Part shown: positions 1 to 62,737 of the stretch, piece after piece | Layout: each line of letters opens with the position of its first letter | Position numbering within the stretch: position 1 is the stretch's first letter | DNA from: an uncultured bacterium | Lineage (GTDB): Bacteria; Patescibacteriota; Minisyncoccia; Phycocordibacterales; DATDWN01 | DNA: 62,737 nucleotides | Direction: 5' to 3' | Assembly (NCBI GenBank): GCA_963727715.1 | Contig: CAVSGX010000008.1 | Span: forward strand, 1-62,737 | Program-made: the position numbers and the translations under genes | Notes under the pieces: model-generated | What the model was told of the DNA's origin: nothing | The model's input: only the letters and a program-made list of their open reading frames with translations | The model's database searches: none

Positions 1-408
1 AGAGTGGAAATCTACATCGTGGTCCCGTCTGGAAATGAAGATGTAGAGAAAATGCACATTTTGTTTGAAATGTGTGGAAGACTTTTCCTTAGAAATCAGG
101 AGAGAGTTCGTTTAGTAACTTGTTGTGCTAGAAAGTATTTGGAAGTAACCAGTGTGATTTCCTTCCTTACAGAAGCTAGCTTCCATTGTTCTCCATTCTT
201 GGAGCCTGAGGAAAATGCTGATTTGGAAGAATTTTTCAGGGAAAATGATTGGCCGAATAGATGGCCAAGCAATGCCATCGGGATTTTTGTCATTCCTCCT
301 GAAACGGCAAAACTTCTTGTTAAAAAAATTGATCCTGGTTGCGCACATGACGTAATCCCAACAGATGCTCTTTTTCGGCTCAAAGATTTTGACCCAACCA
401 AGAAATAA
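1..408 (+). CDS. hypothetical protein, frame open to the window edge (possibly 5' partial)
   Basis: ORF 4..408 is in frame with position 1; hairpin terminator follows at 421..448; no recognisable motif. Confidence 0.4.
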   Translation, partial: RVEIYIVVPSGNEDVEKMHILFEMCGRLFLRNQERVRLVTCCARKYLEVTSVISFLTEASFHCSPFLEPEENADLEEFFRENDWPNRWPSNAIGIFVIPPETAKLLVKKIDPGCAHDVIPTDALFRLKDFDPTKK

Positions 409-420
409 GATTGCCACAAG

Positions 421-448
421 ACTAGCGCATAGGCGCTAGTTATTTTTT
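421..448 (+). terminator. rho-independent terminator
   Basis: ACTAGCGC-ATAG-GCGCTAGT perfect 8-bp stem followed by a T-rich tract. Confidence 0.6.
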
Positions 449-526
449 ATTTGAATTTTCAATAATTTTTACATACGAAAATCCAGCGGGAACGCTTGCG
501 CGCCCCGCCGGGGTTGAATGAACTTC

Positions 527-1369
527 TTACTTCTTCATGTCGAGGACGGGTGTGACCCCGGCGCCGATCAAGAAGGTACAGCCGCCTTTGCTGCAGACTT
601 CATGCAACATGTCAATCTGCTTGATCCGCACGAACTGCTCCGGCGAGAGCTGCATCTTCTGGTTGTAGGCGTTGTCGGCCTCTGCTCTGGCCAGCTCGGC
701 AGCCCTGCGCTGGTCTTCAGCCAGCTTCCGCCGTTGTTCGGTGATGGCACGTTGCTCCTGTGCCGCCGTTTCGATTCGCTGGTTTTTGATGGCGTCTGGT
801 GGGTTGACGCGTCCAACGTTCAGGTCCCTGATTTCGATTGGCACCTTGAGCTTTTGAACGATTTCCACAGCCGCAGTCTTGACCTCCGCCCCAACCTCGT
901 CTGCCGAAGTTTGGAAAATTGCCATTTCCTGCATTTCCCTCTTCTTCACGGAATCCCTCACAGCAGTCCGAATTGGCTGGTCCAGGTTGCGGTTCCAGAA
1001 TCCCCACGTTCCTTTGTCGTCCCGGTCGGCACCCCAATCCCTTACGAGCAGGTACGAGTCTGCGACCTTGAAAGCGATTACGACATGGAAACTCACCGGC
1101 ACGCCGGACTTGGTCATCATGTCGTCAAACTCCATGTCGATGCGCTGGGGGAGCTTGCTAACGTCGATGGCATCGCTCGTGACCGCGCCGAACTCGAGCC
1201 CGGTTTTTACCGGTTCCGGATCCACCCCTCCGTGGCCGAATATCAGGGGCTTTTTGACCCAAACGGCCTCGTGCCCGGCATCAGGATGGGCGGCGGAGCA
1301 ACCAGAAGTTATGGTGACCATAAAGAACACGGCCACCATGGAAACGATTACGAAGAACTTACTCTTCAT
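527..1369 (-). CDS. SPFH/band-7 (prohibitin-like) domain lipoprotein
   Basis: 280 aa; signal peptide with lipobox ITSGC; SPFH-like core followed by an Ala/Glu/Arg-rich coiled-coil tail (AQEQRAITEQRRKLAEDQRRAAELARAEA); visibly GC-richer than its neighbours. Confidence 0.75.
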   Translation of the reverse strand: MKSKFFVIVSMVAVFFMVTITSGCSAAHPDAGHEAVWVKKPLIFGHGGVDPEPVKTGLEFGAVTSDAIDVSKLPQRIDMEFDDMMTKSGVPVSFHVVIAFKVADSYLLVRDWGADRDDKGTWGFWNRNLDQPIRTAVRDSVKKREMQEMAIFQTSADEVGAEVKTAAVEIVQKLKVPIEIRDLNVGRVNPPDAIKNQRIETAAQEQRAITEQRRKLAEDQRRAAELARAEADNAYNQKMQLSPEQFVRIKQIDMLHEVCSKGGCTFLIGAGVTPVLDMKK

Positions 1370-1511
1370 TACGAACCTCCGCTGGGGAGTATAGCATATA
1401 TCATTTTTATTGTCAAGTGATTCATTGACGTTTTAAAATAACATCGTTTAATAGTGTAATCAGAACAAGAATGGGCTTGAAATTTATGGAATTTATAGGT
1501 AAACTCTACAT

Positions 1512-2717
1512 ATGGATATAAAAACGAAACTTTATGGTTCGGCCGATTTGGTGTCGCATAAGTACGAAATTGATCGCGCCGAAGAGAAAAAAATGCTGGC
1601 CGAGCTGGCAAAACGCACTGACACCGAAGCGGAGAGGATTCGGCGCTATTTGTCTTACACCGATCTGGCCAGGGACCCGGAGAGTCCTCTTTCCGAAATT
1701 ATAAAAAAACTTTTAACATTGCCGACATTCCGAAAATTTGATGATATCCACATCCCAGAAATAGTGCCCGCCACAGAAAGCTTTGATCTTTTTGGCTTCC
1801 CCGCTGACCACCCGACCCGTAGTCATTCCGATACATATTATGCGGATGATAAAAACATTTTGAAAACTCACACCACGGTGATGTGGTATTACTATTTGAA
1901 TTTGCCGGACGTCAAAAAAAGAATTGCTGAAAACAAAAATCTCGGTGTGGTCTGTTATGGCAAAGTTTATCGCAAGGACGAGATTGACAGACACCATATG
2001 AATATTTTTCACCAAATTGACGGGCTTTATATTTGTCCGAAAAGTTATCATTTTATAACCCAAGAAGATTTGAAGGATGTTTTGATAGAGGTAGCACAGA
2101 GTGTGTTTGGTGAAAATATAAAATATAGATTTAATTCGGATGAATTTCCTTTCACTTATAACAGCTTGGAAATGGAAGTGGATAAGGGTAGTGTGGAGGA
2201 TGGTAGTGGAAAAGAAGAGTGGGTTGAGGTTTTGGGTGCCGGCATCGTCCAGCCAACCGTGCTGGAGAAGCTCGGCATTGATTCCAAAAATTACAACGGT
2301 TGGGCTTTCGGCTTTGGTTTGGAACGGCTGGCTATCATTTCCATGGAACTTCCGGATATTCGCCTTTTGTGGTCAGCTGACCCGCGCGTCAAAAAGCAAC
2401 TGAAAATGGGAAATAAGTTCGTGGAGGTTTCCAAGTACCCGCCGATTGTTCGAGACATTTCTTTTGTGGTCAAAAACGATTTCGTGCCGAACAATTATTT
2501 TGATTTGGTGCGCGACATTGCCCCCGACTTGGCCGAGGAAGTGGAGCTTTTGGATAAATACGAAAATAAAGAAAAATTCGGCCACGGCAACATAAGCTAC
2601 GCCTACAGAATCACCTACCGTTCGCTCGACCACACGCTGAAAGCCAACGAAGTCAGCGCGTTGCACAAAAAACTGGAAGAGAAGACAGCCAAAATATTCG
2701 GGGCAAAAATAAGATAG
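1512..2717 (+). CDS. pheS: phenylalanine--tRNA ligase, single-chain form (catalytic core fused to a C-terminal FDX-ACB anticodon-binding domain)
   Basis: 401 aa; class II motifs FPADHPTRSHSDTYY, YRKDEIDRHHMNIFHQIDGLY, GWAFGFGLERLAI; C-terminal YPPIVRDISFVV...YRITYRS resembles the ferredoxin-fold domain of PheT/mitochondrial PheRS; no pheT adjacent. Confidence 0.85.
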   Translation: MDIKTKLYGSADLVSHKYEIDRAEEKKMLAELAKRTDTEAERIRRYLSYTDLARDPESPLSEIIKKLLTLPTFRKFDDIHIPEIVPATESFDLFGFPADHPTRSHSDTYYADDKNILKTHTTVMWYYYLNLPDVKKRIAENKNLGVVCYGKVYRKDEIDRHHMNIFHQIDGLYICPKSYHFITQEDLKDVLIEVAQSVFGENIKYRFNSDEFPFTYNSLEMEVDKGSVEDGSGKEEWVEVLGAGIVQPTVLEKLGIDSKNYNGWAFGFGLERLAIISMELPDIRLLWSADPRVKKQLKMGNKFVEVSKYPPIVRDISFVVKNDFVPNNYFDLVRDIAPDLAEEVELLDKYENKEKFGHGNISYAYRITYRSLDHTLKANEVSALHKKLEEKTAKIFGAKIR

Positions 2718-2739
2718 GCAAATTGTATATTTCAAAACG

Positions 2740-3981
2740 ATGCCAAACATTACCAATTACATAGTTTATACTCTTCTTTTCATTTCGCTTTACTACGAAG
2801 TTTTTTTGCTGATCACTTATTTTGAAAAACGGCTTTTGATGCAAAATGAAACGGTCAGGATCAGGCGAGGAATAAAAAAATATCCGACTGTCACCATCAT
2901 TGTGCCGTGTTGGAACGAAGAAAAAACTGTCTCGGCCACTGTTCATTCCCTTCTCAACCTGGATTATCCAAAAGACAAATTGAAAATAATCATCGTGGAC
3001 GACGGCTCCACAGACAACACTTGGCAAGTCATTCAGAAATTCAAAAATAAAAAACAAATTGAAATTTACCACAAAGAAAATGGCGGCAAACACACGGCTC
3101 TTAATTTTGCCCTTGAGCGAATTACATCGGATTTGGTTGGTTGTCTTGATGCCGACTCCTTCGTGGACAAAGATGCTTTGCGCAACACCATTGTTTATTT
3201 TGAAGACAAGGAAATAATGGCTGTCACACCGAGCGTTAAAATCTGGAAGCCGAAAAATATTATCGAGATGATTCAAAAAGTGGAATACGCTTGGGGTATT
3301 TTCGTTCGCAAAATGCTTTCTTACATCGGCGCTATGTATGTCACACCTGGTCCATTTTCTATTTTCCGGCGTGAAGTTTTTGAAAAACTTGGCGGTTACC
3401 GCCACGCTCACTCAACCGAAGATATGGAAATGGCCATGCGACTTCAGGCCAACCATTACAAAATGGTCAACTCGCATAATTCGATGGTTTATACTGTGGC
3501 TCCGGACGCTTTACGTAAACTTTACAGACAAAGAACCCGCTGGTCTTACGGCTTCATCAAAAACGCCATCGATTACAAACATCTTTTTTTCAAAAAGGAA
3601 TATGGAAATCTTGGTGTTTTTATTCTGCCCATAGCTACCATTTCCATTTTTGCTCCGATTTGCGTTTTATCAATATCAATTTACGGTTTGATTCGAAGTT
3701 TCTTCCATGAATTGGTAAAAATAAACACGGTTGGACTCCAGTGGCCGTCTTGGGATTTTAGCTGGTTCGCCATCAATACCGGGCTTGTTAGTATTATTTC
3801 TTTGCTGGCTTTTTTCGGCACAGTTCTGATTATTTTCGTTTCGCGCAAAATGGCCGACGGCAAATTTAAATTTGGGATGGATTTGATTTATTTCTTTGCC
3901 ATCTACGCCTTCATCGCCCCGCTGTGGCTGTCCAAGGCGGTTTACAACAGCGTTTTTTCCGTAAAAACCAAGTGGCGTTAA
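2740..3981 (+). CDS. family 2 glycosyltransferase, processive type with a C-terminal membrane domain
   Basis: 413 aa; TIIVPCWNEE, DDGSTDNT, LDADS and QRTRW (QxxRW) motifs; N- and C-terminal TM helices. Confidence 0.85.
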   Translation: MPNITNYIVYTLLFISLYYEVFLLITYFEKRLLMQNETVRIRRGIKKYPTVTIIVPCWNEEKTVSATVHSLLNLDYPKDKLKIIIVDDGSTDNTWQVIQKFKNKKQIEIYHKENGGKHTALNFALERITSDLVGCLDADSFVDKDALRNTIVYFEDKEIMAVTPSVKIWKPKNIIEMIQKVEYAWGIFVRKMLSYIGAMYVTPGPFSIFRREVFEKLGGYRHAHSTEDMEMAMRLQANHYKMVNSHNSMVYTVAPDALRKLYRQRTRWSYGFIKNAIDYKHLFFKKEYGNLGVFILPIATISIFAPICVLSISIYGLIRSFFHELVKINTVGLQWPSWDFSWFAINTGLVSIISLLAFFGTVLIIFVSRKMADGKFKFGMDLIYFFAIYAFIAPLWLSKAVYNSVFSVKTKWR

Positions 3982-3991
3982 TCTTTTAGGT

Positions 3992-4675
3992 ATGGAACAC
4001 CAAATAAACTGGAAAAAATATCTTTATGCTTTTATCATCACCGCAATTATTTTCGGCACGGCTATTTATTTAAGTGATTATTTTAATCAGAAAAAAATAG
4101 ATGAGATCAGATCCATCCAAGACAAAATTTCCATAGACATTTTGTCCAGCGAGACGCAGTTCTCTCTTTTGGAAGAATCGTCCTGCCAAGATCTAGCCGG
4201 TCAGTCCGCCCTGTCCGATGAGCTCGGCTCGCTGGAAGAAAAACTTTCCTATGCCGAAAGAGACCGCGGCACAAATGATCCGGAAGTGCAGACTTTGAAA
4301 CAATACTATTCCCTGCTTGAAATCAAAGATTACATTTTAATGCAAAGCATCGCTGAAAAATGTGGTAAGCAACCTTTAACCATCATCTATTTTTATTCCA
4401 ACACCAACAACTGTTTGGATTGCGAACGCGAAGGTTATGTTTTGACTGATTTGCGACAGCGTTTCCCGAATTTGCGCGTCTATTCTTTTGATTATAATTT
4501 GGATATTTCTGCTCTGAAAACGCTCATTGACATCAATAAAGTCAAAGACCAGCTTCCGGCTGTTTATATAAAAAATAAAATGTACTACGGCTTTCAAAGC
4601 TTAGACGATATTCAGAAAATAATTCCAGAACTTTTCGCCACCAGCACAGCGACCACAACAAAGGTAAAAAAATAA
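3992..4675 (+). CDS. membrane-anchored thioredoxin-fold protein with a CxxC motif
   Basis: 227 aa; one N-terminal TM helix; IIYFYSNTNNCLDCE resembles a thioredoxin-like beta-alpha-beta with CLDC; lies next to trxB. Confidence 0.45.
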   Translation: MEHQINWKKYLYAFIITAIIFGTAIYLSDYFNQKKIDEIRSIQDKISIDILSSETQFSLLEESSCQDLAGQSALSDELGSLEEKLSYAERDRGTNDPEVQTLKQYYSLLEIKDYILMQSIAEKCGKQPLTIIYFYSNTNNCLDCEREGYVLTDLRQRFPNLRVYSFDYNLDISALKTLIDINKVKDQLPAVYIKNKMYYGFQSLDDIQKIIPELFATSTATTTKVKK

Positions 4676-4685
4676 CAAGAAAATT

Positions 4686-4713
4686 TTGAAAATTCTTAAA
4701 CACAAGCTATAAT
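4686..4713 (+). promoter_or_regulatory. sigma70-like promoter of trxB, probably giving a leaderless or near-leaderless mRNA
   Basis: TTGAAA (4686..4691), 16-nt spacer, TATAAT (4708..4713); ATG at 4723; no Shine-Dalgarno between them. Confidence 0.5.
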
Positions 4714-4722
4714 GTCAAAACT

Positions 4723-5646
4723 ATGATTTACGATTTAATAATAATTGGTGGCGGGCCGGCCGGAGTTTCGGCTGGGGTGTACGCCGCGCGCAAAAGATTA
4801 AAAACTCTTCTTGTCACACCGGATTTCGGCGGACAATCTGTTGTTTCCGAAAATATTGAAAACTGGATCGGCACAGTTAAAATCACAGGTAAAGATTTGG
4901 CTGACAATTTGAAAAAACATTTACTTCACTATGCAGACAAATCAGTGGCAATAATTGAGGGTGAGTTGGTCAAAAATATTGAAAAATCTGAATCGGTTTT
5001 CAAGATAACCACAGACAAGAATTTTTATCAGACGAAAACAATTTTGATTGCCACAGGCAGTCATAGGCGAAAGTTGGAAATTCCGGGGGCCAAAGAGTTT
5101 GACAATAAGGGCGTCATCTACTGCGCATCGTGCGACGGTCCACTTTTTGCCGGCGAAGATGTGGTGGTGGTTGGCGGGGGCAACGCCGCACTGGAATCGG
5201 CTGCTCAACTTTTGGCTTACTGCAAATCGGTAACCATTTTAAACCGCGGTGAAAAATTGCGTGGTGATGAGATGACTATAGGGAAACTCAGCGAAAATCC
5301 AAAATTAAAAATAATCAAAAATGCCGTGCCAGTGGAAATCAAAGGTAGCAAATTTGTCACCGGAATCGTTTACGAAGACGCGCTGACTCATGAGAAAAAA
5401 GAAATCGCTACACCGGCCGTGTTTGTGGAGATCGGTCTTTTGCCAACAACCGAGTTTGCCAAAAATATTTTGAAGCTAAATCAATACAATCAAATTCCGA
5501 TCAATCCGAAAAATCAACAGACCGAAGTGTCTGGTATTTGGGCCGCTGGCGATTGTACTGACGCTCTCTATCATCAAAACAACATCGCTTCAGGCGACGC
5601 TATCCGCGCGTTGGAAGATATTTATATTTGGCTCAAGATTAAATAG
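4723..5646 (+). CDS. trxB: thioredoxin-disulfide reductase
   Basis: 307 aa; IIGGGPAGVSAG FAD site, redox CASCDG, VVGGGNAALESA NADPH site, GIWAAGDCTD. Confidence 0.9.
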   Translation: MIYDLIIIGGGPAGVSAGVYAARKRLKTLLVTPDFGGQSVVSENIENWIGTVKITGKDLADNLKKHLLHYADKSVAIIEGELVKNIEKSESVFKITTDKNFYQTKTILIATGSHRRKLEIPGAKEFDNKGVIYCASCDGPLFAGEDVVVVGGGNAALESAAQLLAYCKSVTILNRGEKLRGDEMTIGKLSENPKLKIIKNAVPVEIKGSKFVTGIVYEDALTHEKKEIATPAVFVEIGLLPTTEFAKNILKLNQYNQIPINPKNQQTEVSGIWAAGDCTDALYHQNNIASGDAIRALEDIYIWLKIK

Positions 5647-5967
5647 TTACGCGCGAAGTAATGCTCTTATATGCAATATGGCTTTTGCCATGTCTTTTCT
5701 AAGTTGAACTCTGGCCGGATTTTCTTTGTCTTTTGGCATCTCGTCAATATCGTTGGCGATAAGCCAGTCGTGAAGAACTTCCTCAAGATAATCTCGGTCA
5801 TGAAAACCAGCATCAACATAAAACATAGTTTTTTCAAACTTATGTCTCAACTCCGCATCTTCGTCTCCACTAATTTCCGTTTCTCTTTGCAAATTCCAAA
5901 TTTCAAACAACTTGTCAGCTTCTGCCACTTCCGGATTATCCAAATCCAGCCTGGCCGGATCTCCCAC
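5647..5967 (-). CDS. hypothetical acidic protein
   Basis: 106-aa ORF filling the gap; no motif recognised. Confidence 0.45.
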   Translation of the reverse strand: MGDPARLDLDNPEVAEADKLFEIWNLQRETEISGDEDAELRHKFEKTMFYVDAGFHDRDYLEEVLHDWLIANDIDEMPKDKENPARVQLRKDMAKAILHIRALLRA

Positions 5968-6065
5968 AGCGGAAAATTTTTTGATTGCCTATATTGCCTG
6001 TTCTCGTGAGACTTTTTCTAAAGAATCTGCTGAATTTTGTGGTCCTTCCATGCTCATAAAGTTTT

Positions 6066-6407
6066 TTAGTTAATTTTTGGTACGAATAAATGAAAAAAAG
6101 CATTAATCAGCGACAGGACGATGGAAAACCAAAAGGCCGTCCAGAAACCGGCAACATAAAAATGTGGCACAAGTTTAGCCGCTAACAAAATAAAACAAGC
6201 GTTGACAACAAGCGAGAAAATGCCGAGTGTTAAAATATTTATCGGCAGTGTGATCAACTTGATAATCGGTTTGATAAAAATGTTTATAATGCCTAACACC
6301 ACCGCGAGCACGACTGCGGCCAGGATTGTCACACTCGTCCCCGGCACCAAATAAACAGCTATTAAAATGGCAAGAATCGAAACTAAAAAATGAAGAAGTA
6401 TTTTCAT
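6066..6407 (-). CDS. phage-holin-4_2/DUF360-like (YvlD-type) small membrane protein
   Basis: 113 aa, four hydrophobic helices; N-terminal pattern LLHFLVSILAILIA..LVPG typical of this family. Confidence 0.65.
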   Translation of the reverse strand: MKILLHFLVSILAILIAVYLVPGTSVTILAAVVLAVVLGIINIFIKPIIKLITLPINILTLGIFSLVVNACFILLAAKLVPHFYVAGFWTAFWFSIVLSLINAFFHLFVPKIN

Positions 6408-6594
6408 ATGGGAGTATTATAACATAAATAAAAAACAAAATCCGCCACTTGTGTTGGCGGACTAAAAAATGTTTCAACAAATGCTTGCAATAAAGCCCTT
6501 TGGAGATTAAGATAAAAATCGTATTGCTCTAATATATCTAAAATATGCTACAATGAAAATTATGGGTAAATCAATTATCATTTAAATTTAAAAA

Positions 6595-7074
6595 ATGTTT
6601 GAAAAATTTGTTAGTAATATTGTCGGCCGAAAGGAAGCGGAAAAAGAGAATGTGGATCGTCTACTTGAAGAATACTCTAAAGATAAAGTGGAGATGGAAG
6701 AACAATTAATCCCCCCTATTTGCTTAAAAATTGAGACTGGGACAATTGCTAAAATGGTGGGATGGAGGAAAAAACTTAAAAAACTTGGAATGAAAGAACT
6801 TTCGGAAGAAGCAAAAAATTTAGCTTTTCGAGGAGGGGTTGGTCACTGGATAAATAAACTCAGACGCGATGGGGGTTATTATGATAGATACTCAGAAGAA
6901 ATTCTGGAAGATATTGTTAGACAAGAAAAAAGAAATCAAAAAGATTCCATAAATTTTGATAAAAAACATCCTGAATTTGCAGCAGCAATAGCAAGGGCTG
7001 ACGCCGACCAAACACAGCAGGAAATGAAAGATAAGGCCGTGCCAACAACTGAAATTACCCATCAAGTCAAGTGA
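6595..7074 (+). CDS. hypothetical Lys/Glu-rich protein
   Basis: 159-aa ORF; no motif recognised. Confidence 0.45.
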   Translation: MFEKFVSNIVGRKEAEKENVDRLLEEYSKDKVEMEEQLIPPICLKIETGTIAKMVGWRKKLKKLGMKELSEEAKNLAFRGGVGHWINKLRRDGGYYDRYSEEILEDIVRQEKRNQKDSINFDKKHPEFAAAIARADADQTQQEMKDKAVPTTEITHQVK

Positions 7075-7076
7075 TG

Positions 7077-7148
7077 TGACCCTACAGAGAATCGGACTCT
7101 GATTTGAGCCTTGAGAAGGCTCCGTCCTAACCGTTAGACGATAGGGCC
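7077..7148 (-). tRNA. tRNA-Glu (anticodon CUC)
   Basis: 72-nt cloverleaf read by hand: acceptor GGCCCTA/TAGGGTC, anticodon arm GAGCC-TTCTCAA-GGCTC, T arm CAGAG-TCCGATT-CTCTG, discriminator A; CCA not encoded. Confidence 0.85.
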
Positions 7149-7183
7149 GTTGTGAACAAATGATAACATTTTTTGATCAAAAA

Positions 7184-8542
7184 TCAATCACGCGAAAGCC
7201 ATTCTGGTTCTTGGCGGACAAGAAGGGTTGACTTGTCCTCCGGATGACGCATTATTTCTTCCACTACCCTTTCCAAACGCATAGCCTGTGAACCTTTCAC
7301 CAAAATCAGATCGCCCGACTCAATGATGTTTTGTAAAAATTTGCCGGCAGAAACAGCATCGTCAAAGCAAGAAATATTATTTTCATCATATGACAAAGAT
7401 AAAATAGTTTCTGCCACATGTCTGGCGCGCAAACCGACACAAATAACATATTGAGCCACATTGGAAACAAGATGGCCGATTTTGCGATGTTCTTCGGTTG
7501 AATATTTCCCGAGTTCCAACATATCGCCGATCACTATTATTTTACGACCGGAGGTTTCTATTTTGGCAAAATTTTCCACCGCTTGGCGCATAGCTATCGG
7601 CGAAGAGTTGTATGAATCATCAATGATGATGGAGTCTTTGACACCACTTATAATTTTCATTCGCCCGGGCAGAGGCTGGATTTTTTCTACCATCTTGGTC
7701 GCTTCAACTGGCGGGATGCCAAGTAAATCGGAAACAGCAATGGACAGAAGAACAGCATACTCATTATGCAAACCAATAGAGTCCATTATTGTAACAGTTG
7801 TTTTTTCCGAATCAGCGGTGGAATGAAAAATGTCAAACTTCATACCGGTCGGTTGTGGCGAATTGTTGGTATTGGAAGTCAGTATTTCAAAATCACTGCC
7901 CCTGATTTGAGAATCACCAGCCAGTCCACAAGATATTTTCGGGGATGGATTGTCGCGGACTAAACGGTTGGTGATCTCATCATCGCTGTTGTAGACAATC
8001 GTCCCTTGGCGAGAAACAAGATTCAGCAATTTTTTCTTTTCGGCCAAAAATTTCTCCATATCACTCCCAAAAGACTCAATATGGGAAGGAACAGCGCCGA
8101 TGGCTGTAATGATTAAAATATCAATTTTCAAAAGATCGCTTATGCTGTCCACATCGCCGGGCTTATCGGCGTCGATTTCCAAAATCAACCAGTCCGGATA
8201 GTTTTCTTTCCAAATCAAAAGTTTCAGACCGAAAAAGAAAGTCAGTAAAAAATCGCCAGCAATTTTTAAAAAATATGAAAATGAAAATGGATGATCGAAA
8301 ACAAAAGCCACTTCAGCCCGAGGACGGCCAATGACTGTAAGCGTCACTCCCAGACCGGTGGCCAAACTCTTGCCACTTTTTCTGACAAAAAATTTCTTGG
8401 ACAAAACCCCATACAGAAAATCGCGTGTGGTGGTTTTGCCAACACTGCCAGTGATGGCGATTATTTTTGGTTTGTATTTTTTTATAATCAAGCCGGCCTC
8501 AAATTGAAAAAGTCGTTTGATTGAGTATTTAATAAAAGTCAT
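7184..8542 (-). CDS. murF: Mur ligase family protein, MurF-like (UDP-MurNAc-peptide D-Ala-D-Ala ligase)
   Basis: 452 aa; ATP site ITGSVGKTTTRD; position directly downstream of ftsI in the dcw block; MurE versus MurF not resolved from sequence alone. Confidence 0.75.
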   Translation of the reverse strand: MTFIKYSIKRLFQFEAGLIIKKYKPKIIAITGSVGKTTTRDFLYGVLSKKFFVRKSGKSLATGLGVTLTVIGRPRAEVAFVFDHPFSFSYFLKIAGDFLLTFFFGLKLLIWKENYPDWLILEIDADKPGDVDSISDLLKIDILIITAIGAVPSHIESFGSDMEKFLAEKKKLLNLVSRQGTIVYNSDDEITNRLVRDNPSPKISCGLAGDSQIRGSDFEILTSNTNNSPQPTGMKFDIFHSTADSEKTTVTIMDSIGLHNEYAVLLSIAVSDLLGIPPVEATKMVEKIQPLPGRMKIISGVKDSIIIDDSYNSSPIAMRQAVENFAKIETSGRKIIVIGDMLELGKYSTEEHRKIGHLVSNVAQYVICVGLRARHVAETILSLSYDENNISCFDDAVSAGKFLQNIIESGDLILVKGSQAMRLERVVEEIMRHPEDKSTLLVRQEPEWLSRD

Positions 8543-8557
8543 AATAATTATAATTTT

Positions 8558-10258
8558 CTACCTGTCCGGCGGAATATTGTAATAGTTTATGAGAAACTTA
8601 ACCAAATCCATAAAAGGCATGGTCAGTGTCTCTGAACTAAAACTGACACCTTTGGGGTTGTAAGTATACAAAAAAATAATAAATTTCGGGTTATAGGCCG
8701 GGAAAAACCCGACGAACGAGTGCAAAAATCTGTCCTCATAATACCCTCCGCCGTTTGGTTTAGCAATTTGTGCCGTACCAGTTTTGACAGCCACACTGTA
8801 ATTAGCCAGTTTAACAGAGCCGTTCATTAAAGTGTTGTCGGCGCTCCAAACCATCATCTGTGCCATCTTTTCAGCCGAGGATTGACTTATGACACGCCTT
8901 TCCACAACAGTCGGAATGTTTTTGGACAAACCAACTCGATAATTTATTTGATTAACAATGTGAGGATTTATCAAAAGTCCGCCATTAGCAATAACCGAAA
9001 GAGCGCGAATGGTAGCTACCGGTGTTAAAGCAATGCCTTGGCCGAAAGCCGCCTCGGCATGTTCCAGATCGCGCGGAGCGTTTAAGTTACTGGTCAGATC
9101 TTTGGCTTCGTTCGGCAAATCAATGCCAGTTTTTTCATCTAAACCAAAGTTATCCATATATTGAGTAAAACGATCATTACCGATCAGTTTTTCGGCGTAA
9201 GCTGCGCCGACATTGAGAGATTGGGACAGGGCGGTCTGCATTGTTACCACGCCACGATTCTTGCTGTCAAAGTCGGAAACTTTTTTGCCGTTGAGCATAA
9301 CGAAGCCCGGATCGTTGTACGTCGTAGTAGCTGTCATCACACCGGTGTCAATGCCGATGGACATGGTCAGTGGTTTGATGATTGAACCCATTTCGTAAAT
9401 ATTTTCAACCAACGGATCGGAAAAAACGGCCGAGCTTTTTTCATTTTGAGGATTATTCGGATCAAAAGTTGGGCTGACGTCCATAGCGTATATTTCGCCG
9501 GTGGACGGATTCATAATAATGCCACCGGTTAAATCTGAATTCCATCTCTCTGTAGTAGTGGCAAGCTCGCTTTGCAAATATTCTTCCACCGTCGGCTCAA
9601 TAGTTGTGACAACATCACCTTCGCCGTTATTGGACTCAATGGATTTGATATTGGAAAAAAGTTGGGCAAAAAAATTAACATTTGAATCATCTGTTCGTTT
9701 TAAAACATTTTCATATTGGCTTTCCAAACCGTACCGACCGGCAAAATCGTTACCACTGTATCCCATAATGCCAACCACTCGGCTGGCTGTGTCATTGCCA
9801 GGGTAGAAACGCCAATTTTCTTTGTAAATATTTAGACCGTTGATTTTCAAATTGCTGATTTCCGGTCCGATATCATCCGAAACTTTTGTGGTAATTTCCT
9901 CATAGGAATCATTTTTTTTGGTGGCCTTGGCTATAAACGAATCGTGATCTATCGGCAATATTGTATTTAATTTTTTGTAAACTTCTTCCGGACTTTGCAA
10001 AACTGTCGGATTTACAGCTATAATAAAACCCGACTTTAAAGTAGCAGCGGGAATCAAATCACCGTCTTTGCTTTTGAAATATATACTACCTCGGTCGAAA
10101 AGAGAGCCAGCAGATGATAAATATTGATGGCTGGCTTTATCAAGATAAATTTTATGATCAACAATTTGCAAAAAATAAAGCCGTCCGATAAGCAGCACAG
10201 CAAAAAGAAAAATAAAAATCGAGACAAGGCGTATGCGAGCCAAAAAATTGAACCTCAT
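8558..10258 (-). CDS. ftsI: penicillin-binding protein 2/FtsI-type transpeptidase
   Basis: 566 aa; N-terminal TM anchor; SxxK (GSIIKP), SxN (SQSLN), KTG (KTGTA). Confidence 0.9.
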   Translation of the reverse strand: MRFNFLARIRLVSIFIFLFAVLLIGRLYFLQIVDHKIYLDKASHQYLSSAGSLFDRGSIYFKSKDGDLIPAATLKSGFIIAVNPTVLQSPEEVYKKLNTILPIDHDSFIAKATKKNDSYEEITTKVSDDIGPEISNLKINGLNIYKENWRFYPGNDTASRVVGIMGYSGNDFAGRYGLESQYENVLKRTDDSNVNFFAQLFSNIKSIESNNGEGDVVTTIEPTVEEYLQSELATTTERWNSDLTGGIIMNPSTGEIYAMDVSPTFDPNNPQNEKSSAVFSDPLVENIYEMGSIIKPLTMSIGIDTGVMTATTTYNDPGFVMLNGKKVSDFDSKNRGVVTMQTALSQSLNVGAAYAEKLIGNDRFTQYMDNFGLDEKTGIDLPNEAKDLTSNLNAPRDLEHAEAAFGQGIALTPVATIRALSVIANGGLLINPHIVNQINYRVGLSKNIPTVVERRVISQSSAEKMAQMMVWSADNTLMNGSVKLANYSVAVKTGTAQIAKPNGGGYYEDRFLHSFVGFFPAYNPKFIIFLYTYNPKGVSFSSETLTMPFMDLVKFLINYYNIPPDR

Positions 10259-10305
10259 ACTGAAAAGTATATCGGAAAAATTCTCCCAATGAAAGATCTC
10301 ATCAA

Positions 10306-10632
10306 TTAATAAGCAACTTTAGCAGAAACACCGGAGTAAACCATACCAACAACTGTTTTTGAAATATAAGTTTTTTGAGAAACGTCTTTGAAACCCATTG
10401 AATAAGCCAGAGGCAGAGTGACTGCATTTTGAGCATTGATATATTGAAATTCGCTATCGCCGACAGAAAGCGATAGTTTGGAAATCTTGCTTTGAAGTTC
10501 CTGGTACAGAACTCCGTTGTGAACAGTTGTGTCGATTGAATACATATAAAAACACAAGCAGAACAGCAAAATGCCAATCAGTGTCCAAAAGATATTTTTT
10601 TCTCTATTCAGTTGCATTATTTTTTCTGCCAT
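10306..10632 (-). CDS. small bitopic membrane protein in the FtsL position
   Basis: 108 aa with a single TM helix, between rsmH and ftsI; assignment by synteny only. Confidence 0.5.
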   Translation of the reverse strand: MAEKIMQLNREKNIFWTLIGILLFCLCFYMYSIDTTVHNGVLYQELQSKISKLSLSVGDSEFQYINAQNAVTLPLAYSMGFKDVSQKTYISKTVVGMVYSGVSAKVAY

Positions 10633-10657
10633 ATGTTTTAGTTTTTAATTGATAATT

Positions 10658-11551
10658 TTATATTTTTTCAATAATTCTTAATTTGGCGCTTCTGGCCCGC
10701 GGATTTTCTTTGACTTCTTCTTCAGACGGTACAATGGGTTTTTTGTTTATTTTTTTACCTTCACCATTTTTGTCGCGTTCGTTAAAAAATTGTTTTACTA
10801 TCCTGTCCTCCAAACTATGAAATGAGATAACGGCTAATCGGCCAGATGGGTTGAGCAGTTCAAAACTTTTTTGCACACCTTCTTTCAAACTTCGGATTTC
10901 GTCATTGACGGTGATGCGCAAGGCCTGAAAGGTTTTTGTGGCCGGATGGATTTTCTGATGGTGATAAAATTTCGGCGTCGCTCCTAAAATGATGTCCACA
11001 AGCTCGGATGTTGTCTCAATCGGTTTGAGAGCTCTCTTGCTGACGATAGCCCGAGCGATGCGCCAAGCGAATTGTTCCTCGCCGTAACCTTGCAAAATAG
11101 CTTCCAGATTTTCCTCATCCCAGTTGTTGACGATTTCTCTAGCCGAGAGCTCACCCTCGTCCAAATTTTTTTTGAAAGACATTATCAGTGGTTCGTCTTT
11201 TTGGAAAGAAAATCCCCTACTCGATTCTTCAAACTGATTGGAAGAAAGTCCGATGTCTAAAAGTATCTTGTCTGCTTTTGAAAAACCGGCTGAATTCAAA
11301 ATGGTGTCAATGTTTCGGAAATTACCTTGCAAAAAAATAATTTTAAAACCTTGTGAGAACAAACGTTCCTTGGCTCTAGCCAAAGCATCTTCATCCAAAT
11401 CAATGCCGATGACTTTGACCTGACTGCCAAACTTTTTGCAGACTTCCTCGCTGTGTCCCCCGCCACCCAAAGTCCCATCCACAAAAATGTCACCCTTTTT
11501 GATTTCAAGTCCATCTATCGCTTTTTGTAAAAGAACTGGCTTATGAATCAT
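10658..11551 (-). CDS. rsmH: 16S rRNA (cytosine1402-N4)-methyltransferase
   Basis: 297 aa; HKPVLL...DGTLGGGGHS, DLGLSSNQ signature motifs. Confidence 0.95.
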   Translation of the reverse strand: MIHKPVLLQKAIDGLEIKKGDIFVDGTLGGGGHSEEVCKKFGSQVKVIGIDLDEDALARAKERLFSQGFKIIFLQGNFRNIDTILNSAGFSKADKILLDIGLSSNQFEESSRGFSFQKDEPLIMSFKKNLDEGELSAREIVNNWDEENLEAILQGYGEEQFAWRIARAIVSKRALKPIETTSELVDIILGATPKFYHHQKIHPATKTFQALRITVNDEIRSLKEGVQKSFELLNPSGRLAVISFHSLEDRIVKQFFNERDKNGEGKKINKKPIVPSEEEVKENPRARSAKLRIIEKI

Positions 11552-11674
11552 AAATTTCTAATTATTCTAATTGATCTAATTTCTAGATAATGTCCAAAAC
11601 CTAATATCTAATTTTGTCTATTTGGTTATTGTGATTTATTTAGGTTGATTAGAAATTAGAGTAATTAGGTTAAT

Positions 11675-12109
11675 TTACAACACCCCCACTTGTCCAAGCT
11701 TCTCTGCCAATGTGTCCGCTTGTTTTTCCACCACTTTCTTGTATTCAGTCCAAGTTTTCTCATTCCAAATTTCCAAACGACTGGAAACTCCGATGACCAC
11801 CACTTTGCTTTTCAATCCGGCTCTGTCGCGCAGAAAATCTGGAATGAGAATTCGACCGATGGAATCAATGTCCGCTTCCACCGCGCCGGCAAACATAAAA
11901 CGGTTGAAACTTCGATTATCGGCCTGACCAAGCGAACCCTGCGAAAGTTTTTCTTCAATTTTTTTCCACTCCTTTTGAGTGAAGACAAACAGACACTGAT
12001 CAAGTCCCGGTGTGACGACAATCTTCTTGCCCATCTCGGCCCGAAACTTGGCCGGAAGAGAAATTCTGTTCTTGTCGTCTATACTGTGTGTGTATTCGCC
12101 GATAAGCAT
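11675..12109 (-). CDS. mraZ: transcriptional regulator MraZ
   Basis: 144 aa; duplicated SpoVT/AbrB-like halves with DDKNRISLP and GRILIP motifs. Confidence 0.95.
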   Translation of the reverse strand: MLIGEYTHSIDDKNRISLPAKFRAEMGKKIVVTPGLDQCLFVFTQKEWKKIEEKLSQGSLGQADNRSFNRFMFAGAVEADIDSIGRILIPDFLRDRAGLKSKVVVIGVSSRLEIWNEKTWTEYKKVVEKQADTLAEKLGQVGVL

Positions 12110-12154
12110 GGTGTGTCGATTTTTTATTAAATTATTAATATTATTTCTTCATTT

Positions 12155-12220
12155 CCCACTCTTTCCCACTTATCAACAATTATATACCACCTGATACCAC
12201 CAGCAAACACTTTTTGCCAC
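12155..12220 (-). promoter_or_regulatory. phased GTGG(G) repeats upstream of mraZ (candidate MraZ operator)
   Basis: On the mraZ strand, GTGGG at 12155..12159 and 12165..12169, and GTGG at 12187..12190, 12197..12200 and 12217..12220; spacings are multiples of about 10 nt, 46-110 nt upstream of the mraZ start. Confidence 0.5.
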
Positions 12221-12225
12221 TTTCC

Positions 12226-12333
12226 TGTGGATAAGTATAAAATGCCTGTCTTTAAGCACGGTTTGACGACTAAAATACAGTTATCCACATATCTAAAAAT
12301 ACTTAATCATCCTTGATGAACAACTGTGGATAA
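12226..12333. promoter_or_regulatory. cluster of three perfect DnaA boxes (TTATCCACA)
   Basis: TGTGGATAA 12226..12234, TTATCCACA 12281..12289, TGTGGATAA 12325..12333; a nearly pure A/T stretch lies at about 12118..12150. Confidence 0.6.
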
Positions 12334-12371
12334 CAAAAAAATTGACTTCTGGAAATATGGGTGTATAAAGA

Positions 12372-12584
12372 ATGTTGGAGGTCATCATGCTATCTATTTT
12401 GCAGTTTGTTTTTTGGTCTTTAGTTATAGTTTGGATAATCGGAGCTGTGCTGTTTTTTCTGGTGTTTATGTGGAATAACCCCAGAAAGAAAGATGATTTC
12501 TTTTTTAGTTTTTTTGTTTCAATGCTATGGCCAGTGTTTTTGAAATTCATTTTTCATGATAATCATAAAAAGCCCGCTATGTAG
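12372..12584 (+). CDS. small two-helix membrane protein (paralog of 14702..14893)
   Basis: 70 aa; GGAGG Shine-Dalgarno upstream; shares FW..V..WxIG and F.SF..S..WP motifs with the 63-aa ORF at 14702. Confidence 0.55.
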   Translation: MLEVIMLSILQFVFWSLVIVWIIGAVLFFLVFMWNNPRKKDDFFFSFFVSMLWPVFLKFIFHDNHKKPAM

Positions 12585-12598
12585 CGGGTCTTGTTTTT
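12572..12598 (+). terminator. rho-independent terminator
   Basis: CCCGCTA-TG-TAGCGGG stem overlapping the stop codon, then TCTTGTTTTT. Confidence 0.6.
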
Positions 12599-12614
12599 GA
12601 TGAAAATTGACCCA

Positions 12615-12642
12615 TTGACTATATTAAACCTTCGTGTATAAT
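12615..12642 (+). promoter_or_regulatory. sigma70-like promoter now pointing into the IS pair (likely the original promoter of the 14702 ORF)
   Basis: TTGACT (12615..12620), 16-nt spacer, TATAAT (12637..12642). Confidence 0.4.
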
Positions 12643-12666
12643 GGTTGGAGGAAGAAACTCCTCCAA

Positions 12667-13623
12667 TTACCCCTCAAGTAGGACAGAACTAATGTTTGAA
12701 TAATAACTCATTGGCGCGCGGAAGCCAATCACTTCTCTCGGTCGGTTGTTTAGGAAGGAATGTATTTCTTGCAATTCTTCCTCAGTGACTGACTCAATAT
12801 CTCTTCGTTTAGGCACAAAACATCTGATCCATCTGTTGGTGTTTTCCACCAGACCTTTTTCCCAAGAATGGTATGGATGTGTAAAATAGATTGGCACTTG
12901 CAGGAGAGTTTCCAACTCTTTCCAACAGGTGAATGCAATATCGTTGTCTGTGGTGATGCTCTTCAATTCAACACCATGGAACAGACGGGAAAGCGCGGCA
13001 CGAATAGTGTCGCGTTTTCTGTTGGGCAGTTTCCTGACCCATGTTCTTTTGGCTTGCCAATCCACAGCAACCAAAAGTACCCACGAACTGTCTTTGGAAA
13101 CGATGAAATCGAGCTCAATGTGTCCTAGACCTTTTCTCTCCGGTCTGACATCAATATACTTCCTGCCATCCTGAATGTGCTTCCAATGATTTCGTTTTCT
13201 CCCACCCTTGTGATTGTTCCAACCCCAAAAAAGCAGGTGGTTTAGACCTCTCGACTCGGCAAATTTGTATATGGCTTTGGCCGAGCAGATGATACCCATT
13301 TCACATTCAAGATACCCGCTAATCTGCTTCGGCGACCAATGATACGGCTTGGTTAATCGTTCCACCACGAATCGACAGAGAAACGGGTCAAGCGCCACTT
13401 TCAGACACTGCTGTTTGGCTCGCCATCTTTTCATTGAAACTTTCTGCTTGGCTTTTTCCGCTTCATACACCCCATTAACACTGTGTTTTTGTATTTCTCT
13501 GCTCACAGTGTTGACACTCCGACCGAGAAATTCGGCAATTTTGCGAATGGCCGAACCGGCGCAATACATCTTTTCAATACAAAACCTCTCTTCAAAAGAC
13601 AAATGATGATATTTGTTTTTCAT
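12667..13623 (-). CDS. IS30 family transposase
   Basis: 318 aa; N-terminal HTH (LSFEERFCIEKMY..GSAIRKIAEFLGRSVNTVSREI) and a DDE region ending HPYHSWEKGLVENTNRWIR. Confidence 0.9.
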   Translation of the reverse strand: MKNKYHHLSFEERFCIEKMYCAGSAIRKIAEFLGRSVNTVSREIQKHSVNGVYEAEKAKQKVSMKRWRAKQQCLKVALDPFLCRFVVERLTKPYHWSPKQISGYLECEMGIICSAKAIYKFAESRGLNHLLFWGWNNHKGGRKRNHWKHIQDGRKYIDVRPERKGLGHIELDFIVSKDSSWVLLVAVDWQAKRTWVRKLPNRKRDTIRAALSRLFHGVELKSITTDNDIAFTCWKELETLLQVPIYFTHPYHSWEKGLVENTNRWIRCFVPKRRDIESVTEEELQEIHSFLNNRPREVIGFRAPMSYYSNISSVLLEG

Positions 13624-13684
13624 ATGACAATTAAAATTAATTTTCGACTAATGCATTAATTCTAACTGTCCTACTTCAAAGGTG
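12668..13684 (-). mobile_element. IS30-family insertion sequence, lineage A (boundaries approximate)
   Basis: Terminal inverted repeats with the core AAGTAGGACAG at 12676..12686 and 13666..13676; a single transposase ORF. Confidence 0.8.
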
Positions 13685-13696
13685 GCTAGGGGACTC

Positions 13697-14696
13697 CGTT
13701 TCCGCACCCCTCAATTTAGACACTTCATTGAATCTAATAATACCTCTTTTGCTGTCCTAAATCCAAGACATTGACGAGGAATTTCGTTTAAAAACTTTTC
13801 AATTGAACGAAGCTCTTCTTCTGTGACTTCTCTCAAATCTTTTCTCTTTGGAACAAACACCCTGATCCATTTGTTTGTATTTTCAACCAAACCCTTTTCC
13901 CAGGAGTGATATGGGTGACAGAAATATATCGAACATTTTAGTTGTTTTTCCAGTTTCCTCCAACAATTAAATGCGATATCATTGTCTAGTGTAATTGTCT
14001 TGACTGGCATATTACGCAGAGAATCCAAGAAAGCACGCAATACCGTTGCGTGCTTTCTGTTTGGAATTTTGCGAGTGATGGTATCTCTGGAATATCGGTC
14101 AACCAAGACAAATAATGAACAAGCGTTGTGAGATGAGACAATGAAATCTCCCTCCCAGTGTCCAGATCTCTCCATTTTCGGTCTGTCTTCAATGTATTTT
14201 CTCTCATCGATGGCTTTACCGTATCTTTTCTTTTTCCAACCACTTTTCTTGTGGTGTTTTCTCCAAAACAGATATCTTTCCAAACATCTGGAATACACGA
14301 ATTTGTACACCGCTTTAGTTGAGATGTTTTTTCCTTGCAGTTTGAAATACCCTGATATTCTCTCCGGCGACCATCCTTCTTTCAATTTCTCCGGAATGAA
14401 TTTGGACAGTTCTCTGTCCAAAGCAGCTTTCATACACTGCTTCTTGCTTAAATATCTCCTCCAGTATGTTTTGTGGTGAGCTTTCTTGGCTACATACAAA
14501 CCTTTCACTTTCTTTTTCATTTCGTAGGCAATGCATGAATGGTGCCGGCCAAGTTTCTTTCCAATTTTCCTTGCACTCCAACCCTCGGAGAACAAAGCTG
14601 AAATCAAAACTCTTTCCTCGTATGACAAATGTTTAAATGTTTTCATATCACTCAATTATTTCTAACTGAGTGTCTAAATTCAAAGGTTAACTAACA
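13697..14696 (-). mobile_element. IS30-family insertion sequence, lineage B, copy 1 (1000 bp)
   Basis: Ends defined by comparing three copies; imperfect IRs sharing AATTTAGACACT; 3-bp direct repeat CTC (13694..13696 and 14697..14699). Confidence 0.9.
13711..14655 (-). CDS. IS30 family transposase
   Basis: 314 aa; protein identical to the ORF at 28228..29172; HPYHSWEKGLVENTNKWIR motif. Confidence 0.9.
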   Translation of the reverse strand: MSDMKTFKHLSYEERVLISALFSEGWSARKIGKKLGRHHSCIAYEMKKKVKGLYVAKKAHHKTYWRRYLSKKQCMKAALDRELSKFIPEKLKEGWSPERISGYFKLQGKNISTKAVYKFVYSRCLERYLFWRKHHKKSGWKKKRYGKAIDERKYIEDRPKMERSGHWEGDFIVSSHNACSLFVLVDRYSRDTITRKIPNRKHATVLRAFLDSLRNMPVKTITLDNDIAFNCWRKLEKQLKCSIYFCHPYHSWEKGLVENTNKWIRVFVPKRKDLREVTEEELRSIEKFLNEIPRQCLGFRTAKEVLLDSMKCLN

Positions 14697-14701
14697 CTCT
14701 T

Positions 14702-14893
14702 ATGCATCTACCAGCACACTTTTGGTGTTTTGTAGCAATGTGGCTCATTGGGTTTATACCAACCCTATACTCTCGTAAGTTAATTGATGGGAAGATCGAA
14801 TTTTATTCTTTTCTTTGGTCAATATTTTGGCCATTTGCCTGGATATTTGTCGTGTTTGTAGAAATCTACGATAATTATTTAGAAAAGCCATAG
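14702..14893 (+). CDS. small membrane protein (paralog of 12372..12584), start codon 5 nt from the IS end
   Basis: 63 aa; conserved W.IG and WP motifs; its likely SD (AGGGGA at about 13688..13693) is now separated from the ATG by IS-B copy 1. Confidence 0.5.
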   Translation: MHLPAHFWCFVAMWLIGFIPTLYSRKLIDGKIEFYSFLWSIFWPFAWIFVVFVEIYDNYLEKP

Positions 14894-14938
14894 ATTATTG
14901 TTTCTCATTTTATTGCCTACGTATTAAAATACAAAAAG

Positions 14939-14970
14939 CCTGTTTTATGAGCAGGTTTTGTTTTTTTATT
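14939..14970. terminator. bidirectional hairpin terminator between convergent genes
   Basis: AGCCTG-TTTTATGAG-CAGGTT with T-runs on both strands; downstream of both the 14702 ORF and lysS. Confidence 0.55.
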
Positions 14971-14977
14971 TTATTTC

Positions 14978-16429
14978 TTATTTCGGTCTCATCAATGGGA
15001 ATAATTGCAACTCGCGCAAAGGTTTGTCGGCAAGAAAAGCGAAGAGACGCTCGCCGAAGCCAAAACCGCAGGTTGGGGGCATACCATGTTCCAGCATTTC
15101 CACGAATTCCCAGTCCGCCATCATAGCTTCTTTGTCGCCGGAATCCAAAAGTTTTTGTTGCACTTCAAATCTTTTTCTCTGATCCACCGGATCGTTGAGC
15201 TCCGAGTATCCCCTGCCCATCTCACTGCCGGCGATAATCGGTTGGAACATCTGCACAGTTTTGCCGTCAGGGTTACTCTTGGCCAGTGGCGCAATAAGAA
15301 TTGGATGATTTATCAGAAATGCCGGACCGGAAATATTTTTGCGACAATACTTCCAAAGCGAGTCAGTCAGACGCTCAATATTTGTGCCATCGTATTTTAC
15401 TCCAAGTTCATCAAGTTTATTTCTCATTTCGTCAGCCGAGGCGGTAGCCACATCCACGCCAACCTGCCTTTTTATTTCCTCACAATAATCAATCAAATCC
15501 CAATCATCTTCCAGATCAAAGGTGTGTCCGCGAGTGGTGAATTTTGATTTGCCAAAAACTTCCCTAGCGATTGTCCGATACATTTTTTTGACCAGTTCCA
15601 TTCCATCATTGTAATCAGCGTAAGCCCAGTAGAATTCCATGTTGGTGAATTCCTGCAAATGTTCAAGTGACGAACCTTCATTGCGATAAACTCGGCCGAT
15701 TTCAAAAGTTTTCGGAAAGCCAGCCGCCATCAAACGTTTCTGCCAGAGCTCGCCGACCGAGATGCGCAAATAAACATCCAAATCATAGTCATTGTGGTGT
15801 GTTTTAAACGGTTCGGCTTCGGCACCGCCTGTTGTCGTCTCCAGAGTAGGTGTTTCCACCTCCAAAAAACCTTCATCTTTCATAAACTGGCGAGTGATAT
15901 CCCAGAATTTGCTTTTTTTCAAAACAAGTTCTCTTAACTCAGAGTCTGTCAGCAAATCCAAATATCGCCTGCGATATCTTTCATCCACATCTTGCAATCC
16001 AGCCCATTTTTCGGGCAGAGGAGCAAGCGATTTGCTGACCATCGTCCAGTTTTTCATCAGGATGCTTTGCTCTCCTGTTTTGGATGTCAGCGCTGTGCCG
16101 GTTACTGAAATAAAATCACCGATGTCCACCGTGTCCACGAAAAGAGAAAAAGTTTCTTCCGAAAGTTCGTCTTTTTTTATGATTGCCTGCATCTTCTCGG
16201 TGCCGTCAAAAAGCACAGCGAAAAGTATGGCCCCTTGTCCGCGGATAGCCATAACTCGGCCAGCCACGGAAAACTCCTTGCCTTCGTATTCAAAATCTTT
16301 GAAATTTTCACGCGCTTCGGAAATAGAAAAATCCCGCGCGATTTTGGCCGGGTATGGGTCAATACCTTTTGATTTTAAAATCTCGATTTTGTTTAGCCGA
16401 GCTTTTTTAATTTCGTCTAACGATGCCAT
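14978..16429 (-). CDS. lysS: lysine--tRNA ligase (class II)
   Basis: 483 aa; OB-fold N-domain, class II motifs (FLEVETPTL, YRNEGSSLEHLQEFTNMEFY, GFGFGERL). Confidence 0.95.
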   Translation of the reverse strand: MASLDEIKKARLNKIEILKSKGIDPYPAKIARDFSISEARENFKDFEYEGKEFSVAGRVMAIRGQGAILFAVLFDGTEKMQAIIKKDELSEETFSLFVDTVDIGDFISVTGTALTSKTGEQSILMKNWTMVSKSLAPLPEKWAGLQDVDERYRRRYLDLLTDSELRELVLKKSKFWDITRQFMKDEGFLEVETPTLETTTGGAEAEPFKTHHNDYDLDVYLRISVGELWQKRLMAAGFPKTFEIGRVYRNEGSSLEHLQEFTNMEFYWAYADYNDGMELVKKMYRTIAREVFGKSKFTTRGHTFDLEDDWDLIDYCEEIKRQVGVDVATASADEMRNKLDELGVKYDGTNIERLTDSLWKYCRKNISGPAFLINHPILIAPLAKSNPDGKTVQMFQPIIAGSEMGRGYSELNDPVDQRKRFEVQQKLLDSGDKEAMMADWEFVEMLEHGMPPTCGFGFGERLFAFLADKPLRELQLFPLMRPK

Positions 16430-16474
16430 GACAATATTCTATCACAAAATTTTTGCAAAACAAAAGGCGTATCG

Positions 16475-16804
16475 CTACGCCTCCATAGATTTTTCTTTGG
16501 CTATTTTTTCTAGATTATGACATTCTTGTCCTGTTTCTCTCATCCACTCATCCGCATAGGCACAAAGAGGAATAATCTCCCACCAATAAAAATAAGGGGA
16601 CTCATCAATTTGCATGTCTAATATTTTTGATCTTAAATCACGAGCAAACTGTAGGGCTTGTCTTTTTTGACTTTCATATTCCGGCCAGAAGATCTCTTTT
16701 TTTGCAATTTTCCTCTTACTTATCTCACCGGCAATCATACGAACTATCTTACAGAGTAAATAAAAAGCAGACGCCCACATCGCAAGCAACCAAACTTCTC
16801 GCAT
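16475..16804 (-). CDS. hypothetical membrane-anchored protein
   Basis: 109-aa ORF with an N-terminal hydrophobic helix. Confidence 0.45.
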   Translation of the reverse strand: MREVWLLAMWASAFYLLCKIVRMIAGEISKRKIAKKEIFWPEYESQKRQALQFARDLRSKILDMQIDESPYFYWWEIIPLCAYADEWMRETGQECHNLEKIAKEKSMEA

Positions 16805-16847
16805 TTAGTACCTCCTTTTTTAGATTAACACAAAATACAAATCGAGT

Positions 16848-17309
16848 CTACTTCACATCGACAACAGTGTAGGTCAGCTCACCGTTCGGAGCAGTGAAAG
16901 AAAATTTTTCGCCCTTCTTTTTACCCAGAACAGCCTGACCGAAAGGTGAACGAACGGAGATTTTATTTGTAGCCACATCGGCTTCTTCCGAGCCGACGAT
17001 TGTGTATGATACCTTTTTGTCGTCCTTCTCTACCACCACAGTTGAGCCGACACCGACCGCGCCAGTGCTGACATGGTCGGAGACGATAACCGCATTTTTC
17101 AAAAGCAGTTCCAGTTTGGCGATTCTGTCCTCAATGGTAGCCTGCATATCGCGAGCCTCGTGGTATTCGGCATTCTCCGAAAGGTCGCCCAAAGCTTTGG
17201 AATACTCCAGATTCTCCGCCACCTCTTTGCGACGAACATTTTTCAATTCTGAAAGTTCTTTTTTAAATTGATCAAACTTCTCCTGCGTCAGATATTCTTT
17301 TTCGTTCAT
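16848..17309 (-). CDS. greA: transcription elongation factor GreA
   Basis: 153 aa; coiled-coil with GDLSENAEYHEAR and a C-terminal SVRSPFGQALLGKKKGE-type domain. Confidence 0.95.
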   Translation of the reverse strand: MNEKEYLTQEKFDQFKKELSELKNVRRKEVAENLEYSKALGDLSENAEYHEARDMQATIEDRIAKLELLLKNAVIVSDHVSTGAVGVGSTVVVEKDDKKVSYTIVGSEEADVATNKISVRSPFGQAVLGKKKGEKFSFTAPNGELTYTVVDVK

Positions 17310-17418
17310 TTGTTTTTGTATAAAAAATAATTACGACCATTATAAGCTAAAAAATGATAATGGTCAATTTTGTGATTTTCAAAATCCGTCTCGCCGAAAT
17401 TTTGGAAATCACACAAAA

Positions 17419-19271
<1,853 letters not shown>

Positions 19272-19291
19272 TTTTTTAAATTGATTTTATT

Positions 19292-19543
19292 TTACAAATA
19301 ACGAGTGCCTAAAAAAGCAAATAGGAAAAAAGCTAGGGAAACAAACAGAAACAGCACTTTAACAATGTAAATTTCTTTTCGGCCCATCCCATATTTCGAC
19401 CAATGATACCAAAGGACAACGCTAACCACGAAGTACACAGCGAAAAAAACAACCAGAATCACGGAAAAAACCGTTGAATTAAAAATCGAAGATAATTTGG
19501 CAAATGGAAACTGGGGCAATATTTGTGAGGTATCGAGTTGCAT
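19292..19543 (-). CDS. small membrane protein
   Basis: 83 aa, two hydrophobic helices. Confidence 0.45.
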   Translation of the reverse strand: MQLDTSQILPQFPFAKLSSIFNSTVFSVILVVFFAVYFVVSVVLWYHWSKYGMGRKEIYIVKVLFLFVSLAFFLFAFLGTRYL

Positions 19544-19562
19544 ATTCTAATTGTACTCTATT

Positions 19563-20291
19563 TTACTTTTTAGGTAAACGTTTGAACTCCACGTATTCGC
19601 GTACCGGAGCATTGCGGATTATGTCTATGATTTGGTCCTCGTCATCGGTAATGGTGTAGAGGGAAACATCCTCGGCATCAATAAGATTTCTGCTGAGAAT
19701 CTCTTTCTTTAGAAAATTGTCCAGATTGTTCCAGTATTCCGCTCCGACCAAAATAATGGGTAATTTTTCGATCTTGCCGGTTTGGACCAAAGTCAATATT
19801 TCAAAAATTTCATCCAATGTGCCAAAACCTCCCGGGAAAAAGACAAAGGCTTCCGCCGAAAAAGTCATACAAACTTTGCGGACGAAAAAATAATAAAAAT
19901 CCAAATGACCGGTCAGATATGGGTTAGTTGATTGTTGGGTCGGTAGTTCAATGGTCAAGCCAAAAGACTGACCACCAGCCTCAAAAGCCCCGCGATTGGC
20001 TCCTTCCATAGCCCCCGGACCACCTCCGGTGAAAATAGAGTAGCCGAGCTCTTTGGCTATGCGCGCGCCGATAGAACGAGCTTTTTGGTAATAGAGATCA
20101 TCTTCCTTGAAACGAGCGCTTCCGAAAAAAGTAACGGACTTGGAATAATCTTTTATAAAATTGAAACCGTTTCTGAATTCTTTGCTGATGAGTTCTATAC
20201 GAGCGTTGGAAGCTCCACGCATTTCCTTGCTGGAAATAGGCACAATCGGCAACTGTTTGGCCGGCAGGTTTATAATCGGTTTGTCTGTCAT
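19563..20291 (-). CDS. LOG family (TIGR00730) nucleotide phosphoribohydrolase-like protein
   Basis: 242 aa; GGGPGAMEGANRGA and PGGFGTLDEIFE signature motifs. Confidence 0.85.
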   Translation of the reverse strand: MTDKPIINLPAKQLPIVPISSKEMRGASNARIELISKEFRNGFNFIKDYSKSVTFFGSARFKEDDLYYQKARSIGARIAKELGYSIFTGGGPGAMEGANRGAFEAGGQSFGLTIELPTQQSTNPYLTGHLDFYYFFVRKVCMTFSAEAFVFFPGGFGTLDEIFEILTLVQTGKIEKLPIILVGAEYWNNLDNFLKKEILSRNLIDAEDVSLYTITDDEDQIIDIIRNAPVREYVEFKRLPKK

Positions 20292-20494
20292 GATGTTTTA
20301 ATGTTATTTTTAATTTCTTTGAACTGGTTTTCAATCTGTGACAATCTCTCCCGTGAAGCTTTGACCAACTCAGCACCCTCTTTCACCAATTCCAAACCTT
20401 TTTCCACGTCAAGCTCGGATTGCGACTCAAACCAAGAGACGATTTCCTTTAATCTTTTTAAATTGTCGTTTAAATTCGCAGTTGTTTTTTTCAT
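20288..20494 (-). CDS. xseB: exodeoxyribonuclease VII small subunit
   Basis: 68 aa; helical hairpin with LKRLKEIVSWFE..DVEKGLELVKEG; overlaps and follows xseA. Confidence 0.85.
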   Translation of the reverse strand: MKKTTANLNDNLKRLKEIVSWFESQSELDVEKGLELVKEGAELVKASRERLSQIENQFKEIKNNIKTS

Positions 20495-20508
20495 ACAAAT
20501 TATTCAAA

Positions 20509-21744
20509 TTAATTTACTGTAGACTTTATATTACCATCTGAAATGAGAATATCAAGCTCGTCGCCGGCTGTGACATTTTTTTTACTGCGAATGATTTTGC
20601 CGGCTCGCCTGACGATGCTGTATCCGCGAGCCAGCTGTCTTTCCGGACTGGCCAGTTTCAAAGTTTTTTCCATTTGCTTTATTTTGTCATCCAAGTGAGC
20701 CGACAGATTTTCAAACCCGCGCAAAATATTTTTTGAAGATTGTAAAATAATTTCCGATAAATGACTGATTTTTGATTCTATCTGAATGAGAGAACTGGTC
20801 AGCGTGGCTTCGGCTCGGCGAAATGTTTCAAATAATCCGGAAAAGCGTTTTTCGATTATGTCTCTGGATTTTTCCAGTACAAAATAATCCACTCTCAAAC
20901 CGGTTTCAAAACCGGACAAAATTTTTTCTTCGGATAAATCAATGATCGCTCCGGCCGAAAGAAAACTCTGGTTTAGGAGATGAGCCACCGCCGTCGGCGT
21001 AGAAACATTTTGATCAGAAACCAGAGCGCAGAGAGGCACATCTTTGTCGTGACCTATGCCGGTCAGTGTCGGCGCGTTGAATTTTGCCAGGGCACGAACG
21101 ACTTCCTCATTATTAAAAGCCTGAAAAGATTCCAGCGACCCGCCACCGCGCATCAAAACCAAAACATCCAGTTTTTCACGATAAAGTGTCCTCAAAGCGG
21201 AAAGTAAATCTCGCACAGCGTCCTGTCCTTCCACTTTTGAATCAACAAACAAAATCTGATAGCCAAATTCTCCGATGTTAGAAAGAAAATCATTTAAAAC
21301 CGCGCCGTTTTTGGATGTGATGACGCCGATTTTGCGCGGAAAATCCGGCAGAGTTTTTTTATGTGCTTCGTCAAAAAGTCCTTCAGTGAACAATTTGGCT
21401 TTCAATTTTTCGTAAGCGATTTGAAGCGCCCCTTCGCCAACAAGTTCAATCGTCTCAACTTGCAATGTCATACCACCGTTCGGTTTGTAAATGTTCGGAT
21501 AAGCCGTGACAATGATTTCTAAACCATCGGCAAGCGTTACACCGGAAATACGGTAATCGTTTTTCCACATAAAACATTTCACAGTTGAACCGTCTTTTTT
21601 GTCCTTCAAAGAAAAATACAAATAGCTCCGGCCCGGATATTCCTGCGCACCGGAAACCTCGCCAAGCACTTTGGCTTTTTCCTCCTTGAGCGCGCCATTG
21701 AGCCTGTCCAGATATTCGCTGACAGAAAAAATTTCATCTTTCAT
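20509..21744 (-). CDS. xseA: exodeoxyribonuclease VII large subunit
   Basis: 411 aa; N-terminal OB fold, catalytic region (GVITSKNGAVLNDF, RGGGSLE), C-terminal coiled coil. Confidence 0.9.
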   Translation of the reverse strand: MKDEIFSVSEYLDRLNGALKEEKAKVLGEVSGAQEYPGRSYLYFSLKDKKDGSTVKCFMWKNDYRISGVTLADGLEIIVTAYPNIYKPNGGMTLQVETIELVGEGALQIAYEKLKAKLFTEGLFDEAHKKTLPDFPRKIGVITSKNGAVLNDFLSNIGEFGYQILFVDSKVEGQDAVRDLLSALRTLYREKLDVLVLMRGGGSLESFQAFNNEEVVRALAKFNAPTLTGIGHDKDVPLCALVSDQNVSTPTAVAHLLNQSFLSAGAIIDLSEEKILSGFETGLRVDYFVLEKSRDIIEKRFSGLFETFRRAEATLTSSLIQIESKISHLSEIILQSSKNILRGFENLSAHLDDKIKQMEKTLKLASPERQLARGYSIVRRAGKIIRSKKNVTAGDELDILISDGNIKSTVN

Positions 21745-21780
21745 ACCAGAATTATACTTAAAAAAACATTGTACTGATAC

Positions 21781-21809
21781 TTGACATCCATAGATCTTCC
21801 GAGTAGTGT
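21781..21809 (+). promoter_or_regulatory. sigma70-like promoter
   Basis: TTGACA, 17-nt spacer, TAGTGT; AAGGAG Shine-Dalgarno at 21815..21820 before the ATG at 21830. Confidence 0.5.
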
Positions 21810-21829
21810 TTTAAAAGGAGAAATCACTA

Positions 21830-22036
21830 ATGTTCACACTAGATACTGATAGTGGGAAAAGATACGGCAGATTCAGAACAGAAGAAGATGCGATTAAATT
21901 TTTGTTAGAGAAAAAATATATTAAAGTAACAACACTTTGGGTAAGACCAACTCGTGGAAGTGTAAATTTTAGAGTAGCAAAAATTGTACCTTTGTCTGGA
22001 GGACCAAAGCCACTGAAAAGATCTTTGCTCAAATAA
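21830..22036 (+). CDS. hypothetical small basic protein
   Basis: 68 aa with a good promoter, SD and downstream terminator. Confidence 0.55.
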   Translation: MFTLDTDSGKRYGRFRTEEDAIKFLLEKKYIKVTTLWVRPTRGSVNFRVAKIVPLSGGPKPLKRSLLK

Positions 22037-22050
22037 TTTGTCGGCATCAT

Positions 22051-22079
22051 ACCTAGGACAACCTAGGTTTTTTCTTTTT
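22051..22079 (+). terminator. rho-independent terminator
   Basis: CCTAGG-ACAA-CCTAGG then TTTTTTCTTTTT. Confidence 0.65.
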
Positions 22080-22100
22080 CACCACATCCAACTTTTTGAA

Positions 22101-22315
22101 AAGATTCGGTAATTATGATTTCAGAGACTGCGGAGGCAATTAAAAAAACAACGACGAAGGCGGAGTTGGCGCGAAGCAGTGTTTGACGAGCGGTACTCCG
22201 CGAGGAGTTTGCGAAAGCGCCACGAGTCGAGGAAGATTGTTTTCTTGATTGCCGAGCGAGAGCAAAAGTCCAGCAGGACTTTATGCGTGCTCTGAAATCA
22301 TAATTACTGAATCTT
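22101..22315 (+). repeat. structured intergenic element, copy A (long subtype)
   Basis: 26-bp arms 22101..22126 and 22290..22315 (one G-T pair) enclose a core that is near-identical to 60149..60299 and homologous to 40665..40879 (reverse strand). Confidence 0.9.
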
Positions 22316-22324
22316 GAAATTCTT

Positions 22325-22939
22325 TCATCTTTTCCCATCACAAGTAGAAGTTGCCCACAAGCCGAGACCGACTGATTGCGCGGATTTTTGGTCGGTACGA
22401 AATTTGATTTGATATTTGTACGACAGGCCGAAATATGTGTATTCGTAAGCAAAACCTTCTTTGACTAAATATTCGTCCACAAAAAGTCCGTCATCGCGAA
22501 AAACATAACGCAAAAGCCGGCCGTATTTATCGCGATCAGATTGAGTTGGATCGCTTTGCAAAGTAACTTCTCGTCCGTCCAAAAGCGATTTGGTTTCGTT
22601 TGACGCTTCAACGCCGAAACATTGCACCGGCTTGCGCGGATCAACCGTTTCCGGTGTATCCATACCAAGCAAGCGAATTGTTTCTTCCCTTCCGTCCATC
22701 AAAACAACAATGGTGTCTCCGTCTATCACACGCGAAACAGGAAAAAGTTGTTGATTTTGATTTATTGTCTCTGTTGTGGTTGCTGAAATTATTGTCGGAG
22801 TTACAATTGTCGTTGATTTTATTTGTCCACTTATAGGCGGATGATTTTTATTTTCAAACTCGGCGTTTATGTACAACCAGCAACAAAAAATCAAAAGTAA
22901 AACTAAAAAAATTAGGAAAAAATTTTTCTTAAAATCCAT
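22325..22939 (-). CDS. secreted thermonuclease (staphylococcal nuclease, SNase-like)
   Basis: 204 aa; signal anchor; VIDGDTIVV...RLLGMDTPE...YGRLLRYV SNase motifs. Confidence 0.85.
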   Translation of the reverse strand: MDFKKNFFLIFLVLLLIFCCWLYINAEFENKNHPPISGQIKSTTIVTPTIISATTTETINQNQQLFPVSRVIDGDTIVVLMDGREETIRLLGMDTPETVDPRKPVQCFGVEASNETKSLLDGREVTLQSDPTQSDRDKYGRLLRYVFRDDGLFVDEYLVKEGFAYEYTYFGLSYKYQIKFRTDQKSAQSVGLGLWATSTCDGKR

Positions 22940-22960
22940 ATTTTAAAAACCTTGTCAATT

Positions 22961-23587
22961 TTAATGCTGGTGTTTATTTTTTAAATATTCAAAAACAGTC
23001 GGCAGAAATGAAATAAAAATTATGGTAACAATGATTGGTGTCAGGTAGGCATCGGCTTTCGGCAAAATATGGCCAAGATAAAATCCAACCAAAGTCATAC
23101 CGGCAGACCAAAAGACTCCGCCGATCAAAGTGTAAGTTAAAAATCGCCGAAATGTCAGATCGGCCACACCGGCCAAAGCCGGACCGAAACTGCGCACTAT
23201 CGGTACAAAACGGCCGATGATTATGGTTTTACCACCGTATTTTTCAAAAAATTTATGAGTGTAAACAACATATTTCGGGTTGAAAATTTTTGATTTTTCG
23301 TCAGTGAAAAACTTTCTGATGATTTTCTGGCCGAAAAAATAACTGAATATGTAACCAGCCGTGCCAGCCAAAAAAAATGTCAAAATCAAAGCCGGCAATG
23401 AGAAAATCCCCTGCGAAGCCAGGAAGCCGGTGGCAAAAAGCAGAGAGTCGCCTGGGAAAAAGAAAGTCAATGGAAAAGATTCAAAAAAAACAACGGCAAA
23501 AAGACCGAGATAACCGAATTGAACTACAAAAGAAATTAGTTGTTGCATGATTGGTTGATTAAATTTTTTAAAATCCGGTGAAGACAA
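22961..23587 (-). CDS. DedA family membrane protein
   Basis: 208 aa; FPGDSLLFATGFLA and GRFVPIVRSF motifs. Confidence 0.85.
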   Translation of the reverse strand: MSSPDFKKFNQPIMQQLISFVVQFGYLGLFAVVFFESFPLTFFFPGDSLLFATGFLASQGIFSLPALILTFFLAGTAGYIFSYFFGQKIIRKFFTDEKSKIFNPKYVVYTHKFFEKYGGKTIIIGRFVPIVRSFGPALAGVADLTFRRFLTYTLIGGVFWSAGMTLVGFYLGHILPKADAYLTPIIVTIIFISFLPTVFEYLKNKHQH

Positions 23588-23608
23588 AAGATTTTAAAAA
23601 AATTACAC

Positions 23609-24325
23609 TTACTTATACTTTTTTGAAATAATATCAGACAAATCTGATTTAGCAATGGCAAACTCCGGCATACCGATAACATACGGACCGACTTGATATT
23701 GTCCAAAAATAAATATGATATTTTGGTCCGTTAAATACCAAGTTGAAAAATTCGTTGTTGTGGCTTCTGTCCCCGGATCAATCATTTCCGGATTGGCATA
23801 ATCGCCAAGGGTGTTGTAAAAATATGTTCGTGACATTTTAGCGATTTTTTCTAGATACGGCGCGCTGAAAATATCATCCAATGTTACAAGTTTGCCAGAT
23901 TTGTCATAAGTAAATGTGGCCACACTGGTATTGCCATGCGCTCCACCCATAAAAGTATAGGCTTCCAATATGTATGTGATAGTTTGGGTGGAAGTGGCCA
24001 CACGTGTAGTCATGGTTAGATTGTATATTCTATCACCACCCAGGTTCATTATTTTTGCGTCGTCGTTAGAAATATTTTCAGCTTGGCTGAGAAAATCAGC
24101 CACAGTGGAAGTGGCAAAGGTGTAAACTTCTGGATATTGGCTCGTCGAGGATTGTGGGTAGGATAAATCCATCGTGTAATATTTTCCGGCAGATTTTTCC
24201 GTAATCATTTGCGCAGGAATTAAAACCGAAGTCATTGGTTTTTTTGTTTTATTAAAATACAAAAAACCCAAAATAACGATTATCAAAACCAAAATCACCA
24301 ACAATATTTTGTTTATTTTTGACAT
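23609..24325 (-). CDS. DUF3298/DUF4163-like secreted protein
   Basis: About 238 aa counted from the ATG at 24325 (the ORF is open to 24355); N-terminal TM anchor; FMGGAHGN motif typical of DUF3298. Confidence 0.6.
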   Translation of the reverse strand: MSKINKILLVILVLIIVILGFLYFNKTKKPMTSVLIPAQMITEKSAGKYYTMDLSYPQSSTSQYPEVYTFATSTVADFLSQAENISNDDAKIMNLGGDRIYNLTMTTRVATSTQTITYILEAYTFMGGAHGNTSVATFTYDKSGKLVTLDDIFSAPYLEKIAKMSRTYFYNTLGDYANPEMIDPGTEATTTNFSTWYLTDQNIIFIFGQYQVGPYVIGMPEFAIAKSDLSDIISKKYK

Positions 24326-24358
24326 TAGACAAATTGTAGCATAACCCCCGGACAAAAA

Positions 24359-24988
24359 CTATTTCTCAATGAAAACATCGCTTTTATCAAACCGAACTTT
24401 TTTGTTTTTTTGGAAAGAATCGTCTTCAGCCCGAAAACCGACAGCCAGCAAAACTCTAGAAACCAAGCCAAGCTCACCTAGACCGAGAATCTGGTCAAAA
24501 GCTTTTGGATCAAAACCTTCCATTGGTGTAGCATCGATTTGATTTTCAGCCGCCACGGCCAGAGCCACACCGAGAGCGATGTAAACTTGGCGAGTCATCC
24601 ATTCAACTTTTTCGGCTTCCGTTTTTTTGACCAAGTTCATCAGCGAATCTTTATAATTTTTGAGAGATTCAACCGAAACAGATTGCTTTTGAGCAACCGA
24701 GGCAATGTATTTGTCTACATATTTTTCATCTAAGGTGGTTTTGGAACAAAGAACGAAAAGATCCGAGGCATCAGTGATTTGGGCCTGCCCCCAAGCCGCT
24801 GTTTTTAATTTTTCCCGCAACTCCGGATTGGTCACATGAACAAAAATCCATGGTTGCAAGCCAAAAGACGACGGCGAAAGACGCAAAGCCTCCATAATGA
24901 TTTCTTTTTGCTCGTCGGAAAGTTTTTTTGTTTTATCATATTTTTTTGTGGCATATCTCCACAAGAGATCTTTTGTTGTGTTTGACAT
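24359..24988 (-). CDS. NAD(P)H nitroreductase family protein
   Basis: 209 aa; RYATKKYD...LRLSPSSFGLQPW N-terminal signature. Confidence 0.8.
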   Translation of the reverse strand: MSNTTKDLLWRYATKKYDKTKKLSDEQKEIIMEALRLSPSSFGLQPWIFVHVTNPELREKLKTAAWGQAQITDASDLFVLCSKTTLDEKYVDKYIASVAQKQSVSVESLKNYKDSLMNLVKKTEAEKVEWMTRQVYIALGVALAVAAENQIDATPMEGFDPKAFDQILGLGELGLVSRVLLAVGFRAEDDSFQKNKKVRFDKSDVFIEK

Positions 24989-25028
24989 ATTATTTTTTGT
25001 TAACTTTTAAAAAGAGATGGTAATTGTA

Positions 25029-25526
25029 TCACAGAAATTTCTTCTGCAGAAAAACAACTACAATAATCAAAACGACTTGCAACGACCAACCCAAAAGATG
25101 ATTTTCTTTCAGATCGTGTTGGATTTCCAAATGAAATTTTTCAAAACTGATAAATGGTTCGTGTTTGAATTTGAAATAGATAAAATGAAAAGCATCCGGT
25201 ATGACAGCGCCAAAAGCGCCCCAGAATAAAACAGAGTTGTAAAAAAAATTATGAGACATTCCGAAAAACAAAAAAACCAAAATAAAACCGAGTAAAAAAT
25301 CCAATCCAATTTTGAAAAGATCAAAAACAAAATCCCACCCGATTTTCATATCATTGTCAAGAAAATTATTTTCATTTTCTGACAATGAATTCAAATGATA
25401 ATCGTAATGAGGAATGGCGTCCAGTAAAAAATGTGAACAAAAACCCAAGGAAAAAGCCAGGATCGGATGTGTCGGCACAGCCGAAGCCAGAGCGCCACCG
25501 ATAATAGCGTGAGTAGTTAATGTCAT
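25029..25526 (-). CDS. membrane-bound metal-dependent hydrolase, YdjM/DUF457-like
   Basis: 165 aa; THAIIGGALA and HFLLDAIPH motifs; polytopic. Confidence 0.6.
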   Translation of the reverse strand: MTLTTHAIIGGALASAVPTHPILAFSLGFCSHFLLDAIPHYDYHLNSLSENENNFLDNDMKIGWDFVFDLFKIGLDFLLGFILVFLFFGMSHNFFYNSVLFWGAFGAVIPDAFHFIYFKFKHEPFISFEKFHLEIQHDLKENHLLGWSLQVVLIIVVVFLQKKFL

Positions 25527-25532
25527 AAAATG

Positions 25533-26465
25533 TTATTTAATATTAGACAAAATTACACTCTTGAGCGAATTGATTGGCAAAGCAAAACCGATATTGTTTG
25601 AACCTTGGGCTGTGGCCACATTGATGCCGACAGCGTTGCCATTCAAATCCAAAAGCGGGCCACCGGAATTGCCTGGATTGATGGCCGCATCTGTTTGAAT
25701 AATTCCTTTCAGTGTTTCTTCTTGGCCGGTCATCTGGTCAGTGGCTTGAATTGATCTGTTCAAGCCGGAAATTACTCCGACTGAAACAGTGTTGCTGAAT
25801 TGCCCCAAAGCGTTGCCAATGGCCACAACCGACTGCCCTTGAACCAGCGAATCAGAATCGCCAAGCGGAATTGTTGGGTAACCACTGCCACTTATTTTAA
25901 CGATAGCCATATCGTTGGCTGGGTCGCGATAAACCACAGTGCCTGTTTTTTGCGCGCCATTGGCCAACAGGACGGTGTACTGAGCGTTTGTATCGGAAAC
26001 AACGTGTTTGTTGGTCAAAATGTAGCCATTGGACGAAATTAGAAACCCACTACCGGCTCCGACGGTTTGTTCCGAGGATCCATTTTGAGTGTAGACCGGC
26101 ACCTGAATGCCGAAATTTTGAAACATCGGATCGTTGCCGAAAGGGTTGACGTAGGAAATCGAATACTGTGGCACATTTTCGGATATGACAATGGAAACGA
26201 CAGCCGGCGTAGCTTTGGCCACCGCGTCGGTTAGTTGGCTTTGTTTGGACTGGCTGGCCAAAGTCAGACGGCGAATGCTTTCGCTATCGTCGGCTTCATT
26301 CGCGCCGAGAGTTTGCAATTGTTTTTGTAAGGTGACCAGTTCAGTTTGATTTTGCAACAAAGATTTCCGAAAAGTAATATCGCTTTTAATCTGATAGGCC
26401 ACCATTACAAGTAGCGCCAGTATTATAAAAATAACCAATATTTTGTTTTCACTAAAAATTTTCAT
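25533..26465 (-). CDS. HtrA/DegP-family trypsin-like serine protease without a PDZ domain
   Basis: 310 aa; N-terminal TM anchor; catalytic His (LTNKHVV), Asp (DMAIVKI), Ser (GNSGGPLLD). Confidence 0.85.
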   Translation of the reverse strand: MKIFSENKILVIFIILALLVMVAYQIKSDITFRKSLLQNQTELVTLQKQLQTLGANEADDSESIRRLTLASQSKQSQLTDAVAKATPAVVSIVISENVPQYSISYVNPFGNDPMFQNFGIQVPVYTQNGSSEQTVGAGSGFLISSNGYILTNKHVVSDTNAQYTVLLANGAQKTGTVVYRDPANDMAIVKISGSGYPTIPLGDSDSLVQGQSVVAIGNALGQFSNTVSVGVISGLNRSIQATDQMTGQEETLKGIIQTDAAINPGNSGGPLLDLNGNAVGINVATAQGSNNIGFALPINSLKSVILSNIK

Positions 26466-26545
26466 ACATTAAATTTTAATAGGCCGGCAAATTTTTGCAA
26501 GCCTTATTTGTTTTCTTTAATACGAAAAAATTGGAAAAAAAGTTT

Positions 26546-26841
26546 AAAAAGTGAAGCCCCCTACCGGAATCAACCGATCAGGGGGCTCGTGGCATATTGG
26601 GCTGTATCCCAACAGTGTTCTACTCTGCTCTGAGTGAGACAGGTAGTTAATTCATTGAGAAGCACAGTTACCTCAGCCGGTGTCGCTCGTAAGTGACACT
26701 CAATTTAGCAAGATAATGGAATAGGCGACGATGTCAGTCCCTACCCCAAAACCCAGCCGTACACACCGTGGACAGAACGGGAAGTGATCAAACGAGTCTC
26801 CGTGATGGAGGCCCGAAAGGACCACCCTGATCCCGCTATGT
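26546..26841 (-). ncRNA. orphan structured RNA candidate of about 296 nt, class unassigned
   Basis: ORF-free and GC-richer; minus-strand promoter TTGACA (26870..26875) with a 16-nt spacer and TAGCAT (26848..26853); ends in the hairpin AGCCCCCT...AGGGGGCT (26555..26587) plus a T-run; G-U pairs form only on the minus strand. Confidence 0.5.
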
Positions 26842-26904
26842 GGCTATATGCTACTCTCAACCAAAAATCTGTCAAGTTTTGAAAAAATATGGTATATTTT
26901 TTAT

Positions 26905-27348
26905 ATGTCACTCATAACAAACCGCAAAGCCGGATTCAATTACGAAATTTTGGAAAAATACACCGCCGGTGTGGAACTTTTCGGTTTTGAAGTTAAATCT
27001 TTGCAAAAAGGACAGGGTTCTTTGGGCGGAGCACATGTCACAGTCCGCGGTGGTGAGGCTTTCATCATCGGAATGTCAGTTTCCCCTTATCAAACAAACA
27101 ACACGCCGAAAGATTACGACCCGATGCGCAACCGTCGGCTTTTGCTCAACAAAAAAGAAATTTATGAGTTGCAAAAAAGCGAGCAAACCAAAGGCTTGAC
27201 AATTGTCCCTCTTTCGGTGTACAATAAAGGAAGGAAAATCAAGTTGGATATCGCTCTGGTTCGTGGCAAGAAAAAATACGACAAACGTCAAACTCTGAAA
27301 AAGAAGGATGCTATGCGCGATGTCCAGAGGAATTTAAAAGTTCGTTGA
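26905..27348 (+). CDS. smpB: SsrA-binding protein SmpB
   Basis: 147 aa from the ATG at 26905 (the ORF is open from 26848); NRKAGFNYEILEKYTAGVELFGFEVKSL signature. Confidence 0.9.
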   Translation: MSLITNRKAGFNYEILEKYTAGVELFGFEVKSLQKGQGSLGGAHVTVRGGEAFIIGMSVSPYQTNNTPKDYDPMRNRRLLLNKKEIYELQKSEQTKGLTIVPLSVYNKGRKIKLDIALVRGKKKYDKRQTLKKKDAMRDVQRNLKVR

Positions 27349-27377
27349 CACCAAAACCTGACTCGATATTGGTATGC

Positions 27378-27549
27378 AAAATCCTGGCGAAATCATAAGT
27401 TTTTCGGAGCCTTTCGCAGGAGCTTAGAAAACAACAACGCAGGCGTGAGTATACACGCCGAGGAGATTGTTTTCTTGAGCGACGAGAAGTTCGCTGGTTC
27501 ACCAGAGCCAGACAGATTGCTCAGAAAAACTTGTGATGAGATAGGATTT
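27378..27549 (+). repeat. structured intergenic element, copy B (short subtype)
   Basis: Shares GCCTTTCGCA-GAGCT-AGAAAACAAC...GATTGTTTTCTTGAGCGACGAGAAGTTCGCTGG...CAGACAGATTGC with 61872..61990; the locus-specific arms pair (27392..27409 with 27520..27537, plus outer AAATCCT/AGGATTT). Confidence 0.85.
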
Positions 27550-27563
27550 TGTTTCCTAACATC

Positions 27564-27948
27564 GGGGGTGACAGGTTTTGACATAAAATTTGTATTGCCT
27601 CGGGCAAAGCAGAGCTCCGATAACTCTTTAAACTTTCGGAAAAAATAAGTGTAAAAAACTTATCTAGAGCTATCGTTTCTCCGTTCTACGGAATGAACGA
27701 CTTCGCTTTTTCTTACGCTTCGGCTTAAGAAAGGATTGCCTTCCCAACATCCGATAAGGATGGTTAATCCTCATAAAATTCGGATCCGGATGCTAGCCTG
27801 TCTCGTCTAGCATCTTCAAAATAGAGACTCGCTTTTGTGATGTTTTGTTTGCTTTATAGTCACGAAATCTAAAACCCAGAAACAAACTAAGCTTTGTAGA
27901 TTCGTTTCAATCGATTTTATGGATCCGGCTTCGACGCCGGCACTTCCA
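27564..27948 (+). ncRNA. ssrA: tmRNA (transfer-messenger RNA)
   Basis: 5' GGGGGTGACAGGTTTTGAC; 3' T arm CCGGC-TTCGAC-GCCGG then CACTTCC-A; acceptor GGGGGTG/CACTTCC with G3-U70; candidate tag frame ends ...NDFAFSYASA with TAA at 27726..27728; directly downstream of smpB. Confidence 0.8.
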
Positions 27949-28213
27949 CATCGTTGAACTGTTAGCGTACAAATTGGTCAAATATTGTTGTTTATCAACA
28001 CCTTTGTGCGTTTCTAACCTTTCAGAAATAGACTGTGCTTCGAAAGCCGCTTCTTGAATCGCAAGGAGCGGTTTTTCGGCTACAACATTGAACTTTTGGT
28101 CAATTAGCTGGTGTTTATAACCAAGAGAGGAAAGTATGCCACGCTTCTTGCTTGCAGATGTATTCTTATCCGAAAGACACGAGAACATATTATGTTTAAG
28201 GACAGAAAGACTT

Positions 28214-29213
28214 CGTTTCCGCACCCCTCAATTTAGACACTTCATTGAATCTAATAATACCTCTTTTGCTGTCCTAAATCCAAGACATTGACGAGGAATT
28301 TCGTTTAAAAACTTTTCAATTGAACGAAGCTCTTCTTCTGTGACTTCTCTCAAATCTTTTCTCTTTGGAACAAACACCCTGATCCATTTGTTTGTATTTT
28401 CAACCAAACCCTTTTCCCAGGAGTGATATGGGTGACAGAAATATATCGAACATTTTAGTTGTTTTTCCAGTTTCCTCCAACAATTAAATGCGATATCATT
28501 GTCTAGTGTAATTGTCTTGACTGGCATATTACGCAGAGAATCCAAGAAAGCACGCAATACCGTTGCGTGCTTTCTGTTTGGAATTTTGCGAGTGATGGTA
28601 TCTCTGGAATATCGGTCAACCAAGACAAATAATGAACAAGCGTTGTGAGATGAGACAATGAAATCTCCCTCCCAGTGTCCAGATCTCTCCATTTTCGGTC
28701 TGTCTTCAATGTATTTTCTCTCATCGATGGCTTTACCGTATCTTTTCTTTTTCCAACCACTTTTCTTGTGGTGTTTTCTCCAAAACAGATATCTTTCCAA
28801 ACATCTGGAATACACGAATTTGTACACCGCTTTAGTTGAGATGTTTTTTCCTTGCAGTTTGAAATACCCTGATATTCTCTCCGGCGACCATCCTTCTTTC
28901 AATTTCTCCGGAATGAATTTGGACAGTTCTCTGTCCAAAGCAGCTTTCATACACTGCTTCTTGCTTAAATATCTCCTCCAGTATGTTTTGTGGTGAGCTT
29001 TCTTGGCTACATACAAACCTTTCACTTTCTTTTTCATTTCGTAGGCAATGCATGAATGGTGCCGGCCAAGTTTCTTTCCAATTTTCCTTGCACTCCAACC
29101 CTCGGAGAACAAAGCTGAAATCAAAACTCTTTCCTCGTATGACAAATGTTTAAATGTTTTCATATCACTCAATTATTTCTAACTGAGTGTCTAAATTCAA
29201 AGGTTAACTAACA
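28214..29213 (-). mobile_element. IS30-family insertion sequence, lineage B, copy 2 (1000 bp)
   Basis: Same ends as copies 1 and 3; flanking triplets differ (CTT versus TGA), so there is no target-site duplication. Confidence 0.9.
28228..29172 (-). CDS. IS30 family transposase
   Basis: 314 aa, protein identical to 13711..14655. Confidence 0.9.
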   Translation of the reverse strand: MSDMKTFKHLSYEERVLISALFSEGWSARKIGKKLGRHHSCIAYEMKKKVKGLYVAKKAHHKTYWRRYLSKKQCMKAALDRELSKFIPEKLKEGWSPERISGYFKLQGKNISTKAVYKFVYSRCLERYLFWRKHHKKSGWKKKRYGKAIDERKYIEDRPKMERSGHWEGDFIVSSHNACSLFVLVDRYSRDTITRKIPNRKHATVLRAFLDSLRNMPVKTITLDNDIAFNCWRKLEKQLKCSIYFCHPYHSWEKGLVENTNKWIRVFVPKRKDLREVTEEELRSIEKFLNEIPRQCLGFRTAKEVLLDSMKCLN

Positions 29214-29247
29214 TGAGAATCGAAATCCAAGAAAGGAGTTTTTTCAA

Positions 29248-29664
29248 ATGCCCGGAACAAGAATCGCAATCTGGCCGGATAACCGTCCGGAAAAAGTTAT
29301 TCGCAAAAGTCTTTGGTGGCAGTGGTCAATTGTGATCGCACTGGTCACATGGATCATGTGGTTCACCACGAATCACTACAACGGCAAGTCATTCCTGGTT
29401 CCTCTTTCGGTCACCCTGATCGGAGTAGGAGTTGGCTGGCTCTTCGGATACAAGCTCGGCTTCGGTCCGGTCTTCTCCAGTACCTACATTTTCTCAGCGG
29501 AGCGAGTTATCAACCCGGCCGAGAAACCGTGGCACAAAACAACCTGTCCCCAGTGCAAACGCAATAACTGCGACGCCATGGGGTACAGAAACGCTCAAAC
29601 CATTTACAACTGTCCGGATTGTGGTTATCACGACACGGTCTGGACTGGTTTCGCCAAGATCTAA
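29248..29664 (+). CDS. membrane protein with a C-terminal zinc-ribbon (CPQC...CPDC)
   Basis: 138 aa; two TM helices; GGAG SD upstream; visibly GC-richer; its 3' end runs into the shared module at 29662..29753. Confidence 0.55.
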   Translation: MPGTRIAIWPDNRPEKVIRKSLWWQWSIVIALVTWIMWFTTNHYNGKSFLVPLSVTLIGVGVGWLFGYKLGFGPVFSSTYIFSAERVINPAEKPWHKTTCPQCKRNNCDAMGYRNAQTIYNCPDCGYHDTVWTGFAKI

Positions 29665-29753
29665 CAACCGCCCACACCGGCGACAAAATCCGGTGAATGG
29701 TGGGCCTGTCCCGTAGGGAGCTCTGCTCTCCTACGGGATTTTGTTTGTAAAAA
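29662..29753 (+). repeat. shared structured 3' module plus terminator, copy 1
   Basis: About 90 nt homologous to the reverse complement of 41845..41933; a first helix with compensatory changes, then the identical hairpin CCCGTAGGGAGCTCTGCTCTCCTACGGG plus a T-run. Confidence 0.8.
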
Positions 29754-29773
29754 TTTTGTTATATAATATTGTC

Positions 29774-30157
29774 ATGTCTCAAAGATCATTTATTCTCGCC
29801 TACTTGGAGTGGCATTACTCTCGAGCTTTCGCCGATATTTGGAACACTTGCACCAATTACATCTGGTTTATTTATAATTTTTTCTCAATCTCGCTTTTGT
29901 TTAGAACTTTTTTCACTCCGTGGCATAAAATGGACGTGCAGTATGGAAAGGGGTTGGATATGGAGAATTTTTTCGGCCCGTTTATCGTCAACACTTTGAT
30001 GAGATTGGTTGGTATGGTTTTGCGCGCTGTCATTATTATCATCGGTTTTGTTTGCGTGCTGGTTACTTTCCTGTTGGGCGTCCTCTGTCTCGTCATTTGG
30101 CCTTTTTTGCCTTTCATTTTGGTTTATATCGCCTATCGAGGACTTTTGAAAATTTAA
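29774..30157 (+). CDS. hypothetical polytopic membrane protein
   Basis: 127 aa from the ATG at 29774; TATAAT at 29762..29767, 6 nt upstream; translationally adjacent to the Clp-like ATPase. Confidence 0.55.
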   Translation: MSQRSFILAYLEWHYSRAFADIWNTCTNYIWFIYNFFSISLLFRTFFTPWHKMDVQYGKGLDMENFFGPFIVNTLMRLVGMVLRAVIIIIGFVCVLVTFLLGVLCLVIWPFLPFILVYIAYRGLLKI

Positions 30158-30158
30158 T

Positions 30159-32588
30159 ATGGACTACAAAACATTGACAGAAGAAATGGAAAAATACGCG
30201 CCGGCCATAAATCTGGACAGAGTCATTCCTTTTGGTTTGCGAAAATTTTTCAAAACGGCTTTTTTTCTGTTGGTTGTTGTCTTTCTATTTGTCTCTATCG
30301 TTTCCCTTTTCTATCAGACAATCCCATCTCATCTTTTTCAAGGACTTTCAATGGTTTTTTTCGCTCTTTGGCTCCTCTTCTTCTGTCTGGACACTTTTTA
30401 CTACTCTTTTTATTTTGACGATTTGCCGATAGTAGTCAGAGAAGTTTGTTTCAAAAATCCGACTGTTTCCGGAAGTTTTTTGACAGCATCTGTTCTGGTT
30501 GGAAATGAAGAGGATTTGGTGATCAGACTGTTAAAATCTTCCGCCGGAAAAATGTTGGCTTCGCGCTTGGGTGTTTCTAAAAAAGAAATTGATGATTTTT
30601 TAATCAACAAAAAAAATCCCGAGAGGCTGGCCGAATTTCAAATAAACATTAATGGGAAAAATAGTTTGTTTGAATCTTACCTATCTTCCCTTTGTCAGCT
30701 TGATAAAGAATTTGCCGATTTTCTTTTTCGTTATGCCATAAGAGACAGGGAGCTCTGCGGAGCGGGTGGATGGATTGTCAAAAAATCCGAAAAAGAAAAA
30801 AGGAAGAGGCGGTTTTGGGGACGAGATGTTTTGGGCAGAATAAAAGGCGTCGGCAAGGACTGGTCTTATGGACAGACTTACGAAATCCAAAAGTATGGAG
30901 GCAGGATGGAGGATTTGTACGATTTTTCTTCACGCGGTTTGTCGCAACACACAAAAGAGGTGTCAGAAATTGAAAATATTTTGTCTCGCAGAAGCGAGGG
31001 CAATGTCCTTTTGGTAGCCGATGACGACTTGGGGAAAACGGATATCATTATAGAATTTTGTAAAAAAATAATGAGTGGCAGAGTTTTGCCGGCTCTTGAA
31101 CACAAGGTTGTTTTTACTTTAGATGTGGGGGCTATAACTGTATCCTGCGCCAGTAAAGACAAATTTGAAAAACAGTTTTTGGCAATTATGAACCAAGCCG
31201 AACGGGCTGAAAATATTATTCTGGTCATTGATGATTTGCCTGGAGCGATAAACGCCGCTTCAAGTTTGGGCAGCGATCTTCTGGCACTATTTTATCCTTA
31301 CTTGTCGTCGCCTCTTCTGCAGATCATTGCCGGTTCGGACATCAAAAGTTTTCACGAGAGAGTTGAAAACAATATCACCCTTTCCGAAAAATTTGAAAAA
31401 ATAATTTTAAACGAGGACAATCAGGACAGCCTGATAAGTCTTTTGGAGGAAAGGGCTGACGATCTGGAGGAAAGAGAGGGTGTCTTCTTTACCTACCAAG
31501 CCATTCTGGAGATCGCTGAGGATGTTTTGCGTTATTTCGGCGGGCAGATTGTTATGGATAAAGCTTTGGATATTCTTTTGGAGTTGCCCCAAATCGCAGT
31601 CAAACAAAATCGCAGAATAATCGGCAAAAAGGAAGTGGCAGAGTTGGTGGAAACTAAAACCGGCGTGCCAACGGGTGAAATCGCGACTGCCGAAAAAGAA
31701 AAACTTTTGAATTTGGAAAATATTTTGCATCAAAGAATCATTGGCCAGGACGAAGCCATAAAAGCCATCAGTAGCGCCTTGCGTCGAGCTCGCTCAGGTA
31801 TTGAATCCAAAAACCGCCCACTCGGCTCGTTTCTTTTTCTCGGCCCGACCGGCGTGGGCAAAACAGAAACAACCAAAGCTTTGGCTGAAGTATTTTTCGG
31901 CGATGAAAACAAGATTATGCGTTTGGATATGTCCGAATACAATTCCGGCGATTCTCTGGAACGCTTGATTGGTTCTTTTGAGGGGAGCAAACAAGGTGTT
32001 CTCTCTTCCCTGTTACGCGAAAATCAGTATGGTGTTTTGCTTTTGGACGAATTTGAAAAGGCCGAAAACAAAGTGCATGATTTGTTTTTGCAGATTTTGG
32101 ACGAAGGAATTTTCTCCGATATGCTCGGCAAGAAGGTTAACGCTCGCAATCTGATTATTATCGCCACTTCGAATGCCGGCAGTGACATCATTTGGGATTT
32201 AGTCAAACAATCCAAGAATTTAGCCGAAAACAAGCAGGCAGTCATCGAGACTATCGTCCATCAAGGTATCTTTCGTCCGGAACTTTTGAACCGTTTTGAT
32301 GGTGTTATTCTTTTTCATCCGCTTGATGAAAATCTTTTGAAGCAAGTGACAACACTCATGCTCCGGAAACTTTCCAAAAGACTTGAAGAAAAAAGTTTAA
32401 AACTGCGCATCACCGATGAATTGGTGAACTATCTTGTTAAAATCGGCAGTGATCCGGCTTTCGGTGCCCGTCCGATCAACCGAGCTATCCAAGATCAAGT
32501 TGAGGAGACAATCGCCAAAAAGCTGATCGCCGGCGAGGTGAGACCCGGCTCCGAAGTTGTCTTGACCGAAGCCGACTTGCAGAAATAG
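30159..32588 (+). CDS. Clp/Hsp100-family AAA+ ATPase with an N-terminal transmembrane region and a degenerate first Walker A
   Basis: 809 aa; two to three N-terminal TM helices; NBD1 has VADDDLGKTD where GEPGVGKT is expected; NBD2 is canonical (GPTGVGKTETTKALA, LLLDEFEKA, sensor region GARPINRAI). Confidence 0.8.
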   Translation: MDYKTLTEEMEKYAPAINLDRVIPFGLRKFFKTAFFLLVVVFLFVSIVSLFYQTIPSHLFQGLSMVFFALWLLFFCLDTFYYSFYFDDLPIVVREVCFKNPTVSGSFLTASVLVGNEEDLVIRLLKSSAGKMLASRLGVSKKEIDDFLINKKNPERLAEFQININGKNSLFESYLSSLCQLDKEFADFLFRYAIRDRELCGAGGWIVKKSEKEKRKRRFWGRDVLGRIKGVGKDWSYGQTYEIQKYGGRMEDLYDFSSRGLSQHTKEVSEIENILSRRSEGNVLLVADDDLGKTDIIIEFCKKIMSGRVLPALEHKVVFTLDVGAITVSCASKDKFEKQFLAIMNQAERAENIILVIDDLPGAINAASSLGSDLLALFYPYLSSPLLQIIAGSDIKSFHERVENNITLSEKFEKIILNEDNQDSLISLLEERADDLEEREGVFFTYQAILEIAEDVLRYFGGQIVMDKALDILLELPQIAVKQNRRIIGKKEVAELVETKTGVPTGEIATAEKEKLLNLENILHQRIIGQDEAIKAISSALRRARSGIESKNRPLGSFLFLGPTGVGKTETTKALAEVFFGDENKIMRLDMSEYNSGDSLERLIGSFEGSKQGVLSSLLRENQYGVLLLDEFEKAENKVHDLFLQILDEGIFSDMLGKKVNARNLIIIATSNAGSDIIWDLVKQSKNLAENKQAVIETIVHQGIFRPELLNRFDGVILFHPLDENLLKQVTTLMLRKLSKRLEEKSLKLRITDELVNYLVKIGSDPAFGARPINRAIQDQVEETIAKKLIAGEVRPGSEVVLTEADLQK

Positions 32589-32641
32589 AAAAATTATGTT
32601 AGCTTTCAGACAAGTTCCGTGATTAAAATTAACCAAACAAG

Positions 32642-33151
32642 TTGATACAAAGAATAAAAATAAACAACCAAATTCAAGCGCTGGAGCTCCGGGTGATCGG
32701 AGAAAATGGAGAAAATTTCGGCGTGCTGTCTTTTAAAGAAGCCATTGAAAAAGCTCGCGAAGCCGGGGCCGATCTGATTGAGATTTCGCCGGGAGCGATG
32801 CCACCAGTTGCAAAAATCATGGATTATGGTAAGTTTCAATACGCTGAAAACAAAAAATTGAAAGTGGCCAAAACAAAAGTTCGCACGGTTGAAATCAAAA
32901 ATATTCAAATCAAAGTCGGCACCGGAGAACACGATTTGGAATTGAAAGCCAAGAAGGCTTCGGAGTGGCTCTCCGAAGGAAACAGAGTAAAGATAGACTT
33001 GTTTTTAATGGGCAGAAGCAAATATATGGAACTGAATTTTTTGAAAGAAAGAATGGAAAGAGTGCTCAAACTTATCACGGCAGAGTACAAGATAGCCGAT
33101 CCGGCCAAAAAGAGTCCAAAGGGGTTGTCAGTAATCATTGAGAAAGCTTAA
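32642..33151 (+). CDS. infC: translation initiation factor IF-3
   Basis: 169 aa; LRVIGENGE...PPVAKIMDYGKFQY; non-ATG start (TTG 32642 or ATA 32645), as is common for infC. Confidence 0.9.
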   Translation: MIQRIKINNQIQALELRVIGENGENFGVLSFKEAIEKAREAGADLIEISPGAMPPVAKIMDYGKFQYAENKKLKVAKTKVRTVEIKNIQIKVGTGEHDLELKAKKASEWLSEGNRVKIDLFLMGRSKYMELNFLKERMERVLKLITAEYKIADPAKKSPKGLSVIIEKA

Positions 33152-33207
33152 AAATAAAAAAATCAAAAAATTTACATCTTACTCTTTACTTTTTACTCAT
33201 TAACACA

Positions 33208-33393
33208 ATGTCAACAAAAACAAACAAATCATTTAGCAAAAGATTGAGAGTCACCAAGAATGGCAAGATTATGGCCCGTCGCACAGGTCAGAATCATTTC
33301 AATACAAAAGAAACAGCCAGAAAACAAATGGCCAAAAATCGCAGCACCGAATTCCCTATTAGCAATAAAGACCGCGCGCAATTTATAAAATAA
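33208..33393 (+). CDS. rpmI: 50S ribosomal protein L35
   Basis: 61 aa; KTNKSFSKRLRVTKNGKI pattern; infC-rpmI-rplT synteny. Confidence 0.9.
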   Translation: MSTKTNKSFSKRLRVTKNGKIMARRTGQNHFNTKETARKQMAKNRSTEFPISNKDRAQFIK

Positions 33394-33406
33394 TTAACCG
33401 ATCAAA

Positions 33407-33805
33407 ATGACACGAGTAAAAAAAGGAGTTAACGCTCTGAAAACCAGAAAAAATGTTTTGCGTCGAGTAAAAGGATACCGATACGGCCGAAGCACCAAAG
33501 AACGCCAAGCCATCGAAGCCACTTTGCACGCCGGTGCTTACGCTTTTGCCCACCGTCGCGACAAAAAAGGCGTCGCCCGCCGAATGTGGAATGTCAACAT
33601 TTCCTACACTTTGAAAGAAATGGGAACCTCGTACAGCAAATTTATGGGTGCTCTGAAAAAGAAAAACGTCTTGCTGGACCGCAAAATTCTTTCCACTCTG
33701 GCCAAAGAAGCCCCAGAAACATTCAAGAAAGTGGTGGAAATGGCGCAAGCAACAGAAACAAAAGCAAAAGCTAAACCTGTCACTCCAAAAGCAACAGTCG
33801 TATAA
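33407..33805 (+). CDS. rplT: 50S ribosomal protein L20
   Basis: 132 aa; MTRVKKGVNALKTRKNVL...GYRYGRS; short Lys/Ala/Thr-rich C-terminal extension. Confidence 0.9.
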   Translation: MTRVKKGVNALKTRKNVLRRVKGYRYGRSTKERQAIEATLHAGAYAFAHRRDKKGVARRMWNVNISYTLKEMGTSYSKFMGALKKKNVLLDRKILSTLAKEAPETFKKVVEMAQATETKAKAKPVTPKATVV

Positions 33806-33868
33806 AAACCACCTCGAGGCGGTTTTTTGATTGACTTTGTAATTTTTATACTGTATAGTCTATTACAG

Positions 33869-34063
33869 ATGGACATAGTACAACAGATCCGAGAAGAATG
33901 GGGTGACCGCGAAGTATATTCTGTCACCAAACCTGAAGCCGAAAAGCTTGTAAAACTCGGGGGAATACCTTCCGTCAAGGCAACAAAAGACGGAATGGTA
34001 TTTACAGAAATTACACTTCTGGACAAGAAGTATATCCTTGTGGATAAGGCGGACACTGAGTAA
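33869..34063 (+). CDS. hypothetical small protein
   Basis: 64 aa from the ATG at 33869 (the ORF is open from 33827); TATAGT 9 nt upstream. Confidence 0.4.
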   Translation: MDIVQQIREEWGDREVYSVTKPEAEKLVKLGGIPSVKATKDGMVFTEITLLDKKYILVDKADTE

Positions 34064-34084
34064 GGGTCCGCTTTTTGATTTTAT

Positions 34085-34471
34085 TTATTCTTCCTTACTT
34101 TTAGCCCTTTCTATTTCGCCCATTTTGAATCCACGTGCATATTCATAAGCAAAATCACTAATGTGTTCCGCATCGGTTTTGCTCATTCCGGTTCTTTGAA
34201 CACCCAAGACCATGATGGTAATTTCATTATGTAACCTTCTTCTTTCTGGCTCGTATATTTTCTGTTTATCAACTTTTTCTGTACCAAAAGCACCCCCGTC
34301 AATATAAGAAGCATATTTCATACAAGCACCAAACAATCTCTTTTCTGCGGCACTTCCATTTTTTGGCTGTCTGTGACGAAAACCATACCTATTCCACAAC
34401 TCTTCAAGCCGAGGATCAAATTCCTCGATGTCTTCTCCATTGTCTAATTGTACCGATTCCATAGTCGCCAT
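34085..34471 (-). CDS. hypothetical protein
   Basis: 128-aa ORF abutting the beta-CASP gene stop; no motif recognised. Confidence 0.45.
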   Translation of the reverse strand: MATMESVQLDNGEDIEEFDPRLEELWNRYGFRHRQPKNGSAAEKRLFGACMKYASYIDGGAFGTEKVDKQKIYEPERRRLHNEITIMVLGVQRTGMSKTDAEHISDFAYEYARGFKMGEIERAKSKEE

Positions 34472-34472
34472 A

Positions 34473-35852
34473 TTATTCTAATTTATACACTTTCCCCCTA
34501 TCTGGGCAAACAGCATCCACATCAAGTTCGTCACGAAGTTTCTGGACCAAAAATGTGGAGGCTGAAGGTTCGCCCATCACCACAAAAATTTTTTTGACCG
34601 TTTCTTTTGTGTCCGAAGCCATCTCCACCAGATGATCGGAGTCCTTGTGCGAGGAATAGCCGGAAATCATTTCAATTCTGGCTCGCACTTGGACTGTTTG
34701 GCCGTTTATTTCAATTTGCTTAGGTTTGTCTTGGAGTTGCCTACCAAGAGTACCAACAGCTTGGTAGCCCATCAAAAGCAATGTGCTTTTCGGATCAGGC
34801 AAAAAGTTGATTTCATGTCCAACCACTCGCCCACCAGAAGACATTCCAGAACCGGCGATAATAATTTTTGGGTTCGGCGTTTCTTCAATTTTCTGCGAGT
34901 CCAAATGTCCCTGGCTTATGTGTAATTTTGGAAAATTGAAAATGTCATCGCCACCTTTTATTTCACCCTGCACTTCACTGTTGAAATCTCTTGTGTACTG
35001 TCTGTAAATTTCGGTCACTTTTTCGCCAAGCGGAGAATCCAAAAAAACTGGCACCGAAGGTATTTTCCCACCTTCAATCAAATTATTCAATTCGTATAAA
35101 ACAACTTGTGTTCGTTCCAGAGAAAAAGTCGGCATAACCACAGCCCCGCCAGCCGAAATAGTTTCGGTAATGATTTGACGAAACTTTGCGTCGCGTTTGT
35201 CTTTTGGTTCGTGATTGCGGTCGCCGTAAACACTGTCCATTACCAAGAAATCCGCCCCGACAATTTTATCAGTATCTTTCAAAAGAGGCGCTGGAGAATT
35301 GCCAGAGTCCCCTGTAAAAACGATCTTGGTTGTTTTGTCATCTTTTTTGTAAGAAAACTGATACATAGCCGAACCGAGAATGTGACCGGCATCAAGCGTG
35401 AAAACAGAAAAATTTTCGGCAAAATTTTTATCTTCATGATAAGAAATAGTCTGCCACAATGACATTGTTTTCTGCACATCGGTTTCGTCATATAACTGTT
35501 GCCCTCCATTTTGATTTTGTCTGTTTTCGCGAGCTATTTTCAAAGCATCATCAAACATTAGTCTAGCAAGATCGTGCGTCTCCGGCGTGGAAAAAATGAC
35601 ACCGGGAAAACCATCACGAACTAATTTCGGCACTTTGCCGATATGATCCATATGAGCATGAGTTAGAAAAAGAGAATCTATTGTTTTCGGATCGTAAGGA
35701 AATTTTTGGGCATTTTCTTCATCCGCGCCTGTAACACCTTGCAAAAGTCCGCAGTCCACCAAGACACGTGTTTTGTCATCTTCCAAAAGAAAATTCGCCC
35801 CGGTAACCGCACCCACTCCGCCCCAACATGTCAATTGTAAATTATTGTTCAT
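34473..35852 (-). CDS. MBL-fold beta-CASP family ribonuclease-like hydrolase
   Basis: 459 aa; LTHAHMDHIG metallo-beta-lactamase motif followed by beta-CASP and an RNA-specificity-like C-terminus. Confidence 0.8.
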   Translation of the reverse strand: MNNNLQLTCWGGVGAVTGANFLLEDDKTRVLVDCGLLQGVTGADEENAQKFPYDPKTIDSLFLTHAHMDHIGKVPKLVRDGFPGVIFSTPETHDLARLMFDDALKIARENRQNQNGGQQLYDETDVQKTMSLWQTISYHEDKNFAENFSVFTLDAGHILGSAMYQFSYKKDDKTTKIVFTGDSGNSPAPLLKDTDKIVGADFLVMDSVYGDRNHEPKDKRDAKFRQIITETISAGGAVVMPTFSLERTQVVLYELNNLIEGGKIPSVPVFLDSPLGEKVTEIYRQYTRDFNSEVQGEIKGGDDIFNFPKLHISQGHLDSQKIEETPNPKIIIAGSGMSSGGRVVGHEINFLPDPKSTLLLMGYQAVGTLGRQLQDKPKQIEINGQTVQVRARIEMISGYSSHKDSDHLVEMASDTKETVKKIFVVMGEPSASTFLVQKLRDELDVDAVCPDRGKVYKLE

Positions 35853-36246
35853 ATTTTTTTAGAAGATTATTTATCAAAATAAACCCGAAGACTCCACCAA
35901 CAACATCCATTAATAAATCCGAACCGGTATTAGTCCAATATTTAATTCCATCGGACAAAAATGTCAGGCCAAAATATAACTCGCAAAGTTCCCATAGTAT
36001 GCCCACCACGATGGCACTGATTAGGGCTGTTAACAAAATTTTTCTTTTGCTCCAGTTTTTCAAACTTGACCTGCTGGAACCGATCCAGAAAGCAAATAAA
36101 GCCACGGCCAATCCTCCCAAAAAGTGCAGGATGATATCAACCCACCAAATCGTCCACTGCAAATACAACTTTGATGTAATGACATCAAACAAACCAACCA
36201 AAACCAAAGTGGAGAAAGCTCTTTTGAAAAGTTCTTTCCTGAACAT
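35842..36246 (-). CDS. hypothetical polytopic membrane protein
   Basis: 134 aa, four hydrophobic helices. Confidence 0.5.
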   Translation of the reverse strand: MFRKELFKRAFSTLVLVGLFDVITSKLYLQWTIWWVDIILHFLGGLAVALFAFWIGSSRSSLKNWSKRKILLTALISAIVVGILWELCELYFGLTFLSDGIKYWTNTGSDLLMDVVGGVFGFILINNLLKKYEQ

Positions 36247-36266
36247 GGTTTAATAATATCATGAAA

Positions 36267-36426
36267 GACCTGACAAAAAAAGATTTTTGGAGACTCCGCA
36301 GGTGAGGAGCTGGTTTTGTCAACGACCCGAGCGAAGCGGGGGCTCTTGACAAATCCGAGCCGAGGACAGCCGAGAAAACTCGCTGGAGTTTTCGAGGTTG
36401 CTCCAAAAATCTTTTTTTGTCAGGTC
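36267..36426 (+). repeat. structured intergenic element, copy C (divergent)
   Basis: Perfect 26-bp arms GACCTGACAAAAAAAGATTTTTGGAG (36267..36292) and its complement (36401..36426); the core starts GAGACTCCGCAGG and contains CCGAGC...GAGAAAACTCGCTGG like the other copies. Confidence 0.8.
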
Positions 36427-36435
36427 TAAAAAATT

Positions 36436-36603
36436 AAAAAACCCACCGAAGTGAGATTTTTAATAGAGCTGTATGAGTATTCCCCTAGCTAAAAACTAGG
36501 TGGGTGCCCGCAGATGAATCGATCGGAACGACAAGCGCTCGCCACGAGACAAAAATATGAGGCTCCCTGAAACATAATTAGAAAGAAAATCTCATACAAC
36601 TCT
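36436..36603 (-). ncRNA. orphan structured RNA or leader candidate of about 168 nt, class unassigned
   Basis: Minus-strand promoter TTGATA (36632..36637), 16 nt, TATAAT (36610..36615); 13-bp closing helix 36591..36603 with 36465..36477 (one G-U); terminator CTCAC-UUCG-GUGGG plus a U-run at 36436..36455. Confidence 0.5.
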
Positions 36604-36626
36604 GTTTGTATTATACCCCAAACAAA

Positions 36627-37214
36627 TTACTTATCAACACCGAACCTCTTATAATCAAAAATGTTGTTTTTCTTGCCAAACCAAAACTCTATTTCGTGCG
36701 CCGCTTCTTCAGGTGTTTCCGAAGCATGGACTAAATTCATCACTGCGCGCTTTTCAATATTGCCAAGAACCGGCGAATCATTGGAAAAGTCTCCGCGGAT
36801 TGTGCCCATGTCGGCTAAGTACGGCAAAGTTGGCCCGGCAATCTTGCGAACCATATCGACAGCATGTAATCCTTGTACAACCATTCTTACGAGCGGCGCT
36901 GATGTCATGTAGCCAATTAACCATCCGCGCACCATTTTGCCAATTTCAAGGTTATTATCTGTGCCGAGTTCTTTTATTGGATCAATGTTATATTTTTTAT
37001 AAGTGGACAGAGTTTTGTCACCTAAACGAGAAATCCAAGCTTCATCTTTCGGATAGTGCCCCGAGACTTGCTCCGGTGTGGCTTGAAACATTTCAATGGC
37101 CACGATTTTTAAATCGCGCTGTTCTATGCGTTTGATAATTTCTCCAATCAAACCCTTTTGAACGCCATCAGGTTTAATCATTAAAAAAGTTCTTTCTTCT
37201 TTAAAATTTGACAT
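36627..37214 (-). CDS. ndk: nucleoside-diphosphate kinase (with an internal insertion)
   Basis: 195 aa; ERTFLMIKPDGV and NLVHASETPEEA active-site region; about 45 residues longer than I recall for typical Ndk. Confidence 0.85.
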   Translation of the reverse strand: MSNFKEERTFLMIKPDGVQKGLIGEIIKRIEQRDLKIVAIEMFQATPEQVSGHYPKDEAWISRLGDKTLSTYKKYNIDPIKELGTDNNLEIGKMVRGWLIGYMTSAPLVRMVVQGLHAVDMVRKIAGPTLPYLADMGTIRGDFSNDSPVLGNIEKRAVMNLVHASETPEEAAHEIEFWFGKKNNIFDYKRFGVDK

Positions 37215-37248
37215 AAAAAATAATAATGAATTTTGAGTATAACAAAAT

Positions 37249-38019
37249 TTACAACTTCGTCAAAACAATTGGCTCTCCGTCGGTGATCGCAATGGTATGC
37301 TCAAAGTGCGCGGAGCGTGAGCCGTCAAACGTTTTGTATGTATAGTCATCACTCGCCAATTTGATGCGTGATGTGCCGAGAGTGATCATTGGCTCAAGGG
37401 CTAGCACCATACCCGATTTCAAAAGTTCTCCAGTCCCCTTGCGACCTTCGTTTGGCACAAACGGTTCTTCGTGCACTTTGTAACCGACGCCGTGGCCCGC
37501 CAAGCCTTCTGGAATGCCATAACCGAGAGGTCTGACAAATTTTTCAATGGCCGAGGAAATGTCGCCGACTCTCCCGCCACCGCGCGCTGCTTTAATACCA
37601 ACGGCAAGCGCTTCGCGACAATGTTCAATCATCTTTTTTTCTTTTTCGGAAATTTTTCCGCAAGCCACCGTGATAGCGCTGTCAGTGATAAGTCCTTTAT
37701 GTGAGAGTCCTAAGTCCAACGAAACAATGTCGCCCTCTTGCAAAATTTTCGGCGACTCATTCGGAATGCCGTGAACAATTTCGTCGTTGAGCGAAACATT
37801 GAGTGCCGCCGGGTAAGGGCGCTTTGCTCCGTGTGGTTTGTAATTCAAAAAAGCCGGCTCGTCACCACCTTCTTTAATAAGCTGACAAGCAAAGTTTTCC
37901 AAATCCTGCGTCGAAACACCCGGCCTAACTTTTTTGGCAAGTTCCGACAAAATAAAAGAGTGACGATGTCCGCCTTCCTTTAAAATTTCAATTTCTTCCG
38001 GTGTTTTGATGGTGATCAT
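37249..38019 (-). CDS. map: type I methionine aminopeptidase
   Basis: 256 aa; metal ligands in DIVSLDLG, GHGVG, LEPM and FEHT contexts. Confidence 0.9.
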   Translation of the reverse strand: MITIKTPEEIEILKEGGHRHSFILSELAKKVRPGVSTQDLENFACQLIKEGGDEPAFLNYKPHGAKRPYPAALNVSLNDEIVHGIPNESPKILQEGDIVSLDLGLSHKGLITDSAITVACGKISEKEKKMIEHCREALAVGIKAARGGGRVGDISSAIEKFVRPLGYGIPEGLAGHGVGYKVHEEPFVPNEGRKGTGELLKSGMVLALEPMITLGTSRIKLASDDYTYKTFDGSRSAHFEHTIAITDGEPIVLTKL

Positions 38020-38026
38020 GTTAAAA

Positions 38027-38617
38027 TTACCATCTTAATTTCTGCAAAATTTCCTGTTCCACTTCGTCTTTTGTCTGCTCGCCGTTGATTTCCAATACAG
38101 CATATCTGTCGCTCGTCTTGAAGTAATCAATGACAGGCATAGTAAATTCTTCAAACCAGTCGAGCCGTCCCGTTATGAGTTCCAAACTTTGATCGTCGGC
38201 CCGGCCACGACCAGTCAGTCGGTCTATCGCCCAGTCGCGCGAAACTTTTATATAAACAATGATTGGTTTTCTGTCGTAAAATTCCATTGCCGTGGTAAAA
38301 ACTTCAGTCTCCATTAGACGTCTGCAAATGCCGTCAAAAATCACGTGTTCATTCCCTTTCATATTATCGAGCATCCAACCCGCCCAAAAATAAACAGGTA
38401 GAAAGGCTGGCTGAATATCACCTCTGTCGGCAATAGCTTTGGCCAGTTTGTTGGAATATTTTTCACCTTCTATTAGCTTGCGAAAATTCGGACCGGTTTC
38501 CATATAAAAGACTTCATCCTTCGGAAATTTTTCTTTTAAAACTTTTTGTAGACGTGCGGACTGCTCGCCTTTGCCGGAGCCGGACTGGCCAACAAAAATA
38601 AATGTGTATGGTGTCAT
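38027..38617 (-). CDS. adk: adenylate kinase family nucleoside-monophosphate kinase
   Basis: 196 aa; P-loop GQSGSGKGEQ; map-adk synteny; divergent LID region. Confidence 0.7.
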   Translation of the reverse strand: MTPYTFIFVGQSGSGKGEQSARLQKVLKEKFPKDEVFYMETGPNFRKLIEGEKYSNKLAKAIADRGDIQPAFLPVYFWAGWMLDNMKGNEHVIFDGICRRLMETEVFTTAMEFYDRKPIIVYIKVSRDWAIDRLTGRGRADDQSLELITGRLDWFEEFTMPVIDYFKTSDRYAVLEINGEQTKDEVEQEILQKLRW

Positions 38618-38660
38618 ATCTATATTTTACATTATTTCATTTTTATTTCAAATTACAAAC

Positions 38661-38695
38661 AAAAAACACTCCGCTGATCGAAGTGTTTTTTGTTT
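38661..38695. terminator. hairpin terminator with A/T runs on both sides
   Basis: AACACT-CCGCTGATCG-AAGTGTT flanked by AAAAAA and TTTTTTGTTTT. Confidence 0.55.
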
Positions 38696-38716
38696 TCGAA
38701 TTTTCAGTTTCCGAAA

Positions 38717-39972
38717 CTAAAGTCCCAAAGATTTTTGAATACTTTCCAAACTACTCCTGACCGACTCCAAGACATTGGCCATTTGGTCATAATTCATTGT
38801 TTGGTTGTTCATACTGACTGTGGTAGTTGAATTAGTGGTGGCAGAAGGAATATTACAGATTGGAAGTTTTTGACAACCATTTGCATCCAAACTACTAGGG
38901 GTTATTACTCCACCAACACAAAAACCCGGAGGAGGCGGGGTAATCATTGGGCAAACAATAGTATTCGCAGATACAACAGTCACAACAAAAGCCTTGGTAG
39001 CAGTGACATAAGCCACGCCTTGATTTTGAGAAATGGTTTTGGTTGTGGCGGTTAGAGAAAATTATAAGTTCCGGCTGTGGTTATTGTGCCGGAGATAACT
39101 TCACCCGAACCAGTAGATGACAAAGCCAAACCGGGTGGCAAAGAGCCCGAAGATACTGACCAATCATAAATACTAGTGTTGGAACCGGAAAGAGCTGGCC
39201 CGCCCGCGACGGCTAAAGGAATAGTGTAGTTGACCCCGACTTTCACACTGGAAGTTGGAGATGAGGTGACAATAGAGAATGGTGTTGGTGTTGATACGGT
39301 TGTTGGAGATGAGGTAATGGTTGGAGTGGGGACAGTTGTTTGTATCGGAGTAGTTACAGTACCGGAAGAAGTTGATTGACAGCTGTAAATGCGACAACCG
39401 TTATTGTCAGTAGTGACGGTAACAGTTTGGCCATTCAAACACTGTTGAACTATCACCATTGGACAAGCGAATGTTTTAGGAGGAGTCGGGGTTGTATTAG
39501 TTGTGGCAGGCGGGTTCGGAGTCATTACGCCACAACCATAAAGTTTATTCAGTTTGAATCGTGTGACAGGACCAACATAACCGGTACCGGCTAAAAGACC
39601 GGATGATGACAAAACATCATTTTTATATTTTTCTTGAAAAGCGCTGACGGCTGAAGCGGTCGTCTCGTCAAATACTCCGCTGGTCCAAAACTTCTCGGCA
39701 CCAACCCCCTCTTTTGTTAGAATCGTTTGGAGGGCCAAAACATCGCTTCCGGAACTTCCAATCCCCAGATTTGTGTTAAATGTGTGACAAAAGGCGCTAG
39801 AACTAGAACCACCTTGTTGAGCCAGTTGTTGCTGAAGTTGTTGGACTTGAGCCAAAAGAGCTTCGATTTGCGCTTGCAAGTCACTGTTTGATAAAGCAAA
39901 ACTTAGAACAGGAAACAAAAAAGCCAACGCTAAAAAAGCGATTGTTATTTTTTTCATGTAGTTTTTAATCAT
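38717..39972 (-). CDS. secreted protein with a peptidoglycan-binding domain and Ig-like repeats, interrupted by a 1-nt frameshift in this assembly
   Basis: ORFs 39052..39972 and 38717..39016 join as ...GTYNF/SLTATTKT... if the T4 run (plus-strand A-run 39058..39061) were T5; PG_binding_1-like GSSGSDVLALQTIL...AVSAFQEKY. Confidence 0.7.
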
Positions 39973-40092
39973 AGAAAATGATTAGTTAGTAATAAAAAAG
40001 TAACCTAAAATTGACAGTCTAATTCTACCATCCTCGACAGTGAAGTCAAATGTTTTGTGCACATATATATTTTGTGATATAATACCGGCATT

Positions 40093-40638
40093 ATGATATA
40101 TATTTTAATTGTCGTAGTTTTAATAGTTTTGTGGTTGGTTTTAGCATACAACGGCTTGGTGCGTTCGCGCACACAGGCGCAGGAAGGTTTTTCGGATATC
40201 GATGTCCAGCTCAAGCGTCGCTATGATTTGATTCCCAACTTAGTGGAGTCGGTCAAAGGTTACGCCGCGCATGAGTCCGGAGTTTTTGAAGCAGTGACCA
40301 AAGCTCGCACGACTGCCATGCAAGCTACCGGATCGGCCAAAGCCGGCGCGGAAAATGCTCTCTCCGGCACACTCAAGTCACTTTTCGCCGTGGCGGAAAA
40401 TTATCCTGACCTCAAAGCCAATCAAAACTTTCTTTCGCTACAAAACGAACTGACAGACACCGAGGACAAAATTCAAGCCGCGAGACGTTTCTACAACGGC
40501 ATGGTCCGCGACCTCAACACTAAAATCCAGACTTTCCCGACAAATATTTTTGCCAACTCATTCGGCTTTACCAAAATGGATTTCTTCGGCAACGCCCTAA
40601 CTGACGCCGAAAAGCAACCAGTCGCAGTGAAGTTCTAG
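40093..40638 (+). CDS. lemA: LemA family protein
   Basis: 181 aa; TM anchor plus YNGLV..R......DIDVQLKRRYDLIPNLVE signature. Confidence 0.9.
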   Translation: MIYILIVVVLIVLWLVLAYNGLVRSRTQAQEGFSDIDVQLKRRYDLIPNLVESVKGYAAHESGVFEAVTKARTTAMQATGSAKAGAENALSGTLKSLFAVAENYPDLKANQNFLSLQNELTDTEDKIQAARRFYNGMVRDLNTKIQTFPTNIFANSFGFTKMDFFGNALTDAEKQPVAVKF

Positions 40639-40644
40639 TTATTT

Positions 40645-40899
40645 GAAATTTCAAAATTTGTTTCGTCACAATTTTTTTGAAAACAGAATAATTTTCTGCT
40701 GAAAATTTTCTTCCTGCTCGGAAATCAAGAAAACAATCAACTCGGACTCGTAGCCTTTTCGCAAACGGCCTCTGCTGAGGCCGCCCAGCTGGTGTACCAG
40801 CTGGGTCGCTGCTTCAGGCTTACTTCGTCCTCGTTGTCGTTTTCTAATTTCCTGCGCAATGTTTCAAAAAATTCGTGACTTCACAGGATTTTGAAATTT
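40645..40899 (-). repeat. structured intergenic element, copy D (long subtype, opposite orientation)
   Basis: Core and inner arms at 40665..40879; outer arms AAATTTCAAAAT pair across an internal loop; fills almost the whole lemA-htpX spacer. Confidence 0.85.
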
Positions 40900-40909
40900 G
40901 TAAAAAATT

Positions 40910-41815
40910 ATGGTTACAAATAATCTTTATCAATTACAATCATCAAATGTTCGTCGAACCTGGATTTTGTTCGTGGTTTTTTTCGTCGTGGTTGTCGGGA
41001 TTGGTTATGTTTTCTCGCAAGCTTATGGGGATCCGAGTTTTTTGGTTTTTGCGGTGATTTTCACTGTCGTTTATTCGCTGATTAGTTATTATTCATCCGC
41101 TAGTATCGCTTTGATGCTGGCGCGGGCCAAGGAAATTCAGAAAAGCGACAGCCCGATACTTTACAACATTGTGGAAAATCTTTGCATCACGGATGGTTTG
41201 CCGATGCCGAAACTTTACATCACGCCGGAAATGCAAATCAACGCTTTCGCTACTGGTCGCAACGAAAAAACCGCTTGCGTGGCTGTGACCGTCGGCGCCC
41301 TGCAAAGATTGGACAAAAATGAGCTGACTGGTGTTTTGGCGCACGAGCTGTCTCATGTCAAAAATCGCGACATTTTGGTTTCCACTGTGGCGGCAATTCT
41401 AGCCGGCATTGTCGCTTTGGCTGCCGACATTTTTCTACGCTCAATATTTTTTGGCGGGTTTGGCGGTCGCGGTCGCAATAGCGAGGCCAGTGAAATGTTT
41501 TTCATTTTCGGAATTATTTTGGCAATTCTGGCGCCCATCGGCACAATACTCATCCAGCTGGCAATCTCGCGAAGACGTGAATCACTGGCCGATGCTTCCG
41601 GAGTTTTGCTCACGCGATATCCGGAAGGTTTGATTTCCGCTTTGCAAAAAATCGCCGTTGATACCACACCGATGACAAGCGCCAAAGATTCCACCGCGCA
41701 TATGTGGCTCGACAATCCGTTCAAAGGTAAAGGCGCGTCTTGGTGGCACAATATGTTTGCCACGCACCCACCGATAGAACAACGCATCGCCGCCCTCCAA
41801 GCGCTGAAGATGTAA
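40910..41815 (+). CDS. htpX: zinc metalloprotease HtpX (M48 family)
   Basis: 301 aa; HELSHVKNRD zinc motif, four TM helices; lemA-htpX pairing. Confidence 0.9.
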   Translation: MVTNNLYQLQSSNVRRTWILFVVFFVVVVGIGYVFSQAYGDPSFLVFAVIFTVVYSLISYYSSASIALMLARAKEIQKSDSPILYNIVENLCITDGLPMPKLYITPEMQINAFATGRNEKTACVAVTVGALQRLDKNELTGVLAHELSHVKNRDILVSTVAAILAGIVALAADIFLRSIFFGGFGGRGRNSEASEMFFIFGIILAILAPIGTILIQLAISRRRESLADASGVLLTRYPEGLISALQKIAVDTTPMTSAKDSTAHMWLDNPFKGKGASWWHNMFATHPPIEQRIAALQALKM

Positions 41816-41844
41816 AAACAAAAAACACCGACGCAAGTCGGCAG

Positions 41845-41933
41845 TTTTTTTACAAACAAAAACCCCGTAGGAGAGCAGAGCTCCCTACGGGCAGGTCCGC
41901 CCTCCACGGATTTTGTGCCCGTGTGGGCGGTTA
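41845..41933 (-). repeat. shared structured 3' module plus terminator, copy 2
   Basis: Reverse complement aligns with 29662..29753, with identical terminator hairpin sequence. Confidence 0.8.
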
Positions 41934-41935
41934 GT

Positions 41936-42307
41936 TTACGTTTTGTGATAGTAGAATCTTCCGAAGCCGTCGCGCTGACGGAGGAAGATCTTGACCGGGA
42001 TGAAATCCCGCGAGATTTCGAACTTCTCTCCGTCGACTCCGTTACAATAACCGAAAATATACATATCCGGCAATTGTCCAAAGAAGCCACTGTTGTCCTG
42101 TTCGACCCCTGTGACCACGACAGAAACAACGTGGTTGTTGCCGTTGTCGAGTTGCCCCTCCTCTTCGATAGTGAAAGAAACAGTCTTCGAGTAATCACCG
42201 AACTTCCGAAAAAGGGAGCTGGCAATTTCAATCTGGCTGGGGCTACGGAGAACCCGCAGGTCAAACTTCGTATTCCTCAAAACATTCAAAAAAGAACCTT
42301 TGTCCAT
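41936..42307 (-). CDS. hypothetical protein
   Basis: 123-aa ORF; start codon 10 nt from the IS-B copy 3 end; followed by the shared 3' module. Confidence 0.5.
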   Translation of the reverse strand: MDKGSFLNVLRNTKFDLRVLRSPSQIEIASSLFRKFGDYSKTVSFTIEEEGQLDNGNNHVVSVVVTGVEQDNSGFFGQLPDMYIFGYCNGVDGEKFEISRDFIPVKIFLRQRDGFGRFYYHKT

Positions 42308-42317
42308 ACGGTTTGTT

Positions 42318-43318
42318 TGTTAGTTAACCTTTGAATTTAGACACTCAGTTAGAAATAATTGAGTGATATGAAAACATTTAAACATTTGTCATACGAGGAA
42401 AGAGTTTTGATTTCAGCTTTGTTCTCCGAGGGTTGGAGTGCAAGGAAAATTGGAAAGAAACTTGGCCGGCACCGTTCATGCATTGCCTACGAAATGAAAA
42501 AGAAAGTGAAAGGTTTGTATGTAGCCAAGAAAGCTCACCACAAAACATACTGGAGGAGATATTTAAGCAAGAAGCAGTGTATGAAAGCTGCTTTGGACAG
42601 AGAACTGTCCAAATTCATTCCGGAGAAATTGAAAGAAGGATGGTCGCCGGAGAGAATATCAGGGTATTTCAAACTGCAAGGAAAAAACATCTCAACTAAA
42701 GCGGTGTACAAATTCGTGTATTCCAGATGTTTGGAAAGATATCTGTTTTGGAGAAAACACCACAAAGAAAAGTGGTTGGAAAAAGAAAAGATACGGTAAA
42801 GCCATCGATGAGAGAAAATACATTGAAGACAGACCGAAAATGGAGAGATCTGGACACTGGGAGGGAGATTTCATTGTCTCATCTCACAACGCTTGTTCAT
42901 TATTTGTCTTGGTTGACCGATATTCCAGAGATACCATCACTCGCAAAATTCCAAACAGAAAGCACGCAACGGTATTGCGTGCTTTCTTGGATTCTCTGCG
43001 TAATATGCCAGTCAAGACAATTACACTAGACAATGATATCGCATTTAATTGTTGGAGGAAACTGGAAAAACAACTAAAATGTTCGATATATTTCTGTCAC
43101 CCATATCACTCCTGGGAAAAGGGTTTGGTTGAAAATACAAACAAATGGATCAGGGTGTTTGTTCCAAAGAGAAAAGATTTGAGAGAAGTCACAGAAGAAG
43201 AGCTTCGTTCAATTGAAAAGTTTTTAAACGAAATTCCTCGTCAATGTCTTGGATTTAGGACAGCAAAAGAGGTATTATTAGATTCAATGAAGTGTCTAAA
43301 TTGAGGGGTGCGGAAACG
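42318..43318 (+). mobile_element. IS30-family insertion sequence, lineage B, copy 3 (1001 bp)
   Basis: Same ends as copies 1 and 2; 3-bp direct repeat GTT (42315..42317 and 43319..43321); one extra A compared with the other copies. Confidence 0.9.
42359..43304 (+). pseudogene. IS30 family transposase, frameshifted copy
   Basis: CACAAAGAAAAG here versus CACAAGAAAAG in copies 1 and 2 (extra A at 42774..42776) splits the ORF into 42359..42799 and 42840..43304; also one His-to-Arg change. Confidence 0.85.
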
Positions 43319-43371
43319 GTTACCTCTCCGTTAGAGAGTTTATTACATCTTTGCTTTTTTGTCAAGTACAA

Positions 43372-43401
43372 AAACCAGCCCTATTTTTAGGGCTGTTTTT
43401 G
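43372..43401. terminator. bidirectional hairpin terminator
   Basis: CAGCCCT-ATTTTT-AGGGCTG with flanking A and T runs. Confidence 0.6.
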
Positions 43402-43421
43402 TGATTTGTAATTTGCGATTT

Positions 43422-44249
43422 TTACTGCGATGAGGTTGTTGAAGATGTGTTGCCTGCCGATGTTGTGGTCGCTGGTGTCGCAGTCGCCGTCTTCATCCCC
43501 TTCAGCGCCATGACAATTTTGCCGGCGTCCTGACGAGCCGTCTTCAAATCCACGCGAGCGGTTTTGAGATCGGCTTTGGCGGTGGCAATGGCTTGTTTGT
43601 TGGCTGTGATGGTAGCCTGATCGCCTTGATCCGGTTTGAGCGGAGCGATAACCGTTGTGGCGGCTTGGGCTTGATTTTGAGCATCCGTAATTTTGGCGGC
43701 AAAATCGGTCATCAGGGTATTTAGCGCGCTGACACCATTGGTGGAACTGACGGTGCTGATTCGCGTTTGCAGTTTTGTACCGAGAGCGCCGAGCATTTGG
43801 CTGGTTTCAATCATAGCATCTGTCGTGCGAATAATATTGATCTGCGGAATCACTAACATAAAAATACGATACGAATCAGTGATTGATTTGATATCGGCTT
43901 TCAGTGTGGTGATATCGGTGTCAGCCATAATTTTTGTTTTGAGTTGAGTTAAAACGGAGACTTGCTGAGTGATGGAGTTGGAGATGGCTGTCTTTTGATC
44001 ACTAGCCAAACGAGTCATGGCCACAACTTTGCCGGTCAAATCGTTCAAAATGGTCACTCGCCTGTCAATTTCTTGACCGGCTCGAGTTTGGGCCTTTTGA
44101 ATGCGCGCAGTCAGAGCCGCCACTTTGGCCACTGCTTTGGTCGATGATGCTGTTGCGTTTGAACCCACATCGAGAGCAGAAACAGACGAAGCGACAAGCA
44201 GAACTGACAAAATGGCAACCGATAGAATTGAAATTTGAATTTTTTTCAT
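43422..44249 (-). CDS. secreted Ala/Thr-rich helical protein
   Basis: About 275 aa from the ATG at 44249 (the ORF is open to 44303); signal peptide MKKIQISILSVAILSVLLVASSVSA; low-complexity T/S tail. Confidence 0.55.
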   Translation of the reverse strand: MKKIQISILSVAILSVLLVASSVSALDVGSNATASSTKAVAKVAALTARIQKAQTRAGQEIDRRVTILNDLTGKVVAMTRLASDQKTAISNSITQQVSVLTQLKTKIMADTDITTLKADIKSITDSYRIFMLVIPQINIIRTTDAMIETSQMLGALGTKLQTRISTVSSTNGVSALNTLMTDFAAKITDAQNQAQAATTVIAPLKPDQGDQATITANKQAIATAKADLKTARVDLKTARQDAGKIVMALKGMKTATATPATTTSAGNTSSTTSSQ

Positions 44250-44274
44250 ATTATTTTTGAAAAAGTTAAATGAC

Positions 44275-44586
44275 CTATTCGGTCTGGCTAATCGGCTTGT
44301 CATTTAAACTCTGGTCGACGCTGGCAGAGTTTTCATCCGCAGTTTTTAATTGAGAGTCAATTGAACTTAAATCCTGATCCAGAGAAGTGTTTGAATCGTC
44401 TCTGGCAGAAACGGCATCTGTAGGCGTCGGTAGTTGCTGGCTGACTGTGGTGGTGGCCACGGCTTGAGACGCAGGTCCACTTTGAACTGACGCAGGCTGA
44501 TTTTTGCCAGACATCAAATACCAGACTCCAAGAACCAACAGAACTACGACCAAAAAAATAAGAATGGTTTTTGTAGAAGTTGACAT
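44275..44586 (-). CDS. small membrane-anchored protein
   Basis: 103 aa; N-terminal TM helix then a polar tail. Confidence 0.45.
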   Translation of the reverse strand: MSTSTKTILIFLVVVLLVLGVWYLMSGKNQPASVQSGPASQAVATTTVSQQLPTPTDAVSARDDSNTSLDQDLSSIDSQLKTADENSASVDQSLNDKPISQTE

Positions 44587-44678
44587 ATTAGATAATTAAA
44601 TAATAAATAATGAATAATCGGACGGCGACTTATTTCACCGCCTTTCCCATTATACAAACAAAATTTCAATAAGCAAAA

Positions 44679-45926
44679 TTACTTCAGCACACCCCACAAA
44701 TTTGGGTCGGCTCCGCCATCCAGCTTGAATATGACTACCCCTCTGACACCGAGCTTTTTAGCCAGAGCGATTTTGTCGGTGATGGCCGAAGCATCACTCC
44801 ACCAGAGCATCCTTACCGGCGTAGTTGACGGTGTGGCTGGTTTGGTTGTTATGGTGCCGAGCGAATTGGTAACAGCCGAAGTCCCGAAAACAGACGTGTC
44901 CATGGAAGGAGTCGTAGCCATCGATGTTGAAGCGTTAATGGCAATAGGTGGCGTGGATGTCGGAGTGTAGGAAAATGACAACTCACCGGCCCCATTTCTT
45001 TGCGGTGTGATATTGAAAGACGAAGCGATACCCAGCGCGTAATTTTGATCAAAAGCCGTCAGACGATCATACAAATACCCACCGCCGGAAAGTGGCGCGA
45101 CATTGTATTCATAGCCGTAAGTAGCAATACCTATGACGATTTTACTTTTGGCGATATTTTTTTCGGCCAGCTTTACCACTTTCTCCACCCATTTTGGATC
45201 GGCCACCGGAACATACGGACCGACAGCCGACTGATTCAATTGTAAATCAATCGTGCCCTGGTCATAAGTCATTATGCGAACACGATTGCAGTAGGCGCTG
45301 AGCGCGTTGTAATCGTTGGAATACTCAATGTCAGCCGGTATGACAGCAAAGCGCGAATCAAGCGGTGTGCGAGCTTCAATGGTGCAACTAAGAACCTTGT
45401 TGCCGATGGCATAATACAAATCGTGCAGAAATTGTGAAAAATATTTTTTGGTCTTGGAATATTTGCCTTCATAATCAATATCCACACCGTCAAAACCACC
45501 CTTCTTGACCATGGCCACGATGGCTTTAACGTGAGTAGCCCGCGATTTTGAATTGCGCAAAACGGCATCAATGGCATCGGCATTGCCCCACATCACTGTC
45601 GGAATTATTTTAACTTTGTTTAATTTGGCTGTGGCAAAAAGAGCCAGCCACGGATCTTGAGTCAGCTCAGCTGTGTCAACCAAAGTGCCATCCGGTTTGA
45701 CGGTGTATCCGAAAGGGCTGAGCTCGGTGAAGTTACTTATGTGAGCAATTGCCTCGGTCGTGCCGGAAGTCTCGCGCCAATACGGAATCCAAGCCGAGAC
45801 CTGTAGTGGTGCTGCTTTAACACCCACCGCCAGAAAAAAAAGCGCCAAAACAAAAAATGTTTTCAAAATTTTTTTCATTATCATAAGTATAACAGAATAT
45901 CTCCACGACAAAAAATCGTCGCTCAA
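44679..45926 (-). CDS. glycoside hydrolase family 18 (chitinase-like) secreted protein
   Basis: 415 aa; signal peptide; GFDGVDIDYEG (DxxDxDxE) catalytic motif. Confidence 0.8.
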   Translation of the reverse strand: MSDDFLSWRYSVILMIMKKILKTFFVLALFFLAVGVKAAPLQVSAWIPYWRETSGTTEAIAHISNFTELSPFGYTVKPDGTLVDTAELTQDPWLALFATAKLNKVKIIPTVMWGNADAIDAVLRNSKSRATHVKAIVAMVKKGGFDGVDIDYEGKYSKTKKYFSQFLHDLYYAIGNKVLSCTIEARTPLDSRFAVIPADIEYSNDYNALSAYCNRVRIMTYDQGTIDLQLNQSAVGPYVPVADPKWVEKVVKLAEKNIAKSKIVIGIATYGYEYNVAPLSGGGYLYDRLTAFDQNYALGIASSFNITPQRNGAGELSFSYTPTSTPPIAINASTSMATTPSMDTSVFGTSAVTNSLGTITTKPATPSTTPVRMLWWSDASAITDKIALAKKLGVRGVVIFKLDGGADPNLWGVLK

Positions 45927-45961
45927 ATAGAATCCGAAGAAGCTGAAGCAAATATGTAATT

Positions 45962-47098
45962 CTATTTTAAATACTTTTTATTTTTCAGCTTATCAGGTAG
46001 GAGGGATTCCTTCGTGTATTTTTCGTAGCCTTTGCCATAATTCAATTCCTCCATCAGTTTGGTCACGGGGTTGCGAATTGAAAGCGATATAGGCAAGTTG
46101 CCGAATTTTTTAACGTCGCTCATGGCTTCGAGGTAAGCGTTGTAGGCCGAGCGGTCTTTCTTGGCTTGGCAGAGGTAGACCACGCCGTGCGCCAAATTCT
46201 CGGCGCATTCCGGCAAGCCGATAGTTTCCACCGCGCAGAAAACAGCATTGGCCACAACGAGAGCGGTCGGTTGGGCCAGACCCACGTCCTCGCTGGCAAA
46301 GACAACCATCCTGCGCGCGATAAATTTTGGATCTTCGCCGGCGTCAATCATTCGGCACATATAATAGAGCGCGGCGTCCGGCTGGCTGGCTCGCATGCTT
46401 TTTATGAAAGCCGAGATGGTGTTGTAATGTTCCTCGCCTTTTTTGTCGTAACGCAAAAATTTATTTTGCAATGTTTCGGTCAGATTTTTGACGGAAATTT
46501 TTCCGTACAAATGCACGGTCGCTTCAAGCATGGCGATGGCCTGACGCGCGTCGCCGTTGGCCATACCCACGAGCCAATCGCGCGACTCTTTGTCTATTTT
46601 AATTTTCAAACTTTTTTCCACGCGAGAAATAATTTCCGCGATTTCTTCGCCAGAAAGTTCGTTCAGTGTAAAAACTCTGCAACGCGAAAGAAGTGGGGCA
46701 ATAACTTCAAAACTTGGGTTCTCCGTCGTTGCGCCAATGAGTGTCAGTTTGCCCGATTCAACGAAAGGTAAAAGAAAATCCTGCTGACTTTTGTTGAAAC
46801 GATGAATTTCGTCCAGAAATAAAATTTTATTTTTTTCGCCTTTAGTTTCAATAATTTTTCGTATGTCATCTTTGCCCGCCGACACAGCCGACAATTCGAA
46901 AAAGTCGGCGTCCAAAGCGTTTGCGTAAATTCGCGCCAGAGTTGTCTTGCCAACGCCGGGCGGTCCCCAGAAAATAAATGAGAATAGATGTTTTTTCTCC
47001 ACCGCCACACGCAAAGGCTTGCCCTCGCCAACGAGATGCTCTTGTCCGATGAAATCCTTTAAATTCTTCGGTCTGATTTTTGATGCCAGTGGTTCCAT
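45962..47098 (-). CDS. rarA: replication-associated recombination protein A (AAA+ ATPase)
   Basis: 378 aa; [39 protein letters not shown], MgsA C-terminal domain. Confidence 0.9.
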
Positions 47099-47101
47099 TT
47101 T

Positions 47102-47239
47102 ATCCGCACACCAATTTTGGCATTATTTTTTGTTGCAATGTCAGTATTATTTCAGACATCAATTTTTGTGGTACAACCTGAATTTTATTAATAATTTTCC
47201 AAAAAATAATTGCAACGATGCCAAATTTGGTGTGCGGAT
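47102..47239. repeat. 138-bp element bounded by 22-bp inverted repeats (MITE-like or large hairpin)
   Basis: ATCCGCACACCAATTTTGGCAT (47102..47123) versus ATGCCAAATTTGGTGTGCGGAT (47218..47239); the arm sequences differ at one position (T versus A) over 22 nt; A/T-rich interior. Confidence 0.6.
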
Positions 47240-47299
47240 GAATTATACCACTTGATCAAAAAATCGTCTCCAGAATCAAATATGTAAAATTTTTTCAAC

Positions 47300-47328
47300 G
47301 AAAAAACCCGCCACACGTTCGGCGGGTT
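47300..47328 (-). terminator. rho-independent terminator downstream of the receiver-domain gene
   Basis: ACCCGCC-GAACGTGT-GGCGGGT then TTTTTTCG, read on the minus strand. Confidence 0.65.
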
Positions 47329-47353
47329 TCCCCGTCGCCGTGTTAGCGAGTTG

Positions 47354-47803
47354 TTAGAGCTCATGGGACACATTGGCCTGCTCCAGTGCGCTGGCCCAAT
47401 CCTTGATGAGCTTGCCTTCTTCGGTAAAGCCAGCGCAGAGCATCGCCCTGCCGATTTCGTATTTGCTGGTTGCAAAATTGAGCGACACTTTTTTGAGACG
47501 GAGCAGTGTGAGCATAAGGACGAGACTATCCTCATGGCCGTCGGCGTCGGTCAACATAATAACTGGAATCTGTTCAGACAGACACATCAGGATGATACCC
47601 AGGCCCATCGGTGAATTCCCGAAGTACAAGTCGGTCATCACGATGTCACCATCGAAGTCACGTGGACTGTTTCCAATGTGTCTGAGGTTGTAGATTGCTT
47701 TGGTGGCGGAGGACTCGGTCACCACTTCGTGACCAAGAGCTTCGAGTTGGCTCTTTGCGGCGACAAGATTGAAATCCATATCGTCGCAGACAAGAATCTT
47801 CAT
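47354..47803 (-). CDS. stand-alone CheY-like receiver domain protein (divergent)
   Basis: 149 aa; MKILVCDD acidic pocket and a VMTDLYF candidate phospho-acceptor; the rest is atypical; visibly GC-richer. Confidence 0.5.
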   Translation of the reverse strand: MKILVCDDMDFNLVAAKSQLEALGHEVVTESSATKAIYNLRHIGNSPRDFDGDIVMTDLYFGNSPMGLGIILMCLSEQIPVIMLTDADGHEDSLVLMLTLLRLKKVSLNFATSKYEIGRAMLCAGFTEEGKLIKDWASALEQANVSHEL

Positions 47804-47839
47804 GGTACTCTCCCGTAAAGAACATTTGCTCTTGGGTTC

Positions 47840-48863
47840 ATTCCCAAATGTATTAGGACACTCTTGTAAAATAGAGTGATATGAAATTTAAAAATATTTC
47901 GTCGGTTGAGCGGCTGGAAATTTCCATATTAAAATCAAAAGGATATTCCATTCGTGCCATAGCCGAAAAGATGGAGAGAAGCCCGAACACCATCTCGTAC
48001 GAGCTTCGAAAAAACAAAACTGGTGGCAGATACGACCCGAAAAAAGCCGAGGCCAAGTCTCATCTGCGAAAGAGAATGAGAAAACTGCAATGGATGAAAA
48101 TCGAGCAAAACTCGGAACTGAAAAAATACATTGTCGCCGGTCTGCAAAACAAATGGAATCCGGACGAAATCTCAGGAAGGATGAAGCTGGAGAAAAAGCC
48201 GTGGTTTGTTTCCAAAAATTCGATATACCGGTGGCTATATTCAAACAGGGGTCAAAAATACTGTCCGCTTCTGTATTCCAAGCGATACCACCGAAGAAAA
48301 AGAACTGGGTCGAAAAAGAGAACACTCATTCCAAACCGTGTTGATATATCGAAACGATTTCGCGGAGCGGACAACAGAACAAGATATGGACATTGGGAAA
48401 AAGATGCTGTTGTTTCAAGAAAAGGTGTGTCAGCTTCACTGGCTGTGGCGACAGAAAGAAAAAGTCGATTGCTTGAGGCCAGAAAAGTCAAAAATATGTC
48501 ACCGACGGATCATGAAATTGCCACCAGAAAAATGTTGCAAAACAAAAAAGCTCTGAGTATCACCAGAGACAATGGTATTGAAAACATCTATCACGGAGAA
48601 ACACCGACACCATCATTTTTCTGCGAAGCATACTCATCCTGGCAGAAAGGCGGGGTTGAAAATGGCAACAAACTGATCCGAATCTTCTTTCCCAAAGGAA
48701 TTGATTTCAGATTTGTTACCCAGGAAGAAGTTGACCGAGCAGTCGAGACCATCAACAACAAACCAAGAAAAATTCTGAAATACAAAACAGCTCTCGAGGT
48801 CGCGAGAAGCTGTGGTATTATTAACAATATTAAAAGTGAGAGTGTCCTAATTCAGGGTGGAAT
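47840..48863 (+). mobile_element. IS30-family insertion sequence, lineage C (boundaries approximate)
   Basis: Inverted repeats ATTAGGACACTCT at 47852..47864 and 48839..48851, with weaker matches extending outward (ATTCC...). Confidence 0.75.
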
Positions 48864-48867
48864 TTAG
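47881..48867 (+). CDS. IS30 family transposase
   Basis: 328 aa; HTH (LKSKGYSIRAIAEKMERSPNTISYEL) and DDE region with YSSWQKGGVENGNKLIR. Confidence 0.9.
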   Translation: MKFKNISSVERLEISILKSKGYSIRAIAEKMERSPNTISYELRKNKTGGRYDPKKAEAKSHLRKRMRKLQWMKIEQNSELKKYIVAGLQNKWNPDEISGRMKLEKKPWFVSKNSIYRWLYSNRGQKYCPLLYSKRYHRRKRTGSKKRTLIPNRVDISKRFRGADNRTRYGHWEKDAVVSRKGVSASLAVATERKSRLLEARKVKNMSPTDHEIATRKMLQNKKALSITRDNGIENIYHGETPTPSFFCEAYSSWQKGGVENGNKLIRIFFPKGIDFRFVTQEEVDRAVETINNKPRKILKYKTALEVARSCGIINNIKSESVLIQGGI

Positions 48868-48928
48868 ATTGGAGCTTCATATACATCCTATCATACTTTT
48901 AATTTATTATCAAATGATTTTGGACATC

Positions 48929-48957
48929 AAAAAAGCCTTGTAAAATAAGGCTTTTTT
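48929..48957. terminator. bidirectional hairpin terminator
   Basis: AAAAAAGCCTT-GTAAAAT-AAGGCTTTTTT. Confidence 0.65.
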
Positions 48958-48984
48958 GGAGATTTTAATTCCATTCCGCCAATT

Positions 48985-50509
48985 CTATGCAAAGCCGGGG
49001 AAAAAGTCAGTTTTGATGTTTTTTGAATGAACGCCCATTGATTGCAGAATTTTTTCAAAACTGACAACCATCCCTCGCGGACCGGAGAGGTAAAAAATTC
49101 GTTCTTTGTAATCCGGAATTTTTTCAGCGATAATTTTGGCGTCAATGGCCCGTGTAGAATTCGGAAGTCTGGACAAATCGGCTATCAGGAGAAGTCAGAG
49201 CGTAAAAAGTTTTCAAACCGAGTTTCTGCTCTGCCTCGCTGAAAAGTTCACGGTATGATATGTCTTCTGTTTTTCTGTTACTGTAAAGAAGAGTGACCGA
49301 GCGTTTTTCATTTTTGTCCAGAAGATATTTAATCATACTGCGAAAAGGTGTGATGCCGATGCCACCGGCGATGAATACCAGTTTTTTATTTTTATCTTTC
49401 GGTAAAACAAAATCGCCGGAAAGGCCAGAGGCCACAATGGTGTCCCCTTTTTTCATAGACAAAAGTTTTTTCTTGAATGTGCTACCTTTTTCGTAGAATC
49501 TTATACCGAGACGCAACTCGCGTTCCGTCGGCGACGAAGCCAGAGTGAAATATCGGCGCATGCCACGACTGTCCGGCTTGTGTTCAAGTGTCCATTCCAT
49601 ATATTGTCCGGGTTTGTAAACCATTTGCTGGTCTGGGGTGAAAACAAAATCATAAGAATCGTTTGCGGTCTTTTCGATGCCGACAAGAGAGAGTACAAGT
49701 TTTTTCTTTGGACTGACAATGTAAGAAAAAATATTTCCGACTACCAAAGCCAGCTCCGGCGTTGAATATATCGAGCCGATGTGTATAGCTGGAGAAAACA
49801 AAATCCCAACCAATATTCCGAAAGCAACTTGCCACCGCAGAGACCCCGGCGAAGTTAACGGCTCGGTCAGCATAACCGAAGCAAAAAACAAAATCGGCGT
49901 GTACAAAATTACCTGGTCAAAAGAAGAGAAAATATTTCCGCCGTTTATCATAGTCGTTCCCAAAATAACGACAAGCGAAGTTAAAATAAAAGCCCAGATC
50001 AGATCCGTTCTGCGAATTTTGCGAACTATCAAAAATCCGCCAAAAGCCACGAATGGTAACATTATCGGCGTGCCGACCCACCAGCTGGCCGACTGATTCA
50101 AAACCAAAGCGGTGATGACCATGCCAATACCAGCAGGATTGAAAATATGTTTTTTGCCGATGGCCAAAATATATTTTGAAGCCATGGCCAAAGCCGGCGC
50201 CCAAAAAGCCAAAATCAGAAAATTACTGTCGTGAAAAGAAATGGCTGGCGTGATGATTAAAGCCAAAATAAAAGCGGTGATGTATGTTGATTCCGGATTG
50301 CTCGGCGCGTCATAGCCCCAAGCGAATATTTTGTTGACGATAAAACAAACGAACAAAATATAAACAGTTGAAAAAAATAACAAGACGGGATCATATGATA
50401 AAATTTTCAGAAAACCAAGAACCTCGGCGAAGGCAAGCAAACCGACTAGCTCGTAGAGAACAACCCGATACATTGTTATTTTATTTAAAATGTCATCAAT
50501 TTTTTTCAT
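48985..50509 (-). CDS. RnfD/NqrB-like membrane domain fused to a ferredoxin-NAD(P) reductase-like FAD/NAD module, interrupted by a 1-nt frameshift in this assembly
   Basis: HIFNPAG and MLTEPLTSP membrane motifs; RRYFTLASSP FAD site, FIAGGIGITPF NAD site; ORFs 49142..50509 and 48985..49176 join (..EFYTG/IDAKII..) if one C of the run at 49147..49151 is removed. Confidence 0.7.
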
Positions 50510-51270
50510 ATTTTTGTGAATTTTTCAAAACCCGAAGTCTCCGTGCCGATGCCGGACGAATCAACGCAGTATCCTTCAAAACCGTCCAGTCGTTCAATGA
50601 AGTTGATCCCCTCTTTGCCCATGGCGAAAGTAGCAGTGGCAAATCTGTCGGCTTCGTAAACATTCGGACCGACAACTGTAAGACTGACGATTTCGTTTAG
50701 CGGGGCGCGACCGGCAAACGGGTTGTAAATATGCTGACCACGGATGTATGTGCCGGACGTGGCCATACCACAATCGTGAAGAAAAATTTTTTTGATAATT
50801 CTATTCTTATCATCGTCAAAAGGATCGCGGATCCCGGCACTCCAAACTTCGCTGTTTTCATTTTTCCCACGAGCTTCAATGTCCCCACCGGCGTCAACAT
50901 AAAAATTTCTGTAACTGAGATCGGAGAGAATATTGACCGCGCCGAAAATTGACCAACCTTTGACCAGACCAGACGGATCGTAGAGACCTTCCGGAGTTAA
51001 AATGTTGAAGTAACCATCGGTTTCCAATTTTGTTTTCTCGGACAAGGCAAAAACTTCTTTCATATCGTCGCTGTAATTTTCTTCTTTAATTTCTTTTCGG
51101 TTGATTCTACTTATTTCACTGTCGCTTTTGTACGTGCTGAATTTTTTATCAACATAAGTGAAATAATCAAACACTTTTTTCAAAGCGCTTGTTTTGTCTT
51201 CGTCCAGCATGGCTTCATCAACCAAACAAACAGTTATCGGCATTCCCATTATGAGTCTTGTTTCTTTCAT
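50506..51270 (-). CDS. apbE: FAD:protein FMN transferase (ApbE family)
   Basis: 254 aa; MGMPITV, DPSGLVKGW, ATSGTYIRG motifs. Confidence 0.85.
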   Translation of the reverse strand: MKETRLIMGMPITVCLVDEAMLDEDKTSALKKVFDYFTYVDKKFSTYKSDSEISRINRKEIKEENYSDDMKEVFALSEKTKLETDGYFNILTPEGLYDPSGLVKGWSIFGAVNILSDLSYRNFYVDAGGDIEARGKNENSEVWSAGIRDPFDDDKNRIIKKIFLHDCGMATSGTYIRGQHIYNPFAGRAPLNEIVSLTVVGPNVYEADRFATATFAMGKEGINFIERLDGFEGYCVDSSGIGTETSGFEKFTKI

Positions 51271-51277
51271 TTTTGTC

Positions 51278-51781
51278 TTAAGAATTTTTAGCTTGACTCA
51301 AAGCATTGCCAAGAGACTCTTGAAAAGCTTTACTGGTTTCTGTCGCTCCGGAAACAATATCAACGTTGGCGCTCTGGACGGCGATAGCTTCGCTTTTCAA
51401 AACAGGAATAGCCATTTGGCTTTTGCGAAGTGAAGCGCTTCTGTCACTCGGGTATTGCAAAAATTTTACGTCAGAAATCTTGCCATTTTGGATGACGGCT
51501 TCCACTTGAACATTGCCAAAGTAAGCGTCGGCCACACTGCCGGTGAATGTGCCGTCAGCATATAAGCCACTTTTGGCAGAAGGCGCTGGGATGATTGATG
51601 TGGTTGGTTTTGTTTGCGTCGGCTCACTTCCAGAAGCCACTGGGTTGTCTTTTTTAGTAGAAGCCACCGGTTGCGGTGATGTGGTTGTGTAAATCGGCGC
51701 CTGTGACGCGCTAAAAAATTGGTACAAAGAATAGGCAACAAAAATAGCCACAAAGGTTACTGTAATAACGATTTTTTTCAT
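51278..51781 (-). CDS. secreted FMN-binding domain protein (flavinylation substrate)
   Basis: 167 aa; TM anchor; C-terminal FMN_bind-like domain with the SGATETS flavinylation motif. Confidence 0.8.
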   Translation of the reverse strand: MKKIVITVTFVAIFVAYSLYQFFSASQAPIYTTTSPQPVASTKKDNPVASGSEPTQTKPTTSIIPAPSAKSGLYADGTFTGSVADAYFGNVQVEAVIQNGKISDVKFLQYPSDRSASLRKSQMAIPVLKSEAIAVQSANVDIVSGATETSKAFQESLGNALSQAKNS

Positions 51782-51844
51782 TATTGATACTTAATATTAT
51801 TTAATAATTGACAATAGGTATACGCCCGGCAGATCAAAATTGGT

Positions 51845-51994
51845 TCAAAGTTTTGTTTGATCAAATTGTTTGACGCATTTGTCCATATTCTCAAACTTGT
51901 GACCGATCAAAAACCCGACGAAAAAAACCACTACAAAAAGAATAATGGCTACGATTTGCGAAAACTTTGTTACTTCATTCCATTTAATGTTCAT
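51845..51994 (-). CDS. possible 49-aa membrane peptide (below the ORF-track length cutoff)
   Basis: Hand translation MNIKWNEVTKFSQIVAIILFVVVFFVGFLIGHKFENMDKCVKQFDQTKL; a single TM helix; no clear SD. Confidence 0.3.
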   Translation of the reverse strand: MNIKWNEVTKFSQIVAIILFVVVFFVGFLIGHKFENMDKCVKQFDQTKL

Positions 51995-52040
51995 AATGAA
52001 ATAATTGTATCAAGACCAAGCCCTTTTGTAAATTTTGGAC

Positions 52041-52067
52041 AAACAAAAACCACATACGGGATGTGGC
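52041..52067 (-). terminator. rho-independent terminator
   Basis: CCACAT-CCCGT-ATGTGG then TTTTTGTTT on the minus strand, downstream of 52092..52331. Confidence 0.6.
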
Positions 52068-52091
52068 TTTATTTGCGTGTTCAAAAATGTG

Positions 52092-52331
52092 CTAATTGGC
52101 GACGGCTCTATTGACCAATTCCGCTTCAATATCACGAATTCTTGAATTTGTTGTTCCAAGTTCAATAAAAAGTTGATTGGCTTCTTCATTCTTCCCCGCC
52201 TCAGATGCGTCAAACATCTGATCGGAGAGTTTTGTAGCTTTTACTTTGATAGTTCTCAACTCCACACACAACCGGCAATTACACCCGGTCTCGTGCGGTT
52301 CATGCAATATGCTCATATCAGCCTCCGACAA
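52092..52331 (-). CDS. hypothetical small protein
   Basis: 79-aa ORF with a terminator; CNCRLC motif; C-terminal helix. Confidence 0.5.
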   Translation of the reverse strand: MSEADMSILHEPHETGCNCRLCVELRTIKVKATKLSDQMFDASEAGKNEEANQLFIELGTTNSRIRDIEAELVNRAVAN

Positions 52332-52441
52332 TTAGGCTACTCCCGTTTACAGAAAAGTCAAGCGCCTGTCCCATTCAATATACATTTTTCTTTTGCCTGT
52401 CTGCAAACCGTGCTATAATTTGGAGGTTGTTATAAATTTTT

Positions 52442-52888
52442 ATGCTAAAAATCATAAACCATGTAATCAAGATGAAAACCGTCACCACGCTGGATTTTAT
52501 TGACATCACCGAAAAAATTCAGGAGAAAATAAAAGAAAGTGGAATCACTAACGGTGTGGTCAACATACAGAGTCTTCACACCACGCTCTCTATCGTGGTC
52601 AACGAAGCCGAACCTCTCCTTATTATGGATATGAAAAGACTTTTGGAAAAATTGGCGCCCAGAACGGCGGAATATTTGCACGATAATTTTGACATCCGCA
52701 CCATTCATATGCACCGAAACGAGCCGGCCAACGGTCACTCCCACAACAAGGCTCTTTACCTGCCCACTTCCACAATGCTCAACATCAAGAAAAATAAACT
52801 TCAGTTGGGAGAATGGCAAAGAATTTTTGCAATAGAACTGGACAATTCCCGTTCGCGTGAGGTGGCTCTTCAAATCATAGGAAAATAA
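52442..52888 (+). CDS. YjbQ/UPF0047 family (secondary thiamine-phosphate synthase-like) protein
   Basis: 148 aa; DITEKI...SLHTTLSIVVNE and NGHSH..ALYLP motifs. Confidence 0.8.
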   Translation: MLKIINHVIKMKTVTTLDFIDITEKIQEKIKESGITNGVVNIQSLHTTLSIVVNEAEPLLIMDMKRLLEKLAPRTAEYLHDNFDIRTIHMHRNEPANGHSHNKALYLPTSTMLNIKKNKLQLGEWQRIFAIELDNSRSREVALQIIGK

Positions 52889-52954
52889 TTTAAAAAAGAA
52901 AGATCACTGGACAAACCACATGATCTAAACAGCCGTATCTATATTTATTAGGAT

Positions 52955-53320
52955 CTAAAATTCACTCCACTCGGCCGGGAAAAGCTTGACCCACAAACAC
53001 CCTTTTGGAAGTGGCATTTCGCCTTTATACTTCTCGTAAAACCAAAGACGAATTTTGCGAAGAATTTCTTTTCTTCGTTGCCCTAGGTTTTTCCTGCGCT
53101 CTGGGTACTCATTTGCCTCAACTTCAATACGGAGATCATACTTTGTCCGCATGCCTTTGGGCATCGGTTCAACATCAATTTCGACATCTCCTGCGGAAAG
53201 CTTCCCGTCAGGATGTGAACAAGTCAAAGCTTCAGCTACAAAATCTGCAAGAACACAGGCGAGAGAAGTTACGGTAGATCCTGTTACCGGATCTCGATAA
53301 AATAATCTGACAAACGGCAT
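52955..53320 (-). CDS. hypothetical protein starting Met-Pro (possibly tautomerase-superfamily/DUF1904-like)
   Basis: 121 aa from the ATG at 53320, preceded by GGAGGT; N-terminal MPFVRLFY; family assignment is only a resemblance. Confidence 0.4.
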   Translation of the reverse strand: MPFVRLFYRDPVTGSTVTSLACVLADFVAEALTCSHPDGKLSAGDVEIDVEPMPKGMRTKYDLRIEVEANEYPERRKNLGQRRKEILRKIRLWFYEKYKGEMPLPKGCLWVKLFPAEWSEF

Positions 53321-53407
53321 GATTACCTCCGGCAAGAAGACTAGCAAAAATTTAGTTAAAAAGAAAGCCGGACGCAGTGAGCCCGGACTTTTTAAAACAA
53401 ATTTTCT

Positions 53408-54093
53408 CTAACTATAATAAGCGTTCATTTGTTTTTGGTAATCATAGTCATCAGAGATACATCGTTCGCAGCCAGATGCGCCCGTATAGCAAAGACAGTG
53501 TCCTCTGGGACATGTTCCTTTACAAGCAGAACAACTTTTGCATTTATTGCACCAATGACAGTATGAACAGTGTCTACGTCCAGGCCCACATTCTATTATG
53601 TAACAAACACAGTGACCACAGGTCTGTTTGTTTCCAGGACAAAGTTGACATCTGCCACAAGAATGGGCTTCACATTTCGGATGGCCACAGTCGAGCGTGT
53701 GACTTTTGCAAGTTTTACATTCGTGGCAACGTGGACATTTATCACAAATTGTACAATGCCCACATCCATTTTTTAGACACCAACAGTGCTTGCATTTTTG
53801 AGTTGAACATTGAAGACATCTGCCACAACTGTGTTTTTTGCATAAGCAGTGACCACACTGTTGATAACTCGATGCGCAATCACTACATCTACCACAACAA
53901 CTGCTTCTGCGACAAACTCCACAATGTCCATTTACACATCTTCCTTTATCTAGACAACTGCACAAATTGCAATCATCAGCTGTGATTTCGTCAACTATAA
54001 ATTTTATTGGTTTAAATACAATAAAATACACTACACAGCCAACTAAAAATATACAGAAACCAGCGAGGTAAACGAAAAAAGTAGAATTGGCAT
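53408..54093 (-). CDS. membrane-anchored cysteine-rich repeat protein (46 Cys in the 207-aa ORF)
   Basis: ORF 53408..54031 contains six CG[HR]C and more than 20 CxxC motifs; an ATG at 54093 with an AGGA SD joins in frame, adding a TM helix, if the T6 run (plus-strand A-run 54075..54080) were T7. Confidence 0.6.
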
Positions 54094-54129
54094 TCTATCC
54101 TGCTTTCTAACCCAATAGTACAATATTAT

Positions 54130-54690
54130 TTATTAAAAATCAAAAATCTACCTGGTCGAAATCCATCTGCGATTACTGACCCAAGCATCCCTTTCCAAAT
54201 TTTCAATCGTCCTCGCGCCCAAATCATCCAAAATCCCCGGCTCCGTAAAAGCTCCCCGCACCACCCGCATTTGATAATCTGATTGATATCCGTGCAAATG
54301 ACGAGATTACCGAAGAAGAGTTCAAAGACCGTAAGCAATCGTTGCTTGCCGACAAAGAGAAATTTCAAGTGCTCATCAAAGATACGGACAAGCGAGTTGA
54401 CACTTGGCTTGAAGTTGCCGAGCGTGGTTTCAACTTTGCAGAAAAAGCATCAGAGATTTTTGCTGATGCGATAAGTGAAGACAATATCAAAGACGAGAGA
54501 GGAAAGAGATATTTGCCTCGTTTAGTTCGGCATCGTACTAAAGACAAAAAACTGTTTGTTTCTTGGGATAATTTGCTATTCCCTATGCAAGAGCTATCAA
54601 AAGAGGTGGGCAAAATTAAAACAGGGTTAGAACCTGCAAAAAGCGTTGGAAACAAAAGAGATTTCAATGATTTATACTCACAAAATCCAC
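54130..54690 (+). pseudogene. decayed large serine recombinase (C-terminal part, multiple frame breaks)
   Basis: Open frame from about 54270 reads FDNLIDIRANDEITEEEFKDRKQSLLADKEKFQVLIKDTDKRVDTWLEVAER, like the coiled-coil C-terminus of large serine recombinases; upstream fragments (STWSKSI...) lie in other frames; no N-terminal catalytic domain. Confidence 0.5.
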
Positions 54691-54695
54691 GAGTG

Positions 54696-54766
54696 CTGCG
54701 GGATAGGGACTCGGACCCCAATACCCAGGACCAAAACCTGGTGTCCTACCATTAGACGATCCCGCA
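54696..54766 (-). tRNA. tRNA-Gln (anticodon UUG)
   Basis: 71-nt cloverleaf read by hand: acceptor TGCGGGA/TCCCGCA (U1-A72), anticodon arm CCAGG-TTTTGGT-CCTGG, T arm TGGGG-TCCGAGT-CCCTA, discriminator G; CCA not encoded. Confidence 0.85.
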
Positions 54767-54793
54767 ATTTACATTTACTCAAACAAATTCATA

Positions 54794-55851
54794 TTACACT
54801 TTTTTTGGATTTTCGCCATTGGCGGTTTTGTTTCGTTTACCGATTATGTTTATCAACGCCAGTTCCAGGGGCAGAGAGGAGATGTTGGCGCTAGTGGTTT
54901 CCCCAAGGGCGGTCAGAAGCTCAATGAGAATTTGGGATGAGAAAATTTGGTCGGTTTTGGCGAAGTCGGAAAGAAATTTAAATTCTTTTTCGGAGAGCTC
55001 GTCTTTCACGATGTGGCCGGCGCCAAAGCGCAAAAGCAAACGGCCAAGCCCAGACGCAAAATGAGTTTCAGAAAAACAGACATATCTATATTTTCTTTTT
55101 GAGCTAGGCGAACCGCCGACAAAGCTTTATCTAAATCGCTTTTGGAAATGGCTGAGATGACATCCTCCACCAGTTCCCCTTTCGGCGCGTCGGTCACTAG
55201 GCGGATTTCTTCGTCGGAAATTTTTTTGTCGGCTGACGATGAGATGACTTTTTGCAAAACGCCCAACGCGTCGCGGAAAGAACCTTCGCTCAAAACGGCC
55301 AGAAGTTCGGCCGACTCTCCGCTCACGGAAAAACCTTCCTTTTTTGCCACGGATTGCACGACTTTGCCCAAAATTTCAATGCTCGGTTTTTTGAATGTGT
55401 AAACTTCGCAACGCGACATAACCGTCTCGGGGATTTTGTGAATCTCGGTGGTGGCCAAAATAAAAATGACATACGGTGGTGGTTCTTCCAGAGTTTTGAG
55501 CAGAGCGTTGCCGGCCGACTTGGAGAGCATATGGGCTTCGTCCAAAATGTAGATCTTGTATTTTGATTCAAAAGGAAGGGTTTGGATGGAATCGTTGAGC
55601 GAGCGGATGTCGTCCACGCCGGTGTTTGAAGCGGCGTCGATTTCGTAAATGTCATTTCCCGTGGTGCCCAGAGCCGTGGCCAAAATGCGGGCCACCGATG
55701 TCTTGCCAGTGCCTCGCGTGCCGGCAAAAAGATAGGCGTGAGAAATTTTGCTGGAGGAGATTTGGGCCTGCAAGACTTTGACGATGTGGTCCTGACCCAG
55801 CACTTCGCTAAAATTTTGCGGGCGATATTTTCTGTATAAAACTTCGGACAT
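54794..55851 (-). CDS. dnaX: DNA polymerase III subunit gamma/tau, reading frame broken near 55035..55052
   Basis: YRPQNFSEVLGQ, GTRGTGKTS, ILDEAHML, SRC motif; ORF 55006..55851 stops about 20 codons after the break, while the conserved continuation (LLLRFGAGH...) lies in the -1 frame (ORF 54794..55039). Confidence 0.85.
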
Positions 55852-55882
55852 AGGGCTATTGTAGCAGAATATTTTGATAATT

Positions 55883-56045
55883 AAAAAGGGGGTGTCGATT
55901 GCTCAACACCCCTCTGAACGGGTCCGGGAAAACCATCTACTCCCGGAAAATGGATCACCTTCTTTCTCCGCGTTCCCCGGCCTGGGGGCCGGACGCGGTA
56001 AAGTGGACCCGTCTGGATTTAAGATTACTATGAACAAAATTACTG
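55883..56045 (-). ncRNA. GC-rich structured leader or small RNA candidate immediately upstream of dnaX
   Basis: Minus strand: long-range helix ACGGGTCC/GGACCCGT, hairpin CCGCG-TC-CGGCC-CCCA-GGCCG-GGGAA-CGCGG, then terminator GGGGTGT...ACACCCC plus a T-run at 55883..55913, about 30 nt before the dnaX ATG. Confidence 0.4.
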
Positions 56046-56059
56046 TCAATCAAACAAAT

Positions 56060-56083
56060 TGTGGATAATTTTTGTGTTATAAT
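56060..56083 (+). promoter_or_regulatory. dprA promoter region with a perfect DnaA box
   Basis: TGTGGATAA at 56060..56068; extended -10 TGTTATAAT at 56075..56083; ATG at 56090 only 6 nt downstream. Confidence 0.5.
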
Positions 56084-56089
56084 TTTTTT

Positions 56090-56944
56090 ATGAAAATTGA
56101 AAATTTGCCGAAAAATAAATTCCCAGAATTGCTTTTGCAAATCCCCGACCCGCCGGAAAGTTTGCGCATCGTCGGAGAACTTCCGCAGACGGAAAAATAT
56201 TTGTGCGTTGTCGGTTCGCGCAAGTACAGCCAGTACGGCAAGGAAGTTTGCGAGCATTTGCTTGCCGGCCTGAGCGGATATTCTATTACCATTGTTTCCG
56301 GGCTGGCGCTCGGCATGGACTCTATCGCCCACCGCGCCGCCCTGCGTGCCGGCCTGCCCACTGTGGCCGTGCCGGGGTCGGGCCTCTCCGAAAAAGTTTT
56401 GTACCCGGCCGCCCATCGCAGATTGGCCGAAGAAATCGTGGAATCCGGCGGGGCGCTTTTGTCAGAATTCGCTGATGATTTCCGAGCGCGACCGGAAAGT
56501 TTTCCGCAACGCAATCGCGTCATGGCCGGAATGTGCCAAGCTACGCTGGTCGTGGAAGCCGAATTGAAATCCGGCACTCTCATCACTTCCAAGTACGCCA
56601 TTGAATACAACCGCGATGTTTTCACTGTGCCACATTCCATTTTCAGCAAAACCGGCGAGGGGCCGCACATGCTTTTGCGACTCGGCGCCACGCCCATCAC
56701 ACAGGCGAGCGACATCGTCACGGCCCTCGGTCTGCGACCGCGCGAAGAACTTTTTTCCGTTCGTGATTACTCCGGTTGCTCAACAGACGAAAAAGAAGTT
56801 ATTGAAATTTTGCGCGAGCCCATGTCGCGCGACCAAATCATTCGCCTCTTGGACAAGCCAGTTTATGTCACGCAAACTATTTTAGCGGCCATGGAAATCA
56901 AAGGTCTCATCCGCGAAGAAATGGGAGAGATACATTTGGTGTAA
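56090..56944 (+). CDS. dprA: DNA-processing protein DprA (Smf)
   Basis: 284 aa from the ATG at 56090 (the ORF is open from 56072); VGSRKYSQYG, GLALGMDSIAHRAAL, FPQRNRVMAG motifs; C-terminal winged-helix. Confidence 0.9.
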   Translation: MKIENLPKNKFPELLLQIPDPPESLRIVGELPQTEKYLCVVGSRKYSQYGKEVCEHLLAGLSGYSITIVSGLALGMDSIAHRAALRAGLPTVAVPGSGLSEKVLYPAAHRRLAEEIVESGGALLSEFADDFRARPESFPQRNRVMAGMCQATLVVEAELKSGTLITSKYAIEYNRDVFTVPHSIFSKTGEGPHMLLRLGATPITQASDIVTALGLRPREELFSVRDYSGCSTDEKEVIEILREPMSRDQIIRLLDKPVYVTQTILAAMEIKGLIREEMGEIHLV

Positions 56945-57025
56945 AAGGAGTTTCCCCCAAACCTCACATATATTTGACAATCTTGTCTATATGTGTATAA
57001 TGTCTTGTCGGAAGGAAAAATCCAA

Positions 57026-57466
57026 ATGCTTGACATATCAGCCCCTAGTTTCTTTTTGATTTTATTTGGTTTTGTTGGTATTTGTTCGGTTGGACCTTGT
57101 TTTCAGCTATTTTTTAGCAAGGTTGAAAAAAATGAAAGTGAAGCTCTTGGTGCCTTTTTTCTCTTCTTCATCATCCTTTTGCTTTCAATTTTTCTCTACC
57201 CCATAGGAATAAGTGAAATCACGAGAGGTCTTCCGAGAGAAGAGTCTCTCATCGATTCAAATGGTTTTTACCAGACTCTTGGCCAACCGTATTGCTGGTC
57301 CGAAAGTGGCGAAAGTAAATGTCTGGTAATCTTGCAAAAATCCGATATGAATACGAAGTTGTTCTTGGTTGAAGGTAAAAAGTCAACCGACTTCCCAAAG
57401 TTTTTCATCTGGCGCAAAGATGCTAGTGGAAAGACTACGGCTGAAAAGTACGGTCGACAAGATTAG
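57026..57466 (+). CDS. hypothetical membrane protein
   Basis: 146 aa from the ATG at 57026 with a GGAAGGA SD; two TM helices. Confidence 0.5.
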   Translation: MLDISAPSFFLILFGFVGICSVGPCFQLFFSKVEKNESEALGAFFLFFIILLLSIFLYPIGISEITRGLPREESLIDSNGFYQTLGQPYCWSESGESKCLVILQKSDMNTKLFLVEGKKSTDFPKFFIWRKDASGKTTAEKYGRQD

Positions 57467-57478
57467 TTGTTTGATAAA

Positions 57479-57509
57479 CGCTCGCCGTAATTGGCGAGTG
57501 TTATTTTTT
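57479..57509 (+). terminator. rho-independent terminator
   Basis: CGCTCGCC-GTAATT-GGCGAGTG then TTATTTTTT. Confidence 0.65.
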
Positions 57510-57550
57510 AAAATTTGCAAAAAAAATTTTTTCGGGTAATAATGGACAGA

Positions 57551-59815
57551 ATGAAATTACTTATTGTTGAATCGCCGGCCAAAGCCAAAACCATTTCCAA
57601 ATATTTGGACGGCAAATATAAAGTGGTGGCATCTGTCGGACATATTCGCGACTTGCCCAAGTCAAACGTCAAAGCCATTGATATCGCTGGCGGTTTTGTC
57701 CCGCACTACGAAATTTCCAAAGGCAAGGAAAGGGTGGTGGCTGAAATAAGAAGTCTGGCCGAAAAAGCCGACGAGGTATTGCTAGCCACAGACCCAGATC
57801 GCGAAGGCGAGGCTATCGCTTGGCACATTGAGGAGTTGGTCAGGGGAGATTTTCCAAAATCCAAAAGCAAAAAATCTAGAGCCGACGACAAAATAAAACG
57901 GGTCAGCTATAACGAAATCACCAAGGAAGCCATTGAAGAAGCGCTTCTGCACCCGCGCGAGATTGATCAAAATTTGCGCAAAGCTCAAGAAGCTAGGCGT
58001 GTTTTGGACAGATTAGTCGGTTACGATTTGTCCGGACTGATTTGGAAAAAAGTGCGCTACGGACTCTCGGCCGGCCGTGTCCAATCGCCGGCTTTGCGCA
58101 TTATAATGGAACGTGAGCGTGAGATTCGCGCTTTCAAATCGCACACTTTTTGGATTGTCTCGGCCGATGTCAAAAATGCTGGAGAAAAACCTTTCGTCAT
58201 TTTTTGCGAAAAAGAACTGAAAGATAAAAAAGAAATGGAAAGAATTGTGGCTGTGGCCGAAAAAGGAAGAAAAGAAAATAATTGGAAAGTGGTTGATATC
58301 AAAGAAACTCAAGTCAAAAAATCCCCTCGCCCGCCGTTTATCACTTCCACTCTGCAACAAACAGCCAGCTCGCGACTGGGCTTTGCCCCTTCACGCACGA
58401 TGGGCGTGGCCCAGAGACTCTACGAAGCCGGTCTCATCACTTACATGCGCACTGATTCCACCACCCTGTCCAAACTGGCTCTCGGCCAGATCGCCGGCGC
58501 GATTGAGAAAAAATTTGGCAAAGAATATTTGCAGTGGAGACACTACGCCACCAAAAGCAAAAACGCGCAGGAAGCGCACGAGGCCATTCGCCCGACTCAC
58601 ATGTCCGTGGAAGTGGCCGGTCACACGGACGAGCAGAAAAAACTTTACTCACTCATCTGGCGCCGCGCTCTCTCGTCGCAGATGAAAGACGCTCAAGTCT
58701 TGCGCACGAAAATCACCGCCAATGTTTCGGCCAAAACTGAATCCCCAGAGATTCCAGATTTTTCCGCCACAGGCTCGCGCACTGTGTTTGACGGCTGGCT
58801 TTTGGGCGATCCACAATCAAGTGGCGAAGATGTGGAGTTGCCAAAAGTTTCTGTCGGCCAGAAATTGCTGATTGAAAAAATAAACACCGAAGAAAAACAA
58901 ACCGAACCGCCGGCCAGATATTCCGAGGCCGGACTGGTCAAGGAATTGGAAAAACGCGGCATCGGCAGACCATCAACCTACGCCAGTATTATCAAAACCA
59001 TTGAGGATCGCGGTTATGTGGAGAAATATCCGCCACCGCGTGGCACGGCCCTCAAGCCGACCGATACCGGAGATGTTGTTTCGTCATTTTTGGAAAAATA
59101 TTTCAGCGGTTACATCAGCGACGATTTTACCGCTGATATGGAAAACAAGCTAGACGATATCGCCGAAGGCAAAGAGGATTACGCCAAAATGCTTGGCCGG
59201 TTTTACAAGCCGTTTTTGGCTGATGTCAAAAGTAAAGAAAAAATGGACAAGGTGACAAACCTCGGCGACGCGGATGTTAAATTCAAATGTCCAGTTTGTG
59301 GCAGTTCGATGATTGTTAAGCTCAGTCGCACCGGCAAATTCTTGTCTTGCTCGCGTTATCCCGACTGCGACGGAGCTCTGACTATAGACGGCGAGGAAAT
59401 AAAAAAAGAAGCGCCGATCGGCACAGATCCGGAAAGCGGTTTGCCGATTTTTGTCATGATTGGAAAATACGGCCCTTATGTCCAGCTCGGTCAAAGAGCC
59501 AAAGGCAGAGGCTCGAGCAAAGCAGCCAAGCCAAAAATGGTCAGCATCCCGAAAGGTAAAGATTTGAACTCCATCACTTTAAACGATGCTTTGAAATATT
59601 TGTCTCTGCCGAGAGTTTTAGGCGAGCACCCGGCGACGCGCGAAAAAATTTCGGCCAACGTCGGTAGATTCGGCCCGTACATCGTCCACCAAAAAGATTT
59701 TCGTTCGCTAAAATCTCCGGATGACGTCTACACCGTCACACTAGAGCGTGCTCTTGAAATTTTAGCCGAAGAGAAAAAGGTGAGACGTGGCAGATTTGCA
59801 AGGAAAAAGAAATAG
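57551..59815 (+). CDS. topA: DNA topoisomerase I
   Basis: 754 aa from the ATG at 57551 (MKLLIVESPAKAKTI); Toprim DPDREGE, active-site region YMRTDS, C-terminal zinc ribbon CPVCGS...CSRYPDC. Confidence 0.95.
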   Translation: MKLLIVESPAKAKTISKYLDGKYKVVASVGHIRDLPKSNVKAIDIAGGFVPHYEISKGKERVVAEIRSLAEKADEVLLATDPDREGEAIAWHIEELVRGDFPKSKSKKSRADDKIKRVSYNEITKEAIEEALLHPREIDQNLRKAQEARRVLDRLVGYDLSGLIWKKVRYGLSAGRVQSPALRIIMEREREIRAFKSHTFWIVSADVKNAGEKPFVIFCEKELKDKKEMERIVAVAEKGRKENNWKVVDIKETQVKKSPRPPFITSTLQQTASSRLGFAPSRTMGVAQRLYEAGLITYMRTDSTTLSKLALGQIAGAIEKKFGKEYLQWRHYATKSKNAQEAHEAIRPTHMSVEVAGHTDEQKKLYSLIWRRALSSQMKDAQVLRTKITANVSAKTESPEIPDFSATGSRTVFDGWLLGDPQSSGEDVELPKVSVGQKLLIEKINTEEKQTEPPARYSEAGLVKELEKRGIGRPSTYASIIKTIEDRGYVEKYPPPRGTALKPTDTGDVVSSFLEKYFSGYISDDFTADMENKLDDIAEGKEDYAKMLGRFYKPFLADVKSKEKMDKVTNLGDADVKFKCPVCGSSMIVKLSRTGKFLSCSRYPDCDGALTIDGEEIKKEAPIGTDPESGLPIFVMIGKYGPYVQLGQRAKGRGSSKAAKPKMVSIPKGKDLNSITLNDALKYLSLPRVLGEHPATREKISANVGRFGPYIVHQKDFRSLKSPDDVYTVTLERALEILAEEKKVRRGRFARKKK

Positions 59816-59842
59816 TGATAGTGTTTTGTTCGGAGGTCCCAG

Positions 59843-60061
59843 ATGAAAAAAACTGTTATATTGTGGCACCTTTTTGCTGAGAATTATAGCAGAAGTAACT
59901 ATATATCAGCTATTGTAACTGAATTTGATGGTACCGATACAAACCTCTTGAATGCTTATTTGGAGACACAGAAAAAAAGATTCATCGGAAGCAAAGTCAA
60001 ACGCGAAGATAATTTTTGGGATGTTGTGGAAGCTATACCTGTACATTTTCAAATCATTTGA
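59843..60061 (+). CDS. hypothetical small protein
   Basis: 72-aa ORF with GGAGG upstream and a terminator downstream. Confidence 0.5.
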   Translation: MKKTVILWHLFAENYSRSNYISAIVTEFDGTDTNLLNAYLETQKKRFIGSKVKREDNFWDVVEAIPVHFQII

Positions 60062-60072
60062 AACAAGCCACT

Positions 60073-60106
60073 AAGCCTTGGCATTCATGTCAGGCTTTTC
60101 TTTTTA
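60073..60106 (+). terminator. rho-independent terminator
   Basis: AAGCCT...AGGCTT hairpin then TTCTTTTTATTTT. Confidence 0.55.
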
Positions 60107-60122
60107 TTTTGCAAAAAACAAC

Positions 60123-60325
60123 AAAGCCTAGCGGTTGCATTTTCCGAGACTGCGGAGGCAATTAGAAAACAACAACGAAGACGGAGTTGGCGCGAAGCAG
60201 TGTTTGAGCGTAGCGAGTTTGCGAAAGCGCCACGAGTCGAGGACGATTGTTTTCTTGATTGCCGAGCGAGAGCAAAATCGCACCAGCGATTTATGCGTGC
60301 TCGAAAAATGCAACTGCTAGGCTTT
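60123..60325 (+). repeat. structured intergenic element, copy E (long subtype)
   Basis: 26-bp arms 60123..60148 and 60300..60325 (two non-Watson-Crick positions) enclose a core near-identical to copy A. Confidence 0.9.
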
Positions 60326-60356
60326 TCTTTTTGCTAAAAATCACTACACTATAAGT

Positions 60357-61858
60357 ATGCCAGACATCAAAGAAATCACTTCCCTTCTTTCAAATCCCAG
60401 CCAGGATGATTTGACCTTGATTCAAAAGGCTTACGCTTTCGCCGTGCGCGCTCACGAGAGACAAAAAAGAATGTACGGCGAACCGTATTTCATTCACCCT
60501 TTCGCCACGGGGAAAAACTTGGCCGAGCTCGGTATGTCCGCCACGACCATTTCAGCCGGCCTTTTGCATGACACGTTGGAAGACACTTCCGTCACAGCCG
60601 AAGAACTGGAAAAAAATTTTGGAAAGGAGATTCTTTTCTTGGTGGAAGGTGTGACCAAACTCGGCCAAATAAAATATCGTGGAATGACCCGCCACACCGA
60701 GAGTTTGCGAAAACTTTTTGTGGCTATGTCGCAAGATATTCGCGTACTCATCATCAAACTTTGCGACCGCCTGCACAATATGCAAACTTTGCAATTCGTG
60801 CCGAAGGAAAAACAGTTACGCATCGCCACTGAGACTCTGGAAATTTACGCACCACTGGCTTATCGCCTCGGCATCAGAAAAGTCCAACGATCTTTGGAAG
60901 ACATTGCATTTTCATATGTCTATCCGAAAGAATTTGAAGAAACAAACAAACTGTTGAAAATAAAATTAGACGAAAGCGAGGAATCTTTGCAAAAATTTCA
61001 AAAATCGCTAAAAAAAGAGTTGGCCAAAAATAATATTCTTCACTTTCAAACGGATTATCGGGTCAAGGGTTTGTATTCGCTGTATAAAAAACTGAAGCGC
61101 AATGATATGGATATTGAAAAAATCTACGACATATCGGCAGTGCGAGTCATAGTGCCGACAGTTGAGGAATGTTACAAAGTTCTCGGCATAATCCACAGCA
61201 ACTGGAAACCTCTGACCGGCCGGATCAAGGATTATATTTCCACTCCGAAACCGAATGGTTACCAATCGCTTCATACCACTATTTTTTCCGGCGACGGAAA
61301 TATTATTGAAGTCCAAATACGCACCGAAGAAATGCATCGCGAAGCGGAATACGGCATTACTTCGCATATTCTGTACAAACATTCTCAAGAAGAAACCAAA
61401 AAAAGAGACGACTCTTCCGGTTTTTCATGGATTAAAAATATTATATTGACCGACGATGAAAAAAACTAAAGATACCGATTTTAAAGATGTCCCGAAATGG
61501 ATTAAAGAGCTCGTGGAATATCAGAAAAAAAATAATGACAAAGAATTTCTGAAGGATATGAAAACGGATTTTTTGGAGGAGCGGATTTTTGTTTTCACCC
61601 CAAAGGGCGATGTTATTGATCTGCCGATAGGTTCGTCGGCTGTTGACTTTGCTTACAGCATTCACTCGGACATCGGCGCCATATGTCCGGAGTGCAGTAA
61701 ACGGCAAATTTATGGCCCTCGACACCGAATTGCAATCCGGCGACTTCGTGGAAATCGAAACCAAAAAAACGGCTAAAGCTAGCCGTAAATGGCTGGAATT
61801 TTGCAAAACGACACTGGCCAAAAGGCACATCCGCAACTTTTTGGAGAAGAAAAAATAA
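60357..61858 (+). CDS. RelA/SpoT-family (p)ppGpp synthetase/hydrolase with a TGS domain, two frame breaks in this assembly
   Basis: HD domain (HDTLEDT), synthetase domain (RVKGLYSLYKK, YQSLHTT, EVQIRT), TGS (FVFTPKGDVIDLP...NGKFMAL); breaks at the A7 run 61459..61465 and at CCGG 61687..61690. Confidence 0.8.
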
Positions 61859-61871
61859 GATTATTCTTGTG

Positions 61872-61990
61872 TTCCGAGAAAGGCCTTTCGCAAGAGCTCA
61901 GAAAACAACCACGGTAATCTGTGGATTGTTTTCTTGAGCGACGAGAAGTTCGCTGGCAGAGCTTTGCCAGACAGATTGCCTTTCGAGGAA
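61872..61990 (+). repeat. structured intergenic element, copy F (short subtype)
   Basis: The core aligns with copy B over its whole length; imperfect outer pairing TTCCGAGAAAGG with CCTTTCGAGGAA. Confidence 0.85.
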
Positions 61991-62737
61991 TTCAAGTACA
62001 AGTTTTATTTTACAGTAAATACTAAAATTTTTGATGGAGTAAAGATCGTCGTCTGTGTTGTCGGCCTGTTTGATTTCTTCCGGCGCGCGACTTTCATCTT
62101 CAACAATAACTTCGCCGACAGAATTTTCGGCCAGTTTTTCACCCAAGTCTGGTGTTTCAATGACCGGATTTTTCTGGTTGTTTTTTATCAGTCCTAAAAT
62201 ATTTTTCAAATCCTCGTCCGAGAAAAAATCAATGGTAATCTTTCCGCCGTTTTTACGTTTTTTTCAATCATAACCCTCGTGCCGAGCGATTCAGTCAAAG
62301 CTTCTTCCAACTCTTGTGTTTCTGGATCAAGCAACGCGTCTTTTTTGCGAGCTCTTTCGTAGGCGATGCGACGGGCAATGGCTTCAGCTTCGCGCACGGT
62401 CAATTTTTTAAACATTATTTCTTTGAATAAAGTGTTCTGTTCCTCCGGTCGGCTGGACAGAGCCAAAAGTGGACGGAGGTTGACCCTCAAAAATTTTGCC
62501 GGTGGAAATAGCATCCAGAATTTCTGTCGGCAAATCCAAAATGCGCAAGGTGTTGGTTATATAAACACGACTCTTGCCGATCTTTTGAGCGATGTCGGCG
62601 TGCTTGAAACTGAATTCATTGACCAAACGATCAAAAGCCCGAGCTCGGTCAACAGGATTTAAATCTTCGCGCTGAACATTTTCAATCAGAGCCAATTCCA
62701 ACTTCATCAAATCATTGCCTTCCACATCATCGCCGAC
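61898..62737 (-). CDS. parB: chromosome partitioning protein ParB (5' end beyond the window), two frame breaks in this assembly
   Basis: ALIENVQREDLNPVDRARAF, HTH KIGKSRVYITNTLRIL, then RPLLALSSRPEEQ and GGKITIDFFSDEDLKNILGLI in other frames; breaks near 62475..62485 and at the run 62250..62254. Confidence 0.8.

Follow-up and report, generated by a model that had tools for sequence, protein, structure and literature searches.

By analogy, the nearest in kind to the element described here are probably the ERIC, Correia, RPE and REP-type hairpin repeats, whose logic it inverts: its centre is conserved, and its ends are variable and partly host-derived. ERIC/IRU, Correia (CREE) and RPE repeats share with it the lack of an open reading frame (ORF), a length of 70-260 nt, many copies per genome and an intergenic position; the whole unit forms one long hairpin, internal insertions create size variants, copies are present or absent between relatives, and effects on neighbouring transcripts are possible. 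RPE is also alike in residing in a reduced genome, and we know of no described mechanism for its mobilisation. By their descriptions, however, these three families have conserved terminal inverted repeats, whereas the present element is constant at its centre and differs from copy to copy at its ends; ERIC and Correia produce TA or similar target duplications, of which none were found here; and the core of the present element is conserved across classes of a superphylum, with helices that covary and show a strand preference. REP/BIME and REPIN-RAYT repeats resemble it as extragenic palindromes just past stop codons with compensatory changes in their hairpins, and they can act on mRNA 3' ends. 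Yet REP arms are conserved and enzyme-recognised (20-40 nt with a GTAG foot) and belong with a RAYT gene, whereas here the arms vary and a core of ~170 nt is conserved. In integron attC sites, as may be the case here, one folded strand is recognised; stems vary, extrahelical bases are fixed, and the central part is variable and sometimes branched. These sites differ in having RYYYAAC/GTTRRRY boxes, cassette arrays and intI, none of which is seen here, where the internal sequence is strongly conserved. HEARO/IscB and TnpB omega-RNAs are likewise structured, covarying and multi-copy, with a scaffold that abuts locus-specific sequence, but they are encoded beside or overlapping a nuclease gene and several are in Rfam; neither applies here.

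The element was studied in a stretch of 62,737 nt (hereafter the window), which synteny and the relatives of its LemA and RelA proteins place in the same CPR group as the other carriers. Six to seven copies, all without ORF, make up 1.8% of its DNA. To judge from database and literature searches, the family is previously undescribed and confined to the ultra-small CPR/Patescibacteria. An Rfam 15 scan of the whole window at the gathering thresholds returned the tmRNA and two tRNAs only, E-value scans of copies D and E and of three expanded copies gave chance-level matches only, and the impression in the earlier note that the core matches no known RNA family thus holds for Rfam 15 at both kinds of threshold. 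ARAGORN found nothing tRNA-like in the copies, and no description of the element was found in the searchable literature, including by literal sequence strings. A phage or plasmid origin was dismissed: plasmid and phage collections gave no blastn match, and the sole IMG/VR match was a chance one that the covariance model (CM) rejected. We rank first, with a probability of roughly 45% in a ranking whose readings overlap and whose figures are not exclusive, that this is a non-autonomous mobile element whose fold is recognised by trans-acting machinery.

Copies in the window and in other genomes

All six intergenic copies listed in the earlier note were found at their places. A CM trained on 41 copies (38 from other genomes) recovers five of the six strongly (50-161 bits) and copy C weakly (11.6 bits, E = 0.22). 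Each of the six is one long closed structure with a minimum free energy (MFE) z of -6.2 to -12.1 against dinucleotide shuffles, and the window's four longest inverted repeats are the closing helices of copies E, C, D and A; within the copy coordinates, an inverted-repeat scan gives this helix a length of 13-33 bp. The exact 14-mer GATTGTTTTCTTGA is common to A, B, D, E and F.

Three copies are full-length. Copy A (22101-22315, + strand; 149.7 bits; MFE -96.3 kcal/mol, z -8.6) lies between a small + strand ORF with a terminator (22051-22078) and a convergent SNase-like gene with its stop codon at 22325-22327. Copy D (40646-40898, - strand; 142.3 bits; MFE -111.4, z -12.1) has the longest P2 tip and sits, antisense, in the spacer between the LemA and M48 peptidase genes. 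Copy E (60116-60332, + strand; 161.3 bits; MFE -92.5, z -7.7) lies between a terminator and relA/spoT, directly after the T-tract of that upstream terminator; it has 33-nt arms and a 14-nt direct repeat, AGGCTTTTCTTTTT, at 60092-60105 and 60319-60332. Two further copies are short forms: B (27378-27549, + strand; 72.4 bits; MFE -74.8, z -7.7), with a reduced P2 tip, between smpB (SmpB, 26848-27348) and the tmRNA gene (27564-27951), and F (61872-61990, + strand; 49.9 bits; MFE -56.9, z -6.2), which has near-identical short counterparts at three loci elsewhere (L011, L056, L165). A possible minimal copy at 52026-52087 (+ strand; 10.2 bits, E = 0.52) has a P1 base and P3 only; UUUUGGAC..CAAAAACCACAU-ACGGG-AUGUGGCUUUAUUUGCGUGUUCAAAAA in it is similar to P3 and the 3' junction, and it may, tentatively, be a seventh and degenerate copy.

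Despite its score, copy C (36266-36427, + strand; MFE -86.6, z -9.3) is a true relative in a sister subfamily. It has the layout of the main family (U-run, GAGAC, UCCGCAGG junction, P2, CGAGGAC, P3), with a perfect P1 of 27 bp, and the subfamily is marked by that junction, by the P2 strands GGUUUUGUCAAC/UUGACAAAU and by a P3 with a GCUG loop. Four homologues of C occur in element-bearing genomes (L020, L026, L032, L050), with compensatory changes among them. At the position of C, the syntenic relative L165 holds a further hairpin family.

Over all genomes, the copies range from minimal (~72 nt, P2 shrunk to a short hairpin) through short (110-130 nt, B and F among them) and full (165-190 nt, A, D and E among them) to expanded forms of 240-256 nt, which contain a module of ~75 nt (…GCAAGACCUUGAAC…GUGAAAGGUGUACUG…) found at five different places in P2 or P3. 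Degenerate or half copies are represented by L008 and by 52026-52087 in the window. In some subfamilies, P1 has a conserved GA-rich internal loop and a distal helix (5' AAAAUCUCGUCGACUCA / 3' UGAGGAGAAAGAGAUUUU), and the P1 of copy B has such a loop, GGCGAAA / UGAUGAGAU. The loop in distal P1 (UGAUGAG / CGAAA) was also considered as a k-turn or box C/D motif, but it does not fit the canonical k-turn register.

Scanning GATTGTTTTCTTGANNNNCGAG against one genome per species gave 80 loci, of which ~50 have the full element; the rest are chance matches inside genes of other phyla. The full element is carried, often several times per metagenome-assembled genome (MAG), by MAGs of Saccharibacteria, Paceibacterota, Zambryskibacteria and Minisyncoccia and by a few MAGs that are probably mis-binned. 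With the CM, 78 copies were found in 61 sources (60 loci and the window), and the search of related bins proposed in the earlier note thus located the same element in ~30 CPR/Patescibacteria MAGs. Cores are 85-98% identical between MAGs of different classes. Copies of one MAG have cores that are 98% identical and outer arms that are unrelated, and the nearest neighbours of individual copies are in some cases paralogues (98%), in others orthologues (91-98%). The high identity of cores within a genome could come from gene conversion and not from recent transposition. No copy was found by CM or nhmmer in 558 kb around the relA homologues of 80 relatives (45-78% protein identity), a search of the relA locus with flanks of a few kb. 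The distribution is patchy, multi-copy in some genomes and absent from relatives.

The branched fold and its strand

RNAalifold, applied to a plain MAFFT alignment, predicted 46 pairs in seven helices, and the element is accordingly modelled as a Y-shaped three-way junction of helices P1, P2 and P3. In copy A, the closing helix P1 pairs 22101-22128 with 22287-22315 (an inverted repeat of 26 nt, 96% complementary); its sole non-Watson-Crick position is a G.U on the + strand, and a gap of 9 nt separates its 3' arm from the convergent gene's stop codon. The junction J1/2 (22129-22134, UGCGGA; conserved columns 11-17 of the alignment) reads UUGCRCAG in most other copies; UGC pairs with GCR of J2/3. 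The 5' strand of P2 (22135-22152, GGCAAUUAAAAAAACAAC) pairs with a 3' strand (22235-22253, GAUUGUUUUCUUGAUUGCC) that holds the 14-mer exact in five window copies and served as the probe by which the family was located in other genomes. Between them lies the distal P2 domain (22153-22234) with P2b (UGGCGC/GCGCCA), the GAAGCA..UUUGCGAAA internal loop and a variable tip hairpin (22180-22206). P3 (22262-22286) is the hairpin GCAAAAGUCC-AGCA-GGACUUU(A)UGC, with the bulged A at 22283. All of these parts are given on the + strand.

The three helices differ in what is kept across the family. The base of P1 is conserved (U4-6-NN-GAC / GUC-NN-A4-6, with 2-4 covarying pairs), and its outer 8-25 bp are specific to each copy; its median ungapped length is 18 bp, and 94% of positions are Watson-Crick. 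Setting the outer ends of P1 by RNAfold led to over-extension into spurious pairs, so that definition was discarded. P2 is a nearly invariant 17-bp helix (AAUUAGAAAACAAC/GAUUGUUUUCUUGAUU) over the 41 copies, every one of which (41/41) has a U.G beside a bulged U; the distal part keeps a GAAGCA...UUUGCGA internal loop, and its tip measures 16 nt in the shortest case and over 100 nt in the longest. In P3, ten base pairs with a hypervariable apex are capped by an ANCA loop, and the bulged A is constant.

The proposal from which this analysis started, that pairing is retained through sequence change beyond simple repetition, is borne out by double compensatory changes in 24 of the 46 predicted pairs. 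P3 shows them in seven of its ten pairs, with 4-5 pair types at each of four apical pairs, and P2b (columns 51-54/121-124) occurs with four pair types. Paired cells amount to 96.4%, compared with 85.2% in column shuffles and ~45% when partners are slid, and not one of 500 shuffles attained any of the five observed covariation measures. In a structure-blind MI/APC scan, the top column pairs were those of the predicted helices; the same scan, read for pseudoknot or tertiary covariation, gave nested helices only. By eye, J2/3 (CAUAG/CAAAG/CAGAG) and J3/1 (GCGUG/GCGGG/GCGAG) show a possible non-Watson-Crick co-variation, whose MI/APC rank is not high. The individual helices had also been read correctly in the window copies: the 3' hairpins GCAAAAGTCC-AGCA-GGACTTTaTGC in A, GCAAAATCGC-ACCA-GCGATTTaTGC in E and AGAAAATTTTC-AGCA-GAAAATTaTTCT in D share the same bulged A, D has AGCC/GGCT where A and E have TGGCGC/GCGCCA, AATTAGAAAACAAC pairs with GATTGTTTTCTTGATT, the outer part of this helix becoming GCTTAG/CTTGAGC in B and F, and the insert measures 16 nt in E, 27 nt in A and 42 nt in D. 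In DNA hairpins, compensatory change can also arise by template switching without selection, which can be a partial source of these changes and inflate the covariation.

Several comparisons bear on the strand. Non-Watson-Crick positions of P1 are G.U in 34 cases and A.C in 13 when read on the + strand (p = 0.003), and folding energies favour the + strand over its complement in 70 of 73 cores (mean difference 6.5 kcal/mol) and in 72 of 73 full elements (9.4 kcal/mol). The + strand is thus the folding strand. With covariation of several helices in the shuffle and MI/APC tests and a G.U strand preference, the element qualifies as a structured RNA in the generic sense. For the active form, an RNA transcript is modelled as most likely and single-stranded DNA as less likely; RNA is favoured because G.U is preferred, because the U.G and the bulged U and A are fixed, and because P2 is elaborate and modular.

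If the active form is RNA, it could serve the cell and not its own spread, as a multi-copy family of trans-acting structured RNA genes (an RNP component, a decoy or a ribozyme). P1 would then shield the 5' and 3' ends as a terminal helix of the kind known from 6S, SRP and Y RNAs, the junction and P2 would form the functional surface, and copy number and core identity would be held by concerted evolution. The favoured + strand fold, the imperfections fixed in all copies (U.G and bulged U of P2, bulged A of P3) and a core that is conserved at 85-98% over very distant CPR lineages agree with this, as do modular expansions like those of large RNAs, the persistence of copies with compensated arms at orthologous sites, and a convergent placement towards the next gene that is common for sRNA genes. 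What makes us regard it as a minority reading, the most credible of the alternatives and still improbable, is that no promoter-like box lies at a preferred distance when compared with the mirror side, and no consistent U-tract follows P1. Specifically, -10-like hexamers do not cluster at any one distance before the 5' arm when an antisense control is used for comparison, and a dedicated promoter, as an independent sRNA gene would have at a fixed distance from that arm, was rejected. Absence from the relA loci of 80 relatives would be odd for a core cellular RNA, and presence/absence, opposite orientations in one spacer and the degenerate and half copies also count against this reading. With sizes from 72 to 256 nt, a single constant function is hard to defend.

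Neighbouring genes, sites and the closing helix

With ORF-based gene calls, all copies across the family are intergenic, and their neighbours are housekeeping genes (dnaE, rny, aaRS, S1, yebC, topA, recA, dnaK and others), the same gene recurring across genomes. Of 59 scorable copies, 42 have a convergent gene on the 3' side (p = 0.0015), mostly with the stop codon a few bases past the 3' arm; under a strict definition of the arm, the outer end lies ~0-6 nt from the convergent stop codon or overlaps it in 19 of 45 copies. In spacers between co-directional genes, antisense copies outnumber sense copies by 28 to nine (p = 0.0026). An upstream gene that is co-directional has its own canonical terminator ahead of the element. 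Coding sequence is mostly on the opposite strand in 50 of 74 loci. A replication-linked orientation was rejected, GC skew being unassociated (40 vs 34).

This placement could reflect a cis-acting RNA element at gene boundaries, with a role like that of REP, ERIC or Correia in stopping or processing transcripts: it could, for instance, keep antisense or read-through transcription out of the neighbouring gene, provide a cleavage site for RNase III or shield the mRNA 3' end, and would spread as something useful or tolerated behind stop codons. The copies at convergent stop codons (more than the 19 if the distal helix is counted), the majority that face the 3' end of the next gene, the separate terminator of co-directional upstream genes and a near-perfect P1 duplex of 18-30 bp, a plausible RNase III or roadblock substrate, all fit such a role. 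However, U is not clearly enriched in the tail past P1 (6 of 8 T in 37% of copies, against 32% on the mirror side, the first 12 nt being alike), a conserved core of ~170 nt would be superfluous for a terminator or stabiliser, and in most copies the host mRNA would hold the less stable antisense version. As a hairpin P1 is strong, and a terminator consensus scan made no call at the element ends in the window. We consider a cis-acting role unlikely as the full explanation. A secondary cis effect of so large a gene-end hairpin on neighbouring transcripts is nevertheless likely, and is predicted here for a mobile element as well.

Comparison of orthologous sites points to gain, loss and replacement. 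The site of copy E, filled in the window, is empty in the closest relative (L081), and further filled/empty contrasts are L056 vs L055, and L011, L074 and L031 vs L003. L024 has a copy in the topA-relA spacer of E in the opposite orientation; the LemA-M48 spacer that holds D is 1 nt long in L163 and L164; and one orthologous site bears a minimal, a full or a C-type copy, or is empty, depending on the genome. The same spacer has thus been entered independently and in both orientations. At the site filled in L050, the convergent genes of L020 and L072 are 0-9 nt apart, and insertion into a pre-existing palindrome such as a terminator loop was rejected for L050 on account of these short empty sites. 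Other copies are orthologous in two to four genomes, with intact folds and compensated changes in their private arms, and are clearly old. No target-site duplication emerged: the longest direct repeat of the flanks in 70 copies equals the null of mismatched pairs (mean 6.7 vs 6.7), with E (14 nt) and L056 (11 nt) as exceptions.

The copy-specific part of P1 is in some copies partly host DNA. In five copies (L047, L007, L077, L072, L024), the adjacent gene runs into the 3' arm with its stop codon and the 9-15 nt of conserved coding sequence before it; this gene is yebC in L047 and L007 (…YTNAE*) and topA in L024 (…AKKKK*). The 5' arm is therefore an inverted copy of the gene's end. The arms track synonymous coding differences between L007 and L047, and a 5' arm over the end of an upstream gene was never seen. 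With outer P1 an inverted copy of the neighbour gene's end in at least five copies, the closing helix is therefore partly host DNA, and this host-derived part was made during or after insertion. The simplest process would be fold-back (template-switch) copying between the arms, which would lengthen P1 and would likewise hold the arms near-perfect.

Such copying happens to DNA, and together with the tips of P2 it points to single-stranded DNA as a possible, if less likely, active form. Many of these tips are GCGAAGC or GCGTAGC, a classic and very stable DNA mini-hairpin. The element might not be RNA at all: as folded single-stranded DNA, analogous to attC, REPIN/RAYT or IS200/IS605, it could be acted on by a structure-specific recombinase or HUH nuclease. 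That one strand only folds well, that stems vary and extrahelical bases are fixed, which is the logic of attC and IS608, that no promoter was found and that arms from host DNA imply a DNA-level process would follow from this. We hold it for less probable than either RNA function discussed above: attC R-box consensus, cassette arrays and REP-like conserved arms are lacking, no Y1/HUH nuclease or integrase is among the 119 neighbours or the window's most frequent Pfam families listed, the link to GC skew expected for lagging-strand-dependent elements is absent, and such enzymes would not require a P2 so long and conserved, with its internal loops and inserted modules. The corresponding known systems were rejected on similar observations. 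For integron attC, the stem bases are ..AGAC/GTCT.. and copies stand singly between housekeeping genes; for REP/REPIN-RAYT, the arms are variable and no Y1_Tnp is among the 25 most frequent Pfam families listed for the window and the 119 flanking ORFs.

Mobility and its possible agents

The preferred reading as a non-autonomous mobile element has to be weighed against what mobile elements usually bring along. Among the Pfam families listed for the 119 flanking ORFs (the 25 most frequent), no transposase, reverse transcriptase (RT), TnpB or recombinase was found, and the lack of a mobilising enzyme there and of an insertion signature in 70 copies counts against mobility. The element shares with MITEs the absence of an ORF, the many copies and presence/absence between relatives, but a classical MITE was rejected: only ~7-11 bp of the P1 base (U-run-NN-GAC / GUC-NN-A-run) are shared, the outer arms are unrelated and there is no target-site duplication. 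The earlier note had named lack of covariation, or conserved termini and target-site duplications as in a described MITE or REP family, as outcomes that would speak against it; covariation is present, and neither long conserved terminal repeats nor target-site duplications were found. A link to the window's IS30-like insertion sequence (IS) was also discarded, that IS being absent from other element-bearing loci.

A conserved scaffold beside copy-specific flanks, with arms complementary to adjacent host DNA, could also suggest an RNA-guided system, with the element as its guide or scaffold (TnpB/IscB omega-RNA, IS110 bridge RNA or retron ncRNA) and the arms as guide or target segments. This is largely refuted and highly improbable. 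No ORF for TnpB, IscB, IS110 or RT lies beside any of the 74 copies, judged by the 25 most frequent Pfam families listed, and omega-RNA, bridge RNA and retron ncRNA were rejected on that ground; HEARO and other Rfam models are silent; the two copy-specific segments pair with each other and are not single-stranded guides; and the element is dispersed singly between housekeeping genes.

For a non-autonomous mobile element, the conserved single-stranded fold would be what trans-acting machinery recognises, and copies would survive mainly where, and in the orientation in which, host transcription stays undisturbed. Intact orthologous copies with compensated arms look more like a maintained function than decaying selfish DNA, unless template switching maintains the arms. 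A mobile RNA is difficult to reconcile with most copies lacking a positioned -10 box and lying antisense to their neighbours, with no evident + strand transcription; for a mobile single-stranded DNA, a sequence-conserved P2 with modular insertions is hard to justify. It is tempting, if speculative, to propose a new class of mobile structured RNA or single-stranded DNA that spreads without a transposase of its own or an adjacent one, builds its closing helix itself by fold-back and has a catalytic or protein-recruiting core of junction and P2. The core might in that case be a ribozyme or RNP of a new kind, used in its own propagation or to process host transcripts. We think this improbable at present, about as much so as a purely cis-acting role.

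CPR/Patescibacteria genomes are tiny and tightly packed, and yet the element takes up ~1.8% of the window and recurs in many lineages. The covariance model offers a marker for annotation, which avoids spurious ORFs over the repeats and flags recombination-prone sites in MAG assemblies. If the element is mobile, its conserved centre, partly host-copied ends, lack of a duplication and lack of an adjacent enzyme would mean a spread outside the standard transposon models. If it is an RNA active in the cell or in its own spread, a poorly understood third of bacterial diversity would gain a large, well-supported class of structured RNA.

Structured sequences accompanying the element

The spacer between ndk and copy C, the sister-subfamily copy of the element in the window, contains a conserved non-coding stretch of ~130-150 nt (36440-36600, - strand), which is near-identical in the syntenic relative L165 (4215-4345, - strand). 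It possesses its own TATAAT-type promoter and a terminator composed of a hairpin plus a T-run, and its 5' end pairs with its 3' end (GUAUGAG/CUCAUAC). Comparison of this stretch with Rfam gave matches at chance level only. The stretch probably represents a small RNA gene that has escaped annotation. At the position that copy C occupies in the window, L165 instead carries a member of a second long-hairpin repeat family (L165 4096-4225), with arms AAAGCCCAAAATCGG and CCGATTTTGGGCTTT and ATTGCGCAG inside; this family occurs twice in L080 (4415-4485 and 5986-6055).

Several element copies host a structured module of ~75 nt, located at approximately 6290-6365 in L043, 3400-3475 in L080, and 230-310 in L051, and also present in L025 and L014. 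Its layout is UGAGAAG-hairpin-GCAAGACCUUGAAC-hairpin-GUGAAAGGUGUACUG-hairpin, and the last hairpin shows covariation (CUCC/GGAG, UUCC/GGAA, CUUC/GAAG). No match to the module was found in Rfam. The module is inserted at five different positions in the host element, adjoining GAG/GAAG every time, and may represent a mobile sub-module of its own.

Insertion sequences and other inverted repeats in the window

An IS30-like insertion sequence of ~1005 bp with HTH_38 and rve domains occurs three times in the window (13692-14696, 28209-29213, and, inverted, 42318-43319). Two of the three are intact and identical, and the ORF of the third is split; one copy is situated just 3' of the tmRNA gene. The window also encodes two diverged paralogues of the transposase (12670-13623 and 47881-48864; 47% and 36% identity). 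Near an IS30-like paralogue we found a hairpin unrelated to the element (47099-47242), whose 25-nt arms (92% complementary; TTTATCCGCACACCAATTTTGGCAT and ATGCCAAATTTGGTGTGCGGATGAA) enclose a 94-nt AT-rich centre, and which may represent either a MITE or two paired IS ends. At 11553-11675, the spacer lying upstream of the 10658-11551 ORF contains further inverted repeats, rich in AT, of 26 nt (85%) and 18 nt (83%).

Contigs labelled Nitrospira

Typical element copies are present on three contigs (L002, L025, and L068) of a MAG labelled Nitrospira sp. SF2_9. The genes flanking these copies show synteny with the Saccharibacteria loci L003 and L011, and the three contigs are probably CPR DNA that was mis-binned into this MAG.

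Possible transcription signals beside element copies

Several genes adjacent to elements start 6-8 nt past a TATAAT-like box (flanks of L002, L003, L011, L020, L051, and L072; window 36240-36262), and this short distance suggests that they are transcribed as leaderless mRNAs. The -10 box in L002, L003, and L011 is located within the 3' arm of P1, the closing helix of the element, and an inverted copy of the box is present in the 5' arm.

The smpB-ssrA spacer of the window is almost entirely occupied by copy B, a short form of the element, and only 15 nt separate copy B from the 5' end of the mature tmRNA (copy B through tmRNA, 27378-27951). The tmRNA precursor leader would include copy B, unless a promoter is situated inside the 3' arm of copy B, which would make copy B the best candidate in the window for a copy transcribed in sense orientation.

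Follow-up and report, generated by a model that had tools for sequence, protein, structure and literature searches.

The tail of about 90 nt that follows two unrelated ORFs in the window is a composite of two separate hairpin elements, H1 and H2, each of which occurs separately elsewhere. The window is the whole contig C8 (62,737 nt), one of the 10 contigs of a 755-kb genome with 42% G+C. As the sequence-only reading of this DNA had described, the two tails (w1 at 29666–29753, forward strand, and w2 at 41932–41847, reverse strand) are homologous, with 89% identity over an alignment of 89 nt. Exactly two copies are present in the 10-contig genome, 12 kb apart. Both fold into two hairpins, with z-scores of −5.05 and −5.48 against shuffled sequences. 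When the tail was used as a query against 60 relatives, its two halves were matched separately. The H1+H2 composite is absent outside this genome among genome contigs, metagenome contigs and IMG/VR, which were scanned with patterns able to catch it. It is moderately probable that this composite is a terminator tail in which H1 belongs to exchanged orphan genes, H2 was inserted later and copied once, and the adjacent insertion sequences (IS) arrived independently.

The two parts can be delimited precisely. H1 of w1 (29667–29703, forward strand) contains an outer G+C helix of 5–6 bp, a small internal loop, a 6-bp inner helix and an A-rich loop. H2 of w1 (29704–29739, forward strand) is a hairpin whose 12-bp stem contains one bulged T and whose loop has 3 nt, and lies between the H1 stem and the T-run. 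The T-rich tract of w1 (29738–29753, forward strand) thus stands after H2; in relatives with H1 only, the outer stem is directly followed by the same tract. In w2, H1 (41897–41931, reverse strand) is near the family consensus. It is followed by H2 (41862–41896, reverse strand), which has private states in common with w1, and by the T-rich tract (41845–41862, reverse strand); a separate hairpin ending a convergent M48 peptidase gene lies just beyond. The second hairpin is identical between the tails (29710–29737 and 41890–41863), as claimed earlier, while the T-rich run is only nearly so. The H1 halves are ~78% identical and the H2 halves ~92–95%.

H1 of w1 scores 55 bits against the covariance model R1, and H1 of w2 scores 57 bits. 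The first helix had been said to covary between the two tails, with its outer part present in two versions. One true flip (C-G to G-C) and one change from G-C to G-U are indeed found in the inner helix, but the two tails do not differ in the 5' strand of the outer helix. Its two versions are a change of the 3' strand alone, readable as G-U wobble or as a shifted register, and this 3' strand of w1 is aberrant against all other H1 copies. Covariation was borne out with more copies: in 33 aligned H1 family members, 95.5% of cells are paired and 11 of 13 pairs show double changes, a level reached by 0 of 500 shuffles, although this alignment leans towards structure because it was fitted to the model.

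H1 without H2, nearly base-identical, stands in at least 12 other genomes or metagenome contigs; pattern scans detected it in six genomes and seven further contigs, all of Patescibacteria type. The scans covered one genome per species plus metagenome contigs, and some of the H1 contigs look like the same organisms as the H1 genomes. Counted over at least 10 genomes or contigs, at least 13 different orphan ORFs have H1 on their 3' side; they show no relationship to one another in pairwise comparison and usually exceed their contigs in GC. The gap from the stop codon to H1 is −1 to 25 nt. None of about 20 ORFs upstream of H1-type hairpins matched Pfam or PHROG, in a set that takes in more diverged H1-type terminators of a same-family genome. 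H1 is the only motif shared across the 13 loci; no 5' motif was shared by more than 3 of the 13 instances when 1.5 kb upstream and 400 nt downstream were searched. The arrangement of a variable ORF with a conserved structured 3' site, proposed from the two tails, therefore stands for H1 beyond this genome, but not for the 90-nt module as a unit. As a single cassette site, the tail fails, since H2 is dispersed as a repeat in its own right and the composite is confined to this genome.

H1 reads as a predicted intrinsic terminator because it begins within 25 nt of the ORF stop and a T-run comes after it. It is a G+C-rich hairpin on the coding strand, downstream of the stop codon, with an immediate T/U-run. 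In these features and in its compensatory changes it is like Rho-independent terminators, including tandem ones. With the covariance model applied to 150 genomes of the order, H1 grades into the ordinary terminators of the lineage, and a two-tier H1 subtype recurs in which both helices are kept via compensatory changes. Unlike ordinary terminators, H1 hardly changes in sequence from one unrelated gene to the next, even across families, and this extends to its loop and internal loop. Its identity is 96–100% between genomes of different families, whereas the tmRNA and smpB of those genomes are ~68–74% identical to those of the window's genome. This difference favours recent horizontal spread and disfavours vertical conservation, so the H1 copies appear to have spread horizontally and recently.

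The conservation of the H1 loop and internal loop, and of nearly the whole H2 stem, goes beyond what pairing needs. It could reflect a 3'-UTR-derived small RNA or a protein-binding regulatory element with a role beyond termination. Recent spread explains the same conservation equally well, however, and Rfam gave no match to the tail at gathering or permissive thresholds, which makes a regulatory role of this kind very unlikely. A displaced copy of the tmRNA 3' end was also considered as the source of H1 and rejected, there being no similarity.

The closest analogues of the tail and its genes are intrinsic terminators, phage PeSL or moron units, and REP elements. In T4-type phages, PeSL (promoter/stem-loop) cassettes are small orphan ORFs bounded by conserved regulatory sequence (PMC2839356, PMC4122927). 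Like PeSL cassettes and phage morons, the H1 units are self-contained and deviate in composition, and a conserved stem-loop offers homology for shuffling (PMC2839356, PMC4122927). Unlike PeSL, the H1 units reside in a cellular CPR chromosome, the 3' element alone is conserved, and no phage link was found in IMG/VR. A phage origin of H1 or H2 was rejected, H1 being absent from the IMG/VR scan and H2 having one viral match. That sole match is an H2-like hairpin at L021:8968–9008, where it comes straight after a stop codon; the viral contig is GC-rich.

The surroundings of w1 resemble the H1 loci of other genomes in part. The tmRNA gene (ssrA, 27564–27951, forward strand) is 1.7 kb upstream of w1. 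From there to a conserved gene at 32642–33151, the content of the interval (27952–32640) differs in all five relatives compared (L143–L147), and its length is 1.8–2.7 kb in them against 4.7 kb here. The region behind ssrA looks like a variable hotspot. In five genomes, a tRNA or tmRNA gene precedes H1 on the same strand at a distance of 0.6–3.9 kb; in three (this one, G013 and G051) the gene is ssrA and the distance is 1.7–3.9 kb. Displaced tRNA-end copies accompany H1 in two of the five genomes, and G013 contains a weaker look-alike of the tmRNA end. In L038, H1 closes a GC-rich block 3 kb behind tRNA-Tyr, with two tRNA-end copies between. In L005, a promoter stands no more than 2 nt behind a copy of the tRNA-Glu end, and an ORF and H1 come next. 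The tRNA-end copies lie behind intact tRNA genes and bound inserts of 230–930 nt (L005:1960–2230 for Glu; L038:520–815 and 1735–1750 for Tyr). A large serine recombinase is present at two H1 loci. In G051 a gene for a large serine recombinase is 143 nt from the 3' end of the tmRNA gene.

These features are shared with tRNA/tmRNA-anchored island stacks of the tycheposon or SCC type, which site-specific recombinases make: the H1 units of relatives are placed behind tRNA-Tyr, tRNA-Glu or ssrA, displaced tRNA-end copies occur, and two loci have a large serine recombinase. The window differs from such stacks. A copy of the tmRNA 3' end was not found in its genome, w2 is near no tRNA gene, and its contig has no recombinase. 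A recombinase linked to the tails had been suggested for checking; this genome does encode serine recombinases and one tyrosine recombinase, all of them on other contigs.

If H1 itself were a recombination site, attC-like or another folded site, then each ORF with its H1 would be a true gene cassette. Several facts are in line with this: the combination of variable ORF and conserved structured 3' element in many genomes, the sharp 5' border a few nucleotides after the stop codon, the conserved loop and internal loop, the enrichment behind tRNA/tmRNA genes, and the two loci with a large serine recombinase. Like attC, H1 is structured and stands 3' of variable ORFs that lack a promoter or are small. 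Unlike attC, it has no R''/R' cores, no array and no IntI, it has a terminator-type T-run, and it is much shorter than most attC sites. The earlier statement that the tail does not fit integron attC is confirmed by the missing RYYYAAC/GTTRRRY core sites in 13 aligned copies and by H1 stem flanks that are not complementary. Instead of a cassette array beside an IntI-type gene, the genome has two dispersed copies and its only tyrosine recombinase on another contig. Elsewhere, too, H1 arrays are missing, and each genome checked with a near-exact pattern has at most two dispersed copies. At both stacked loci that were examined, tRNA-end copies form the junctions, and the small units of the stack are without H1. 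H1 accordingly has the look of cargo (a terminator) rather than of a recombination site. The absence of a recombinase on the window's contig and of a conserved partner motif (1.5 kb upstream, 400 nt downstream) also argues against it, and a hairpin with a T-run is the very form that a terminator needs. It is decidedly improbable that ORF-plus-H1 units are such cassettes, and a recombination role for H1 or for the tail is most probably wrong.

A broader possibility is that H1 is the signature 3' element of an undescribed mobile pool of single genes in Saccharibacteria-like CPR, where it would do more than terminate and serve as a handle for capture or exchange, and that H2 is a second, independent mobile hairpin. 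A recombinase could then carry this out, or natural transformation could be followed by homology-guided swapping. This is quite unlikely. If true, genes would be shuffled in an integron-like manner through a site of another kind. Under the composite-terminator explanation, which is preferred here, H1 would be a two-tier terminator hairpin of conserved sequence which, in this order of Patescibacteria, closes small orphan genes that are horizontally exchanged and usually GC-richer. Such genes would be self-contained units of promoter, ORF and terminator, often in variable stacks behind tRNA/tmRNA genes, and the two ORFs of the window would be two of these units, each with its own H1.

H2 belongs to a family of dispersed palindromes of ~38 nt. 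A scan of 401 genomes of the order that tolerated a single mismatch detected the family in 42, and a reversed-pattern control gave ~3 matches. Its copy number reaches 29 in a 0.5-Mb genome (G272). The stem is almost invariant. Two pairs covary (U-A, C-G, G-C) and set two subfamilies, and one bulged T is conserved. The family was noted in G202, G087 and G105 as well as in G272, and in some genomes partial or related palindromes with the same outer stem are found nearby. The window's own genome contains two more copies, C3:46585–46605 and C10:9520–9540.

H2 is thus a short imperfect palindrome, dispersed, intergenic and multi-copy, as REP elements are. It is like REP/BIME in being an intergenic multi-copy palindrome of ~38 nt with a conserved bulge, few covarying pairs and two subfamilies. 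It is unlike them in its low copy number (1–29 per genome) and in that the copies are not arranged around Y1 (RAYT-like) transposase genes. Y1_Tnp genes are present in five of five H2-rich genomes, but also in three of five H2-negative genomes, and no H2 flanks the Y1_Tnp genes at the four loci inspected. A REP/RAYT link for H2 is unsupported on these grounds. H2 is a REP-like repeat in a group where a literature search turned up none.

The w1 and w2 copies of H2 are distinguished by three private states: a G-C pair at a variable position, the lack of another bulged T beside the first, and a common loop. These states are missing from the other two H2 copies of the genome. In addition, the metagenome contig L140 carries the w1-type allele of H1, which is directly followed by the same T-tract, without H2. 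L140 can effectively be taken as a putative empty site for the H2 insertion. By this comparison, a copy of the REP-like palindrome would have entered between the H1 stem and the U-tract. Since the U-tract now comes after H2, H2 is most likely the terminating hairpin, and H1 would be left as an upstream stem-loop that may protect the 3' end. Counting against this, the bulged H2 hairpin was missed by a simple scan for terminators.

How two tails came to have the same insertion can be explained in two ways. The same private H2 variant is found at the same place in both, and H2 has no general attraction to terminators, so a single origin is most likely. We infer that the composite arose once and that the second H1 then acquired it by gene conversion, a homologous exchange through the shared flanks. 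Alternatively, two independent insertions of H2 may have occurred, each homing to the point where the H1 stem meets the T-run. Two insertions are favoured by the H1 halves, which have diverged more than the H2 halves, by the H2 flanks, where the register differs by one base between w1 and w2, and by the several H2 copies in two genomes that are located just after other terminators. In a broader sample, however, a terminator-like hairpin was within 80 nt upstream of only 3 of 30 H2 copies, compared with 2 of 30 in the control, and homing of H2 to terminators was rejected. The three private states common to both tails speak against two insertions as well, as does the result that no Y1 transposase gene was found in this genome. 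Two independent insertions are unlikely.

Copying from one tail to the other is not free of difficulty. The difference between ~78% and 92–95% counts against a single recent copying event, unless H2 is more constrained or the 3' strand of w1 changed later, with either of which it is compatible. Also counting against the preferred explanation as a whole are the marginal GC excess of the second ORF, the distance of w2 from any tRNA gene, the lack of a tmRNA-end copy, and the lack of H1 in IMG/VR.

CPR/Patescibacteria genomes are tiny and rich in orphan genes whose origin and turnover are poorly understood. H1 could be used there as a searchable tag for recently exchanged genes, and H1 together with the tRNA-end copies would give a handle on how variable regions are built.

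The other repeated neighbour of the two ORFs is IS-B. Its transposase belongs to the IS30 family (NF033563 at 204 bits, cut-off 80; Pfam HTH_38 and rve), and an imperfect inverted repeat is found near both ends. The genome contains six copies: 13697–14696, 28214–29213 and 42318–43318 in the window, and C7:15300–16299, C4:119411–120410 and C5:48305–49304. Copy B (28214–29213, reverse strand) lies between the tmRNA gene and ORF1 and encodes an intact transposase of 314 aa. It has no target duplication, which suggests rearrangement beside the tmRNA gene. Copy C (42318–43318, forward strand) has a 3-bp target duplication (AAC on the gene strand) and by its insertion separates the ribosome-binding site of ORF2 from the ATG. 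Its transposase gene is split into 42359–42799 (146 aa) and 42840–43304 (154 aa), although identity to the intact copy is 99.8%; copy C was probably inactivated recently. The copy on C7 likewise separates a ribosome-binding site from its ATG, and another IS-like element ends directly beside copy A.

Exactly as first noticed, each ORF lies outside the transposase-5' end of an IS-B copy and points away from it; the distance from this end to the ORF start is 34 nt for ORF1 and 10 nt for ORF2. The same geometry, with a gene start 5–140 nt outside this end and pointing away, is seen at all six copies, and four of them adjoin tail-less genes, namely the gene for ribosomal protein S10 and three others. 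The adjacency therefore cannot be counted as part of a cassette organisation. Target duplications of 3–4 bp are present at five of the six copies and flank the IS alone. Because of this and of the geometry common to all six, the adjacency is attributed to a preference of IS insertion or retention, the ORFs not being carried by the IS. Several copies have a pair of promoter-like hexamers and a ribosome-binding site just outside the other end, which places the IS between these signals for expression and the start codon.

That both ORFs abut the same IS end might also mean that the IS mobilised each ORF together with its tail, the tail acting as a surrogate IS end in a composite or one-ended transposon. 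The 3-bp duplication around copy C alone already contradicts this. The tail is dissimilar to the IS ends, and the four other copies have the same geometry beside unrelated genes without a tail, which leaves such mobilisation extremely improbable. Under the favoured explanation, the IS30-family element would have arrived independently beside each ORF, inserting near purine-rich end-like sites upstream of gene starts. The target flanks of IS-B show a purine-rich motif of the AGG type that resembles the IS's own end, which suggests a target choice that is end-like or RBS-like. IS30 target behaviour is reportedly the subject of a published review (PMC9333248). For annotation, the two loci caution against concluding that a cassette system is present wherever 3' tails are shared and an IS is adjacent. 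What the sequence-only reading observed is largely real, and its interpretation is half right.

The two ORFs are as different as originally stated (blastp E > 1). Neither ORF1 nor ORF2 gave a match above cut-off in Pfam, PHROG or NCBIfam, and neither was found in one same-genus genome and four other genomes. ORF2 (41936–42307, reverse strand, 123 aa) is an orphan; no relative was found among 5.8 billion clustered proteins, and a protein atlas gave no lead. The M48 peptidase gene flanking w2 was not found in five relatives, so these provide no orthologous empty site for w2. Both ORFs had been described as GC-richer than their surroundings. This is clear for ORF1 (0.517, the top 5–6% of the genome) but marginal for ORF2 (0.48, the top 15%).

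ORF1 (29248–29664, forward strand, 138 aa) has a good ribosome-binding site 8 nt before its ATG. The protein consists of an N-terminal two-helix membrane module (residues 1–93) and a 45-aa extension with the four cysteines of a zinc ribbon; the extension has a weak Zn-ribbon match, below cut-off, and a search for a short homologue of it found none. Its three homologues are metagenomic proteins of 87–93 aa with 66–77% identity, and since they span residues 1–93 only, the 45-aa C-terminus is private to ORF1. ORF1 may be a 93-aa membrane protein with a 3' fusion or read-through into new sequence. Elsewhere in the window, the segment 40685–40877 matches many dispersed places in same-genus and same-family genomes.

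Follow-up and report, generated by a model that had tools for sequence, protein, structure and literature searches.

A rare cysteine- and histidine-rich repeat protein of a CPR bacterium, possibly a cytoplasmic metal binder

A Cys/His-rich protein of 207 aa was found on the minus strand at 53408..54031 (GTG start, stop codon included; taken from the ORF list and its translation) of the window, that is, the whole stretch of 62,737 nucleotides analysed from an uncultured CPR bacterium. Judged by the searches described below, the protein is one of four members of a very rare and undescribed family. It may be a cytoplasmic, possibly membrane-tethered protein binding many metal ions, most likely zinc, which would either keep metal ions buffered or in store, or provide a scaffold stabilised by zinc, and this reading is given a confidence slightly above even. 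The wider proposal, put forward tentatively and at rather short of an even chance, is that of a new family, apparently restricted to Paceibacteria-type CPR bacteria, in which a module of ~58 residues (Cys16/His3) would build a large membrane-tethered cytoplasmic poly-metal protein. The new elements are the family and its module, while Cys-rich metal binders as a kind are already known.

Composition and motif content

The 207-aa product contained 46 Cys (22%), 13 His, 17 Lys and 11 Arg, with 9 Tyr, 2 Trp and 3 Phe as its aromatic residues. It was rich in Lys, Ser and Gly, basic (pI 8.5), and carried about one potential ligand per three residues. There were 23 CxxC motifs (overlapping ones counted) and five CxC motifs. 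Six CG[HR]C units, at residues 46, 59, 69, 90, 125 and 138, came in the alternating order CGRC, CGHC, CGRC, CGHC, CGRC, CGHC. Translation thus bore out the coordinates and the Cys content given in the initial annotation (46 Cys in 207 aa, more than 20 CxxC pairs and the six units in their order).

The CxxC density of the protein is far above chance. When the residues of the Cys-rich core were kept and permuted 5000 times, the shuffles held 11.5 +/- 2.5 CxxC motifs and none of them reached the 22 of the real core. Among the window ORFs of at least 100 aa the runner-up had 7% Cys and the median was 1.9%; no second Cys-rich ORF existed elsewhere in the window or in 80 related loci. Tandem Repeats Finder reported no tandem repeat under the ORF, only short DNA repeats of 13-28 nt, so the Cys-rich pattern is not a recent DNA repeat.

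Module architecture

From the N-terminus, the protein has a short segment and a degenerate Cys-rich lead-in, then the two modules, and finally a Cys cap followed by an acidic-aromatic tail. The module of ~58 residues was defined by alignment A2, in which 14 Cys/His columns were invariant in six copies from the four proteins. Its pattern is roughly C-G-H-[CP]-x-[CY]-x4-C-x2-C-x2-C-x(4-6)-C-[GK]-H-C-x-C-x4-C-[GS]-(x0-4)-H-C-(x2-C)5. On the minus strand, copy 1 (QCGHCLCKKHSCGRCLQCSTQKCKHCWCLKNGCGHCTICDKCPRCHECKTCKSHTLD) lies at 53690..53860 and copy 2 (DCGHPKCEAHSCGRCQLCPGNKQTCGHCVCYIIECGPGRRHCSYCHWCNKCKSCSACKGTC) at 53510..53692, followed by the C-terminal Cys cap and acidic-aromatic tail (PRGHCLCYTGASGCERCISDDYDYQKQMNAYYS) at 53411..53509.

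Copy 2 was 48% identical to copy 1 in amino acids and 55% identical in nucleotides, and 9 of the 26 residues identical between the copies used different codons, including a Ser encoded by TCT in one and by AGT in the other. Such conservation of the protein together with divergence of the DNA indicates that the duplication is old and that selection acting on the protein has preserved the Cys/His pattern.

All four members contained (Cxx)5C runs and the CGxCxxC motif; of the latter, the window protein has four and the homologs have between one and four apiece. The acidic-aromatic tail was seen in three of the four (SDDYDYQ, EDDDWRK and EEDDYYAD), the same type of tail being present in P0001 (EDDDWRKRQNDD) and P0002 (EEDDYYADQTYDH).

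Homologs and family

An exhaustive phmmer search of 1.84 billion representatives (about 15 billion proteins) gave three homologs: P0001 (205 aa, E 8.8e-11, 43% identity to the window protein), P0002 (157 aa, E 1.8e-7) and P0003 (168 aa, E 8.6e-5). In composition-adjusted BLASTP, the window protein and P0001 could be aligned almost end to end with the Cys/His columns kept. Each homolog was a singleton cluster on a contig of 1.0-2.8 kb. The P0001 gene was present in identical copies on L083 and L084, and P0001 was the one homolog sitting on a contig of a related Paceibacteria-like organism. The initial annotation had named a total absence of conserved homologs, combined with a lack of transcription, as a point against the gene; the three homologs found ranged from E 9e-11 to 9e-5.

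The same annotation had not recognised the family, and the curated resources agreed: the window protein matched nothing in Pfam, NCBIfam, PHROGs, PADLOC or the PDB sequences, and none of the four members matched Pfam, even at E up to 10, or NCBIfam. A word-indexed homolog search returned nothing with the joined protein (the form with its frame repaired, described below) or with the module profile, and only P0002 and P0003 with the family profile. No match was obtained from a genome-contig scan with the window protein, from viral contigs scanned with the family profile, or from phage genomes searched by tblastn, and Rfam assigned no RNA family to the region. The metagenome scan and the viral scan gave one match each (L001 and L002, both from a single 412 kb contig), which were rejected as spurious, as they came from nine identical residues, YCHWCNKCK, in an unrelated protein. 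The literature contained no account of a protein of this type, only the large extracellular Cys-rich proteins of Peribacteria and unrelated Cys-rich extensions of heliorhodopsins.

Start codon and possible membrane anchor

The GTG start leaves 20 residues before the first Cys and is collinear with the starts of P0001 (MDLSKIFRELFG...) and P0003 (MPTLIESIFG...). The Cys-rich frame stays open upstream to 54088, giving 226 codons in all. An ATG at 54093..54091 (MPILLF...) stands one base out of this frame, with AGGA at 54101-54098, 4 nt before it. Three-frame translation of the minus strand gave a possible N-terminal extension at 54032..54093, containing a T6 homopolymer at 54075..54080 where a one-base deletion is suspected. 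Changing T6 to T7 would fuse the ATG to the Cys-rich frame and produce MPILLFFVYLAGFCIFLVGCVVYFIVFKPIKF..., with a hydrophobic helix of 26 residues (PILLFFVYLAGFCIFLVGCVVYFIVF). Left unrepaired, the ATG opens an upstream ORF of 16 codons whose stop lies 12 nt before the GTG, and reinitiation at the GTG is conceivable.

The repair is plausible, and the one-base frame breaks elsewhere in the window (see below) make it reasonable. The hydropathy of the helix in the repaired protein (2.77 over 19 residues) is close to that of the N-terminal transmembrane helix of P0002 (2.65), and AlphaFold2 gave the helix a pLDDT of 87-90, which is weak evidence. On the other side, P0001 and P0003 had neither a transmembrane helix nor a signal peptide, and the collinearity of the GTG start with these soluble homologs speaks against the repair, so that the anchor may be absent here. 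The initial annotation had read the ATG, the T6 run, MPILLF and the in-frame helix of the T7 form correctly; whether the window protein has an N-terminal membrane anchor is evenly balanced.

The AGGA had been taken as a Shine-Dalgarno site for this ATG. Its position is right, but it counts for little in that role: in most genes of the window a -10-like box precedes the ATG by 6-9 nt, a sign that their mRNAs are probably leaderless. The ATG of P0001 was preceded by GGAGG, a Shine-Dalgarno site. A candidate promoter for the window gene (minus strand, TTGATT at 54143-54138, a 17 nt spacer and TACTAT at 54120-54115) was picked out by eye only, agreeing with the consensus at 8 of 12 positions and falling under the threshold of the scanner.

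Location of the Cys-rich domain

According to the positive-inside rule, the positively charged flank of a membrane helix stays in the cytoplasm. In both forms bearing a helix the charges follow it: the flank is KHGRVVTKK in P0002 and KPIK in the joined form of the window protein, which has no positive charge on the N-terminal side. By this rule the C-terminal domain would be in the cytoplasm, and a cytoplasmic Cys-rich domain is inferred from these sequence features.

The initial annotation had considered the domain probably extracytoplasmic, and a type II membrane-anchored protein with its Cys-rich domain outside, stabilised by disulfides or binding metal at the surface in the manner of CPR Cys-rich surface proteins, is here given a low probability. 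The T7 form does open with a clean hydrophobic helix, as does P0002 with its N-terminal transmembrane helix, and a precedent exists in Peribacteria, where some genomes code for extracellular Cys-rich proteins with a presumed role in attachment (PMC4736985). Against this, two of the four members, P0001 and P0003, lack any export or membrane signal, and the start of P0001 is well defined. The charges lie on the wrong side of the helix in both transmembrane forms, and the window protein shows no n-region and, by motif scan, no lipobox. The Peribacteria proteins resemble it in being Cys-enriched, encoded in CPR genomes and variable between strains, but are of a different kind: they average 1655 aa with ~7% Cys and have signal peptides (PMC4736985), while the window protein has 207-228 aa, 22% Cys and no signal peptide. 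The extracytoplasmic placement was thus not upheld.

Metal binding

In a cytoplasmic protein, under reducing conditions, the simplest role for 46 Cys and 13 His set out in CxxC knuckles would be that of metal ligands. With the domain folding in the cytoplasm, these residues may coordinate a large number of thiophilic metal ions, Zn(II) being the most likely, either at CxxC 'knuckle' sites arranged in chains or in thiolate clusters like those of metallothioneins. An N-terminal helix may anchor the domain on the cytoplasmic side of the membrane, which requires the T6 run at 54075-54080 to reflect a one-base assembly deletion. The protein might then buffer or store metal, or be a scaffold stabilised by zinc that contacts a partner through the conserved acidic-aromatic tail. 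The domain had been described beforehand as metal- or disulfide-rich; metal binding is the most reasonable reading of its composition, and the disulfide-rich, extracytoplasmic version is not favoured.

Among the analyses suggested in the initial annotation, the profile search led to no known family and structure prediction gave little for the Cys-rich part. AlphaFold2 reached a mean pLDDT of 38.6 with the four-sequence family alignment and 42.4 with the six-sequence module alignment, and values over the Cys-rich part were ~30-42 in both models, neither of which was interpretable. The nearest PDB sequences to the family profiles were small zinc-binding domains only (parkin RING2, NZF, ZF-CXXC, RING and TAZ), by matches that are weak and perhaps compositional.

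Iron-sulfur binding is the main alternative to zinc, at a probability that is low and a little under that of the extracytoplasmic placement. The (Cxx)5C runs and a CxxCxxCxxxCP motif would here bind [4Fe-4S] or [2Fe-2S] clusters, making the protein a cytoplasmic or membrane-tethered electron carrier, which might serve the redox genes 1.6 kb away (FMN_bind, ApbE and an RnfD-like FAD/NAD reductase, 49142-51781). The initial annotation was mistaken in stating that the ferredoxin motif was missing, since one exact match (CKSCSACKGTCP) occupies residues 164-175 of 207. P0001 has CxxCxxCxxxC, without the Pro, at the same place, the (Cxx)5C runs recur in all members, and the nearby operon is a flavin-based redox operon. 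However, the CP motif is missing from P0002 and P0003 and is not conserved in the family, and with an E limit as high as 10 no member gave a Fer4 or other Fe-S match in Pfam. Between the redox genes and the ORF stand a terminator, a gene on the opposite strand and another, unrelated gene, and the redox genes are absent from L083, the one homolog context with DNA.

Comparison with known Cys-rich proteins

Metallothioneins are usually shorter than 100 aa, with 15-35% Cys as CxC, CxxC or CC and few aromatic residues. The window protein is like them (MT2A; SmtA/BmtA, MymT) in its very high Cys content (22%), its CxxC and CxC motifs, its Lys/Ser/Gly-rich composition and its lack of a predicted regular fold, and like the bacterial ones in its interspersed His; binding of many Zn, Cu or Cd ions would presumably be common to both. 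It differs in being 3-4 times longer and in having the 58-residue module with invariant His, aromatic residues, the acidic-aromatic tail and maybe a membrane anchor. With hand-typed reference sequences, hhalign found no relation, at probabilities of 1.1% for MT2A and 0.4% for SmtA.

Among PDB sequences the family profiles came closest to RING2 of parkin, an RBR ubiquitin ligase, with a weak and possibly compositional match (E 0.005-0.008). IBR/RING2 domains of such ligases are recognised by a C6HC / CxxC-x(9-11)-CxHxxC-x4-C-x(2-4)-CxxC ligand pattern. Its (Rcat) ligand order, CxxC...C-x-H-x2-C-x4-C...CxxC, could be lined up with one module, and by this likeness the module may hold two or more Zn in sequential zinc-ribbon-like sites. 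Unlike IBR/RING2 domains, the module has about twice the Cys, no RING1/IBR context and no Pfam IBR match, and bacteria of this kind are not known to have a ubiquitin system.

The CGxCxxC signature and the basic nature of the protein recall ZF-CXXC domains (KMT2, MBD1, CFP1), and the family profile matched the CXXC domains of KMT2B and MBD1 weakly (E 0.05-0.12). ZF-CXXC is a eukaryotic chromatin domain with two CGxCxxC motifs and a DNA-contact motif, KFGG, and membership was rejected: KFGG is absent, Pfam zf-CXXC (PF02008) gave no match, and both the spacing and the number of Cys differ. The DnaJ Cys-rich domain has four CxxCxGxG repeats and is similar in that repeated CxxC pairs bind zinc in a bacterial cytoplasmic protein, zinc being presumed for the window protein. 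CxxCxGxG was absent from the window protein, as the initial annotation had correctly noted and a motif scan confirmed, and from P0001 and P0002, while P0003 had one chance match. A DnaJ-type finger was accordingly rejected, hhalign giving 0.4% with a hand-typed DnaJ sequence.

Two further types were considered and set aside. A multihaem cytochrome did not fit, as the haem-attachment motif CxxCH occurred twice in the window protein and twice in P0001 at non-equivalent places, was not found in P0002 or P0003, and no signal peptide was present. For the Giardia VSP/HCMP type of surface protein, which combines a signal peptide, a CxxC-rich ectodomain and a C-terminal transmembrane helix, there was no Pfam match, and the sole hydrophobic helix is N-terminal and optional in the family.

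Coding strand and frame breaks

The minus-strand ORF is, by its homologs and flanking signals, a genuine protein-coding gene. A terminator-like hairpin followed by CTTTCTTTTT lies at 53368..53386 on the minus strand, 22 nt past the stop codon, and the minus strand is taken as coding from this hairpin and from the homologs. The plus strand has a mirror ORF at 53377..53985 (202 aa). In synonymous re-encodings with the codon usage of the genome, however, the antisense strand was open for at least 190 codons in 5.4% of cases and for at least 100 codons in 72%, and the homologous gene on L083 had antisense fragments of 115 aa and 68 aa only, with no full-length mirror. The mirror ORF is thus an expected by-product, and the preference of the initial annotation for the minus strand stands.

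Codon usage did not separate the strands (0.007 per codon for the sense ORF versus -0.002 for the mirror). The sense value is far from the 0.10 +/- 0.035 of other genes, and TGT:TGC was 36:12 in the Cys-rich ORF versus 41:45 in the genome comparison. Such usage fits an accessory or acquired gene, but gives no independent support for expression in the host and no help in choosing the strand.

That the locus is non-functional, being a pseudogene through the T6 frameshift, or having the mirror ORF expressed, or neither strand, is improbable. It would draw on the ATG being out of frame as sequenced, on the equal codon usage of the two strands, and on the truncated MliC-like fragment (51845-51994) in the neighbourhood. 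The 226 open codons, the end-to-end alignment with P0001, the expected occurrence of so long a mirror ORF in about 5% of re-encodings, its absence from the L083 gene and the minus-strand terminator all speak against this, as do the frame breaks in dnaX and parB, which look like assembly error rather than decay.

Breaks of this sort were found in several genes. The dnaX gene is split at ~55045, and adding back one T at a T3 run yields the same 343-aa product as in L003. The relA/spoT gene is split twice, at an A7 run (61457-61463) and at about 61680-61697 inside the TGS domain, and the parB frame is broken within the HTH domain. One IS30 copy (copy 3) has a single-T difference (T2 versus T3) from otherwise identical copies, three having been compared. 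Since the breaks fall in essential genes and mostly amount to missing homopolymer bases, assembly indels are a better explanation for them than decay. The assembly also runs through five copies of the IS30 family in the window, which would fit a long-read assembly. The initial annotation had placed the gene in a decayed island next to tRNA-Gln; this was not borne out, for breaks also occur in core housekeeping genes outside that stretch, and a direct repeat of the tRNA-Gln 3' end was sought as an island border and not found. Frame-shifted ORFs in this window are best repaired before they are interpreted, apparent decay being most simply explained by one-base assembly errors.

A precursor of a cross-linked RiPP (sacti- or ranthipeptide-like) or a secreted Cys-rich toxin is very improbable, for although the Cys density and tiny family resemble some RiPP precursors, the gene has no maturase (radical SAM or other), protease or exporter beside it in the window or on L083, the members (157-207 aa) are far above typical precursor size, and PADLOC and PHROGs gave nothing.

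Genomic context and distribution

The adjacent dnaX is 60-70% identical to those of Parcubacteria, Zambryskibacteria and Paceibacterota MAGs, which places the window in a CPR bacterium. In relatives, tRNA-Gln lies 3' of dnaX at a varying distance, and gene content near the tRNA and past it changes between genomes; in this clade the stretch downstream of these two genes is variable.

On L083, the genes next to P0001 had counterparts in this variable region of related MAGs: identity was 83% for an HTH regulator and 48% for a DUF2975 protein, and a small upstream ORF without a family was 58-62% identical to genes in that region. From these matches the Cys/His-rich family seems to be part of this clade's flexible gene pool. 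The window and L083 shared no gene neighbours, and no conserved neighbourhood pointing to a function was seen across the four-member family.

Implications

The genomes of CPR bacteria are minimal, and no role is known for the majority of the proteins specific to their lineages. The metallothionein-like proteins recognised in bacteria are few, short and poorly surveyed. A protein of 200 residues with 46 Cys and a conserved repeat module would offer a new kind of scaffold on which metal is bound densely. If the metal-binding reading is true, the family would represent a new structural class, a bacterial metallothionein-like or zinc-array protein of ~200 aa whose tail docks a partner, and it could show how CPR episymbionts buffer or store zinc, copper or cadmium.

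Frame breaks in core genes and neighboring small ORFs

Three core genes in the window, dnaX, a relA/spoT-like gene and parB, were split by one-base frame breaks. The dnaX gene (54794-55851) was interrupted at a T3 run near 55045, while the relA/spoT-like gene (60357-61855) was broken at an A7 run (61457-61463) and for a second time near 61680-61697, within the TGS domain, and in parB (62018-62737) the frame break fell inside the HTH domain. These breaks were most likely homopolymer-biased assembly errors, so the ORF calls across the window need frame repair.

Two small ORFs were found in this part of the contig. One, on the minus strand (51845-51994), encoded 49 aa (MNIKWNEVTKFSQIVAIILFVVVFFVGFLIGHKFEN...) and, along 37 residues, matched the N-terminal part of a 127-aa protein at 76% identity; the latter is encoded near tRNA-Gln in the related locus L017. 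In the window, the ORF is either truncated or frame-broken. The other, on the plus strand (54342-54755), encoded 137 aa, with homologs in the related loci L040 (37% identity) and L080 (29%), and no family match was found for it. At the 3' end, 60 nt of this ORF are shared with tRNA-Gln, which is encoded on the other strand, so the true end of the ORF has probably been altered by another frame error.

For the Cys/His-rich window protein, an exact 9-residue string, YCHWCNKCK, was also present at L002 10001-10201, in a 133-aa ORF; L002 is a locus from the very large viral contig IMGVR_UViG_3300021387_000463 (412 kb). Nothing else was common to the two proteins, and the string was taken as a chance match.

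Mobile elements, repeats and translation starts

Five genes for IS30-family transposases (HTH_38 + rve) were revealed in 62 kb of this small CPR genome. Three of them were copies of one element (13692-14700, 28209-29213 and, inverted, 42318-43319), with 98-100% identity across about 1 kb, and the remaining two were located at 12667-13623 and 47881-48867. In the third copy, a short T run was longer by a single T than in the other copies, and this split the ORF. The adjoining smpB (26848-27348) and tmRNA (27564-27951) are followed, after about 260 nt, by an IS30 copy. In addition, a 93-nt direct repeat was observed at 22205-22297 and 60215-60307, the copies being 89% identical and 38 kb apart, with no match in Rfam.

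Most genes in the window carried a TATAAT-like box 6-9 nt ahead of the ATG (for example upstream of 4723, 14978-16429, 20509-21744, 40093 and 55851) and had no Shine-Dalgarno sequence, which suggests that the mRNAs are mainly leaderless. One exception was the gene at 52955-53347, with GGAGG 5 nt ahead of the ATG at 53320.

Flavin-based redox operon

In a minus-strand operon (49142-51781), an NQR2/RnfD-like membrane domain, joined in one protein with FAD/NAD-binding domains, was encoded together with an ApbE flavin transferase and a protein of the FMN_bind type. The operon is similar to modules for flavin-based electron transfer at the membrane, an unusual feature in a reduced CPR genome.

Follow-up and report, generated by a model that had tools for sequence, protein, structure and literature searches.

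Conserved three-way-junction repeats bounded by locus-specific inverted arms in genomes of CPR bacteria

The long inverted arms that enclose each copy of a dispersed repeat in this uncultured bacterium are the outer part of P1, the basal helix of an element organised around a three-way junction. The repeat unit measures 85–260 nt and occurs about once per 10 kb in this CPR bacterium and its relatives; six copies (A–F) make up approximately 2% of the window, the whole 62.7-kb stretch of DNA analysed here. The element is previously undescribed, a structured repeat whose conserved fold is found in no database. Its core is shared between loci, and the outer 8–25 or more base pairs of P1 are specific to each locus. 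According to the account that we favour, and to which we give about an even chance of being right, this outer P1 is generated from the local flank and then kept complementary, and the cores are homogenised within a genome.

The features of the window and of two groups of variant copies are collected in Table 1. A covariance-model search of the window matches exactly the six copies, every one of them strand-specific; copy E, for instance, scores 166.7 bits on the plus strand and 6.3 on the minus strand. Compared with shuffled sequences, the folding z-scores of the six copies range from -6.8 to -11.4, and E, C, D, and A provide the four longest inverted repeats that a search of the entire window finds within 320 nt. 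The hairpin of B occupies the spacer from smpB (stop at 27348) to the first base of tmRNA (27564), and that of D is the entire spacer between the LemA stop codon (40636–40638) and the start of the M48 peptidase gene (40910), lying antisense to both. The 5' arm of F takes in the last Lys codon and the stop of relA (AAAATAA, stop at 61856–61858).

Table 1. Positions of the element copies, their arms, and associated features. Plain numbers refer to the window; L numbers denote loci from related genomes.
Feature	Position	Strand	Details
Copy A	22101–22315	+	arms 22101–22126 / 22290–22315, 26 bp, one G-T pair; core between them
Upstream of copy A	21830–22036; 22051–22078		68-aa ORF, then canonical terminator
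3' side of copy A			stop codon of minus-strand SNase gene 9 nt past the 3' arm
Copy B (short-P2 subtype)	27364–27564	+	inner arms 27392–27410 / 27519–27537
Copy B, outer arms	27364–27385 / 27543–27564
Copy C (divergent subtype)	36266–36427	+	perfect 27-bp arms 36266–36292 / 36401–36427; covariance-model score 20.1 bits
Copy D	40639–40906	-	interrupted arms 40639–40682 / 40862–40906
Copy E, 5' arm	60116–60148	+	26-nt arm of the first-pass annotation, 60123–60148
Copy E, core	60149–60299	+	three-way junction, long P2 domain, P3 hairpin (GCAAAATCGC-ACCA-GCGATTTATGC)
Copy E, 3' arm	60300–60332	+	from inverted-repeat search; 26-nt part 60300–60325
Terminator upstream of copy E	60077–60100	+	canonical intrinsic terminator of the 72-aa ORF (59843–60061), outside the element
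Copy F (short-P2 subtype)	61852–62011	+	5' arm 61852–61884; 3' arm 61978–62011
Copies with nested module	L017:7285–7484; L028:3292–3550; L083:3308–3568; L054:200–356; L045:7695–7773
Copies with internal loop in P1	L006:1897–1981; L058:1610–1715; L059:980–1123; L014:5322–5442; L068:10–94; L020:6853–6994; window copy B, 27364–27564

The first-pass annotation had described the arms of A, E, and C as 26-bp inverted repeats peculiar to each locus. The arms quoted for A (one G-T pair), E (one G-T and one C-A pair), and C (perfect) are present in the window as stated, and inverted-repeat searching and folding bear out that B, D, and F have longer, interrupted arms. The uniform length of exactly 26 bp did not survive closer measurement, as the perfect arms of C have 27 bp and those of E run past an internal loop to 33–48 nt. 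When arm lengths are tabulated over 72 copies, only 6 have exactly 26 bp and no fixed length emerges; the median is about 25–26, the quartiles are approximately 21–32, and the range is 6–72. The arm lengths thus show a floor near 18 bp and not a set length. Likewise, the T-rich tract plus GAG that had been assigned to the unique arms belongs instead to the shared unit and forms its conserved inner end, TTTTTnnAGAC / GTCTnnAAAAA; in the 5' arm of E, the inner TTTTCCGAG is part of this conserved unit.

The shared unit is bounded by an inner inverted repeat of 11–13 bp, TTTTTnnAGAC...GTCTnnAAAAA. In near-identical paralogs (L004/L069, 99.4%; L021/L043, 98%; L045/L068, 97%; and A/E of the window), similarity stops sharply just outside TTTCCAAGAC...GTCTTGGAAA, also given as TTTTTCAAGAC...GTCTTGAAAAA. 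As homology between copies ends at this inner repeat, the shared unit possesses an 11–13 bp inverted repeat of its own. In the consensus, P1 closes the structure and a short helix lies between the junctions J1/2 (UUGCRCAGG) and J2/3 (CGAGCAUAG). The base of P2 reads GGAAAUU-AGAAAACAAC / GAUUGUUUUCU-UGAUUUCC, and its distal part is only a 4-bp hairpin in the mini forms, which measure about 85 nt, but exceeds 100 nt in other copies; in some cases it holds a further, nested module. P3 follows the consensus GCAAAA-NNNN-ANCA-NNNN-UUUAUGC, the junctions are purine-rich, and the loops are GNRA-like.

This fold is strongly supported by covariation, with changes on both sides in 32 of the 52 consensus pairs. 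Paired cells amount to 95%, against 32–47% when partners are slid by 1–3 columns, and none of 500 shuffles matched the observed values; P2b is invariant only because the search pattern prescribes it. Moreover, folding energies favour the plus strand in 72 of 73 copies, with a mean difference of 9.8 kcal/mol, and the structural constraint is on one strand only. The core is modular as well. A nested module of about 75 nt (GTGAGRAG-hairpin-YGCAAGACYTTGA-hairpin-GTGAAAGGTGTACTG-hairpin) has three alternative insertion points in the element, namely the P2 tip, before the P2 3' strand, and after J2/3, and it takes the place of P2 in a mini form. Another subfamily carries a conserved asymmetric internal loop farther out in P1 (CTCGTCGACTCAT ... 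ATGAGGAGAAAGAG) with the potential for tandem G-A pairs, possibly a protein-binding motif. On the minus strand of L058, at about position 6850 of the locus, the motif of this subfamily occurs as a 34-nt hairpin without a core. A tie between tmRNA and the subfamily with the outer motif CTCGTCGAC...GGAGAAAGAG was considered and rejected, as its other members have no tmRNA nearby.

The TopA protein of the window has its best matches, at no more than 84% identity, in MAGs of Candidatus Zambryskibacteria, Paceibacterota, and Parcubacteria. Related copies were found by scanning one genome per species with a fixed 18-base pattern, GATTGTTTTCTTGANNNNCGAG, which biases the sample of copies to one subtype. 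The scan yielded 80 loci, mostly in such MAGs and often several per genome, along with a few chance matches in unrelated bacteria. A covariance model built on 45 copies detected 74 copies in 594 kb of these pattern-derived loci and none in 550 kb around relA from 83 other relatives, including the closest; the closest relA relative in the metagenome scan shares 78% identity. Searches of Rfam 15 were negative for the six window loci, with the cut-off relaxed as far as E <= 10, and for 14 related loci at the gathering threshold. A full-text literature search, which included conserved sequence strings, found nothing relevant. A viral origin was also rejected, for the single pattern match in IMG/VR is a chance one and was negative in a covariance-model search.

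Each of 55–72 copies from about 30 other Paceibacteria and Zambryskibacteria genomes has its own locus-specific arms. Pairing is stronger between the two flanks of one copy than between 5' and 3' flanks combined across copies (Mann-Whitney p = 2e-10), the anchored extension of pairing having a median of 11.5 versus 7 and the local pairing score a median of 18 versus 15. The arms contain 57 G.U pairs against 20 A.C pairs (p = 3e-5). As the first-pass annotation had pointed out, the ends are unique and inverted, unlike the anatomy of ordinary transposons, and direct target duplications are absent. When all arm ends were compared, no conserved motif was found at the outer boundaries. The outer end of the 3' arm falls within -12 to +20 nt of the stop of the converging gene and reaches that stop in 17 of 47 copies.

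The origin of the arms is best seen at the yebC-ruvC site. In L050, the 3' arm (3998–4027) contains the end of yebC, ..ACG AAT GCT GAA TAG (YTNAE*, stop 4008–4010), and the 5' arm (3818–3847) is an inverted copy of it, with 13 nt perfect, a 2-nt bulge, and 3 more. The corresponding sequences in L010 are GCC GAA TAG of yebC in one arm and GCCGAGTAG in the distal arm. The distal arms of L010 and L050 mirror the local codons, so that each follows the synonymous codon of its own genome. Empty junctions between the two genes (L168–170, L171, and L172; YebC 87% identical) have 0–2 nt from the yebC stop to the ruvC ATG, and keep the YTNA(D/I)* end without a palindrome. The coding end of yebC in one arm, together with the palindrome-free empty junctions, indicates that one arm pre-existed, that the second was derived, and that no palindrome was there before. 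The signs of local inverted duplication are weaker at three other places: an arm of L027 contains G AAA AAG TAA of topA, the 5' arm of window copy F takes in AAAATAA of relA, and the empty L023 site is without either arm of the L053 copy. A counter-example is L058, where an empty site orthologous to the L059 and L039 copies keeps a small coreless hairpin, AAAATCTCGTCGAACCATGATGAGAAAGAGATTT, with the outer motif of the subfamily. All site comparisons are between genomes that are at least 10–30% diverged; thus, the polarity of insertion or deletion and the timing of arm formation are inferred by parsimony.

The first-pass annotation had offered three origins for the palindromes. Insertion into pre-existing ones is unsupported where it can be tested, that is, at yebC-ruvC and at L023. 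Copying of flanking DNA in inverted orientation and correction between the arms of the hairpin both fit L050, L010, and L027, in which one arm is a gene end and the other an inverted copy of it that follows the codons of the respective genome.

The arms turn over quickly. The extended -10 box of ruvC is common to four lineages (L010, L050, L175, and L165), and their four arm pairs are unrelated, even in lineages whose YebC proteins are 90–94% identical; at the site of L165, the occupant is another hairpin element and not the three-way-junction element. BLAST searches with flanks revealed many sites filled in several genomes, with arms partly conserved or wholly different. For instance, the orthologous copies of L005, L006, and L014 have partly conserved arms (TTATAACATA..). 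Additionally, the core is inverted relative to the flanking genes in 4 of about 17 orthologous site comparisons: L014 versus L005 (pfkB-aldolase), L077 versus L034, L017 versus L045, and window E versus L027 (topA-relA). The last pair has the arm sequence TTGCATTTTC/GAAAATGCAA in common, and the topA-relA spacer of L001 and L002 holds a P3 remnant oriented as in L027. One and the same site can also hold different forms, full in L029 and L051 and mini in L065. Core identity within a genome averages 0.85, compared with 0.62–0.81 for most same-site orthologs and 0.89 for one closely related pair. As the cores within a genome are more alike than orthologs, cores are exchanged or replaced among loci and the arms stay in place.

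The element keeps a regular relation to the adjacent genes. In 43 of 59 copies with callable neighbours, a gene converges on the 3' side (p = 6e-4), and between co-directional genes the element lies antisense 32 times and sense 8 times (p = 2e-4). A typical site consists of a stop codon, the arm-core-arm unit in antisense, an extended -10 box (TGnTAnAAT), about 7 nt, and the next ATG. L005 and L014 have this box in both arms, and the two boxes point outward, one toward each of two divergent genes. Genes beside the element often look leaderless, with an extended -10 box (TGnTAnAAT or TGnTAnACT) approximately 7–9 nt before the ATG. For element-adjacent genes, no Shine-Dalgarno sequence was apparent in the flanks of L005, L014, L023, L075, L010, L050, and L175 or at 60333–60359 of the window.

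Copies in sense orientation, of which A and E are examples, are preceded by a small ORF with a canonical terminator, and the terminator directly 5' of E bears on its possible transcription. Copy B is an exception, as it lies in sense in the smpB-tmRNA spacer with no terminator; judging from this arrangement, it would be co-transcribed with its neighbours. Consensus scans for a plus-strand promoter and a positional -10 profile gave nothing consistently placed. The antisense bias, the shielding terminators, and the absent promoters argue against simple expression, and the plus-strand RNA is therefore putative. The rich, tertiary-style conservation argues for RNA rather than ssDNA as the selected molecule. 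The arms were considered as canonical terminators and rejected, as a terminator scan matches only separate upstream hairpins and never the arms, which are AT-rich stems of 18–70 bp seldom followed by a T-run. The idea of a cassette composed of ORF and element was likewise dropped: no fetched locus contains a homologue of the small ORFs that precede A, E, and C, so that support for such a cassette is lacking. The 68-aa and 72-aa ORFs upstream of A and E are dissimilar to each other. The 72-aa ORF has no Pfam match and is not in the topA-relA spacer of any relative examined.

In the favoured account, the proximal arm would be whatever adjoins the unit, in many cases the terminal codons of a converging gene together with its stop, or else a -10 box, and the distal arm would be an inverted copy of it. 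The arms may arise and be renewed by fold-back copying, an intra-strand template switch primed from the inverted repeat of the element itself. Such priming would resemble quasipalindrome mutagenesis, the simplest known mechanism, and would explain the inverted coding ends, the mirrored synonymous changes, the fast turnover, and the absence of both direct duplications and a transposase. The arms may then be retained because a helix of no less than about 18–20 bp is selected in the folded plus strand, whether RNA or ssDNA; with a minimum of about 18 bp, such selection would account for the length floor as well as the excess of G.U pairs. Flips of the core would follow from recombination between the arms, and gene conversion or copy replacement would homogenise the cores. 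Slow selection for complementarity could yield the same end state as fold-back copying. A bolder proposal, which we hold to be possible but on balance doubtful, is a self-propagating structured element without a dedicated transposase, whose inverted repeat folds the nascent strand back so that each new or renewed copy duplicates its target in inverted form. If so, gene ends and promoters would become long hairpins, operons would be split, and the core could flip; the element would represent a class of mobile element with "target-site inverted duplication" carrying a conserved RNA three-way junction.

Other explanations have to be weighed against local generation of the arms. The element may be a non-autonomous, MITE-like DNA element with TTTTTnnAGAC as its terminal inverted repeat, inserting in the loops of pre-existing hairpins or terminators, the arms being old stems. 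Copies do sit at gene ends, the outer arms of E and L027 resemble a bidirectional terminator (A-tract/stem/T-tract), L058, though empty, retains a small hairpin at the position of the L059 and L039 cores, the window holds coreless AT-rich hairpins (23560–23605 and 38657–38695), and the relA-parB spacer of L001 is a hairpin with a 16-bp stem at the position of F in the window. However, that L001 hairpin is unrelated in sequence to the arms of F, and the empty sites at yebC-ruvC and L023 offer neither hairpin nor arms. The arms also take in conserved coding sequence and mirror synonymous differences, and no matching transposase was found, the ends of the IS30-like IS of the window being different; we consider this explanation improbable. 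A similarly small probability attaches to ordinary paralogous ncRNA genes without mobility, in which P1 is selected for pairing alone and the arms have diverged slowly by compensatory changes after ancient duplications. It would require arms to be unrelated beside cores that are 97–99.4% identical, with a knife-edge boundary, and also at sites where YebC is 90–94% identical; it is further opposed by gain and loss among close relatives (no copy in 550 kb of relA loci versus 6 in the 62.7-kb window), by coding sequence in the arms, by the lack of evident promoters, and by the mostly antisense orientation. Strong covariation, conserved junctions, and subfamilies across genomes nevertheless speak for it, as do the partly conserved arms of the L005/L006/L014 orthologs and the G.U intermediates.

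The folded strand could instead be an ssDNA site, a substrate for recombination or transposition by a strand-specific enzyme as in attC or IS200/RAYT, with the asymmetry reflecting ssDNA folding. Strand-specific pairing that tolerates G.T, the lack of a detected plus-strand promoter, and a location just past stop codons where, as with the bottom strand of attC, it is the antisense strand that folds would all suit such a site; RAYT-like Y1 transposases (PF01797) with REP palindromes of their own are present in L034, L017, and L067, at element sites of other genomes. Yet the three-way junction spans 180 nt, has conserved purine-rich junctions and GNRA-like loops, and takes up modular insertions, features that are typical of RNA and unlike known ssDNA substrates. 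In addition, the RAYT-associated REPs differ from the inner repeat of the element, the window has no Y1 transposase or integrase, and conserved outer motifs resembling R boxes are lacking, all of which leaves this alternative unlikely. Chance complementarity in AT-rich spacers, or ordinary intrinsic terminators, can hardly be credited at all. AT-rich flanks do give a sizeable background of pairing (median 15 against 18), but the arms include the four longest inverted repeats of the window, the z-scores reach from -6.8 to -11.4, U-tracts are generally absent after these AT-rich stems, and the pattern recurs in about 70 copies.

Each of the known kinds of repeat resembles the element in part. 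Like REP/BIME and REPIN sequences with their RAYTs, it is an abundant extragenic hairpin-forming palindrome at gene ends, in some cases abutting stop codons, homogeneous within a genome, and long inherited vertically, and RAYT-like genes occur in some of the same genomes. REPs, however, have conserved stems and short variable loops, whereas the element has a conserved three-way-junction tip on locus-unique stems, and the RAYT genes found are flanked by palindromes other than the element. These RAYT-like genes lie at L034:6244–6900, L017:~2250–2880, and L067:94–520, flanked or interrupted by the genome-specific palindromes TTGTGGAAGACGGTCTTCCACA, ACTTGGACACGCCGTTTCCAAGT, and TGGCAAGGACGGCCCTTGCCA; two of them sit in spacers that hold the element in other genomes (pfkB-aldolase and the L045 site). 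With the Correia/NEMIS, ERIC, and RUP MITEs, the element shares a size of 100–250 bp, an intergenic location, a high copy number per genome, and terminal inverted repeats that are conserved. MITEs are flanked by short direct duplications and the element by 8–25 or more bp of inverted local copies; the core differs further in its RNA-type covariation and strand asymmetry, and no cognate IS was found.

In integron attC sites, the functional bottom strand folds and the sites follow stop codons. The element likewise places an imperfect inverted repeat of its own right after a stop, with the antisense strand folded and a variable tip that can branch. The arrangement of conservation is reversed, as attC has conserved outer R boxes (RYYYAAC/GTTRRRY) and a free centre, whereas the element has a conserved centre and free outside; at element loci there is no R-box motif at the arm boundaries, and there are neither cassette arrays nor IntI, the neighbours being housekeeping genes. 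Quasipalindrome template switching (the Ripley model) copies one hairpin arm onto the other, produces mirrored changes, and lets palindromes grow outward, but is known for point and cluster mutations and not from the life history of repeat families; any part that it plays in the present case is putative. Structured ncRNAs with long closing stems and several paralogs, such as bacterial Y RNAs, offer another parallel: their ends form a long basal helix, their stems covary, a variable domain is modular, and a genome has several of them. They lack sequence or Rfam similarity to the element, which has a far higher copy number, is mostly antisense with no evident promoters, and overlaps neighbouring genes with its arms. 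Intrinsic terminators have a short GC-rich stem and a U-tract, unlike the long AT-rich arms. IS200/IS605 PATEs and the guide-RNA scaffolds of TnpB/IscB have conserved subterminal hairpins at either end, adjoin or derive from tnpA/tnpB, and bear a locus-specific guide on one side only, whereas both flanks of the element are locus-specific and mutually complementary, and no tnpB- or iscB-like ORF lies beside any window copy. As it fails the defining features of REPs, MITEs, attC sites, terminators, and Rfam families, the element is classed among interspersed structured repeats.

The window also contains mobile DNA and hairpins of other kinds. An IS of the IS30 family of about 1 kb (HTH_38 and rve, 314 aa) is present at 13692–14696, 28209–29213, and, inverted, at 42318–43319; the copies are at least 99.8% identical, and the third is frameshifted. 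Diverged IS30-like transposase genes at 12667–13623 (-) and 47881–48867 (+) show 46% and 36% identity, and the IS load is unusual for a CPR genome. The IS30-like IS was rejected as a mobiliser of the element, as its end repeat, AATTTAGACACT, differs and it is absent from 1.2 Mb of other loci holding 74 copies. A hairpin at 47099–47242 has 25-bp arms that are 92% complementary, an 8-bp inner stem, an AU-rich interior, and a z-score of -7.7; it is unlike the element core and gives only weak, microRNA-precursor-like noise in Rfam. Coreless AT-rich intergenic hairpins with stems of 16–26 bp include, besides the two named above, 25344–25395 and 11553–11675. Some coreless hairpins of the window score weakly in the covariance model as "P1 only", and they could be ordinary bidirectional terminators or emptied arms.

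In the window, relA/spoT (60357–61858) and parB (62206–62725) are split over two or three reading frames, and the parB stop is lost (TAA to TAC), which lets an ORF extend into copy F. In relatives, the two genes are intact reading frames of 473–474 aa and 334–342 aa, respectively; the split genes are either pseudogenes or the product of indel errors in assembly. Further hairpin families occur in relatives at L165:3029–3173 (also in L166 and L167), L172:~2040–2150, and L165:3928–4038, with long locus-specific stems, purine-rich tips (e.g. ..CGTCACCTTATACYCGATAAGGCTYCTC..), and better folding antisense to the operon. In the pfkB-aldolase spacer of L077 (6700–7203), an ORF of about 140 aa lies between two copies of a 27-nt palindrome (AACTATACGATATATCGTATARTTAAC) and represents a different type of insert in this hot spot. 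The L003 contig is a perfect mirror, reading dprA-topA-relA-parB and then the inverse about position 15,350, probably a fold-back artefact of assembly.

The genomes of CPR bacteria (Patescibacteria) are small and thought to be poor in repeats. Despite this supposed poverty, the element is an abundant repeat in dozens of them. It provides a concrete and testable case of locus-specific palindromes made from flanking DNA, coding sequence included, and bears on the spread of hairpin repeats in the absence of recognisable transposases, on the upkeep of perfect palindromes, and on the splitting of operons and the gain of new promoters or terminators. If the core is a functional RNA, it would represent a new and abundant class of ncRNA in a major uncultured lineage. 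The outer stems, made of local DNA, may point to a new way of spreading or maintaining elements.
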